Assembly: GCA_050250255.1 (NCBI GenBank)
Contig: JBFWOZ010000025.1
Coordinates: forward strand, 1-43,578
DNA: 43,578 nt
Direction: 5' to 3'
From: Bdellovibrionales bacterium
GTDB lineage: Bacteria; Bdellovibrionota; Bdellovibrionia; Bdellovibrionales; DASUEL01
Shown: positions 1 to 43,578 of the stretch, piece after piece
How the letters are laid out: the number at the start of each line of letters is the position of its first letter
Position numbering within the stretch: the first letter of the stretch is position 1
Position numbers and translations under genes: made by a program
Notes under the pieces: model-generated
The model's input: only the letters and a program-made list of their open reading frames with translations
Databases searched by the model: none
What the model was told of the DNA's origin: nothing

Positions 1-69
1 GTAAATACTTCGAACTTGCGTAACTACTAATAACTGCGAAGAAAAAATCACATCTGGAGATTTTAGAGA

Positions 70-139
70 ACACCGTCGTAAACCCTGACCCCCCTCCCTC
101 AACGAAAACAGGAAGGGGGGTCAGGGATTACGACGGTGT
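70..139. repeat. 25-bp inverted repeat (1 mismatch) with 20-nt loop; candidate oriT or other cis site
   Basis: ACACCGTCGTAAACCCTGACCCCCC (70-94) pairs with GGGGGGTCAGGGATTACGACGGTGT (115-139); core 84-125 matches 29483-29524 reverse complement. Confidence 0.85.
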
Positions 140-228
140 AGAAGAATATGAAGAATGTGATTTTTAAACTGAAATGACTTGGTGAAGGGATAAAGAGAAT
201 GAATAAACAAATATAAGGGGAATAGAGA

Positions 229-411
229 ATGAGAAAGAAATGGGAGCCACAAAATAATGTGGTGATGCCGCATGTGATCTCATCAAGTGAATACAAACAA
301 TTACTTGCAGAGTTAACGGTCATTTTGTACCGTGAGTTCTGCCAGCTCAATCAATCTGAAGCTTTTTCTGCTGCACCTGTTCAAACACAAAGGACAGGTA
401 CAAATGGGTAA
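229..411 (+). CDS. Small hypothetical protein overlapping the recombinase start (possible directionality or accessory factor)
   Basis: 60 aa, AAGGGG RBS-like sequence upstream, stop overlaps recombinase ATG at 404. Confidence 0.5.
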   Translation: MRKKWEPQNNVVMPHVISSSEYKQLLAELTVILYREFCQLNQSEAFSAAPVQTQRTGTNG

Positions 412-2167
412 AATTCGTTTTCAAAAACAAACATCGACTAAATCGTCAGGTCTGTTAATTGGTGCGTACATTCGCGTTTCAACTGAAGAACAGGCACAAA
501 ATCCTGAAGGCTCGATAAAGAACCAAATCGAGAGAATTAAATCTACTATCCGACTAAAAAATGAAACCGGCCGCTTTGGGGAAGTCGTAGAATTTTATGT
601 CGACCGCGCCAAATCAGGAAAAGACACCAATCGTCATGAGCTTCAACGAATGCTTAAAGACATTCGAGAAAAGCGAATTAACTTTATTGTAGTATCAGAA
701 CTCTCGCGTATTTCACGATCAATAAAGGATTTTTCTGAAATCTGGGAGATGCTTCAAGAACATAATTGCGGTTTTTTAAGTCTGCGTGAATCCTTTGATA
801 CGTCAACTGCCGCAGGCGAAATGCTTATTTATAACATGGCAAACCTTGCACAATTTGAGCGCCGTCAAGTTGTTGAAAGAGTAACGGCCGGTCTTGAAGC
901 ACGTGCTGCTCGTGGACTTTATAATGGTGGACCAGTTCCGGTTGGATACAAAGTTGGTAAAGTAAAGGGAACGCTTGATGTCGACAAAGAGCATGCACGT
1001 ACAATTCAGAAAGTATTTAAGGCCTATCTTGATGCTGAAAGTTTATCGACTACGGCTAAAAAATTAAATGAATCAGGTCTAAGAATTCCAAAACTTATGC
1101 AAGGTGGAGGACGAATATCCAGACTTGGCTACTTTACGGTTGATAACCTGCATACCATTTTACGCAACAAAGCTTATATTGGTGTGAGGGTCTATAAATC
1201 AAAAGGTGAAGTCAAAGAGACCAAAGCCGTTTGGAACCCGATCATTGACAGTATTACTTTTGAACGCGTGCAGAAAAAGCTTTGTAAAAACTTAAGTCGT
1301 AAAAAATCAATGAGTCAGACTCGCTATCCTTATCTGCTTTCAGGTCTTACCTTTTGCGCACAATGTGGAGATGTCATGTGCGGAAAGTCCGCTCATGGTA
1401 ACGGTGGCAAAGTGCCTTATTATGAGCATGGTTGGGCCGTTAGAAAACAATCGGTCTTAGTTAAAGAAGTTTTAAAGTGTGAGCCTACTCGTGTTTTGGG
1501 TAAACGTCTTGAAGCGGCTGTTTGGGAGAAAGTTGAGGAATTGTTGAGTGGACCAAAGCTATGTGCCGAAATTTTAAAAGAGGCAAAAGCTATCTACCAG
1601 AAGCAGAAAAAATCTACGGAATCTGATGATCAAAAAGAAAAGATAAAACTTCTTGATAATAAGATTGAGGCAATGGCCGAACGACTTACTCAACTTCCAA
1701 AAACTGTGTCGGCCTTGCCAATCTTTAAACAGATGGAAAAACTTGAAATGCTTAAGAAGCTTGAAGAGCAGGTCCTTCAAAACCTTCCGCACTCTCAAGG
1801 GCATCGTGATTTACCGGCTGAATTTTCTGACTATGATACTTTTATAAAGGGCTTACGAAAGCTTAAAACGGTCAATGTCGAAGCTAGGCAAAAGATTGTT
1901 GAGAAGCTGATTCATAAGGTTGAAATAAAACCAGACGGCTTTATTGTTCATTATCATGCGGGACAACAACAGATTAAAAGGGAGTCGGAAAAATCCGGCT
2001 CCCTTATTTTTTCTAAATTTAATGGTTCGACTAGCTTGACTAATGGTGATCGCGGGAGGACTCGAACCTCCGACCCACAGCTTAGAAGGCTGTTGCTCTA
2101 TCCAACTGAGCTACGCGACCAAGATAGAAATGCTGTTTTTGAAGCAGCGCCATTTTACAAAATTTAG
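404..2167 (+). CDS. Large serine recombinase (resolvase, recombinase and zinc-ribbon domains)
   Basis: AYIRVSTEEQ catalytic Ser motif, ELSRISRS, FDTSTAAG, YLLSGLTFCAQCG zinc ribbon, coiled coil; ATG 404 after AGGACAGG preferred over the ORF-track start at 332. Confidence 0.95.
   Translation: MGKIRFQKQTSTKSSGLLIGAYIRVSTEEQAQNPEGSIKNQIERIKSTIRLKNETGRFGEVVEFYVDRAKSGKDTNRHELQRMLKDIREKRINFIVVSELSRISRSIKDFSEIWEMLQEHNCGFLSLRESFDTSTAAGEMLIYNMANLAQFERRQVVERVTAGLEARAARGLYNGGPVPVGYKVGKVKGTLDVDKEHARTIQKVFKAYLDAESLSTTAKKLNESGLRIPKLMQGGGRISRLGYFTVDNLHTILRNKAYIGVRVYKSKGEVKETKAVWNPIIDSITFERVQKKLCKNLSRKKSMSQTRYPYLLSGLTFCAQCGDVMCGKSAHGNGGKVPYYEHGWAVRKQSVLVKEVLKCEPTRVLGKRLEAAVWEKVEELLSGPKLCAEILKEAKAIYQKQKKSTESDDQKEKIKLLDNKIEAMAERLTQLPKTVSALPIFKQMEKLEMLKKLEEQVLQNLPHSQGHRDLPAEFSDYDTFIKGLRKLKTVNVEARQKIVEKLIHKVEIKPDGFIVHYHAGQQQIKRESEKSGSLIFSKFNGSTSLTNGDRGRTRTSDPQLRRLLLYPTELRDQDRNAVFEAAPFYKI
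1976..2012. terminator. Intrinsic terminator-like hairpin inside the recombinase CDS, downstream of the tRNA
   Basis: AAGGGAGTCGGA-AAAA-TCCGGCTCCCTT followed by ATTTTTT on +; A-tract on the other side. Confidence 0.6.
2044..2120 (-). tRNA. tRNA-Arg (anticodon TCT), 77 nt with encoded CCA
   Basis: Reverse complement GGTCGCGTAGCTCAGTTGGATAGAGCAACAGCCTTCTAAGCTGTGGGTCGGAGGTTCGAGTCCTCCCGCGATCACCA folds as a cloverleaf. Confidence 0.97.
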
Positions 2168-2239
2168 CTGAAAAGGAAAGGTTTTCCTTGGAGATAGGCC
2201 CTGATTGGGGAATTATTATGGCTTGCCGGAGGCTAAACC

Positions 2240-2665
2240 ATGACATCTAGTGGGTCTTCAATGGGAAAATATATAGGGGCTTTGCTTTTGATAGTAGGAC
2301 TCGCGACGGGGGCCTTCTCCTTCTACGAATATATACAGCCTCAAGGCGCAATGAATCTTGGAACTTTTCAATCTGTTTGGGATCGCGATATTGGTTTTTT
2401 GAAAGAAAAAAAAGGCTTTCACGCAGGAGTCGAGAACCTAAAAATGGTGGAATTTTCATCTGCAGATGAGCGAATTCGCGACTGGATTGATCATTATAAA
2501 CCTAGCTTCCAAGTTCATACGGAAGGTAATTATAAGCTAGAAGTCATTCTTGATAGCTGGGCGGATGGTTTAGAAAAAGGGGTGATCGTGCAGTATCACC
2601 TGATTGATCTTTCATCTGGCGATACAATCTGGGAACTCGGGCGCACCCTTACTCTTGTTCGGTAA
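2240..2665 (+). CDS. Hypothetical protein with N-terminal membrane anchor
   Basis: 141 aa, GGAGG RBS, hydrophobic N-terminal segment. Confidence 0.7.
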   Translation: MTSSGSSMGKYIGALLLIVGLATGAFSFYEYIQPQGAMNLGTFQSVWDRDIGFLKEKKGFHAGVENLKMVEFSSADERIRDWIDHYKPSFQVHTEGNYKLEVILDSWADGLEKGVIVQYHLIDLSSGDTIWELGRTLTLVR

Positions 2666-3253
2666 TTATTTTCCAATCAATTTCATGAATTCTGCGCGAG
2701 TTTTTTCATCGCTTCGGAACTGACCCGTCATTTTAGATGTGACGGTGATGCAGTTTTCTTTCTCTACCCCACGCATCATCATACAAAGATGCATGGCTTC
2801 GATCACGACACCAACGCCTACGGGCTTAAGAATGTTTTGGAGTTGCTCGCCAATTTGTTTTGTCATGCGTTCTTGAACTTGTAGGCGCCTTGCAAATACA
2901 TTGACCAATCGCGCAATTTTACTGAGGCCGACGATTTTTCCATTGGGAATGTAGCCCACATGAGCTTTGCCATAAAAGGGAACAAGATGGTGTTCACAGA
3001 GTGAGTAGAACTCGATGTTCTTCACAACGACCATTTCATCGTAGTCTTCTTTAAAGAGAGCTTTTTTCAGAAGTTCTTCGGCATTCACTTCGTAGCCCGA
3101 CGTTAAATACTTTAAAGCACGGGCGTATCTCTCAGGAGTTTTTAGGAGGCCTTCGCGTTTTGGATCTTCTCCTATGGCAGTCAGAAGAGCGCGAACATGT
3201 TCGGCCATCTTGGTAGTTGTGGGGTCAGCATCTTTTTTCGTACGTTCTTTCAT
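2666..3253 (-). CDS. folE: GTP cyclohydrolase I (start uncertain: 3208, 3253 or 3289)
   Basis: [54 protein letters not shown]. Confidence 0.96.
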
Positions 3254-3283
3254 GTTAAGGTAAGTACAAAGCCGAGGTGTAAA

Positions 3284-4183
3284 ATGCAAGTGGCAAGTTT
3301 AAAGCTCAAAATAGGACGATATGAAGTTTTGCCCGTACGCACAGGGCTTTTTGCCTTAGATGGTGGGGCAATGTTTGGCACGGTCCCGAAGGCTTTGTGG
3401 GAGAAAACGAACCCGGCTGATGATCAAAACCGTATTCCTTTAGAGGCCAGAGCTCTGCTTTTAAAATCCAAAGATATGAACGTGCTAGTGGATGTAGGTG
3501 TAGGTGGAGATTTTATTGAAAAATACGGCGAAAAAATGGGGTCAAAGTTTGCGGAAATTTATGCTGTTCAAAATTCACCAAATGCTGATTCATTGGAGAA
3601 ATCTTTGAATCGTTGGGGATTGAAACCACAAGATATTCATCACGTGATTCTCACGCATCTGCATTTTGACCACGCGGGTGGGGCCACAAAATGGGAGAGC
3701 GGAAAACTCGTTCCCACATTTCCAAATGCAAAATACTATGTCCAAAAAGCAAATCTTGAAACCGCTCGTAAGCCTAACATTCGTGAGAAAGCGAGCTACT
3801 TGAAACCTAACTTTGAACCTTTGATAGAAAGCCATGTTGTTCAACTGTTGGATGGAGATGTGAAGAATCTTTTGCCGAACCTCTCCGTTTTTGTAACTAA
3901 TGGACACACGCTAGGTCAGCAATTAGTACGTGTGGAAGATGAGAAGAGCGTGCTTACCTATTGCGGAGATATTATTCCTACAAGTAGTCACGTTCGGTTA
4001 CCCTTCGTAATGGGTTATGACTTAAATCCGCTCATGGTGATTGAAGAGAAATCGCATATCTTAGCTGAGACGTCGAAAAAAAATGGTTACCTTTATTTTG
4101 AGCATGATCCTTACTGCGATGTTGGCCAGATCGTTTCTCAAGGCGAGGATTATCGATTAGCAGCAGGATTTACTCTTTCATAA
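3284..4183 (+). CDS. MBL-fold metallo-hydrolase (YtnP-like)
   Basis: [22 protein letters not shown] (HxHxDH), GHT, GD, FEHDP. Confidence 0.9.
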
Positions 4184-4186
4184 TAA

Positions 4187-5314
4187 TTAAGGAATCATCC
4201 AATCTGGTTTGTTGCTCGCAAACTCTTCAATCGTCTGCTTAACGACGGCGCCAAGGAAATTAGACTTTTGATAAGCGAGCCGTTGTCTTTCGTAGCTGGC
4301 GCCATTTTTTAAAATCTTTCGAATGAATTCAAACTCTTCTTCGTACTTCATTTGTTGGGCGTGGGGTTGCAGAATAGAAAGAAGTTCGAGAATCAACGCT
4401 CGAGCGGGTTTCACGGTAGGTTTTGAATCTAATATTAAGTGCGCATCTAAGCCGTAGCGTGAAGCGCGCCATTTGTTTTCGCGCATAATCCAATCGGGCG
4501 GAGGATTGATGACCCCCGTTTTGAATTTTTGATTAAGCCACAGGCAAAGCGTGTGAATGAGTGCCACAATCGCGACTGCTTCCTTGAGGGTAGGGGGCGT
4601 ATCGCAAATCCGAATTTCTACAGTTCCATAATCAGGGTTAGGTCTGATGTCCCACCAAATATCTTTACATGACTGAATCGATTCGGTTTCTATAAGTTTA
4701 TCGTAGAGCTCTACAAATTCATTCCAGCTTCCATAAAGGCTTGCATGTCCACCAGTAGGAATGGCTTCAAAAAAAGTAATTCGTGAGGAAGCAAGACCTG
4801 TGTCGTCGCTGTGCCAATAGGGCGAGCTTGCAGAGAGTGAAAGAAGAATGGGTAAGTAGTGGTGAAGTGCATTGATAAATTGAACCGCGGTTTCGGGATC
4901 CTTCATGCCGATATGAACATGAAGACCAAAAATCATAAGCCTTCGAGCAATCCATTTGTTTCGATCAATCAGCTCCGCAAAGCGTGGGCTGGGATGAATG
5001 ATACGATCTGTGTAGAGCGCAAAGGGGTGGCTACCGCCTCCACTCAGGCGTACGCCGAGGTCATTACAAATTGTTGTGAGCTCTTGAACCGTGGCTTGAA
5101 AGTCGCTGTTCACCTCATGCGCATTTTGGCAAATGCCCGTATTGAGTTCGATCATGCTCTGAAAAATTTCGGCTTTAATTTTGGGGTGTTCTGCGTTTAA
5201 TTTTTCAAAGATTTTTAATGAAGACGGCTTAAGGTCGTAAGTCGACGGATCTATTAGCTGTAACTCAAGCTCGGTTCCTAAAGTAAGGTGTTCAGACTTC
5301 TTAAAATCTAACAT
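4187..5314 (-). CDS. ybdK: YbdK-family carboxylate-amine ligase (glutamate-cysteine ligase 2)
   Basis: TLGTELELQL, IFGLHVHIG, SASSPYW, WWDIRP, TVEIRICD, RENKWRASRYG. Confidence 0.9.
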   Translation of the reverse strand: MLDFKKSEHLTLGTELELQLIDPSTYDLKPSSLKIFEKLNAEHPKIKAEIFQSMIELNTGICQNAHEVNSDFQATVQELTTICNDLGVRLSGGGSHPFALYTDRIIHPSPRFAELIDRNKWIARRLMIFGLHVHIGMKDPETAVQFINALHHYLPILLSLSASSPYWHSDDTGLASSRITFFEAIPTGGHASLYGSWNEFVELYDKLIETESIQSCKDIWWDIRPNPDYGTVEIRICDTPPTLKEAVAIVALIHTLCLWLNQKFKTGVINPPPDWIMRENKWRASRYGLDAHLILDSKPTVKPARALILELLSILQPHAQQMKYEEEFEFIRKILKNGASYERQRLAYQKSNFLGAVVKQTIEEFASNKPDWMIP

Positions 5315-6090
5315 TATTGAAAAATCTCTTTAAAGAATTGGACCATCGCAACCCATGAGCGGCGATCCGAATCAGCGTTGTAACGTGCTGGGGATTTTGG
5401 ATCATTTCCGACAGCTTTATTGGTAAACGCATGTACGGTATTGCCGTAAGAGACAAGTTGCCAATCCACTTTTGCAGAGCGCATTTCGTCTTGAAACTCA
5501 CTGACCTCTTGTGCTGGCACAGCAGGATCGTCGGCGCCGTGAAGGACAAGAACTTTTCCTTTAATATTGGCTGCGTCTTTTTTGTTGGGAGTGCTTAAGC
5601 CACCGTGGAAACTGACAGTCCCTTTTAAGTCGGCGCCGGATCGGGCGAGTTCGAGGGCGGTCGTGCCGCCAAAACAATAACCCATTACGGCGATTTTATT
5701 TTTATCGACAAGTGGATTTTTGGAGATTTCATCAAAAGCGGCATTAATGCGGGCTCTCATGAGGTTGCGATCACTTTTAAATTTTGTGGAGAGAGCTTTG
5801 GATTCTTCCATTGTTTTGCCACGAACGCCTTTGCCATAAATATCGGCACCAAAGGCAACATAGCCGAGTTGGGCCACTTGGCGTGCTCGCTCCTTAACGT
5901 AGTCTCCAAGGCCATCCCATTCGTGGACAATAATTACGGCAGGTTTCTTTGCTTTACCGGGAGGTAGAACCAGGAATCCTTCGAGAGTGGTATCGCCTTG
6001 CTTGTACTCAACAGTTTTTTCAGTCATTTTTGCGTGCGCCGTATTAAAAATGAATGCGAATAGTAGAAAAAGGGAAGTGAAAATTTTCAT
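5314..6090 (-). CDS. Dienelactone hydrolase family protein, secreted
   Basis: Signal peptide ending AHA, HEWDG, GYCFGG, LHGADD, HAFT. Confidence 0.92.
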   Translation of the reverse strand: MKIFTSLFLLFAFIFNTAHAKMTEKTVEYKQGDTTLEGFLVLPPGKAKKPAVIIVHEWDGLGDYVKERARQVAQLGYVAFGADIYGKGVRGKTMEESKALSTKFKSDRNLMRARINAAFDEISKNPLVDKNKIAVMGYCFGGTTALELARSGADLKGTVSFHGGLSTPNKKDAANIKGKVLVLHGADDPAVPAQEVSEFQDEMRSAKVDWQLVSYGNTVHAFTNKAVGNDPKSPARYNADSDRRSWVAMVQFFKEIFQ

Positions 6091-6195
6091 AGAGACTCCT
6101 AAAGATTTTTAGTTTTGTCGTTAGGATGTTTCGAGTCAAGGCGACCTGCAGTGTCGCGCATTGACCCCCATCGTCTCTCGTCGCAAAGTACGCCC

Positions 6196-6807
6196 ATGAG
6201 CCATTTTCAAACTTTGTATGCTCGCATGGCTAAGATTTATGATTTGTTTTATGGGCCTTTTTTGCTGAAGGGTCTAGGTATGGCCTTTCGCGCGATGAAG
6301 ATAGAGCCAGGATTAAAAATCTTAGAGGTCGGGATTGGAACGGGAATTACCCTTGAGCGATATCCCCATGATGTGCAAGTTGTTGGAATTGATTTATCAG
6401 CGGAAATGCTCGAGCAAGCTCGCCTTAAAATCAAAAACCTAGAATTAAAAAATATAGAACTCAAACAAATGAGCGCTGAAAAATTGGAATTCGCAGATGC
6501 AAGCTTTGACCGTGTTTTTGCACCTTCGGTGATCAGCGTGGTTAGCGAACCTCGACGAGTGGTGGATGAAATGATTCGCGTCTGTAAACCGGGTGGATTG
6601 GTTTGTATCGTATCGCATTTTGCAGGAGAGACTGGCCCTACACGATTGATTGATCGGGTATTAACGCCTGTCACGCAGGGATTACTGGGCTTTCACATGG
6701 ATACTTCACGAAATGTTTACTTGAAGAGGGCTGGCGTTGAGGTTGTGTCTGTTGAGAAAACGTTGAAGCCGAATTTCAGTGATGTGATTGTATTGCGTCG
6801 TCTTTAA
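6196..6807 (+). CDS. Class I SAM-dependent methyltransferase (PmtA/UbiE-like)
   Basis: YARMAKIYD, ILEVGIGTG, GIDLSAEML, RVCKPGG. Confidence 0.88.
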   Translation: MSHFQTLYARMAKIYDLFYGPFLLKGLGMAFRAMKIEPGLKILEVGIGTGITLERYPHDVQVVGIDLSAEMLEQARLKIKNLELKNIELKQMSAEKLEFADASFDRVFAPSVISVVSEPRRVVDEMIRVCKPGGLVCIVSHFAGETGPTRLIDRVLTPVTQGLLGFHMDTSRNVYLKRAGVEVVSVEKTLKPNFSDVIVLRRL

Positions 6808-6812
6808 AACAG

Positions 6813-7502
6813 TTATTTAATTTTTTTAACTTTAGCGCGTTCACGAAACAGCTTTTCACCGTTTACAAAAGCAGCTTCAATCATTTGTTGATGAAGAACA
6901 CATGTGGATTGGACGGCATAAATAACGTTATCTAAAGTTTTATTATTAGTTACAAAGTAGTTAATATATTGCTTCATTAATTCATTATGGGCAATGTCAA
7001 CTGTAGCGTGTTCTTCTAAAAATGTTAATGAATTTTCTTGTACGCCCATCTGCTTCAACTTTTCAATATAAAAGCGCCCGGTTTGAGTAGGTAAGTATTC
7101 AAGATGAAATAGATATCCTAAGTAGGAAATTGGATCAACAAACTGTATTAAATGTAAAACAAAAGCGTTTAAAGCAAGGGTATTTGGTAAAGGTTTGCTA
7201 TTGATGATTAATTCTTTTTCAACGCCGAGATTAATTAAATCCTGCGCCGCCATCATATCGTGTCCAATTTCTGATTTGGCATGTGAGAAGAACTTACTAA
7301 TCATTTCCCTGGGATTATCTTTCATATGCATTGTTGCGAAGGCTTGGATTTGAGGATTCAAACCTGCATGATGATATGTCTCTAAAAGATATCCTTTATA
7401 ATGTGCAAGTTCTAGCTCACCAGCTGCTAGTTTTTGAAACCAGTATGAACCCTGAAGTGAGCTTAGAGCGTCCTGCCATGCTGTGAATATTCTATCAAAC
7501 AT
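6813..7502 (-). CDS. Heme-oxygenase-like diiron enzyme (iron-containing redox enzyme, PqqC/CADD-like fold)
   Basis: YLLETYHH, HAKSEIGHD, HLEY, HATVDIAH metal-ligand pattern. Confidence 0.8.
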   Translation of the reverse strand: MFDRIFTAWQDALSSLQGSYWFQKLAAGELELAHYKGYLLETYHHAGLNPQIQAFATMHMKDNPREMISKFFSHAKSEIGHDMMAAQDLINLGVEKELIINSKPLPNTLALNAFVLHLIQFVDPISYLGYLFHLEYLPTQTGRFYIEKLKQMGVQENSLTFLEEHATVDIAHNELMKQYINYFVTNNKTLDNVIYAVQSTCVLHQQMIEAAFVNGEKLFRERAKVKKIK

Positions 7503-7641
7503 ATAATCCTCTAATCCATGAGTCGGTATATTTCAGAAAACAATTAAAAGAATATTCATAAACGTCTCAGTTCTACTTAAAGCAATGACCAGGACTTAAG
7601 TTTGACTAATTTGTTATTTAAAAAGAGCCGTTACTACAAAG

Positions 7642-9375
7642 GTGGAAGATAGAAAAAATACCGTTTTTGATTACATTCAAGAGCACCCTCTCAAGACAGT
7701 TATTGTAGAGCAGGGTACAAAATTAGAATTCAATATTGGTATAGTGCTGACCAAAGATGATTACGCTTTAATTTCCATTGAGCATAGTAACTTAATTAAC
7801 TTAAATAAGCCCCATTACCTCCGTATGGAATTCGAAGGAGAGCATAAGGATTTTCATATACAATACATAGAGCGTGCCGACGATTCAGATATTTTATATC
7901 GAATTAAATTTTCATCTTCGAATTCTATAATTCAAAGGAAGCTTGAGTCAATTTCTACAAAGAGACCGGATTTTGATGTTAATAGAAGAACTTATTCAAG
8001 GATTATTCCTTCGTCCCCAAATTTAAAATTTTTTATTTATTTGAATGGCGTTAAAGCAAAAATAAATGTTTCAGATCTTACTCCGTTTGGCGCTGCATGC
8101 GTAATTGATGCAGGTGTAATGGGAAATGAGAAAATTGCTTTGGGTAGCAAGCTAAATTGTGCAATAGTTTTTGGTGCTAATACGCTTGTTGATCTATCTG
8201 CAAATGTTGTATGGGCGCGTTCACTCGACAGCAAGTATCATAAAATTGGTTTAGAATTTTCCTCTAATGCAAATTCGGAAGAAAATAAAAATGAAGGCGA
8301 ATTAAATCTAGGACGCTCATATATTACGGGAGCTTACTTTAAGCCATTTATTTTTGCTGAAAAAGGTACATTTTTAATTCAAAAAATTTCTAAAACAAAA
8401 ATTACTTTTCAAATTATTCGACCCGATTTGGTTCTTGCAAATACTGAAATTAAACTTAATTTTTTGCTTCCCAATAGCAGTAAGTGTTGGGCAAAGGTAA
8501 AAGTATTAGATAATAAAATTATAGATAAGAAATTAATCATCAATGCTGAGATTTTAGAATTTTCTCAGTTAGCAAAAGCAGAAATGGCGAGCTTTCTACT
8601 TTTGTTCCATGGATTTAATCCGACTGTGCTGAAGCGAGCAGGTCTTGTATCGAAAACTCAAGGTGCAGATTATGAATTTTCTTACGCGGCCACAAAGGAA
8701 GAATATAAAGAAGTTCTGGCTTTGCGCTCCTTGTGTTACAAGGGCGCGGGAAAGTTGAAGGCTGATGCGAGTATTGTGGCTAGCCAGGCGCCCCTCGATG
8801 ACATTAGTAGAATTGTTTTTGTAAAGCATCAAGGACGCCCAATTGCTTCTGTTGCACTCAGTTTTCCCTCTGATGAAGATGTTGTCTTGGATGTTGAGAG
8901 GGGCTTAGGAAGAAAGCTTCCTCAAGGTTTTCCAAGAAAAAATGAATTGGTTGAAATATCGAGGTTATGCATTCATCCAGATTATCAAAGTTCTGATTTG
9001 CTTATCAGAATGGTGCAGGAGATGGCAAAAGTAGTTATTCAGTCTGATAGGCGATATATAGTCTCATCTACTGACGAAAAGATGTGGCCATTTTATAAAG
9101 TTATAGGTTGGAAAAAGACGGAGCTAGAATATGACCACCCATTTTTATCTAACCTTAGGCACACTATTATAATAGGCGATAGAGAGAGAAAAGCATTCAG
9201 CGTGGGCATTAATCCGCTAATTTGGCATGAGTCCTTTGGAAAAACCATGCATTATTTCAGGCCCAACTGGCTGAGGGGACCTCTCCTCAAGTGGATCATG
9301 TTTAGTGGTCTAAAGCATATAATGGGCTTTATAGTAAACGTACTTCAAGCAATATCAATCAGGGTGAAAAGGTAA
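7642..9375 (+). CDS. PilZ-like domain(s) fused to a C-terminal FeeM-like GNAT N-acyltransferase domain
   Basis: RRTYSR...DLTPFGA PilZ-like motifs; VLALRSLCYKGAG, EISRLCIHPDYQ, FYKVIGW GNAT motifs. Confidence 0.7.
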   Translation: MEDRKNTVFDYIQEHPLKTVIVEQGTKLEFNIGIVLTKDDYALISIEHSNLINLNKPHYLRMEFEGEHKDFHIQYIERADDSDILYRIKFSSSNSIIQRKLESISTKRPDFDVNRRTYSRIIPSSPNLKFFIYLNGVKAKINVSDLTPFGAACVIDAGVMGNEKIALGSKLNCAIVFGANTLVDLSANVVWARSLDSKYHKIGLEFSSNANSEENKNEGELNLGRSYITGAYFKPFIFAEKGTFLIQKISKTKITFQIIRPDLVLANTEIKLNFLLPNSSKCWAKVKVLDNKIIDKKLIINAEILEFSQLAKAEMASFLLLFHGFNPTVLKRAGLVSKTQGADYEFSYAATKEEYKEVLALRSLCYKGAGKLKADASIVASQAPLDDISRIVFVKHQGRPIASVALSFPSDEDVVLDVERGLGRKLPQGFPRKNELVEISRLCIHPDYQSSDLLIRMVQEMAKVVIQSDRRYIVSSTDEKMWPFYKVIGWKKTELEYDHPFLSNLRHTIIIGDRERKAFSVGINPLIWHESFGKTMHYFRPNWLRGPLLKWIMFSGLKHIMGFIVNVLQAISIRVKR

Positions 9376-9464
9376 GCATTTAATCTTCAGTTGCGAAAAT
9401 AGCAGCACAACTAGACTTAGAGCTATTAACTTGTTCAAGTTTAATTGCCGAAAAGTATTACTGA

Positions 9465-11621
9465 ATGGAAGTAAAAAGTTCGGCAAAACATTACAGCTCT
9501 AAAATCTTTAGAGCATATATCCTTCTTTTGAAGCGAAAAGCTAAAGAAGCTGAATTCATTTCTAGAATTTCTGCTTTAGGATATTCATTAAACGAATTTT
9601 ATGATGATCGCAAATGGTTCTCTATCGTTGAAGAGCGTCAAATAATGTCTGTGATTAGAGAGATTGTTGGCGATAAAGACGTATGCTTTCAGGCGGGAAA
9701 ATTAGGGATGAAACCTGGGGCCTTGGGACGCGCTGAAGTTTTCATGATAAAAAACGTTCTTTCAATGTTTCAAATTTTTAAAAATGTGCCTACTTATGCG
9801 AATGTATTAAATAGAGTTTTAAGATACGAACAAGTGGCGATTGGTAAGAATATTTTTTCATTCAAAGTTATACCTCAGACAAGCTTGTTAAGCGAATATG
9901 AAAAGAAATTGTTGCTTGAGTCCATTCCTGACGTAGTAGAAAGTACTAAGGGATATTGGTTAGAATTAGCAAAGCTTAAAGGGTTTTCTAGTGGAAAAGT
10001 TGAAGTTGTTTATGAGAAGGAAAACATTTTTATTAATGTTTCTTTGCCTTCAGCTTTCTGGGTTGAGTTATTTCAAAATTTTAAAACATGTTTAATTTTA
10101 TTGTTACCAGGTATTATTGGTGCATGTTTATCTTGGCTGGTAAGCGGTAGTTTTAATAATGCATTGCTAATGGGCATGCTGCTAATTATTTCGACTGTAA
10201 GCATATTACTATTTGGAATGCTGAATGAAACTAAAACGATCGCTAAAAGAGTTGACGAACAGATTCAAGAGTCTCAGCTGATGCAAGTTCAATTAAAACG
10301 TCAAGCTGAGCAAAATTTATTAGTTAGAAAGTTTGTAGAAAGATTAATTCAGGATGGCGAGGTTGAATCTTTATATCAAAATGCGTGCGTTAACTTAAAA
10401 GAAATTATTGGCTTTGATCGGGTGCTAATTATGGTGGAAGAGAACGGTTCTCTTGTTGCTAAAAGCGGTATTGGTTTAGGCGTTGATCAGTTTATTGCAA
10501 ATAAATTTTCATTACCTGTACAGATAGATTCTGATGACAAAACCAAACTAACTAATATTTTTAAGAACCGATCTGAAGTTCTTATTCCGTCAGTTGCCGA
10601 GCATCTTAAAACTCTTAAAGATTCTATGAGCATTGAGTTTTTGACAAAATCTGCAAGTAAGTCATTCGCTTGTTCAGCAATTGCCTCTAAGTCAAAAGCT
10701 TTTGGTTTGTTGATTGCTGATAATGTTCAAGAGAATAAAGTATTAGAACCGCAAGATCTGCATTTATTGGCTACAATTGCAAAGCAAATTGGACTGTTTT
10801 TAGAGACCTTGGAGACTCAAAAGAAAATTGCTGATACTTATAAAACTACTGCAGAGGCATATAGCAAATTTGTGCCTTGGAAGGCTTTAGACTTTTTGGG
10901 TTATAATTCCATCTTTCAGGTTAAACTGGGTGATTATTCGGAATTGGATGTTTGCGTTTTGTTTGCTGACATTAGAGATTTTACTACGTTATGTGAGGAA
11001 ATGAATCCGAGAGATGTCATTAAGTTCTTAAATTCGTATTTTCATGCACTATCTCCTATTGTTGAGAAGTACGATGGTTTAATTGATAAATTTATGGGTG
11101 ACGGAGTAATGATAATGTTTGAAGATTCTCAATCTGCGGTCCGAGCAGCAGTGGAAATTCAGTCTGCTTTGCATGAATATAACGTGTTACATAGGTTGCC
11201 ATTGAGGAAAACAATTAAATCGGGGATTGGTATACATAAGGGAAGAATTGTGTTGGGGCCTGTGGGCTATGAAGATAGATTAAATATAACATTAGTTTCC
11301 GATAGCGTTAACGTAGCCTCACGCTTAGATAGTTATTCAAAAGAATTCGATGCCGACATTTTAGTTTCTGATGAGGTGGTGGAGATGCTGGAGCCAGCTT
11401 CTTTAACTATCATCAATCACGGCGAGAGAAATTTAAAGGGTAAGTCTAAAGCAATTCAAATGTTTGAAATTATTGTTCCTATTCAGACTTCGCTAGAAAC
11501 TATTGCTTTAAATCGTCAGTCTAAAAAATATATACAAGATTTAAAATTTCGATATGAATCAAAAATTAGTTTATCAAATTCTAATATGAACAATATTACA
11601 GTCAAAAGGACTGGTTCTTGA
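9465..11621 (+). CDS. Class III adenylate cyclase: N-terminal cytoplasmic sensor domain, 2 TM segments, GAF, catalytic domain
   Basis: FADIRDFTT, IDKFMGDG, GIGIHKG, DSVNVASRL, LKGKS; GAF with FGLLIADN. Confidence 0.9.
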   Translation: MEVKSSAKHYSSKIFRAYILLLKRKAKEAEFISRISALGYSLNEFYDDRKWFSIVEERQIMSVIREIVGDKDVCFQAGKLGMKPGALGRAEVFMIKNVLSMFQIFKNVPTYANVLNRVLRYEQVAIGKNIFSFKVIPQTSLLSEYEKKLLLESIPDVVESTKGYWLELAKLKGFSSGKVEVVYEKENIFINVSLPSAFWVELFQNFKTCLILLLPGIIGACLSWLVSGSFNNALLMGMLLIISTVSILLFGMLNETKTIAKRVDEQIQESQLMQVQLKRQAEQNLLVRKFVERLIQDGEVESLYQNACVNLKEIIGFDRVLIMVEENGSLVAKSGIGLGVDQFIANKFSLPVQIDSDDKTKLTNIFKNRSEVLIPSVAEHLKTLKDSMSIEFLTKSASKSFACSAIASKSKAFGLLIADNVQENKVLEPQDLHLLATIAKQIGLFLETLETQKKIADTYKTTAEAYSKFVPWKALDFLGYNSIFQVKLGDYSELDVCVLFADIRDFTTLCEEMNPRDVIKFLNSYFHALSPIVEKYDGLIDKFMGDGVMIMFEDSQSAVRAAVEIQSALHEYNVLHRLPLRKTIKSGIGIHKGRIVLGPVGYEDRLNITLVSDSVNVASRLDSYSKEFDADILVSDEVVEMLEPASLTIINHGERNLKGKSKAIQMFEIIVPIQTSLETIALNRQSKKYIQDLKFRYESKISLSNSNMNNITVKRTGS

Positions 11622-11650
11622 TCAATATTGAATCATCATAAGGCAGTGAA

Positions 11651-13369
11651 ATGGTAGATAAATATTCGATAGAAGATCTTAGGAGAAAAGATCTTAATAG
11701 GATGTCTATATTTGCTGCTCTTTATATAGTTATTCCAATAAATTTATTTGCCTATTTATATATCGACATACCGCCTCAAGGAATTCAGCTTTTTTGGGCA
11801 ACATTAAGATTAGGTACTGTTCCAGTTAGTATAGTAGCTATATTTTTTTTAAAAACATCCCGTGGATTTTACAATCCATTTCCGTGCATACTAGGATCTT
11901 GTTTATATATCATCGGAATTAATATTTTTTTTGCAAGCCATGCTGGTGGTTTAAACTCTCCATATGCCGCCGCCTTTATTCAAATATGTTATGGCTTAGC
12001 AATATTACCAGTGCCCGCATATCAATATTTGCTTGTAGCTATGTGTGCAATAGGTCTTCCTGTAACTATATTAGCACCTAATTGGGGTGAATTGGATTTT
12101 GCAAAAGAATATGCTTCTGAAACTAGCCACTTCATTATAGCAACAGCAATTTTTTACATTTTCAGAAAAGTTAGAAATAATCTGTACGTGACACAGCTGG
12201 AGCTTAAAGAAAAACTAGCTACACAAGATATAGATATTCAGAAAAAAGCCGAACAATTAATTTCTCTGCGTAAAGATGTGTTGCGACAGCAGGAGGAATT
12301 AGAAATTGCCAATCGTCTCTCCGATCTCGCGGCTCAAGTGGCGCATGATATTCGCTCTCCACTGACGGCGTTGAAGGTAGCGTTTGCAGATAATACTCCT
12401 AAGACCAAAGACGTTTTTGAGTTGGGTAGGACGGCATTGGTGAGGATCAATGATATTGCAAATAATCTTCTGAATTACCGGAAACATTTATCTGCCGTCT
12501 TAGAAACAGAACCTCTCGTACAGAAAACGCAGAGACCCTACATTTTATCACCTCGTATCGATCAGCTCATTTCTGAGAAACGGGTGGCGGGGGCGATTAA
12601 GCAACAGGAAAATATTGAACTTGTGCAAGATTCATCGCATCTCGTGTCTTTTGCGAATGTAGACAGTTTAAATATTATGCGAATCATTTCTAATCTACTT
12701 GATAATAGTTTAGAGGCTTGCACTGAGAAAGGAAAAATCTCGTTATCTTTAAAGATCGAAGGCCAAAAATTTGTTTTTCGTATTAAAGATACTGGAAAAG
12801 GAATTCCTCAGCATTTGCTTTCTAAGGTGGGTCAAAAAGGATTCAGTTACGGAAAAGAATCGGGTAACGGTTTGGGTTTATATTTCGCTAAGGATTTTTT
12901 AAAATCAAATGGTGGCGAAATAGATATTCGTTCCCAAGAAGGTGTTGGGACGGATGTAGTGATTTCATTTCCATTAGCTCCTTGTCCAGCTTGGAGTCTT
13001 CAAAAAATTCAAGTAGATGCTAAAAATTATTTTGTAGTTGTAGATGACGATCCGTCTCTTCATCAATTGTGGGCCCAAAAACTGGAGAGTTTGCCGACGA
13101 AGCCAACTCTAAAAACTTTTTTATCCCCAGACGACTTTCTCAAGTGGTATTCAACTTCGCCTGGTCAACCCTTTATGCTCATTATCGACTACGAGTTTGC
13201 TGACAAAACAATGAATGGGCTTGATCTCATCTCAAAATACAATCTCTCACAGGCTATTTTAGTCACGAGCCACTTTGAAAACGAATCCGTGCTCGAGCAA
13301 GTAGAGAGGCTTAAAATAAAAATGATCCCCAAAAGTCTTATGCAGCACGTGGAGCTCATTGTTACATAA
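11651..13369 (+). CDS. Multi-TM hybrid sensor histidine kinase with C-terminal receiver domain
   Basis: AQVAHDIRSPL H-box, NLLDNS, DTGKGIP, GNGLGL; receiver VVDDD...IDYEF...LVTS...IPK. Confidence 0.93.
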   Translation: MVDKYSIEDLRRKDLNRMSIFAALYIVIPINLFAYLYIDIPPQGIQLFWATLRLGTVPVSIVAIFFLKTSRGFYNPFPCILGSCLYIIGINIFFASHAGGLNSPYAAAFIQICYGLAILPVPAYQYLLVAMCAIGLPVTILAPNWGELDFAKEYASETSHFIIATAIFYIFRKVRNNLYVTQLELKEKLATQDIDIQKKAEQLISLRKDVLRQQEELEIANRLSDLAAQVAHDIRSPLTALKVAFADNTPKTKDVFELGRTALVRINDIANNLLNYRKHLSAVLETEPLVQKTQRPYILSPRIDQLISEKRVAGAIKQQENIELVQDSSHLVSFANVDSLNIMRIISNLLDNSLEACTEKGKISLSLKIEGQKFVFRIKDTGKGIPQHLLSKVGQKGFSYGKESGNGLGLYFAKDFLKSNGGEIDIRSQEGVGTDVVISFPLAPCPAWSLQKIQVDAKNYFVVVDDDPSLHQLWAQKLESLPTKPTLKTFLSPDDFLKWYSTSPGQPFMLIIDYEFADKTMNGLDLISKYNLSQAILVTSHFENESVLEQVERLKIKMIPKSLMQHVELIVT

Positions 13370-13456
13370 CAATTGCAGTCCCCTTAGTGCGTCACTGGTC
13401 ACGAATCTTCTTTCAACTCCACCTTACATTTAGTTTAATTTGCGGTGGAGGATCTT

Positions 13457-14911
13457 ATGAGAAAAATATTATTAGGCTTAGTTTTTAGTTCATTTGCTGT
13501 ACTAGGATTTTCACTCCCAAGTAACTCAGCAAAAGCACCAGAATATGTTATCGAAAATGACACTCGTTATATTATCCAAACGAATATTCGTAATCCTTAC
13601 GAAATGGGTAAACTCACTCGTACTTTAGTGCAACAAGGGTTCGATGTTGCCGGATACGTTTGGCAAAAAGGTGAGATTGAAGTCATCACAAACGCGAAGG
13701 GCATTAAAAAACTGAATGCTGCTGGTTTGAAGGGCTCAACTGTAGCTCAATTTTTAGCTCCGGATGCCCGCTTCTTGAATCCAGCAACGACTGCTAAAAA
13801 ACTTCAAGATTTGCATGCTGCTTATCCACAGCACACACGACTTGAACAGATTGGAACTTCTATTCAAGGCCGTCCTGTTTACGCTCTTCTCATTTCAAAC
13901 ACTCCTGCTAAAAATGATGCAATGGCTGTACAAAAGCCTTCCATTATTTTTGATGGAGTTCATCACGCTCGTGAAGTCATGACAGCAGAAGTCGTTATGG
14001 ACATAGCAGAAGAGCTTTTAACAAAACAAGGCTCTAGCGCTGCTTACAAAAAGATTGTCGACAATTGGCTCGTATGGGTTGTGCCTATGCTTAACGTTGA
14101 CGGTTCTAACATCGTATTTACAAACTATGCTATGTGGAGAAAAAATGCTCACATGACAAACAACCGTGTTCACGGTGTAGATTTGAATCGTAACTATGCT
14201 TTCAAATGGAACGCATGTGGCGGTTCATCTGGAGCAACTTCAAGCGAAACTTATCGTGGAGAGGCCGCTGGAAGCGAACCAGAGACAAAAGCGCTTATGA
14301 GTCTTGCAGAAATGGTGCGCCCTACAGCTTCGATTTCTTATCACTCCTACAGTGAACTCGTTCTTTATGCTTACGGATGTAATGGATTAAGAGCTGCTGA
14401 ACAACAGCTTGTAGAAGGTATTGGTAAAGAGCTTGCGGCACTTCTTCCTTCAGATAACGGACGCGGAACTTACACTCCTGGAACTCCATGGGAACTTCTT
14501 TATGCTGTAGATGGAGCATCCTCAGACCATATTTATGGCCAATTTGGTGCTCTCTCTTACACGTTTGAAGTGAACCAATCCTTTCAACCTGCCTATACGG
14601 TTCGCCAACCAACTTTAGAAAAACATCGTAAAGCTTGGTCTTGGTTCTTTGAACGCATGAGCAAAAATTTACTTACAATAAGCACTGTGAATGCGCGTAC
14701 GGGTCGCGCAGAGTCTGTCGAGATTGACATTGATACGGTTGTTCATCGCAATGGGGAAATGCCATTTAAATCTAATGCTCAAGGAAAGTTTTTTAAAGTC
14801 CTTGATCCTGGAGCTTATGTGATCACAGCGAAAACAGCTGATGGTCGTAGAGCTAACATGACAGTAGAAATGAGCGGGCAGCCAAAGACAGTGACTCTCA
14901 CAATTCAGTAA
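13457..14911 (+). CDS. M14 zinc carboxypeptidase, secreted
   Basis: DGVHHARE, NVDG, WRKN, GVDLNRNY, SEPET, SYHSYS, TFEV; GGAGG RBS. Confidence 0.93.
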   Translation: MRKILLGLVFSSFAVLGFSLPSNSAKAPEYVIENDTRYIIQTNIRNPYEMGKLTRTLVQQGFDVAGYVWQKGEIEVITNAKGIKKLNAAGLKGSTVAQFLAPDARFLNPATTAKKLQDLHAAYPQHTRLEQIGTSIQGRPVYALLISNTPAKNDAMAVQKPSIIFDGVHHAREVMTAEVVMDIAEELLTKQGSSAAYKKIVDNWLVWVVPMLNVDGSNIVFTNYAMWRKNAHMTNNRVHGVDLNRNYAFKWNACGGSSGATSSETYRGEAAGSEPETKALMSLAEMVRPTASISYHSYSELVLYAYGCNGLRAAEQQLVEGIGKELAALLPSDNGRGTYTPGTPWELLYAVDGASSDHIYGQFGALSYTFEVNQSFQPAYTVRQPTLEKHRKAWSWFFERMSKNLLTISTVNARTGRAESVEIDIDTVVHRNGEMPFKSNAQGKFFKVLDPGAYVITAKTADGRRANMTVEMSGQPKTVTLTIQ

Positions 14912-14937
14912 TTAAATTTTCAAAAAATTAAAAAAGA

Positions 14938-14962
14938 GGCGCACGAAAGTGCGCTTTTTTTT
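14938..14962 (+). terminator. Intrinsic terminator
   Basis: GCGCAC-GAAA-GTGCGC followed by T8. Confidence 0.9.
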
Positions 14963-15180
14963 ATTAAAATAACGCAGAATGAAAATTATTTTTTTTAAAA
15001 ATTCTATATTACTGCGTGAGCACCGCGTTTTTTGCTAATACAGACCTATTAGTTTTTCTGCTGTATTTGAGAAAATTTTTTTGTTTTGTTGATACCAGAA
15101 ATTGCTAAGAGATTTTTCAAAAACCAGTTAATGTTATTTCAATCTCAATTCATTTTCAATTAAACAAGGAAGGAAAATAC

Positions 15181-16584
15181 ATGCCTGTAAAGCGGAATAC
15201 TCTATTATTTGTATATTTGGTGGCATTATTAACAGCTTGTGGTCAGTCAGGATCGGCAACAAGTTCAATAGATATGGCTTGCCAATCGGACGAAACGGAA
15301 TCAGAGACGCTCTCTGCGCTTTCCATAGAAAATCAATTTGATTTTTATCTTTCGCAAGGACACAAAAAGTTCATTGTTAAGAAATTTGATTCGCAAAAAA
15401 CCATGTCGGTATCAGAAGCTCCTCGTAAAACATACAAGGTGGTTGGAGTGGAACACCGTATTCAAGGTTTAACGAATCAATGGGATGTTGTTGAGATCAA
15501 TTCTGCAAAGGGAGTTGCGGAGTTGAAGCAGCAGGGAAATTATTTTGAACAAATAGAATCCATCGAGCCCGATTACCCATTGCAGTTAGGCTTCAGCTCT
15601 TCTGATCCGCTTGTTTCCAAGCAATGGAGTTGGAAGCAAGTTGATTCGGAACGCGCTTGGGATCTAGATATAGGTAAACGCAAAGTGGTTGTGGCTGTGA
15701 TTGATTCAGGAATAGATATTCGTCATCGCGATTTAGTGAATAATATTTGGAAAAATTCTCGAGAAACTTTAAATGGGGTGGATGATGATCAAAATGGAAA
15801 AGTGGATGATATTTATGGCTGGGACTTTGCTCACAATGACGCTTCTCCTCTAGCTGATAGTAAAAGCGAAAACCACGGCACGCATGTGTCTGGCATTATT
15901 GGCGCTCAGGTTAACAATGCAGAGGGTATTCTTGGACAGTCTCCTAATGTTTTAATTATGCCATTAAGATTTATTAAAAGTATTGGTACAGGAAGTACCT
16001 CTGATGCCATTCGTGCGATTGATTACGCTATTGAGAAAAAGGCGGATATTATCAATGCAAGTTGGGGCGGTTCTAATTATTCAAAAGCACTCTTTGAAGC
16101 GGTGGAAAGATCTCGTAAAGCCGGAATTCTTTTTGTTACAGCAGCTGGAAACAATGGCCAAAATCTGGAAACAAAAAGTTGGTACCCTGCACTTTATCCA
16201 AGTGACAATATTTTGAGTGTAGCTGCATCAGCAAAAGATGATCAGCTCACTTCATTTTCCAACTACGGACGTAGCAAGGTGGATGTAGCAGCGCCGGGAC
16301 TTAATATTTTTTCTACCTACAATCAAAGTAGTTATGGTTCTATGAGCGGAACATCCATGGCAAGCCCATTGGTGGCAGGTCTCGCAGCTCACGTGAAAAG
16401 TGTGAATGACCGTTTAGACTATAAGCAGATTAAAAAAGTCATTTTGGCTTCTGTAGATCGCCAAACTTTTTTGACAAACAAAGTGCGTGCAGGCGGAAGA
16501 GTCAATGCTTATAAGGCTATTCGTGCGGCCAATGATCCTGGCTTTGATTATGATTTACCTACGGATAAGGGAACTTGCCCTTAA
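15181..16584 (+). CDS. S8 subtilisin-like serine peptidase, lipoprotein
   Basis: LTAC lipobox; VIDSG, HGTHVSG, AAGN, SGTSMASP. Confidence 0.95.
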   Translation: MPVKRNTLLFVYLVALLTACGQSGSATSSIDMACQSDETESETLSALSIENQFDFYLSQGHKKFIVKKFDSQKTMSVSEAPRKTYKVVGVEHRIQGLTNQWDVVEINSAKGVAELKQQGNYFEQIESIEPDYPLQLGFSSSDPLVSKQWSWKQVDSERAWDLDIGKRKVVVAVIDSGIDIRHRDLVNNIWKNSRETLNGVDDDQNGKVDDIYGWDFAHNDASPLADSKSENHGTHVSGIIGAQVNNAEGILGQSPNVLIMPLRFIKSIGTGSTSDAIRAIDYAIEKKADIINASWGGSNYSKALFEAVERSRKAGILFVTAAGNNGQNLETKSWYPALYPSDNILSVAASAKDDQLTSFSNYGRSKVDVAAPGLNIFSTYNQSSYGSMSGTSMASPLVAGLAAHVKSVNDRLDYKQIKKVILASVDRQTFLTNKVRAGGRVNAYKAIRAANDPGFDYDLPTDKGTCP

Positions 16585-16585
16585 T

Positions 16586-17752
16586 TTAAGGTGTATCTAA
16601 GATTTTTCTTAGCGCACGATCATAATTAATCACAACACGGCCGTCATAATTTTCGGCCGTTGTTAAAATAATCTCCATAATTTCTGAAGAGCTAAGATGT
16701 AATCTGAGACTCTTCAAAGCTGCAGCAACTCCCGAAACGTAAGCTGCGGACATACTTGTGCCATCCATATATCCCATTCCAGTTGACGATAATGCTGATG
16801 GGAGAAGACTGAAGACTTGCTCTCCAGGAGAGTATATTTGCACGGGTGTTCCATAATTTGAAAATGTTGAAACGGTATGATCTTTGGTAACGGATCCAAC
16901 AGTGAGTTTATTTGTCAGATGGAGAGAGGCTGGATAGACAGGTTTTATACGAAGATCTTCTCCTGAGTTGCCGGCAGCAAAAACAAATAAAATGTTTTTC
17001 CTTGAGCTGCCTATGAAAGCACCTTCTAGAATTTTCGAACAAAAAGGTGTGGTCCAACTTGCATTTACGATGTGGACACCACGTGCGATGACGTAGTTAA
17101 CCGCATGATAAGCGTTTTCAGCTGTTCCTTTTTCTCCATCCATAAAGTCGGCTGCGATAATTTTTGCTTGAGACGCTATTCCGCTAAATTCTCCAGAAGG
17201 ACTGCCGGCAATTGTGCCGCTCACATGCGTACCGTGTCCTTTTTCATCGTTCATCTCTGGAGTGCCATTGACAAAATTCCAACCCCATACGTCATCAATA
17301 TAGCCATTGCGATCATCGTCAACTCCGGTTACGCCTTGTTCCTCTACGAAATTTTTTTCGAGAGCGTTCTGTAGGAGGGCATGGGAGGTATCAACTCCTG
17401 CATCTACTACACCTACACGCACACCTTTTCCTAAGTTTGAGAAATATACGGGATTATTGAGAGGAGGATGAGCAAGGTAAGTTTGAGAAGGAGCCTGGGA
17501 AATACGATAATGAGGTTCTAAAAATAGAATTTGCTTTTCGTTTTCATCAATAAATTGATCAATTTTCTCTTCTGTGAAACGAACAACTTCTACTTCTCCA
17601 GACTTCCATTGTACTAAGTACTCTCCAGAAATTTGAGAACCCACACATTCTGGCGTAGCTTCTTTCTGTTTATTTTTATCTGAATTATATCCACAAGCTG
17701 AAAGGCATAAGTAAAGAGTCAGATAAAAAGTTTTTCTAGAGAGGGCACGCAC
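16586..17752 (-). CDS. S8 subtilisin-like serine peptidase, lipoprotein
   Basis: LSAC lipobox; VVDAG, GHGTHVSG, AAGN, DGTSMSA. Confidence 0.93.
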   Translation of the reverse strand: MRALSRKTFYLTLYLCLSACGYNSDKNKQKEATPECVGSQISGEYLVQWKSGEVEVVRFTEEKIDQFIDENEKQILFLEPHYRISQAPSQTYLAHPPLNNPVYFSNLGKGVRVGVVDAGVDTSHALLQNALEKNFVEEQGVTGVDDDRNGYIDDVWGWNFVNGTPEMNDEKGHGTHVSGTIAGSPSGEFSGIASQAKIIAADFMDGEKGTAENAYHAVNYVIARGVHIVNASWTTPFCSKILEGAFIGSSRKNILFVFAAGNSGEDLRIKPVYPASLHLTNKLTVGSVTKDHTVSTFSNYGTPVQIYSPGEQVFSLLPSALSSTGMGYMDGTSMSAAYVSGVAAALKSLRLHLSSSEIMEIILTTAENYDGRVVINYDRALRKILDTP

Positions 17753-18482
17753 TTCTTTCTCCTGAGTTGAGTCTTTGTTTGATATCTCGAATGAGGCTCA
17801 GAGAAATTGTCTTTGATTCTTGAGATTCCTCAGGAACTTGTTCTGTTGGCGGGGTTAAAGCTATGTAAAGTGGGGTAGAGATACTCACTTCTGTTGGCAA
17901 TACATTTGCGCTGGCTCCGAAGTGATGGAGGGCAGAGAGAAATACGCGAACACTTCTTTCGCGCTCAGGACACCCTAGCATTCCCTCTAAAAAGTAGGAG
18001 TAAGTTATTTTAACGGCTCGTGGAGAAATAATCTGAATCGTATAGCCAGTGTCGTCGTTTTCAAATGTGAGAGATGTGGAGCTGTGTTGCGTAATCTTGA
18101 ATTCTTCATAGAGTTCGGGATTCCAAAAATACTGTACAGTGGTACATCCATCTTGAGTGAAGCGCGAGAATTCTGCGAGTCTTTCTTTCGGATCTTCAAA
18201 AAATTCAAAACTTCTTTCAGCGAGCTGCCGATAGGCAAGGTCATCGAGTACAGGATGGGTCGTAATTTGTTCGGTGTAATTAACTGTAAATTGACCAAAT
18301 TGTGGCTGGTTCAAAAAACTATAGAGCTTAGAAACTTCAAGACACTCGCCGTTAGAAACCGCACTCATATCAATTTTTTCAATTGTTACAAGTTGGTCGG
18401 ATGATGCCTCAGGTTCATTCTTCTTCTGGCATCCTACAGTTATCGAGATTGAAAGAGCTAAAACAAGTATTGAATGTTTCAT
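17736..18482 (-). CDS. Hypothetical lipoprotein, coupled to the S8 gene
   Basis: TVGC lipobox; 17-bp overlap with the downstream peptidase ORF. Confidence 0.75.
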   Translation of the reverse strand: MKHSILVLALSISITVGCQKKNEPEASSDQLVTIEKIDMSAVSNGECLEVSKLYSFLNQPQFGQFTVNYTEQITTHPVLDDLAYRQLAERSFEFFEDPKERLAEFSRFTQDGCTTVQYFWNPELYEEFKITQHSSTSLTFENDDTGYTIQIISPRAVKITYSYFLEGMLGCPERERSVRVFLSALHHFGASANVLPTEVSISTPLYIALTPPTEQVPEESQESKTISLSLIRDIKQRLNSGERSACPL

Positions 18483-18502
18483 TGCCGCGACCTGCTTTCT
18501 TT

Positions 18503-18538
18503 AAAAAAAGACAGACAACTGTTGGCTGTCTGTCTTTT
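18503..18538. terminator. Bidirectional terminator-like hairpin after the repeat lipoprotein gene
   Basis: AAAAGACAGACA...TGTCTGTCTTTT. Confidence 0.75.
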
Positions 18539-18567
18539 GATAGTTGAATCGTAAAAACGTTAGAGGA

Positions 18568-19281
18568 TTAACCTTCTTGGTCTTGGTCAGGTTTATCTTC
18601 TGGCTTTTGCTCTTCGGGCTTCTGTTCTTCAGGCTTTTGCTCTTCCTGTTTTTGTTCTTCTTGTTTCTGCTCTTCTTGCTTTTGTTCTTCCTCTTTTTGT
18701 TCTTTCACAGCTTCCAAATCAAGGATAACAGAACCGTTTGCACAGTATTCTTTTGCTTCTTGTTTGCCTTTTTGATCTTGTTCCTGCTCTTGTTCAATAG
18801 TTACACATTGTCTAAGTGCAAAGCTCAAAGTTGCGAAAGAAGATTGGTCTTGGTCGTTACCAGCTTCTTCAATAAATGATACTTCACGTACGGTAGCCCA
18901 GCTTGCAGCATCGTCGATAATGATAGCACCATCATCAGCCATTCTTAATGTCATGACGTGTGAGTCACCTACATAAAGAAGAAGCGCGTGATCTGCTGTA
19001 TGCTCAACACGGTCAACGACTGCAAGACCATCGATGTCGCCAGCAAGTTCTGCGAAATGTTCTTCACCCGCATCAGATTCACCCATGTCTGTATCTACAG
19101 CGACATCAGTACGAAGATATTTAGTAAGAACTTCTGCGGCTGGAGTAGATGGTTGTGCAGTTTCCTGTGGTGCAACATCTGGTGTTGCGCCGCTTGGTGA
19201 ATTAGAGCTTTGGCATCCTAATGCAAATGCTGCGATAGCACCAAGTAGCACGGGTTTAATTAAATGTTTCATATTTTTCAT
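18568..19281 (-). CDS. Acidic hypothetical lipoprotein with EEQK[PQ] repeat tail
   Basis: ALGC lipobox, GAGGAGG RBS, C-terminal repeats. Confidence 0.85.
   Translation of the reverse strand: MKNMKHLIKPVLLGAIAAFALGCQSSNSPSGATPDVAPQETAQPSTPAAEVLTKYLRTDVAVDTDMGESDAGEEHFAELAGDIDGLAVVDRVEHTADHALLLYVGDSHVMTLRMADDGAIIIDDAASWATVREVSFIEEAGNDQDQSSFATLSFALRQCVTIEQEQEQDQKGKQEAKEYCANGSVILDLEAVKEQKEEEQKQEEQKQEEQKQEEQKPEEQKPEEQKPEDKPDQDQEG
18601..18702 (-). repeat. 15-bp degenerate coding tandem repeat, 6 full copies plus a partial
   Basis: Units such as GAAGAGCAAAAGCCA; EEQKQ x3 then EEQKP x3. Confidence 0.92.
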
Positions 19282-19511
19282 TCCTCCTCGTTATCGAGAT
19301 AGTGTGGTTCGTTTGATTCCCCAATCAGCAAACACGAAGCCGACGCTGAGGAGTGCGTAAAAACGTCTACAGACAAACGTCGAGGAAAAAAGTCTCTTTT
19401 TAATGGGATGCGTGAGCACAATTGCTACGTGTAGTTTTTTAAAAATACAAAAAACCCCGAAATGAAGGTGTTCAAAGAATGGAACAACTCTTGCTAATAC
19501 GTATTCAACTT

Positions 19512-20990
19512 ATGAAAACACTTCTCTTATTATTAGTGACACTTTTTTCGTTCAAAGTTCTTGCAACAGATTCTCTAAATGAAGCTCAGATTTATATTCA
19601 AGAATATATGACAGAGCTACGAACTGATCCTGCAACTAAAATGCAAACTCTTCCTGACATTATAAAGAGAGATGGAAGCATTTATCGGCGAGGTCAGATT
19701 CGAAGCTTCGGAGATTCGCAAAACTTTTTGCGAGATATATCTCGAACTTACATAGAGTTTGAACCATTTTTCTCTGTACCAGGATCTGAAGTGGAGATTT
19801 CGAATTTTTTTGAAAACACATCTATTAATAAGAATCTATTTACGATGCATACCCAGCAACTCAATGTAGGCGTGCCACAAACACTCCCTTGGGGTGGGTC
19901 TTATTGGCCCACTCATAAAGGTTTGATCGCTGCGAGATATGCAGACGCTGGTTTTCCTGGATCGAGAGAATGGGATGTAAATTATCATTATGTAAGAGAT
20001 ATGCCTGCAGAAAATTATATCCCAGACCGTGTATATGCACTTTCTCCTGCTGAGAAATACGATTTGCTGATCGGTAATACTACATGGACATTGCCTGCGC
20101 GCATGTGGAAAGAAGGTCTCGCAATCTTTCAAGCTCTTGGATATGTGGCAACTTGGCAGGGGATTTGTCATGGTTGGGCAGCAGCTGCTCATTTTAGTAC
20201 GCCAGAACCTGGCCACCACGTGGATGTGGTTTCCACTACGGGTATTCCAATTCGTTTTTACAAAAGCGACATTAAAGCTCTCGCCTCTTGGCTGTGGGCC
20301 GCTACAAGTCCTCCAGCGCAATTCATCGGATCACGATGTCGTATTAAAAATCCCGCTCGTGATGAAAATGGAAGAATTTTAGCTGAAGAGTGTTTTGATG
20401 TGAATCCAGGTTTTTGGCATCTAGCACTTGCCTATCGCGTAGGTGCTGAAAAAAGAAGTCTTGTAATAGACTCCACATTTGATGCCGAGGTTTGGAATTT
20501 TCCTGTAACAAAATTTAAAACAACATATTTTAATCCTGAATCTCTACGACCCAGTTTCCATCCAACGGCCTCGGTGATTCCGGTAGAGCGCTACACATCC
20601 GATAAATTTAAAAAATATCGCTCCTCAGACACCAAATATATAGTCGGCATCATGATGGATGTTTCTCATGCCAGCATACAATCACCAGGTACAACTACGA
20701 ACGAAGAAATGATCGAGAAAACCGTTCGTTATATGTACGATCTTGAGCTCAATCAAAATCACGAAATTATTGGAGGAGAGTGGTATACAAACGGACACCC
20801 TGATTTTATCTGGAGTTATAAAGCGGGTAGTCAAGCAAAGACGACTTCGGATCTTCAGCTGGATCCAAACATTGTATGGGATGGTCCTGCAGTACCAGCC
20901 CCCCTTGCCGAAGCTGCATTTACAGAGTCGAAAAAAGGTCTCGTTCTTTCTCGCATTGTGAACGAGCTTATAAAACGAAGTTTACAGTAA
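19512..20990 (+). CDS. Secreted transglutaminase-elicitor family protein (GP42-like)
   Basis: PWGGSYWP, LSPAEKYD, WQGICHGWAAAA, DVNPG, VWNFPV, IIGGEW, HPDFIW. Confidence 0.82.
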   Translation: MKTLLLLLVTLFSFKVLATDSLNEAQIYIQEYMTELRTDPATKMQTLPDIIKRDGSIYRRGQIRSFGDSQNFLRDISRTYIEFEPFFSVPGSEVEISNFFENTSINKNLFTMHTQQLNVGVPQTLPWGGSYWPTHKGLIAARYADAGFPGSREWDVNYHYVRDMPAENYIPDRVYALSPAEKYDLLIGNTTWTLPARMWKEGLAIFQALGYVATWQGICHGWAAAAHFSTPEPGHHVDVVSTTGIPIRFYKSDIKALASWLWAATSPPAQFIGSRCRIKNPARDENGRILAEECFDVNPGFWHLALAYRVGAEKRSLVIDSTFDAEVWNFPVTKFKTTYFNPESLRPSFHPTASVIPVERYTSDKFKKYRSSDTKYIVGIMMDVSHASIQSPGTTTNEEMIEKTVRYMYDLELNQNHEIIGGEWYTNGHPDFIWSYKAGSQAKTTSDLQLDPNIVWDGPAVPAPLAEAAFTESKKGLVLSRIVNELIKRSLQ

Positions 20991-21052
20991 AAATAACAAG
21001 TTATGACCTACCACTTTGACCCCCTTGTAAAGAGGGGGTACTGAACGCCTTA

Positions 21053-22252
21053 ATGAGTCTCCAAAGTTTTTTATTTCTTATTTTATTCTCTCAATTCTCC
21101 TTCGCTCAGGCCCCCAAAGATTTTTCTCAGCTGACTCTTGTTGGTTACCAAGCTTGGTTTGGAACTCCAAATGATCAAGTTCATAAACGCTGGAATCATT
21201 GGGGACTTCCCGAACGTATTACCTTTGAGCTTTATCCCGACATGAGAGAGTATGCTAAAGAGGATGTTTACAGTACGGGATTGGGGAAGCTCCCTAACGG
21301 ACAAGATTCTGTGTTGTTTTCTTCTGTACGAGATGGAGTTATGAGCACTCACTTTCGCTGGATGAGCGAGTACGGAATCGACGGAGTGGCGCTACAGAGA
21401 TTTGCAAATGAACTCTCGATGAATCCGCTTCATTTTAGAAATGTCGCCGCCCAAAAAGTAAAAACCCACGCAGAAAAATGGAAACGCTATTTTTATCTCA
21501 CTTACGACTTATCCGGAGCAAACCCTAAAACTCTCGTTGATGATATTCAACGTGATTGGGTGAACTTAGAAGCAAGGTTGCGTCTTACTGCAAGTTCGTA
21601 CTATGTAAAATCAGGTGGTAAGCCTGTCATTGGTCTTTGGGGATTTGGTTTTGAAGATCGACCGGTTCAGCCGCACCAAGCTCTGCAGCTCATTCAATTT
21701 TTTCGGCAAAAAGGTTTCGCCGTTCTGGGTGGGGCCCCTTGGTGGTGGAGAAAAATCACGGCTTGGCACCAAGTTTATTTCTCGGTACAAATTCTACAAC
21801 CTTGGGCGGTTGGTAGTTACCGTAACGAAAGAGACCTTCAGAGCATGCACGATACAATTTATTGGGAAGACATACGGCTTTTGAAACAACACGGAGTTCA
21901 ATACCAGCGAGTGATTTTTCCAGGTTTTGCGTGGTCGAATTGGAATGGTGGCGAGAAGAACATGATTCCTCGAAGTGCTGGCCGCTTTATGTGGAACCAA
22001 GCACTCGAAGTGAAATCTCTTGGGGTCTCTTCGATGATCGCGATGTTTGATGAATATGATGAGGGGACGGCCATTGCAAAGGCTGCTGAGAATAAAAGTT
22101 TCCTGCCTGTAGGAAAATATTTTTTAACTCTCGCCGAAGATGGCCAGGACATGTCCTCTGATTTCTATCTGCGTCTTTCAGGGATGATTACAAAACTTTT
22201 CCGAGGCGAAATCAAACCCCAGCCTACAGTTCCGGTACCGCTAAGGCCTTAG
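21053..22252 (+). CDS. Secreted GH71/GH99-like glycoside hydrolase
   Basis: VGYQAWFG, HFRWMSEYGIDGVALQRF, FPGFAWSN, AMFDEYDEGTAIAK. Confidence 0.82.
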   Translation: MSLQSFLFLILFSQFSFAQAPKDFSQLTLVGYQAWFGTPNDQVHKRWNHWGLPERITFELYPDMREYAKEDVYSTGLGKLPNGQDSVLFSSVRDGVMSTHFRWMSEYGIDGVALQRFANELSMNPLHFRNVAAQKVKTHAEKWKRYFYLTYDLSGANPKTLVDDIQRDWVNLEARLRLTASSYYVKSGGKPVIGLWGFGFEDRPVQPHQALQLIQFFRQKGFAVLGGAPWWWRKITAWHQVYFSVQILQPWAVGSYRNERDLQSMHDTIYWEDIRLLKQHGVQYQRVIFPGFAWSNWNGGEKNMIPRSAGRFMWNQALEVKSLGVSSMIAMFDEYDEGTAIAKAAENKSFLPVGKYFLTLAEDGQDMSSDFYLRLSGMITKLFRGEIKPQPTVPVPLRP

Positions 22253-23520
22253 GATTTTCTCTCGTACCAATAAAAACTCACGGCTGAAAAAGCTAAAAAA
22301 GTTCCTCCCATCACGTAGGTTGTAGCATCTAATTGAAACATCAATAACACTGCGAGAAGGGCTGCGACCAACGGTAAAAGGGGAGTTTTACCGACTTGGA
22401 AAGGGATTCGAAAGGGTCTCTTTTTGTCAGGCTCAGTATGTCGAAGAACAATGAGAGCGACATTCACTAGGCAGAAAGCTGTTAACGTCAAAAATGCAGA
22501 AACACTCGCGATCACTTCAAGATTTCCGAGAGGGAGAAAGAGGAGTGAAGCTACTAAAATGATCAGAGAAGCAATCCATGGCGTTTGCCGTTTAGGCAGA
22601 ATCGAACTTATTTTAAGTGGCAACACACGTTCTTTCCCCATTCCATAAAGAATGCGGCTTGCACCAATAATAGAAATAAGTGTGGTGTTCGCAGTAGAAA
22701 ACAAGGCGATCGAACCAAGAAGTTGACCCAATTTTGCAGAAATAGTTTCGGCTGCGGCCATTAATGGAGCGTCGCTTTTCGAAAGAGCTTCTGGGCTAAG
22801 GAGAGCAAGTGCACTGAGGCTCACTAAAACATACAGTATGGTCGAAATACTAATGCTGAGAAGAATTGCCCGTGAAAGATCCCGCTCAGGTTTTTTTGTC
22901 TCTTCTGCTAAATTGACGATATTTTCAAATCCGAAAAAAGAAAAAATAATAAGTCCCGCGCCAGAGAGAGTTCCCCAATGTGGGGTGGCCGAGAGCGCCT
23001 CGCCGAATTTCTCGGAAGTCATTCCAAAATAAATTATCAATAACAACCCCATAACTTCAATCAGAGTGGAGGTGACGGTCACCCAACTAGACTCGGTAAT
23101 TCCGTAGATGGCAATTCCTGCAAAAAGTAAAAGAAGTACTACTGCTGAAAGCTGAGGGGAAAGAGTTTGAAAAAATTGATTTAAATAGCCTCCAAAAGCA
23201 ACCGACACAGTGGCCGCTGTCGCAGCACCAGAGCCTGCAACCGAAACACCCACCATGGAGCCAATCCAAGGATGTTTTTTAAAAGTTTCTCTCAGATAAA
23301 CAAATTCTCCCCCCGCTTTTGGAAAAAGGGTGGAGAGTTCTGCGTAAGAGAGGCCGGTAAGAAGAGCCGCAACTGCCGCTAAGATAAAGCTTAACCAAAG
23401 CGTCTCATCTGTCTTTGCAGCGGCTTTTCCAATGATGGAGTAAATGCCGGCACCTAAAATCATGCCCGTCCCATAAAAGGTCAAGAGAGGTAGACTTAAA
23501 GAACGTTTTAAACTCGTCAC
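22249..23520 (-). CDS. APC family amino acid permease (start approximate)
   Basis: LKRSL, GMILGAGIY, SYAEL...PKAGG, GFENIVNLAEE, ASRILYGM; about 12 hydrophobic segments. Confidence 0.93.
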   Translation of the reverse strand: MTSLKRSLSLPLLTFYGTGMILGAGIYSIIGKAAAKTDETLWLSFILAAVAALLTGLSYAELSTLFPKAGGEFVYLRETFKKHPWIGSMVGVSVAGSGAATAATVSVAFGGYLNQFFQTLSPQLSAVVLLLLFAGIAIYGITESSWVTVTSTLIEVMGLLLIIYFGMTSEKFGEALSATPHWGTLSGAGLIIFSFFGFENIVNLAEETKKPERDLSRAILLSISISTILYVLVSLSALALLSPEALSKSDAPLMAAAETISAKLGQLLGSIALFSTANTTLISIIGASRILYGMGKERVLPLKISSILPKRQTPWIASLIILVASLLFLPLGNLEVIASVSAFLTLTAFCLVNVALIVLRHTEPDKKRPFRIPFQVGKTPLLPLVAALLAVLLMFQLDATTYVMGGTFLAFSAVSFYWYERKS

Positions 23521-23585
23521 ATCAGTTACTCCTAAGGCAGGGGAACACTGTGCAGAGAGTGTGCCATGCAAATAGATTTGTTTGC

Positions 23586-26500
23586 CTACTCAAATAAGGC
23601 TGCAAGATCTTTGATTTGAAGGGATTTTAGTAAATTCGGATCATTTGATACCACTGCGCTCGCGAGTTTCTTTTTTTTCAGCTGTAATTCTAAAATTTTT
23701 TCCTCAATAGTATTTTTAGCAATCACTTTATAAGCAAAGACTTTTTTCTTTTGACCAATTCTGTGCGTACGATCAATCGCCTGAGACTCTGCAGCTGGAT
23801 TCCACCATGGATCTAAGATGTAGACATAATCTGCGGCCGTTAGATTCAAACCGACTCCACCGGCTTTCAGGCTCAATAGAAATACGGAACAATCCTTTCT
23901 GGTTTGAAAGTGATCGACTCTTGCTGCACGATCTTTGGTTTTCCCATCGAGATACTCATAAATAATTCCTTGTGCTCGTAAATTATGAGAAAATAGCTCT
24001 AATAAACTTGTGAATTGAGAGAACACGAGGGCTTTATGGCCATCTTTAATAATCGTTTGCAATTGATCGAGCACTAAATCGAATTTTGCCGACGATGAGT
24101 GGGCTAGCTTAGGATCTATTAATCCTTGATGGCATGAGGCCTGTCGTAAGCGCAAGAGAGCCTCTAAGATATCGATCTTAGATCTTGAGAAGCCTTTATT
24201 CTCAAAAGTTTTTGTGAGCTGTCCCCAGTAGAACGTTTTAAGTTCGTCGTATTTTTTTCGTTCCGTAGGTGAAAGCTCACACATCAGTACCTGTTCAGTT
24301 TTTTCCGGCAGCTCCTTTAGAACTTGTTCTTTGGTCCGTCGCAACAGGAACGGGCTAAGAGCGCGGCCCAAAGACTGAATCTTTTGTGGCTCCATTTCTT
24401 TGCTCCAGCGATGTGCTTGGGCTTCGGTGACAAGACCGGGATTCACAATCGAGAGAATCGTAAATAAATCCATGAGGGAATTTTCAACGGGCGTTCCTGT
24501 GAGAGCAATTTTTCGCCGAGCGTTGACTAATTTTAAAGCCATCGTGATCTGAGCTTGAGAATTCTTTGCGTAATGGGCTTCATCCATAATTAAATAATCA
24601 AAGGCAACGTCCTTAATATTTTCGATATCATTTCTCAGAGTTTGGTAGGTAGTAAGAATGAGGTCATGATCATTAATAGATTTTTGTAACTGTTTGCGAT
24701 TTGTTCCAGAATAGATAAGCGTTTTGAGATGTGGTGTGAATTTGGAACATTCTTTTTCCCAATTGTAGACCACGCTGCGTGGAACGACAATGAGGCTTGG
24801 CTGTTGACTCTTTGTTTTTGAAAGCAGCGCCAAAATTTGGATAGTTTTGCCGAGCCCCATGTCATCCGCCAAGATCCCACCGATGTTATTTTCTGATAGT
24901 AACTTCAACCAGCCTAATCCTTCTTTTTGGTAGGGCCTTAGCTTCCCTTTTACCAGTTTATCAGGAGTGACGGGTTTGAGTGATTTGACCTTGTTGAGGA
25001 GTTCCAACAGTGTATTGAATTCCTTGCCGAGGGCAAATGCAGATTCCGAAATGCTGGCACTCAAAAACAAAGTCTGTACTTTGCTCAACCGCATTCCCGC
25101 ACTAGTGGTTTTACCGATACTTAGCAGGGGAGCCAATTTATTTAACCAGGCTTCAGGTAAAACGCCAGTAGACCCATCACCTAAAGTCACCATTCTTTGC
25201 TTTGTGCGGAGGGCATGTAAGAGTTGAGGGAGACCAAGCTTTTGAGATCCAAACTGAAACTCGGCTTCAAGGTCAAACCAATCCATATCTGAGGTTAAAT
25301 TGAATTTTAAGTTGTTTCCGATAACGACCTTGTGATCGCGAGCGATAACTTCCCAGCCGTAACTGAAGAATTTTTCGATAGCTCCTACAAGATGCTCCTG
25401 AAGAAAATATCCCTGAACGGAAGGATCTTCAGAGGAGATGGGTCGTAGCTGCATCAGTTTTTCGTAACAGGTTTTTTCAAGTTCTGTATTTCGGAGAATT
25501 CGTTCTTTCGCTGAAAAATGATAGATATAAAAGCCGGTTCCTGGACTTACAACATTAGAACCATAGACAAAGCCGAGTTTTGCGGCAAAGAGTCCCGAAT
25601 TTTTATCGATATCGAGAGAAAGCCGAACAAGGGGGGCCGCGAATTCAATGTCCTTGAATTTCATTTCGAGTGGCAATTGAATGGGCGTATATGTTGAAGT
25701 GTCACGCCATACGTATTCGAGAAAAGAATCAATTTCTTCTTCGGTTATAAGTGTGGGTCCCTTCGCTAAAAATTCAAGCCATAGTGCGTGTTCGCTGGCG
25801 TTAGAGCGAGCGCAAAAATCATCGAAAAAAATAAAATGCTCGATGTATCCAATGATATTGCCGAACTCGCGTGTGTCGCCGTTTTCATTGTAAACATGAC
25901 CTGAAAGTTGATAGCCTTTATCTGTTTTTACAAGAGACAGTCGAAAAGACCATAGATCTTGTGAATAAGTGTAGCGACGGATTTCGTTTTCAACCTCCCG
26001 AAAATCCTCATACATATCACTGGAACGAAAAAACAGTTTGCCATTGTCGGAGATCTTTCTGAGGATCATATCTGCATGTCCAGGGGTCAGAAATACGCTA
26101 TCCACTTTTTTTTGTGTGTAATAGGAATAAAAGCGCTCTACCGCTTCCGTACGTCCGACAAGGTCCCATAAAAAATCTCTTTCGACAGGATCCTCATAAA
26201 GCACAATTTTTTCTGACGTAAGTTCTGCGGGTTTTGTCTTTCCGAGCCCACCCTTCTTTAGGCGCTCTTGCATAAGAAGTTCGAGCTGGATGCGATTTTG
26301 ATCAATGGTTCGCCGAAGATTAATTGCGTATGTTCCTACACGCGAATGTGTATTTTGTTGTGCGAGGGATTCTTTCTGTCTGTCGTGGTGAAACCCTTCA
26401 ATTTCATTTTTTGCACTTTCGAGTCTTTTTCGCCAATGAAGATCTGGGCTTTTATTTTCACTGGCAACATCTCCAGTTATCTTTTTTAAAAGACCTTTGT

Positions 26501-26759
26501 TGTCGATGTCCAGTATGGCTGCCCAAATATGCTTACAGTTATTTCCATCCATAAAATAGGGACATGAACATTCAAAGGAGGGTGTGTCGCCGTCATATTC
26601 AATATCCACGTCATAATCATAGTTTCCTCGCACCGTAAAGGATGCACATCCTGCTTCCAATCTTTTGAATGTCACAGCATTATGCAGAAAGTATTCGCGG
26701 CCGCGCGTGCGCGATTGTGAATCAAATAAAAATTGAACTTTATAAGCTAATTTGGCCAC
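23586..26759 (-). CDS. SWIM zinc finger / SNF2-family ATPase
   Basis: CSCPY...CKH SWIM; LRPYQ, ILADDMGLGKT, DEAH, LTGTPVEN, SLKAGGVGLNL, QAIDRTHRIGQ. Confidence 0.95.
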   Translation of the reverse strand: MAKLAYKVQFLFDSQSRTRGREYFLHNAVTFKRLEAGCASFTVRGNYDYDVDIEYDGDTPSFECSCPYFMDGNNCKHIWAAILDIDNKGLLKKITGDVASENKSPDLHWRKRLESAKNEIEGFHHDRQKESLAQQNTHSRVGTYAINLRRTIDQNRIQLELLMQERLKKGGLGKTKPAELTSEKIVLYEDPVERDFLWDLVGRTEAVERFYSYYTQKKVDSVFLTPGHADMILRKISDNGKLFFRSSDMYEDFREVENEIRRYTYSQDLWSFRLSLVKTDKGYQLSGHVYNENGDTREFGNIIGYIEHFIFFDDFCARSNASEHALWLEFLAKGPTLITEEEIDSFLEYVWRDTSTYTPIQLPLEMKFKDIEFAAPLVRLSLDIDKNSGLFAAKLGFVYGSNVVSPGTGFYIYHFSAKERILRNTELEKTCYEKLMQLRPISSEDPSVQGYFLQEHLVGAIEKFFSYGWEVIARDHKVVIGNNLKFNLTSDMDWFDLEAEFQFGSQKLGLPQLLHALRTKQRMVTLGDGSTGVLPEAWLNKLAPLLSIGKTTSAGMRLSKVQTLFLSASISESAFALGKEFNTLLELLNKVKSLKPVTPDKLVKGKLRPYQKEGLGWLKLLSENNIGGILADDMGLGKTIQILALLSKTKSQQPSLIVVPRSVVYNWEKECSKFTPHLKTLIYSGTNRKQLQKSINDHDLILTTYQTLRNDIENIKDVAFDYLIMDEAHYAKNSQAQITMALKLVNARRKIALTGTPVENSLMDLFTILSIVNPGLVTEAQAHRWSKEMEPQKIQSLGRALSPFLLRRTKEQVLKELPEKTEQVLMCELSPTERKKYDELKTFYWGQLTKTFENKGFSRSKIDILEALLRLRQASCHQGLIDPKLAHSSSAKFDLVLDQLQTIIKDGHKALVFSQFTSLLELFSHNLRAQGIIYEYLDGKTKDRAARVDHFQTRKDCSVFLLSLKAGGVGLNLTAADYVYILDPWWNPAAESQAIDRTHRIGQKKKVFAYKVIAKNTIEEKILELQLKKKKLASAVVSNDPNLLKSLQIKDLAALFE

Positions 26760-26768
26760 GTGGTTGAG

Positions 26769-27155
26769 CTAATTCACATTCGTAAGACGTTTTAACAGGC
26801 TTTCAAACATTTGAACGTATTGATTTTGAATTCGCTGAAGCACCTCTTTAGCGAGATCTTCTTTGTAGGTATGTGAGGTGAGGTTACGGTCTTCAAGTAA
26901 GCGAATCCAACGATCTTCCTCTTTGCGATCGATCCAGCCAGATTGAATAGCGATTGTATAGGCCTGTTTCGGATTCCCTACTTGTGAGCCCATTCGTCCT
27001 GCCGTTTTTTGTATCGCCTTCCAGCTTTGTTCAAAAGTAAATTCAAAAGCCTGAATGATTCCCGCACGGTCCCGGTCTTCAGTGATGGGTGAAGCTAAAT
27101 AGGATTTAAGCTGAAGGAGGGTTTTTTGAAAATTCACAACATCTGAGCTACTCAT
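26769..27155 (-). CDS. HEPN-domain protein (HI0074 family), putative toxin
   Basis: IQAFEFTFEQSWK, DRNLTSHTY (RxxxxH). Confidence 0.9.
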   Translation of the reverse strand: MSSSDVVNFQKTLLQLKSYLASPITEDRDRAGIIQAFEFTFEQSWKAIQKTAGRMGSQVGNPKQAYTIAIQSGWIDRKEEDRWIRLLEDRNLTSHTYKEDLAKEVLQRIQNQYVQMFESLLKRLTNVN

Positions 27156-27453
27156 AAATAAGGACACCTTCGCGATCAATGTTAGACTTATAATCCGAGG
27201 TTAACTCGTCGTAGAGAACAAGATCAACAGGCAAGAGAGTGAGATTTTTCTCCTCTACCTGAGCGAGAGTCTGAGACCAAATCTTTCGATCATTCACCCA
27301 CACCGCCAAGTCGTAGTCAGAATTTTCGCGCGCTTGATTTCGCGCTCGCGAGCCGAACAAAACGATTTTTTTTACATTTTTTGTCTGAATCAAAAAATGG
27401 ACTAAGTCTTGTATCGAGGGGGGGAGGGCGCGCAAGCCTGAGGTTTCTTCCAT
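27148..27453 (-). CDS. Minimal nucleotidyltransferase (MNT), putative antitoxin
   Basis: LFGSRAR...SDYDLAV, VDLV, IDREGVLIYE; overlaps HEPN start. Confidence 0.9.
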   Translation of the reverse strand: MEETSGLRALPPSIQDLVHFLIQTKNVKKIVLFGSRARNQARENSDYDLAVWVNDRKIWSQTLAQVEEKNLTLLPVDLVLYDELTSDYKSNIDREGVLIYE

Positions 27454-27485
27454 TGGAGCTTCTTCCCAGTGCTAAAAGAAAAAAT

Positions 27486-27500
27486 TGGTCGGGGAGATGG
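27486..27500 (-). other. att site: isolated 3' fragment of a tRNA (Pro-type acceptor stem)
   Basis: Reverse complement CCATCTCCCCGACCA followed by a T-tract; no T-loop or 5' half; 67 bp from the integrase stop. Confidence 0.75.
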
Positions 27501-27567
27501 AAAAGCTCCTAACCCCTCGACTTTGTTACATTTCGAATATCGCAAGCAGCAAAAAGAAGCAAACCCT

Positions 27568-28668
27568 TTAACTCCTCTGGAATAACGGTAGTACAGTGCC
27601 TATAGCTTCGTTTGGAAGCTTATAGCCGAGCTTATCCGTTCCTCCTATGACCTCGACCCCTGCTTTTCTCAGGTAGCCATTTGTCGTCTTTAGTTGGCTG
27701 TGCCCAACCATCGACATGACCCGTGCTAAAGATTCGCCGCGCGACAGCAAATTGGTTATAAATGTCGCCCGCAGATCGTGAAACTTTATCGAGGTCACCC
27801 CTATGGCTTGGCAGAATTCGCGGGTAATCCGCGCTTGCTCGCCATTTTCCCACTCCAGGAATCTTGGCAGCACAGACTCTTCGTTTCCTCGTTTTAGCTT
27901 AAGTTCCTTCAAAAAGGTCATCAAGCTTTCAGAAATAGGTACGATTCGTGATCTCTGTGACTTTGTAGGACCAAAACCATTTTTGGAGGTCCATTGCTTC
28001 GACACCGAGATCGTTTTGTTCTCCAGGTCTATATCTGTCCAATTCAAAGCGTAGAGTTCTCCCGACCTCATTCCGGTCATAAGGGCGAGAGCCCATATGG
28101 GGTAAAAACGATGATCGGTATTCTTCGCTTCTTTTAAAAAGATATTAACTTCACTGTTGGTGAGAACATTCTGTTCAACTTCTGGAATCTTCACTTGAAT
28201 TCCTGAGCATGGGTTGCGATCAATAATTCCTTCACTGACCGCCATTTCAAAAAGACGTTTCACCATTTTTAAAACAGTTTTTCTGTGGCTAGCAGAAACA
28301 ATCTCGCCACATTTTTCAAAAATCAATTCATGTACGTCAGACCTCGTGATCTGCGCAAGTCCTTGATCTTTCCAATGTGGGTATACCCATTTCCGAATCT
28401 GGGAATGATAATTGATGACCGTAGAAGGTTTCATTTCGATCTTCATACGTTGCATACAAACATCAAACCATTCATGCCAACGAAAAGGCACATTCTCTTC
28501 TTTTAGCTTTGCAATTTCGCGTTTCAATTCGAACTCGATTTGCTGAGCCTTTCTAAGAGTATCAATGCCTGATCGCTTGCGCTGAATTCTGATTCCTCGT
28601 GAGTTAAATCCGTTCACATAAACTTCATACAGCTTCTTTCCATCTTCAATATAACTACGAACGGCCAT
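27568..28668 (-). CDS. Tyrosine recombinase / integrase
   Basis: TGMRSGEL, PTKS, FHDLRATF, MVGHS, TTNGY. Confidence 0.96.
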   Translation of the reverse strand: MAVRSYIEDGKKLYEVYVNGFNSRGIRIQRKRSGIDTLRKAQQIEFELKREIAKLKEENVPFRWHEWFDVCMQRMKIEMKPSTVINYHSQIRKWVYPHWKDQGLAQITRSDVHELIFEKCGEIVSASHRKTVLKMVKRLFEMAVSEGIIDRNPCSGIQVKIPEVEQNVLTNSEVNIFLKEAKNTDHRFYPIWALALMTGMRSGELYALNWTDIDLENKTISVSKQWTSKNGFGPTKSQRSRIVPISESLMTFLKELKLKRGNEESVLPRFLEWENGEQARITREFCQAIGVTSIKFHDLRATFITNLLSRGESLARVMSMVGHSQLKTTNGYLRKAGVEVIGGTDKLGYKLPNEAIGTVLPLFQRS

Positions 28669-28670
28669 GA

Positions 28671-28895
28671 TTAGGCTCCTTTCTTAAGGAAAAGAGCCCT
28701 GCAATCCAGTAACTTGAACCGCAGTCGTCGTCCGAATTTGTACACTTTGATCTGATCGCGATGGACCATGATTCTAAGTGCGTTCGGAGAGACTGACAGA
28801 AAGTGAGCTGCTTCTTTTGTAGAAAGCCACTCGCGTGCTATTCGATTTTCAATGAGCGAAAAGTCCGATACATCTTGGACTTTATTTGAACTCAT
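28671..28895 (-). CDS. Excisionase-like helix-turn-helix protein
   Basis: WLSTKEAAHFLSVSPNALR...KFGRRLRF; AGGAG RBS; directly upstream of int. Confidence 0.85.
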   Translation of the reverse strand: MSSNKVQDVSDFSLIENRIAREWLSTKEAAHFLSVSPNALRIMVHRDQIKVYKFGRRLRFKLLDCRALFLKKGA

Positions 28896-28983
28896 AATAC
28901 TCCTGGAAACCCTATCATTCAAGGGTTGTAAGGAATTTATATGATTCGTCTAGTAAAGCGATTTTTCATTTTTAAGAGCTAAA

Positions 28984-29433
28984 TTACGTACTCGTAGACT
29001 TGTCAACAACTTTATCTGTGGATAAGTCGCTCTGGGTCTTAGAGTTACGTTTTCTCTCTTTATCAACGATGCCGTAGTGCTCGCGTAATGCTTTTCTAAT
29101 CTCTTCAGGTAGCGCATTTGAATCCTCGGCACCGCGAAGCATGACGCTTAAAACTTTCTTATCATCAAAATGCAGATTCCTCATGGCTTTGGTATCATTA
29201 TCAGTAAAGAACTTCTCAAGATTTGAGAAAATGTAATTTGCAATATCAGACTTTGTAATTGTACCGGCATCAAAGCCATCGCCAACTTTCGCCACAACAC
29301 TTTCTAGAGCGACATTAGAGGATTTATTGATAATCACTCGAAACAGATCTTGTTCACTACCACCAACACCATTAGCCAGCTGATTTTTTTTCTTACTCTC
29401 TCTATTCTTAATTTCTAAATTAATATTATTCAT
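28984..29433 (-). CDS. Hypothetical protein (possible oriT-binding or regulatory accessory)
   Basis: 149-aa ORF with AGAAGG RBS; function inferred from position only. Confidence 0.65.
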   Translation of the reverse strand: MNNINLEIKNRESKKKNQLANGVGGSEQDLFRVIINKSSNVALESVVAKVGDGFDAGTITKSDIANYIFSNLEKFFTDNDTKAMRNLHFDDKKVLSVMLRGAEDSNALPEEIRKALREHYGIVDKERKRNSKTQSDLSTDKVVDKSTST

Positions 29434-29455
29434 AATCTATACCTTCTACCTTTTA

Positions 29456-29556
29456 CCACCGCCCATTTTTTTGTCACCAGGTCCTGACCCCTTCCACGAT
29501 ATTCGTTGAGGGGGAGGGGTCAGGACCGATCAGGTGACGGAACAAACGGGCGGCGG
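29456..29556. repeat. Extended imperfect inverted repeat; candidate oriT
   Basis: GGTCCTGACCCC / GGGGTCAGGACC core stem with outer GTCACC/GGTGAC and CCGCCC/GGGCGG; intergenic, just downstream of the relaxase-like gene. Confidence 0.8.
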
Positions 29557-29638
29557 CGGATTTTTTGTGATTGATTTCAATAAGTTCTATATCAAATAAA
29601 AACATTTAACCTGCTCACCTAGCTATTCCCACTGAGAA

Positions 29639-30334
29639 CTAAGTGGGAATAGCATCTTTGAGTACATTTACGGACTGCTGTCGCCATTGATTCAGAGTCA
29701 CGAAGGTCACTGAAATTTGCTTTGTCGGAAAATAAACGTGGTCCATCATTTCTTTAATCGCGCGTTCAATTGCTAGATCTTTGCAAATAAAAATGATGGA
29801 CCTAATGTGCTTCATGGCGGCGTAGGCGCTCAAAATCTGAACATATCGTTTTCGACTCTTAAGCGTCATTTCTAGTTCAATGGCTGCGAGGTATTCTTTG
29901 CTCGTGTCTTTGCAGGCTACGACAGCATCAGGGTACTTAATATAATCGCCTTGGCTTTGAATTAGAAAAGTCGTTTTGCCGTGCATTTTAAGTTCAGCTT
30001 CAGTCATCCATTTCGTAAGTGAACCAGCGCGCTCAGCTGTCATAATTCCACGAAGCAAAACTTCGTCATGAGTAAATTGAGAGATCGACGGCGCTTTTGC
30101 CGCCACCGATTGGACGGCCGAAATCACATTTTTGTTATAACGATTTAAAACCAAGACGTTTTTGACCCTCGAATTTGGATAGGGCATAAAATAGCCACGG
30201 TCTTGAAGCGCTTTCCAAGAAACATTCTTCCATCTCTTCGAGCCGCCTTGAAAAATGAACTCTTCCCAAAACTCTTTTGTTAAGAATCCTGTCTTGGCCG
30301 TAATAGAAACTGCTTTCTCTGGAAAGTGCTTCAA
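29639..30334 (-). CDS. PD-(D/E)XK replication-relaxation (MOBC-like) putative relaxase
   Basis: FTHDE, KYPDAVV...AIELEMTLKSRKRY; TTG start overlapping the previous TGA, GGAGGA RBS; last gene of the tra operon. Confidence 0.65.
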   Translation of the reverse strand: MKHFPEKAVSITAKTGFLTKEFWEEFIFQGGSKRWKNVSWKALQDRGYFMPYPNSRVKNVLVLNRYNKNVISAVQSVAAKAPSISQFTHDEVLLRGIMTAERAGSLTKWMTEAELKMHGKTTFLIQSQGDYIKYPDAVVACKDTSKEYLAAIELEMTLKSRKRYVQILSAYAAMKHIRSIIFICKDLAIERAIKEMMDHVYFPTKQISVTFVTLNQWRQQSVNVLKDAIPT

Positions 30335-30786
30335 TTTTCCTCCCAACGAGCGGGTTCAATAATAATATACTCAAAGTGTCCCTCAACAAAGCGATTGCCG
30401 ACAATTTTGCCTTCGACCCATCGAGACTCAACTTTCGGTTCTCGCAACGATGGAGGCGTGCCTTGTTTAGATTGAGGCACAGAAGCTTTTCCTTTTTGAA
30501 AAGCCTCACGTTTTTGTTTTTCGGTCGAATTAAAAATTGCGGAACCCGCAATCATACCCGCCATTCCGCCAAATGCGGAACCGACAACAACATTTCGAGT
30601 TCGGTACTCGCCATCTTTGCCTGGGTCCGCGATACCACCAAGCACCGCGCCAGTGCCGGCACCAATCGCACCGCCAAGACCTACGCTTTTTCCTTGAGTT
30701 GCACAGCCCATGAGCGAAAGTATAAGCGCTGCTATTTGAATCAGCGCAAAATAATAAATTGCGATCTTTTCATTTCGCTTAACCAT
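30331..30786 (-). CDS. Glycine-zipper lipoprotein of the conjugation operon (VirB7/TraV-like role possible)
   Basis: LMGC lipobox, GxxxG repeats. Confidence 0.7.
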   Translation of the reverse strand: MVKRNEKIAIYYFALIQIAALILSLMGCATQGKSVGLGGAIGAGTGAVLGGIADPGKDGEYRTRNVVVGSAFGGMAGMIAGSAIFNSTEKQKREAFQKGKASVPQSKQGTPPSLREPKVESRWVEGKIVGNRFVEGHFEYIIIEPARWEEN

Positions 30787-32399
30787 TAAATGCCTCTTTC
30801 GTTTAAAGAGTTTTGCTTGGAGTTAGACTTATCTTCTTCCATTAGGATTGAAAGACTTGTAGCTGACATTTTAGGCACCTTCTCAAGAGGAGATCCTTTC
30901 AGATCATCATACTTACGAAATCTAATATTGATGGCAGAGCTACCGGAGTCATGGGGCACAATCATGACAGCTTCTCCAACGCCCAATTCATTTTTAAATC
31001 TGTTGGGATGAACAATGAATTCCTCAACCTCTCGTGCCGAAACATCTCCGGTAGACTGCTCATCAATAAAACCCTTCTTTCTTCGCTCGGTGTATTTGGT
31101 GCCTTTGGCAGTACCAATTACTTTCGCAAAGTATTCAGCCGAGTCGGGATCATTGCCGCGCATAAATACTTTCAAATTGGCATTGGTCAGAATCGTATTC
31201 GAAATGGCATCACCCAAAGTTTTAATATCGCCAAGAGCTTGATGAGCAAAAACGATTCCCACATTTGCGCTCCTGGATTTATTAAGAACCGAAACAAAGC
31301 CTGGATAGAGGTACTCAGAAAAATCATCCAGAAACACCGAAAAGAATTTCTTGTTTTCGCTTGAGCCCCTATGTCGATTTGCTACCGCACTTTGAAGCGA
31401 TTGAAGAATCAATTTGCCCGAAGCTTTTCCAAGAAACGGCGAAAGCAAAACCGGTAGTTGAAAGTACACTATTAGATTTTTTTCTAGTGCATCTTCAAGT
31501 GTGATTGCCGGAGTTTCGGCATTAAAGAGACAAGCGGTTCGTCCAAACGCAAAGTGACTGATAGCAGCGGTCAATCCACTGGTTCTTTGCACGCGTTCAT
31601 TAGGTGGCAGGTCTCTAAAATATTCCGTCCACTCAATCAGAGCTTTGTCAGAAATATCCCGCGCCATTGCAACCAATGCCGGTGGCCGAGTGATCGCTTG
31701 GTGGATTCTTAAAAATGTCGGAATTTCTTTTTTAGCTTCAAAAACTCTTAGCACTTGGGAAAAGACTTCATACTGAAGACTTCTGTAATGTGGATTTTCG
31801 AATTCAAATGAATTAAATACTCTTTCCGCTATTTCTTCAGGTGTTCCACCGATAAGAGGATTAAATTGATGCGATTGTTCGATACTGCCCAGAGAGAAAA
31901 GTCTAAAATCCTTTTGTCGGCCGGATTTTTCAACATAAGCCCATAGCTTGTTAAGTAATGAGCTATCAGATTTACCGTCAATAAGAATTAATCCTCGTCC
32001 CTGTTCAATATCTTGAATCGCCCACGGTAGGATCACAGATTCGGTTTTTCCTGCGTTAGTCGTTCCAATAATTTGGGTATGCATAGAGCGCTGCTTAGTT
32101 TTAATAAAAACATTTTCATTTTTATCAGTTACCCCGCAGAACACAGCGTCTTCGGCTGGACCCAATATGGTCATTTGGTTTTTATTCTTTTCCTTCATCT
32201 TTTTTGTTCGTCGAAGGAAGAGATACATAAACCCAGCAAACAGACTGCCTACGAGTACCGAAAAAATAATTCTATGCTCGATTGGTTTGATCCAAACTAA
32301 AAACCAAACTATGAATTTATCAACCGCCGCTATAAGTGCAAATAATCCGGCGACAATTATAAGGTGATAGTCGTTTGAGGGTTTGGCTTTATTGTCCAT
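30786..32399 (-). CDS. Type IV coupling protein (VirD4/TraD-like)
   Basis: 2 N-terminal TM segments, HTQIIGTTNAGKT, IDGK, FNPL, FLDDF, NKSRSA, HQALGD. Confidence 0.9.
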   Translation of the reverse strand: MDNKAKPSNDYHLIIVAGLFALIAAVDKFIVWFLVWIKPIEHRIIFSVLVGSLFAGFMYLFLRRTKKMKEKNKNQMTILGPAEDAVFCGVTDKNENVFIKTKQRSMHTQIIGTTNAGKTESVILPWAIQDIEQGRGLILIDGKSDSSLLNKLWAYVEKSGRQKDFRLFSLGSIEQSHQFNPLIGGTPEEIAERVFNSFEFENPHYRSLQYEVFSQVLRVFEAKKEIPTFLRIHQAITRPPALVAMARDISDKALIEWTEYFRDLPPNERVQRTSGLTAAISHFAFGRTACLFNAETPAITLEDALEKNLIVYFQLPVLLSPFLGKASGKLILQSLQSAVANRHRGSSENKKFFSVFLDDFSEYLYPGFVSVLNKSRSANVGIVFAHQALGDIKTLGDAISNTILTNANLKVFMRGNDPDSAEYFAKVIGTAKGTKYTERRKKGFIDEQSTGDVSAREVEEFIVHPNRFKNELGVGEAVMIVPHDSGSSAINIRFRKYDDLKGSPLEKVPKMSATSLSILMEEDKSNSKQNSLNERGI

Positions 32400-33354
32400 A
32401 GGTCCCTCCAGGATCTCGAAACGTAAACGGCTGATTGATGACGGCTTGGGTTTCAGCACCAGCAGAAAGTTCAATCCATTTCTTTTCTTTACTCATATCT
32501 TCGGCCCACACGGTTGCTCGGTCTTTAGCTGTTTCCGCAACCGCATTTTTTAAACCATTTTCGTGACCGCCTTCCGAAGCACCCAACATCCCTGTGGACA
32601 TTGACCCCACTGCATAAGCGCCAATAAATTTTGTGAGTGTCTGTCCAAGAGTATTTTTAAGCGCCTCGGAATGTACTTTACCCTTAACGCCGACTTGTCC
32701 ATCATCAGAAATCCCCAAAGCTGAGATTTGCCGTTGTCGTCCATCAGGATAAACGATAGAACGCCAAGCGATTTGCGCTCGCTCAATCGACCCATCAAAA
32801 GAAGCTTCTCCGTATAGCTTCGCACCCTCTGGAATTGCCATGCTGTCATCATGATCGACTTCTTTTGTTACAACCCCAATGACGGGCATGGCTTGGCTTG
32901 CTACGGTCACTTGTTGCGTGAGACGGAGCCGCATTCGTGTACCAGGCGGAACTTGCGTTTTCGAATTCATCCCACCACGAGTTAAGATCATCGAACTGTT
33001 TTTGTCTTGCGACTTGTTGCCGCCACTACTCCCTTGATAGAGGTGATTGAGTGAAGATGGCGCGACACTTCGATTCAGTTGACCCTGCTGTAGCTGTGCC
33101 CAGGCATCCTCAGTGGGATTACTTGCGGCTACTTTGTCCGTAGAACCAGGCTCCGCTCTCTCATGAAAAACAGTTTCATCTGGTTTTGGAGTCGGCATCA
33201 ATAGCAACAAGACAACGGCAGTTACTACAACAAGGCTGCCAAAATTTCTCATGGCTTTCCAATTTAGATCTCGCTTGTTCGTGAAGGGCTTAGGCTCCTT
33301 CAGCACGGCTTTTGAAAGCCAGGCGTAAATGCTATTCTTTTTTGCTACTTCCAT
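32389..33354 (-). CDS. VirB10/TrbI-like conjugation core protein
   Basis: Single TM, low-complexity linker, VPPGT, IPEGAKLYG, DGQVGVKGKV. Confidence 0.75.
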   Translation of the reverse strand: MEVAKKNSIYAWLSKAVLKEPKPFTNKRDLNWKAMRNFGSLVVVTAVVLLLLMPTPKPDETVFHERAEPGSTDKVAASNPTEDAWAQLQQGQLNRSVAPSSLNHLYQGSSGGNKSQDKNSSMILTRGGMNSKTQVPPGTRMRLRLTQQVTVASQAMPVIGVVTKEVDHDDSMAIPEGAKLYGEASFDGSIERAQIAWRSIVYPDGRQRQISALGISDDGQVGVKGKVHSEALKNTLGQTLTKFIGAYAVGSMSTGMLGASEGGHENGLKNAVAETAKDRATVWAEDMSKEKKWIELSAGAETQAVINQPFTFRDPGGTYGQ

Positions 33355-34064
33355 GCGCTAACCTTTGGAATTGTGAGATATGAATTCTTTTTTCTTCTCA
33401 GCTCAACTCGTAATGTTTCTTGAAGATTCAAATCGTTTTTTATAATTTGAATCATTCCGTCGATAGGCTCATCAGGTCGCACTTCGAGATTAGACAAAAA
33501 TAAATTATGGATAGGCCGAGTTTGACCACCCTGAGTTAGCCAAAGCCAATCCGCTTTAACTTTTTCTTTTTTAAGTCCCAAAATTCGAAACTCAACTATG
33601 AGTATGCCGTCTTTAGTCTGTCCAAGGCGTTTGGTTTCAACAGTCAGTGCATCGTTTACAAGTTTGTTCTTAAAATTTGTCCAACGCAGACTAGGTTTCG
33701 CCTTTTTCTCTGGGGTCTTTGCGCTCTCAAGATAGACAACATAGTCGGCACTTAAAATATCGCCTGGAACCAACAGCACATTGAAGCGCTTCCAATCCGT
33801 ATAAATATACAAATTGCTTTTCGCTCCTCGATAAAGTGGTTTAATTGTTATCGCTTGATCTAAATACTCAACCTTGAAGGCTTCTTGATCGCCAACAACG
33901 ACACTGTTGGGCCGATCAGGTACTTGAATGATTGTCGCAATACCAACAGTGGTCTTAACGTTTACTATTTGGTCGCCCTCGACGGGCACATGGCGCACTT
34001 TTGCCCATGCGTCTATACAAAGAAACATAATAGGCAGTGTGATACCTAAAAGGAGTCGGAACAT
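33345..34064 (-). CDS. VirB9/TrbG-like conjugation protein
   Basis: Signal peptide, GIATIIQVP, VVGD, ITIKP, SNLYIYTD. Confidence 0.75.
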   Translation of the reverse strand: MFRLLLGITLPIMFLCIDAWAKVRHVPVEGDQIVNVKTTVGIATIIQVPDRPNSVVVGDQEAFKVEYLDQAITIKPLYRGAKSNLYIYTDWKRFNVLLVPGDILSADYVVYLESAKTPEKKAKPSLRWTNFKNKLVNDALTVETKRLGQTKDGILIVEFRILGLKKEKVKADWLWLTQGGQTRPIHNLFLSNLEVRPDEPIDGMIQIIKNDLNLQETLRVELRRKKNSYLTIPKVSAWK

Positions 34065-34128
34065 ATCAACCCTCTCTGTTACAAATTTTTTGGCATTTTC
34101 AAATGGAAAAACATTAGAGCCGTACGTA

Positions 34129-34713
34129 CTATTCTTCTTTTTCCTTAGTGATATACAGACCCCAAGGATTGTCCTTTGTTCTCGGTCCGCTCTCAAAACT
34201 AAGTTCTAATCGAAGATTACCAGCAGCCTTAAGTCCTTGGATGTCCGTTACGCGATCACCCTTTACAAAAACCGTTTTATTTTTGAGATTAACCTCCATG
34301 ACTTCTGGATAAACCCTTTGGGACACCAGTTTTTCTGTGGAAAATTTCGCCACGTTTGTTACGGCCGCTTGAAATGCGCTAAGACTACTAGAGAGTACAA
34401 ATGCTTGCGCATTTTTGAGTTTTTCCTGAACATTTTTAGGCTCCCATTTGTATCTCAGATCAATGTAGGCTTTAACCGCGGCACGAATTTGATCTTCGGC
34501 TTTTGGAGCTTCTCTTTGTTCTAGAACTGAAGCCGAAGTATCGAGTGTGAGTAAAACTGCGGGCCGTGTGGCCATCACAAAAAGTAATGCAAATACTAGT
34601 GTCACAAGAATAAGGGACAGTAGCGAAAACAGTTTTAAAAACTGATTAGAGTGGCGCAATTCTCCTAGCATTTCAGGTAATTTTCTTAATGTTAAGTTAA
34701 CAGTTTTTTCCAT
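34129..34713 (-). CDS. VirB8-like conjugation protein
   Basis: Single TM, C-terminal RTKDNPWGLYI motif. Confidence 0.75.
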   Translation of the reverse strand: MEKTVNLTLRKLPEMLGELRHSNQFLKLFSLLSLILVTLVFALLFVMATRPAVLLTLDTSASVLEQREAPKAEDQIRAAVKAYIDLRYKWEPKNVQEKLKNAQAFVLSSSLSAFQAAVTNVAKFSTEKLVSQRVYPEVMEVNLKNKTVFVKGDRVTDIQGLKAAGNLRLELSFESGPRTKDNPWGLYITKEKEE

Positions 34714-34723
34714 TTTTATTTCC

Positions 34724-35599
34724 TTAGAGTTTTGTAGATGGTTTGTATTTAAGTTTTTGAGCTTGGTCGCGCGCAAATGATCCGGTGTTAGAAAGAACAT
34801 TTCGACTGGTCATAGTTGTCATCGCGACCCGTGCGGGTGCTGCGACCATTGCGGCCACCGCAGAAGCGCCAAGTGTTGAGGACATTGCTTGAAATCCTGA
34901 TCCCACGATTGATTTTACAACCATCGGAGTTAGGAGCATTGCCACAGCGATAACGAAGTTCATTACGATAAGTGTTATGTAGTTTCCCTCGGCACGATAA
35001 GCGTCGCCAAAAGAAAGTGCGGTTAACATTGTGCCAAGGATGGCCCAAACAATTTTCCAGCTTGCGACTTCAATCATGCCTCGGAATAAATTCGCGGTAA
35101 TGCGGGTGGTACTCGAAAATACATTAAATAATAATAACAACGGAGCCGTCACCATAAAGAACGCCCAGAAGAAGTGATACATGGCTATGGTGATGTACCT
35201 TGCAATATACAAAACCAAGAAACTCAGAAACGAAAGCGTCGCAATTATCAAATCGTTGAACTGAAGTAACACGCTAGTTGGTGAAAGCGAATAATTTTGA
35301 GATTTCTCCTGAGCCATTCTAATAATCGTATCGAGGCTATTGAGATTATCAATTCTCTCGGTAATTCCGTCAGCCACAAACAAAATAGCTCGACTGATTT
35401 CTGGAAATGCAACCAATAAAACCGTTGCGGTTACGGTTCGCTTTAGAATATCCAGAAATTCAGAACTACCTTGAGGCGATCTAAACCATGCAACAGCAAT
35501 CGCCAGTGCGAAAAATACGGGCAACATGAGATAATAAATTTGCACAAACTCTTGATGCAAATTTGTCATTAGCGTGCCCAATAATTCAAACTGTGGCAT
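34724..35599 (-). CDS. VirB6-like polytopic membrane protein
   Basis: Multiple TM segments, APL, position between VirB5-like and VirB8-like genes. Confidence 0.7.
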   Translation of the reverse strand: MPQFELLGTLMTNLHQEFVQIYYLMLPVFFALAIAVAWFRSPQGSSEFLDILKRTVTATVLLVAFPEISRAILFVADGITERIDNLNSLDTIIRMAQEKSQNYSLSPTSVLLQFNDLIIATLSFLSFLVLYIARYITIAMYHFFWAFFMVTAPLLLLFNVFSSTTRITANLFRGMIEVASWKIVWAILGTMLTALSFGDAYRAEGNYITLIVMNFVIAVAMLLTPMVVKSIVGSGFQAMSSTLGASAVAAMVAAPARVAMTTMTSRNVLSNTGSFARDQAQKLKYKPSTKL

Positions 35600-35600
35600 A

Positions 35601-36311
35601 CTAATTTCCCCCTTGATTGATCGTCTGTAACTTTGTTTCTTTTGGAAGCTGACCAAGAGCTAAAGACAACCCGTCGTATTGCGTTTTAAACTGTGCCGAT
35701 TGCAGTTTTTCTCTTCTGTTTTGTAGAGCGGAGCTTTCGCCAAGCATTTTAAGCATCATGGAATTTGTTCTTAGAACTTGGGTGGACACACCAATTAGTA
35801 TTGCAATAGATTGAGCGATTAGCTTACCTGCACCTTGAGGGCTTACAACACGAGCGTGCTCGATAATTCTTTTGCTCTCGTCATCAGCTTGATCTGCAAA
35901 GGTGAATAAAGTTCCATTCATCGCAATGCTTTCTGCAACGGAACGATCTTGTGATTCTTGTAGTCTTGCCTCGGCCGTTTGGGGAATTCGACCATAAAGA
36001 TCATTGATAACTTTTAACACTTGATCAGCAGTATCGAGATTTCCATAGAGACCAGGATTGAATCTAGGATTAATGATTTGAATAATCGCTAAGCCTTCAC
36101 GAATCCCACGGTTAATATCTTGGAGTAAATCCAACGTATCGGACCCAGTTGTTAGAATTTGTCTCAGTTGAATCAATTGCTGAACTGCATTTGCCAAAAT
36201 TTGGACCAGCACTACCACATCACCTCCCCACATATCTGCGCGACTAGGTTGAGGGGCCATTAATGTTAAACTCAAGAGAGTGGCTAATATTCGTTTTTTG
36301 ATTTTACTCAT
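35601..36311 (-). CDS. VirB5/TrbJ-like secreted helical protein
   Basis: Signal peptide, Q-rich helical body, follows VirB4 with ATGA overlap. Confidence 0.6.
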   Translation of the reverse strand: MSKIKKRILATLLSLTLMAPQPSRADMWGGDVVVLVQILANAVQQLIQLRQILTTGSDTLDLLQDINRGIREGLAIIQIINPRFNPGLYGNLDTADQVLKVINDLYGRIPQTAEARLQESQDRSVAESIAMNGTLFTFADQADDESKRIIEHARVVSPQGAGKLIAQSIAILIGVSTQVLRTNSMMLKMLGESSALQNRREKLQSAQFKTQYDGLSLALGQLPKETKLQTINQGGN

Positions 36312-38821
36312 GCCTTCTCCTTTTTGCCGTTTGCAATCCCGTTGGGATACATTTCTGCCGACTGCTCGATTGCCGTCATTTGCGTTAAACCCTGACTTTT
36401 TAGTTTTTCGAGGTGCATGTTGTCCTGTGCATCGCTCGTCGAGAGCCAATATTCAAACGGACTTGGATTGATGCGAACAACTTGCCGATGGTCTCCTTCA
36501 ATCATGAATCCTTCAGAAAATTCGCCTTTGCGTTGTTCTAATGAACCGATAAGCGAAAGCTCTTGTGAGTTGAGCTTTAACGCTTGTTTTAAGACTTCGG
36601 AATCACCCCGCTGAAGCATGACAAACTTAGTCGCCGTATTATTGAGAATCGCGGGTCCAATGGGACTAGCAACAATTTCTTCGACACCTTGGGTGATGAA
36701 AGTAATTCCAGATCCGGTTTTTCTAAGGGTGCGCGCACAATACTCCATGAAACTTGAAGCCGCGTTACTTTTTAAAAGTTCCCAAGCTTCGTCCAAAATA
36801 ATTCGTTTTTTGCAGGACTTGTCTTTTTCCACTTGAGCTAAAATGAAATCCGTTAGAATCAAGATCATAACGCTCTGAAGATCGGGATAACTTGATAAGC
36901 CTTTGAGATCAAATGTGCAAATCGGCGCATCAGTTCTCAAGCTGCCTGGTCCATCTAGTAAGCGACCGTATGGTCTTTCTCCAGTCCACAGATAAAGCAT
37001 TTTAGAGATTGATTTCATCGACTCTTCTTTAAACGCCGAGAGGTACCTCGATAAATCACTTAGCGTCGGAACTTCGCGCTTTGCTCTTCTACTTTTATAA
37101 AGTTCGATAATCGCTTTTTCTAAGAGCGCGCGGTCGAGCTTCGGAAGTTTTGACTTATCATCTTCTGCCACCATGCTTTCAATGATTGCGAGTAGCGATT
37201 TCAATTTTTGATCGCTAGGCTCTTGGCTTGGATCAGAAATATCAAAAGGGTTGATACGATAATGGTCGGAGAGATTAACCTCCAAATACTGCCCACCAAG
37301 TGCTTCTGTTAGTTTTTTATAGGAACCTCCTATATCAATAATAAAAACACGAAGGTTTCTGGCGAGTTCCTGTAACAGAATGCAATTATTTAAGAAGCTC
37401 TTTCCGGCACCAGATGAGCCGGTGACCAAGCAATTATAATTTGGCAGTCCTGGATCAAACGGATTGTAGCTAATAAGCCCATTCATTCGGTTTCTAAAAA
37501 TGACTGCCGGATCTTTATCACCTTCGCGAGGTCCGTATACCGGAAGAAAATCTGCGAGATTATTAGTTTTCATCTTTCGCCCGCGCTCTAAACTTACGGG
37601 AGCGCATGGTAGTGAGCCCTTAACAATCTTCCAACTGCCGACGGTCTCCTCTAAACCTTCCGCGCCCTGTAAGGCGCGGAATCGCGAAAGTACATCTCTG
37701 ACCTGTCTGTTTAATTTTTTTGTTCCATCACTTGTATTAGGCGCTCTCAGCACTATACTCATTTGAGCCGCATAGATGCGTTGTCCCGAATTAAGGAGCT
37801 CACGAATCAACTCTTCTGTCGAAGAAAGCTTGGTTTCGCTCTCAAGATCGCTTGCCTTACCGCCGTGAGTTGCCGCAAGCGAGTGAGCCATTCGTCGCTT
37901 TTGCTGAAGTTTGGCCATTTCATCGGCTTGAGGTGGGACCTCAAGAGTCAAAATCAAATCATAGTGAAAGGGCATTCTCAAAAAATTTGATAACTGTCCT
38001 GCGAATGTCTGCTCAGGAAGAGTTTTTAAAGTGATGACCTTATGAAAATGGGAATCAAGCGTGAAATGGTCAAATCCCAGCAAGAGATCGCCGAAAACTA
38101 ATTGCTCTCTGGGTGACTGGGTTGCGAGCCAATCAGATTCCGCCAAAATTTCTTTTTCTAAATCTGTGTCTTCAGATGCCGTAATTTTCGGTAAAGGCTC
38201 TGTGATTGATCTCTTAGGATTTAGAAAGCCGTAAATATTGGCTAACAACTCTTGACGACTCAAAGACCGAGTTGAAAGTCCAATAGATTGAAATGTAGAC
38301 GCAAGGGATTCGAGATTCTGTCCTAAAAGTTCTAGCGTCTCTTCGTAAGCCTGACCTGCAAGATTTGAGAACAGTTCCTTCTTTTTCATAAATCCTGAAG
38401 ATTTGGCATCAACCATCTTTGTTCTAACAAAGATAAATAACTTCGGTCGATAGAGCTCACGATCCTCCAAGGCTGAATTTAAACGGGCATGTCGATAATC
38501 GGCAATTCGCTTAACCAACGGATGAATTTGGTCTATCTGTCCGTTTCGATGAGCGGTCAGCATTTCAGAAAAATCAGAACGCACAGTAAATAAAAACTGA
38601 AGCGATGTGTTTTCAGAAACAGAATTTAAAGCAGAGCGAAGGCCGACCGCAAATTGGTTGATTTTATTCTCATCAAAACATTCAATATCAATCAAAGAGA
38701 CGTGCAGCCCACTAACAAGTGAACCGTCATTTAGCACGGCGTGACCGCGTGGTTCTTCAATAAAGTCCCAATAAGGGAGCTCCTCTGCAAGAGGAGCATC
38801 GGCGAATTGTTTATTACTCAT
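36308..38821 (-). CDS. virB4: VirB4-family conjugation ATPase
   Basis: NCLVTGSSGAGKSF, IIDIGGSY, INPF, ILDEAW, RTLRK, FITQ. Confidence 0.92.
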   Translation of the reverse strand: MSNKQFADAPLAEELPYWDFIEEPRGHAVLNDGSLVSGLHVSLIDIECFDENKINQFAVGLRSALNSVSENTSLQFLFTVRSDFSEMLTAHRNGQIDQIHPLVKRIADYRHARLNSALEDRELYRPKLFIFVRTKMVDAKSSGFMKKKELFSNLAGQAYEETLELLGQNLESLASTFQSIGLSTRSLSRQELLANIYGFLNPKRSITEPLPKITASEDTDLEKEILAESDWLATQSPREQLVFGDLLLGFDHFTLDSHFHKVITLKTLPEQTFAGQLSNFLRMPFHYDLILTLEVPPQADEMAKLQQKRRMAHSLAATHGGKASDLESETKLSSTEELIRELLNSGQRIYAAQMSIVLRAPNTSDGTKKLNRQVRDVLSRFRALQGAEGLEETVGSWKIVKGSLPCAPVSLERGRKMKTNNLADFLPVYGPREGDKDPAVIFRNRMNGLISYNPFDPGLPNYNCLVTGSSGAGKSFLNNCILLQELARNLRVFIIDIGGSYKKLTEALGGQYLEVNLSDHYRINPFDISDPSQEPSDQKLKSLLAIIESMVAEDDKSKLPKLDRALLEKAIIELYKSRRAKREVPTLSDLSRYLSAFKEESMKSISKMLYLWTGERPYGRLLDGPGSLRTDAPICTFDLKGLSSYPDLQSVMILILTDFILAQVEKDKSCKKRIILDEAWELLKSNAASSFMEYCARTLRKTGSGITFITQGVEEIVASPIGPAILNNTATKFVMLQRGDSEVLKQALKLNSQELSLIGSLEQRKGEFSEGFMIEGDHRQVVRINPSPFEYWLSTSDAQDNMHLEKLKSQGLTQMTAIEQSAEMYPNGIANGKKEKA

Positions 38822-39138
38822 AATCTATTCCTTTTAAATTTTCTATAGAGACGATCCGCACCTCCAGCCGCTCGATAGGCTGGTTGCGCTAAATACTCGC
38901 CCAGGTGTTGCAAGAAACCGTCGGGTCTTCCTCGTTTCGCAAAGTAGAGGAACAACGCCAATCCCAGCGTTGTTCCCCATACCAGCGGGTAACGAAAAGA
39001 AGTGGTTCCAAAAATCAAATTTGTGATCGCGAGGTTAAAAAAGATCAGCAAAAGGTCTGGCAGTTCATAACCAAATAATTTGCTTTTCATTTCTAGTGCG
39101 CGCGGCACTTTCGTGGTCAAAAGTCCTTGTTCTTCCAT
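38818..39138 (-). CDS. VirB3-like membrane protein
   Basis: 106 aa, 2 TM segments, KLFG, KRGRPDGFL; between pilin and VirB4. Confidence 0.7.
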   Translation of the reverse strand: MEEQGLLTTKVPRALEMKSKLFGYELPDLLLIFFNLAITNLIFGTTSFRYPLVWGTTLGLALFLYFAKRGRPDGFLQHLGEYLAQPAYRAAGGADRLYRKFKRNRL

Positions 39139-39147
39139 GCTGGTCTC

Positions 39148-39441
39148 CTAACGAACCGTTTGCGAAATAAAATCCACAATGGCTTGCGCTCCAAATCCAA
39201 AAATACAACCCAGTACCGCATAGACGATGTGCTGTTTTGCATTTGGATTGCCTGTAAAAAATGAGATTGCGGCAATCGCGATCCCAATGACAGAAAGCAA
39301 AGGCAAAATAACTCCTGTGAGCTTGGTCTTAATTCCCATGAGACTTGATTCAAGTCCGGCATGTGCCAATTCTGGAAAACAGATATGCATTGCCAAAAAC
39401 GCCACGAACAAAAAACCAAAAGTGCGTAAATTCATACTCAT
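39148..39441 (-). CDS. TrbC/VirB2-family pilin
   Basis: Signal peptide ending PELAHA, two hydrophobic helices, FGAQAIV. Confidence 0.85.
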   Translation of the reverse strand: MSMNLRTFGFLFVAFLAMHICFPELAHAGLESSLMGIKTKLTGVILPLLSVIGIAIAAISFFTGNPNAKQHIVYAVLGCIFGFGAQAIVDFISQTVR

Positions 39442-39469
39442 TCCTGCTCCGTTGTTAGTTGTTTTAAAC

Positions 39470-39898
39470 TCAAGCCACATACTCAAGATCCTCCAGCTCA
39501 ACACTGTGAGTGGATTGGGTTGAAGATTCGGGAAAAATACTCATGTAGATGGGCTTCTCAAACAAGTCGAAATCAAAACGAATAATGCCGTGTAAGGAAT
39601 CGGCCTGACCGTTGCCAACAATATTCCAGTAGTATTTATTTTTACTATTTGGATTTTTGTTAGGCTCTCTAGTCATGACAAGGTACCTCGAAGGATCGTT
39701 TTTGCTCGTAATGATGTAAAAGCGATCATTGAGAAATGTCCAAAGCCTAAGAGTGTAAGTGCTTTGACCTTCTTTTAAATAGGCCATTCCGACACTCTTG
39801 TTTTTTTCAAACTTATTGTCTTTCGTGAGAGTTCCCTGAGCGACTTGAAAGCGATAAAATTTCGATGGTTTGTTTTGCTGTACTAAATTGGTTTCCAT
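39470..39898 (-). CDS. Hypothetical protein with an internal duplicated beta-rich motif (possible ssDNA-binding)
   Basis: AAGGAG RBS; KSVGMAY...YTLRLWTF and NIVGNGQ...IRFDFDLF. Confidence 0.65.
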   Translation of the reverse strand: METNLVQQNKPSKFYRFQVAQGTLTKDNKFEKNKSVGMAYLKEGQSTYTLRLWTFLNDRFYIITSKNDPSRYLVMTREPNKNPNSKNKYYWNIVGNGQADSLHGIIRFDFDLFEKPIYMSIFPESSTQSTHSVELEDLEYVA

Positions 39899-40061
39899 TA
39901 ATATCTCCTTGGTTAAAAATAAAATTACTTTTCTGCATGGCGAGCCATTCATCTGTGCTCATCCACTTTGTTTGGTTTCCAGTTTTCACACGTATGAGAG
40001 TTGAAGCTCTCGTTCTCGCAATTCGTTTAATAATTGAAGCGGTTCGGTTTAAGCCGCGCAT
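39813..40061 (-). CDS. Possible small basic protein
   Basis: Fills the gap between two co-oriented genes but overlaps the next by 86 bp. Confidence 0.3.
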   Translation of the reverse strand: MRGLNRTASIIKRIARTRASTLIRVKTGNQTKWMSTDEWLAMQKSNFIFNQGDINGNQFSTAKQTIEILSLSSRSGNSHERQ

Positions 40062-40315
40062 AAGACGTCCGATTTGAACTTGTCATCTTCTTCGCACCAG
40101 CCGCACGCTCCGCAAATGGGTTTGCGTAACTCTACTTGTGATTGCTGTTCACATTCCGGGCATTGCAGCCAACCCAGTGTTTCAAATCGGTAGGAATCAA
40201 CCTCTATGTTTTGAAGATTGATTTCAAAAATGTCTCTGACACCGTAACCTTCATCGAGCAGTATTCGATCCACCCAAAATCGTCCAATGCGTTTGATTCT
40301 TCGCCGTCTTCTCAT
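40049..40315 (-). CDS. Small Arg-rich double-CxxC zinc-ribbon protein, first gene of the tra operon
   Basis: AAGGAGGTG RBS; MRRRRRIKR, CPEC...CGACGWC. Confidence 0.75.
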   Translation of the reverse strand: MRRRRRIKRIGRFWVDRILLDEGYGVRDIFEINLQNIEVDSYRFETLGWLQCPECEQQSQVELRKPICGACGWCEEDDKFKSDVLCAA

Positions 40316-40459
40316 CGTCACCTCCTTTCGCGCCAACAGGCGCAGTTGAAGGAAGTAAGAAAAGCAACAATGGGCCACATGCCATGTGGTGAGTGGCTGA
40401 TAAGTGCTACTGAGCAATTTCAAATACTTAGATGGATTTGAGTTAATTTTTGTTTGAAT

Positions 40460-40519
40460 AAACCCCTGCAGCTTGCAGGGGTTTTGCGATACAAAACTAC
40501 TGCAAAGGTGCAGGGGTTA
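40460..40519. promoter_or_regulatory. Two tandem dyad sites (half-site AAC[C/T][C/A]CTGCA), operator-like
   Basis: AAACCCCTGCA-gct-TGCAGGGGTTT and AAAACTACTGCA-aagg-TGCAGGGGTTA. Confidence 0.7.
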
Positions 40520-40532
40520 AAGATATTAAAAC

Positions 40533-40561
40533 TTTACATTCAAAAATACTCCAGCTAGCAT
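40533..40561 (+). promoter_or_regulatory. Putative sigma70 promoter
   Basis: TTTACA-N17-TAGCAT. Confidence 0.6.
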
Positions 40562-40565
40562 TTAA

Positions 40566-40730
40566 GATAGTTGGCTATCAATAATTCTCTGTGAGGAACT
40601 GATAGTTGGTAACTACTCGACTACAAGCACTCAGGAATAATCCCAGTGGGAACTCTTGAATACGCTAAGTAGCACCCGAGGCAACATAGCTAGTTCAGTG
40701 AATTGGCTAATAAATTTTCTAAAAATTTAA
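40566..40730 (+). ncRNA. Putative structured leader RNA or sRNA
   Basis: Nested stems CTCG/CGAG, CTAC/GTAG, AGC/GCT, TCAGGA/TCTTGA, TCCC/GGGA; hairpin 40687-40709; G-U pairs favour the + strand. Confidence 0.45.
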
Positions 40731-40751
40731 TTTTCTACCAGGAGAAAACTT

Positions 40752-40850
40752 ATGCAAAAGGTTTTGCTTGGCTATGGCATTGCCATGACTGTTGCTCTCG
40801 GAATGGTTTTGGTTTTACTTCTAGCCATATTCGTTTACGTGAGTTTATAA
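40752..40850 (+). CDS. 32-aa hydrophobic peptide MQKVLLGYGIAMTVALGMVLVLLLAIFVYVSL (below the ORF-track cutoff)
   Basis: AGGAGA RBS, ATG to TAA, followed by a strong hairpin. Confidence 0.7.
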   Translation: MQKVLLGYGIAMTVALGMVLVLLLAIFVYVSL

Positions 40851-40861
40851 AATTGCTATTT

Positions 40862-40893
40862 CCCGCACGTCCTTTTTAAAAAGGGCGTGCGGG
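40862..40893 (+). terminator. Strong hairpin after the peptide ORF (no U-tract; terminator or stability element)
   Basis: CCCGCACGTCCTTT-ttaa-AAAGGGCGTGCGGG. Confidence 0.55.
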
Positions 40894-40909
40894 CATCTAA
40901 AATATCCCA

Positions 40910-40937
40910 TAACCCCTGCAGACACTGCAGTAGTTTT
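40910..40937. promoter_or_regulatory. Third dyad site, inverted copy of 40493-40519
   Basis: TAACCCCTGCA-gacac-TGCAGTAGTTTT. Confidence 0.7.
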
Positions 40938-41116
40938 TGGTGTCATTTAGTCACTAAATTAAATCTATTGAGTTTAAATTGTAAGTCCTTCAATTGGTAT
41001 GTCAGATCAAATATAAGACATAGGAATCATTAAATATTTTCGTAAATTTGACTTCTTTATTACAGGGCGATACATCGGTTTCTGGGATTGGCCTACATTT
41101 CGCTCTTGGGGGAGCT

Positions 41117-42679
41117 ATGAAGAGTGCCATGAGTTTAAAAAATTTCAGTTCTTTCGTTTTATTCACCCTAGTCACCACATCCTGTACGAAGGGCAATCCG
41201 ACCAACGAGGTTTTGAATCAAACCTACGTAAAGGCAATCTACGCCCTTCCGCCAACATTAGATCCCATCCTCATGAACGATACGGCATCGTTGCTTGTTT
41301 CCAATCTGATTTATGAAGGCTTACTAAGATTTACTTCAGATTTGCAATTCGAAGGGGCGCTTGCTGAATCATGGTCAGTTGATCCAAGTGGAAAGCGTTA
41401 TGAGTTTATTCTTCGCGAAAACATAAAATTTCACGATGGTAGTAAAATCACTGCGCAAGATGTTGTGCGATCATTAACACGAGCTGTATCGCCACAAAGC
41501 ACGGTTTATAAATATTATGACTGCATCGTCGGTGCGGAAGACTATTTCAATAAAAAAGCAAAAACGGTTAATGGACTTAGAGCAGGCGCCGATAATAAAG
41601 TTGTCATTGAGCTTAAACTCCCGTTTCCTCCATTTTTATCTGTACTTGCCGGAGCCACTGCAAAGGTCCTTCCTGCGGCAGCAGAAAATCCAAGATTTTT
41701 TATAAGTCCTGTTGGGGCGGGTCCATTTAAGTTTGTGAGCAAATTAAAAAATAAAAATGGAAATGACGAATTACATCTTGAAAAATTTGAACAGTATGCT
41801 GGTACTCAACCAAAAATCTCAAAATTGATTCTGCGATCTCTTTCGGAAGCGGATGCTCTTAAGCAAGCTTCTGATGGTAGCATCTACGACTTAGCTAATT
41901 TCCCACTCTCAGGAAAAGAAGAAGTATTTAAAACGGGCGTCGATATGCACGCACCTGTGGCGGCAACTTGGATTATTGGTCTGAATACGAGAAAGCCACC
42001 CTTTAATGACGTAAATATTCGGAAAGCTTTTCGCGCCGCCGTTGATGCGGAAAGCTTTCGAAGTACATTCTATCCCGACGCAATACCTGCAAATGGTTAC
42101 ATTCCAAAAGGCTTACCTGGGTATCTCGAAAGTAATAAAGTTGTTGATGGATTACAAAAGCCACCTGCACATAAACAAATCACAGTCGTCTTTCCAGAAG
42201 TGTTAGATCGCCAAGTAGAAATGCGTTCACATCTAGAAAAATCCTTACGACAAAAGGGATGGAGTGTTTCTTTTGTGGCTATGGGTTGGGATAAACTCAT
42301 GGCGGGTTACGATAGGAAAACTCATCAAGCTTTTGTCGTGTCTATGAATATGGATTATCCCGACACCGAATTTTTGATTCGAAATTTTGAATCAAACAAT
42401 CCAGATAATTTTAGTGGACTGTCAGACGCGCGTCTCGACGGCTGGATAAGAGAAGCTAGATCCACACAAGATCGTCTGCGCCGTGGAGAAATCTATAAGA
42501 ATATCGTCACTCGACTGAATGACCTTGCAGTGACAGTCAATCTGTTTCATCCACGCGCTCATAATTGGGTAAGTCATTGCGTGAAAGATTTTGTTCCCAA
42601 TATTTTAGCCGACTACTATATCGACTATCGAAAAATAGAATTAGACGTTAATTGTATTGCGAAAGTTCAGCTATTATGA
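41117..42679 (+). CDS. Family 5 (OppA/DppA-like) substrate-binding lipoprotein
   Basis: TTSC lipobox, PTLDP, IYEGL, LAESW, KFHDGSKITAQDV, PVGAGPFKF, LNTRKPPF, DYPD. Confidence 0.92.
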   Translation: MKSAMSLKNFSSFVLFTLVTTSCTKGNPTNEVLNQTYVKAIYALPPTLDPILMNDTASLLVSNLIYEGLLRFTSDLQFEGALAESWSVDPSGKRYEFILRENIKFHDGSKITAQDVVRSLTRAVSPQSTVYKYYDCIVGAEDYFNKKAKTVNGLRAGADNKVVIELKLPFPPFLSVLAGATAKVLPAAAENPRFFISPVGAGPFKFVSKLKNKNGNDELHLEKFEQYAGTQPKISKLILRSLSEADALKQASDGSIYDLANFPLSGKEEVFKTGVDMHAPVAATWIIGLNTRKPPFNDVNIRKAFRAAVDAESFRSTFYPDAIPANGYIPKGLPGYLESNKVVDGLQKPPAHKQITVVFPEVLDRQVEMRSHLEKSLRQKGWSVSFVAMGWDKLMAGYDRKTHQAFVVSMNMDYPDTEFLIRNFESNNPDNFSGLSDARLDGWIREARSTQDRLRRGEIYKNIVTRLNDLAVTVNLFHPRAHNWVSHCVKDFVPNILADYYIDYRKIELDVNCIAKVQLL

Positions 42680-43578
42680 CCTCGCAAACTTTTGCCAGAC
42701 ATGTTTACTCGGCGCTAAAACCATATAGAATTGGAATTCCGATAGCGGTTTCTATCGGTGCTGGACTGTTGGTAGCTGTTTCAATACTCTTTCTAAGAGC
42801 TAATTCTGATTATCACCTAATACGAGCAATAGCACCTCACGTATCAACTCTTGTTGAGACACAGGACCGAGCCGAAATATTGCGAATGTTGAACTCAATT
42901 GCCAAAGAGCGCGGTGTGGAACTCACTCTTGTGCAAAGTGATTCTGTTATTAGCAGTTCAAAATCTGTTAGCGAGATGGATTTGGGCTTTTCGTCACCGA
43001 AAGCGCTGCTAGATTTTGACAGAACAATTATTTCTCGGGATAGCATCGTAACGTCTACATCTGTCGCACGCGAGAATGGCCCGTTTCTGAATTCACAGAT
43101 TTATATATTTTCCCCTCTAAAACCCATTTTACTTTCATGCTTAATCTTAGCACTTGCTGTGTTGGCCTTATCATTCACTGCAAGTCAAATTTATGCGCTT
43201 AAAATTGCAAGAACCATAAAACAGTCACTGCTTCCGATTGAAGAATTAGATCAAGCGATTCGAGAATTATTGATTCGTAAAGATGATACGTTGTTTTCAC
43301 CGACAGGTATTTTGGAGCTTGATAGTATCAGGCAGTCGTTAATTGAAACTCAAAGAGCTCTTAGCGATGCGACAGATCGTCTAGCGCAGAATAAAGCCAA
43401 ATCTCTGGTCGCCGATAGTTACAAAAGACTTATACATGATCTCTATACGCCGATCGCGGCTTTTAGAGAAACTATAAAAGATGTTGACCATACTCAGCTC
43501 GACTCTTCAGCTCTAGAAAAGAGCGCTTCAAAAATTTCCCGTCTTGCTGAACAAATTCTAAATCAGGTCAGTGCCGGA
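42676..43578 (+). CDS. Sensor histidine kinase, truncated by the window end (absent from the ORF track)
   Basis: Open frame MTSQTFARH... with ATGA overlap; 2 TM segments, HAMP-like segment, H-box RLIHDLYTPI. Confidence 0.85.
   Translation, partial: MTSQTFARHVYSALKPYRIGIPIAVSIGAGLLVAVSILFLRANSDYHLIRAIAPHVSTLVETQDRAEILRMLNSIAKERGVELTLVQSDSVISSSKSVSEMDLGFSSPKALLDFDRTIISRDSIVTSTSVARENGPFLNSQIYIFSPLKPILLSCLILALAVLALSFTASQIYALKIARTIKQSLLPIEELDQAIRELLIRKDDTLFSPTGILELDSIRQSLIETQRALSDATDRLAQNKAKSLVADSYKRLIHDLYTPIAAFRETIKDVDHTQLDSSALEKSASKISRLAEQILNQVSAG

Follow-up and report, generated by a model that had tools for sequence, protein, structure and literature searches.

Introduction

Peptide signals that control mobile elements have been described in Gram-positive bacteria, with iCF10 and cCF10 acting through PrgZ and PrgX on pCF10, and RapI and PhrI on ICEBs1 (sections of PMC6540685). 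In Vibrio, the periplasmic binding protein LuxP is docked on the sensor kinase LuxQ; in agr-type systems, AgrC senses an autoinducing peptide (both in excerpts of PMC8534201). Carboxyl methylation of a peptide pheromone is known for the yeast a-factor, which is modified by Ste14/ICMT (PMC2134810, available part), and among bacteria RhlM is an ICMT and a proven carboxyl methyltransferase (PMC11069360, available part).

Here, we analyzed a stretch of 43,578 nucleotides (the window) from a Bdellovibrionales bacterium (GCA_050250255.1, contig JBFWOZ010000025.1, positions 1 to 43,578), in which a six-gene cassette adjoins conjugative transfer genes. The conserved features of this cassette make it probable that a self-made peptide signal controls both the cassette operon and the transfer operon and, with it, conjugation. 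The first-pass annotation had proposed an element-borne peptide module with the binding protein as co-receptor and a link to transfer, and these parts are supported; its choice of a 32-aa ORF as the signal is not. A dedicated peptide circuit of this kind on Bdellovibrionota elements was not found described in the literature.

Results and discussion

A six-gene cassette next to the transfer module of a mobile element

The window ends within the kinase gene, and the remainder of the operon lies on contig C43 (L033 in the coordinates below; its base 1 is window position 43336), whose overlap with the window end is 243 nt long (99.6%). The window end is also spanned by a public contig of 40,975 nt. 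The transfer genes and the cassette genes comprise:

27568-39898, minus strand: transfer and integration module (Pfam, NCBIfam) with a 142-aa ORF, VirB2 pilin, VirB3-like, VirB4, VirB6-like, VirB8, VirB9, VirB10, coupling protein, MobC-type relaxase, HTH_17 protein and tyrosine integrase
40049-40315, minus strand: 88-aa CxxC...CxxC protein, first gene of the transfer operon (ORF with strong SD)
41129-42679 (alternative start 41117), plus strand: family-5 (DppA/OppA-fold) binding protein, 516 aa, putative peptide receptor and kinase partner (PF00496, E 1.6e-53)
42676-43578, plus strand: sensor histidine kinase, first 301 of about 454 aa, ending at L033:1-705
L033:708-2093: NtrC-type sigma54 activator, 461 aa (profile match)
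L033:2090-2950: cytoplasmic alpha/beta serine hydrolase
L033:2947-3096: 49-aa secreted precursor ending GDPGP, the putative signal source
L033:3099-3653: ICMT-family methyltransferase, 184 aa

This order, from the binding protein to the methyltransferase, is kept across Bdellovibrionota in most of 77 loci (66 non-redundant); L066 and L068 have no activator beside the kinase, and in L097 the enzyme genes are shortened with no precursor between them. In profile searches, the cassette genes matched family-5 binding protein, kinase, sigma54 activator, hydrolase and ICMT only, with neither a cytoplasmic RRNPP receptor nor AgrB among them. The early observation that no permease gene separates binding protein and kinase extends beyond the window and to the related loci, where four host permease queries matched 0/77 and a single ABC ATPase match occurs in L077. 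The host genome itself has Opp/Dpp-type operons on contigs C3 and C12.

The divergent tra operon reported in the first-pass annotation was recovered through matches to VirB2, VirB4, VirB8-10, the coupling protein and the integrase, with the VirB6, VirB9 and MobC-type relaxase matches falling under curated cut-offs and VirB3 assigned by position alone. An ORF of 75-94 aa with the CxxC...CxxC pattern occupies the place of the 88-aa gene in 12 relatives. The hallmarks of an ICE are present, namely integrase, coupling protein, mating-pair genes and relaxase (the last as a match below cut-off). Element ends and attachment sites were sought and none found; the window region 25900-27700 and contig C43 share no repeat of at least 13 nt, and the far end may lie on contig C37 or beyond. 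Among the 36 loci with long flanks or transfer genes, a count that leaves out 30 loci with flanks too short to judge, the cassette adjoins transfer genes in 27, which speaks against a position outside the element, one of the refuting conditions named in the first-pass annotation; another, opp permease genes just past the window, did not apply either. The other nine have no homologue of the window's transfer genes within about 10 kb. One of these nine, L002, has other conjugation genes. The cassette is present in 16/384 genomes of the order, and this patchy spread fits a mobile element; viral contigs scanned for relatives yielded none.

A conserved secreted precursor and its two enzymes

A small secreted precursor between hydrolase and methyltransferase was found in 44/45 non-redundant loci having both enzymes, with lengths of 37-130 aa. 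With a looser filter it appeared in 52/56 redundant loci, and it was also present in 8/8 later-fetched loci, one a duplicate and another probably so. The conserved part is the C-terminus, which follows the pattern x-Pro-Gly-hydrophobic: Pro is third from the end in 45/45 precursors vs 28/707 control ORFs, and Gly stands at -2 in 38/45. Diversity of the tail is low (EPGI in 18/45), and the alignment shows no conserved Cys.

The methyltransferase matches both solved ICMTs (E 3e-7 to 4a2n, 4e-7 to 5v7p) and keeps HPxY and R-x3-E, with H128, P129, Y131, R164 and E168 invariant in 35 sequences. Judging from its family, it would act on a carboxylate with SAM, and a C-terminal methyl ester on the peptide is what we infer. 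No description of a bacterial ICMT with a peptide as its substrate turned up in the literature, including the available part of PMC11069360. The hydrolase keeps Ser99 and His257, and its matches include esterases. Both enzymes vary with the last residue of the precursor. In 2/3 Pro-ending loci, hydrolase and methyltransferase are 45-55% identical to the copies studied here, compared with at most 22% (hydrolase) and 33% (methyltransferase) in all other loci, and one hydrolase column holds Leu in 4/4 Pro-ending loci and Trp in 39/40 Ile/Val-ending loci.

Could the two enzymes instead make a small-molecule signal, for example a fatty-acid methyl ester, with the secreted protein as an accessory? 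Ralstonia uses a methyl-ester signal, and RhlA has a hydrolase fold. RhlM, encoded directly downstream of rhlA, produces lipid methyl esters (excerpt of PMC11069360), and the esterases among the hydrolase matches point the same way. However, such a signal leaves unexplained the invariant Pro at -3 of a free C-terminus in precursors of 37-130 aa, the amine-binding Asp kept in the binding protein (see below) and the co-variation of the enzymes with the last residue, so that we regard it as improbable and prefer a peptide signal.

The binding protein as a putative kinase co-receptor

The closest relatives of the binding protein share 62-64% identity; among known proteins, it matches DppA (E 2e-43) and, distantly, PrgZ (E 1.5e-30). 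Its initial description as a family-5 binding lipoprotein holds for the fold, but the lipoprotein signal is non-canonical (Cys19 after VTTS) and many relatives have no such Cys. In DppA, Arg355 is the anchor for the ligand's carboxylate. Its position is taken by Leu, Ile or Phe in 62/62 binding proteins, according to a sequence alignment in which it lies near a gap and its register is uncertain. Asp409 is present in 62/62 and aligns with DppA Asp408, which makes a salt bridge to the peptide amino terminus (section of PMC3295651). Since the pocket residues are invariant and the carboxylate-binding Arg position is lost, the pocket would fit a dedicated, modified ligand more readily than free peptides. 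No convincing co-variation was seen between binding-protein columns and the variable tail residue.

These pocket features also bear on a two-signal system like that of pCF10, in which the sensed peptide would come from outside, be it from recipients, from prey or from host turnover, and the x-Pro-Gly peptide made by the element would serve as antagonist only. Consistent with this, tails differ little even between distant elements, the fold belongs to proteins that bind peptides broadly, and iCF10 acts as a brake that is itself produced from the induced promoter (PMC6540685). Yet the invariant pocket without the Arg position favours a dedicated modified ligand, and both enzymes travel with the tail type; we consider an outside signal unlikely and hold to a self-made one.

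The kinase has two membrane helices flanking a periplasmic domain of about 110 aa and no receiver domain, and its gene overlaps that of the binding protein by ATGA at 42676-42679, confirming the overlap noticed earlier. The predicted complex of binding protein and kinase sensor domain scored 0.83, compared with 0.00 for the best of three controls; the mark set for such scores is reached by 116/157 solved pairs and 2/215 mismatched pairs. The prediction runs agree in 98% of contacts, and partner pLDDT is at least 84. Conservation of the kinase residues at the interface exceeds that of the remaining domain (0.65 vs 0.42), while interface residues on the binding protein do not stand out from the protein average (0.65 vs 0.62). 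The binding protein is thus predicted to dock on the periplasmic domain of the kinase, which argues for sensing outside. The analogy drawn earlier with pCF10 does not carry over to the mechanism: sensing here appears to use a membrane kinase and a sigma54 activator instead of import to an RRNPP protein.

A proposed link between cassette and transfer operon through sigma54 sites and palindromic boxes

The intergenic region between the divergent operons holds the following candidate regulatory sites:

40363-40377, minus strand: sigma54-like element TGGC-CC-N4-TTGCT, putative promoter of the transfer operon
40460-40519: twin palindromic boxes AAC(C/T)(C/A)CTGCA-N3-4-TGCAG(G/T)(G/A)GTT, 34 bp apart, putative activator sites of the transfer promoter
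40910-40937: third palindromic box, putative enhancer, centred 165 bp upstream of the cassette sigma54 site
41089-41104, plus strand: canonical sigma54 -24/-12 site TGGCCTACATTTCGCT of the cassette (by consensus score)

All of these, i.e. the sigma54 site, the three boxes and the short element, had been overlooked in the first-pass annotation. The cassette site has the third-best score in the host genome. A sigma54 site lies ahead of the binding protein in 44/57 non-redundant loci vs 15/548 control windows; by the rule applied, 13/57 loci have no canonical site. All 45/45 activators carry GAFTGA.

Ahead of transfer genes, a site with normal spacing was seen in 1/38 regions of relatives, and there far upstream; this near-absence led us to the short form. 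In the short element, GG and GC are nine bases apart in 13/13 cases, one short of the host norm of ten. It stands 53-63 nt upstream of 13/13 leader genes (normal form 0/13) and recurs in 4/4 additional, later loci. Strict matches in host intergenic DNA number 14 for normal spacing and 0 for the short form. Of the 11 loci whose transfer genes lie downstream, most have no short element. A sigma54 promoter one base short in spacing should not fire. Nothing for or against such spacing was found in the literature, including the available parts of PMC4591121 and PMC11704786. The host genome has a single rpoN, on contig C61; a second, element-borne sigma54 was considered and rejected on this count.

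The palindromic box has six matches genome-wide, three in the window, two on contig C72 and one weak. Relatives carry palindromes of their own, some 150-190 bp upstream of the cassette sigma54 site. In the window and in L036, L045, L049, L050, L086, L089 and L091, the respective box type is found again ahead of the transfer operon, with as much as about 3 kb of inserted cargo in between; in L045 and L050, twin boxes lie 33 bp apart at the equivalent place. The class A box accompanies 15/16 activators with a 'SEAT' recognition helix and 0/22 others. Both this box-helix match and the enzyme-tail match follow clades and hence reflect few independent events, as judged from a quick tree only.

If the cassette were self-regulating cargo whose position beside the transfer genes is incidental, the nine long-flank loci without nearby transfer homologues and the abnormal spacing of the transfer-operon element would be expected. 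Against this stand the box type that seven relatives and the window each repeat before their transfer operon, and the short element kept in 13/13. We consider such an arrangement very unlikely, and control of the transfer operon by the cassette remains our preferred reading.

A 32-aa ORF, most probably local cargo

Upstream of the binding protein, the first-pass annotation had described a promoter, a structured leader and a hydrophobic 32-codon ORF with a good RBS. The corresponding features are:

40533-40561, plus strand: sigma70-like promoter candidate for the 32-aa gene, 9/12 consensus match
40752-40850, plus strand: 32-aa single-helix membrane peptide, MQKVLL...AIFVYVSL, with AGGAG seven bases before ATG
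40862-40893: strong hairpin after the ORF (z -6.9), with no U tract and unlisted by the terminator scan

The ORF and its RBS are as described. It is the sole AGGAG-led, strongly hydrophobic ORF of 25-45 aa in the 3.09-Mb genome, compared with 0 in three mononucleotide shuffles, and is therefore probably a real gene. The promoter does have a candidate site in its place, but with a 9/12 match only and in a scan whose count was not above chance (4 such sites vs 2.5 +/- 1.6). An opposite-strand candidate at 41005-40978 likewise has a 10/12 consensus match only. The leader is structured as a whole (40565-40900, z -6.1), but its first 136 nt are not (z -0.67); z is -2.1 for the region around the start, which falls in a predicted hairpin, and -6.9 for the 3' hairpin by itself. 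No Rfam family came near cut-off in the leader region.

The idea that this ORF is a pheromone precursor, with its last 7-8 residues as the signal, draws on its uniqueness in the genome and on its location between activator boxes, with 14 bp between its promoter candidate and the twin boxes. However, tblastn gave no match in 77 related loci or 10 further stretches, and upstream of the binding protein the scanned loci held four unrelated hydrophobic ORFs and none resembling it. The DNA matches across 400 genomes of the phylum were all short and at chance level. Absence of the small ORF from relatives had been named in the first-pass annotation as a refuting condition. HMMER against 1.84 billion representatives returned 0 matches, self included, a weak result for a short biased query; the Atlas gave leads under 0.82 only, and Pfam, NCBIfam and PHROG gave no match. 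The slot itself is variable, measuring 0.26-8.3 kb in 15 relatives and being empty of genes or filled with unrelated ones. As no homologue was found in the loci and genomes searched and a conserved precursor lies elsewhere in the operon, downstream between hydrolase and methyltransferase, we rejected the ORF as a conserved pheromone and regard a signal of this origin as most improbable, although an additional inhibitor specific to this element would be conceivable. Local, element-specific cargo is the most likely role of the 32-aa gene; a putative type I toxin, to which the long leader, the start within a hairpin and the opposite-strand promoter candidate may point, or a small kinase modulator is more likely than a pheromone precursor.

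Proposed mechanism and significance

In the circuit we propose, the methyltransferase would convert the free C-terminal carboxyl of the precursor to a methyl ester, and the exported precursor would be trimmed from the N side until a stall at Pro leaves about four residues, here DPGP. The binding protein, judging from the kept and lost pocket residues, would take this peptide by its free amine without need of a free carboxylate and, as predicted, dock on the periplasmic domain of the kinase. From what is known of the family, the kinase would set the phosphorylation of the activator. Considering the shared boxes, the activator may bind the palindromes and fire both the cassette sigma54 promoter and the short sigma54-like transfer promoter. 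The hydrolase may recognise the last residue and remove the ester or trim the peptide. We lean slightly towards the peptide turning the circuit on, in an agr-like self-activated layout, rather than off. The detailed version, i.e. a methyl-esterified tetrapeptide pheromone made via a bacterial ICMT, a DppA-fold protein on the kinase, a transfer operon fired from a one-base-short sigma54 promoter and a second small element with the same boxes listening in, is put forward tentatively, as less likely than not.

If true, peptide pheromone control of conjugation, described for Gram-positive elements, would extend to a Gram-negative phylum, a bacterial ICMT would gain a peptide as its substrate, a family-5 binding protein would take the role of kinase co-receptor, and sigma54 spacing would have a natural exception that is conserved. 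The system is tractable: the candidate ligand has four or five residues, the receptor is soluble and the positions of the two candidate promoters are known to the base.

Comparison with known systems

Like DppA, the binding protein keeps the amine-binding Asp; unlike DppA, it has no cognate ABC permease and, by the alignment, no carboxylate Arg. The methylation step would resemble a-factor/Ste14 and RhlM as ICMT-family carboxyl methylation. However, the precursor has no CAAX cysteine or prenyl group, unlike a-factor, and RhlM acts on a lipid instead of the peptide proposed here. In agr, precursor, maturing membrane enzyme, kinase and regulator form one self-activated operon. The cassette likewise joins putative counterparts of these four in one operon, but without AgrB or a thiolactone Cys, and with a Sec-type signal peptide, a separate binding protein and a sigma54 output.

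With LuxP-LuxQ-LuxU-LuxO, the cassette shares a binding protein on a sensor kinase (here predicted) and an output via a sigma54 activator, as LuxO is according to its NCBIfam description; the activator scores 234 bits against the LuxO model (cut-off 800). Unlike LuxPQ, it has a family-5 peptide-binding fold, a simple non-hybrid kinase and no phosphotransfer protein, and its signal genes are in the same operon on a mobile element. In contrast to pCF10 and ICEBs1, the cassette has no RRNPP receptor or import step and instead combines a membrane kinase and sigma54 activator with a dedicated methyltransferase and hydrolase in a Gram-negative host. What it has in common with these two elements is an element-encoded secreted precursor, a family-5 binding protein and, as proposed here, a short C-terminal peptide and control of conjugation.

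The operon continues beyond the window

The window is the complete contig C25 of a host genome of 3.09 Mb. The first-pass annotation was right about the family-5 binding protein, its ATGA overlap with the kinase gene and the divergent transfer operon. The operon continues on contig C43, whose start represents the final 243 bases of the window (99.6% identity), and a public contig of 40,975 nt, possibly from the source sample, spans window 38500-43578 with the same single difference and continues for at least 12 kb. C43 encodes the kinase ATPase domain and then a sigma54 activator (461 aa), an alpha/beta hydrolase (286 aa), a short ORF (49 aa) and a protein of the ICMT/PEMT family (184 aa); these genes overlap or stand a few bases apart, and no permease follows them. 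The exact 49-aa precursor is also listed on a 40,975-nt contig. Named relatives of the binding protein belong to Bdellovibrionales, Bacteriovoracaceae, Oligoflexia and other Bdellovibrionota.

A conserved secreted precursor

Among 77 related loci (66 non-redundant), most of the sufficiently long ones keep the order binding protein, kinase, activator, hydrolase, methyltransferase; exceptions include L066 and L068 (activator not beside the kinase), L096-L098 (rearranged), L083 and L053 (insertion). Using a filter requiring Gln near residue 19, a signal-peptide ORF was found between hydrolase and methyltransferase in 44/45 non-redundant loci, while a looser filter without Gln recovered it in 52/56 redundant loci, two of the misses having no methyltransferase match. 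Conservation of this precursor (37-130 aa) is confined to the signal peptide and the C-terminal end, with Pro at -3 in 45/45 sequences (control ORFs: 28/707); 38 of the 45 have Gly at -2, and 43 of the 45 have Ile, Val or Pro at -1. A profile search yielded 24 proteins, and all 17 inspected carry Pro at -3, partly by the profile's construction. Ten later-fetched stretches include the contig of L109 again (as L134) and probably the element of L057 (as L137); the precursor was present in 8/8 of those having both enzymes.

The invariant Gln at about residue 19 marks the signal peptide end (residues 13-19; L033:2947-3096, on C43) and one of the cassette enzymes may use it for recognition. Locus L109 carries a tandem pair of precursor genes (15070-15345) with the ends HPGV and HPGA. 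Insertions split the kinase match in L053 (1.7 kb) and the hydrolase match in L137 (3 kb).

The first-pass annotation had instead proposed a 32-codon ORF within the window as pheromone source. This ORF is indeed present, and no other ORF of the genome satisfies a simple rule of SD plus hydrophobicity (1 versus 0 in 3 shuffles). A candidate promoter precedes it, yet is not above chance, and the folding signal of the supposed structured leader exists but is mainly due to a 3' hairpin. The ORF had no second occurrence in the related loci, later-fetched stretches or genomes searched, and its slot in 15 same-layout relatives measures 259 to 8,344 bp with no or unrelated genes. With the conserved precursor located elsewhere, its proposed role as the signal was not borne out, and we rate it a very unlikely source. 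The best sigma70-like match of this region (41005-40978, minus strand; 10/12) is directed back over the hairpin to the ORF, and an antisense RNA is possible.

Putative modifying enzymes

The methyltransferase retains the motifs of solved ICMTs. According to PMC11069360, the bacterial ICMT member RhlM makes carboxyl methyl esters, its conserved His and Glu being modelled at the cofactor. We regard a lipid methyl ester as quite an improbable signal. In the hydrolase, Ser99 and His257 are invariant and the consensus is without a signal peptide; proline iminopeptidases are its best solved matches, with esterases close after. Two of the three other Pro-ending loci hold by far the nearest enzymes to the window's copy; one of these two is L051, although its binding protein comes from another clade. 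One hydrolase column separates the peptide ends (4/4 Pro-ending versus 39/40 Ile/Val-ending loci). Together these patterns tie the enzymes to the peptide tail, through two or three independent events. The combination in L051 of window-like hydrolase, peptide and methyltransferase with an other-clade binding protein is likely a module swap.

Putative receptor and kinase

By sequence, the binding protein is closest to DppA/GbpA, and its model (pLDDT 92.6) matches the DppE, OppA and DppA structures roughly equally. Asp409, invariant in 62 sequences, aligns to DppA Asp408, the anchor of the ligand amino terminus (PMC3295651). Where DppA has Arg355, every one of the 62 has Leu, Ile or Phe, with an alignment gap nearby. 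In DppA, Arg355 holds the ligand carboxylate. The title of PDB 8z1z (R383D+D436R) agrees with this role, given an inferred numbering offset.

The predicted complex of the binding protein with kinase residues 40-152 scored 0.83 versus 0.00 for the best control, the mark for such scores being reached by 116/157 solved and 2/215 mismatched pairs. With a contact agreement of 98% and partner pLDDT of at least 84, the model is evidence for, though not proof of, docking of the binding protein on the kinase. The predicted interface is conserved above the domain average on the kinase side and not on the binding-protein side.

Putative regulatory sites and the transfer operon

Features from the first gene of the transfer operon to the cassette
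40049-40315, minus strand: small CxxC...CxxC protein, first in the transfer operon
40363-40377, minus strand: short sigma54-like element
40460-40519: twin palindromic boxes
40752-40850, plus strand: 32-aa ORF
40910-40937: palindromic box

A canonical sigma54 site lies directly upstream of the binding protein in 44/57 loci versus 15/548 control windows, and palindromes, whose types differ by element, stand about 150-190 bp upstream of it. Box type tracks the activator recognition helix (15/16 versus 0/22) in a clade-bound manner. Six copies of the window's type were found genome-wide (one at enhancer distance, two before the transfer operon, two on contig C72, one weak elsewhere), and in seven relatives each element's own box type also recurs before transfer genes. 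The short element TGGCAC-N4-TTGCW, one base below the host spacing, is located between these boxes and the start of the transfer operon's first gene; host intergenic sigma54 matches are 14 normal and 0 short, and rpoN is present in one copy. Term look-ups on this spacing in PMC4591121 and PMC11704786 gave nothing for or against it. The element accompanies a CxxC leader gene in 13/13 loci including the window, three loci without a call of this gene being excluded, and in 4/4 later cases. The CxxC...CxxC protein itself, first in the transfer operon here and in 12 other elements, gave no notable match in family searches and could be a second-tier activator.

Within ~10 kb, 27 loci have transfer homologues: 15 in divergent orientation, of which two rest on weak VirB4 matches, 11 downstream and 1 otherwise placed. 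They are absent in 9 long-flank loci, and 30 loci are too short. Cargo unconnected to transfer appears a very unlikely description of the cassette.

In the simplest account, which we consider fairly probable, the element makes its own peptide of about four residues, probably methyl-esterified. This peptide would be perceived beyond the inner membrane, and through the kinase and the sigma54 activator it would control cassette and transfer. Activation is slightly favoured as the sign of this control because the operon would be self-activated; that the own peptide antagonizes an outside signal seems unlikely.

Further elements in the genome

L034:160-1781 and window 70-2167: contig C72 (L034), overlapping the window start by 148 nt

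C72 carries twin boxes of the window type with a normal-spacing sigma54-like site ~100 bp off (by eye; below the matrix threshold), followed by a 149-aa ORF, a Replic_Relax relaxase, a hairpin 80% like that of window 29483-29524, and a serine recombinase with a reading frame that continues into tRNA-Arg. This unit looks like a small mobilisable element listening to the cassette's activator. Straight after the integrase of the window, a nucleotidyltransferase and HEPN-like pair (26769-27453, minus strand) is likely a toxin-antitoxin. Cargo genes of C43:14800-26400 have second copies (64-80% identical) on the small contigs C77, C85, C88 and C90, and related integrases lie on C80 and C76; therefore, the genome holds more elements of this kind.

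Comparison with known systems

Such a system was not found in the mainly open-access literature searched. The cassette is alike in purpose to pCF10/ICEBs1 (PMC6540685), in layout to agr (AgrC sensing: PMC8534201), in wiring to LuxPQO (LuxP-LuxQ: PMC8534201), and in inferred chemistry to a-factor (PMC2134810), but is a member of none of these systems.
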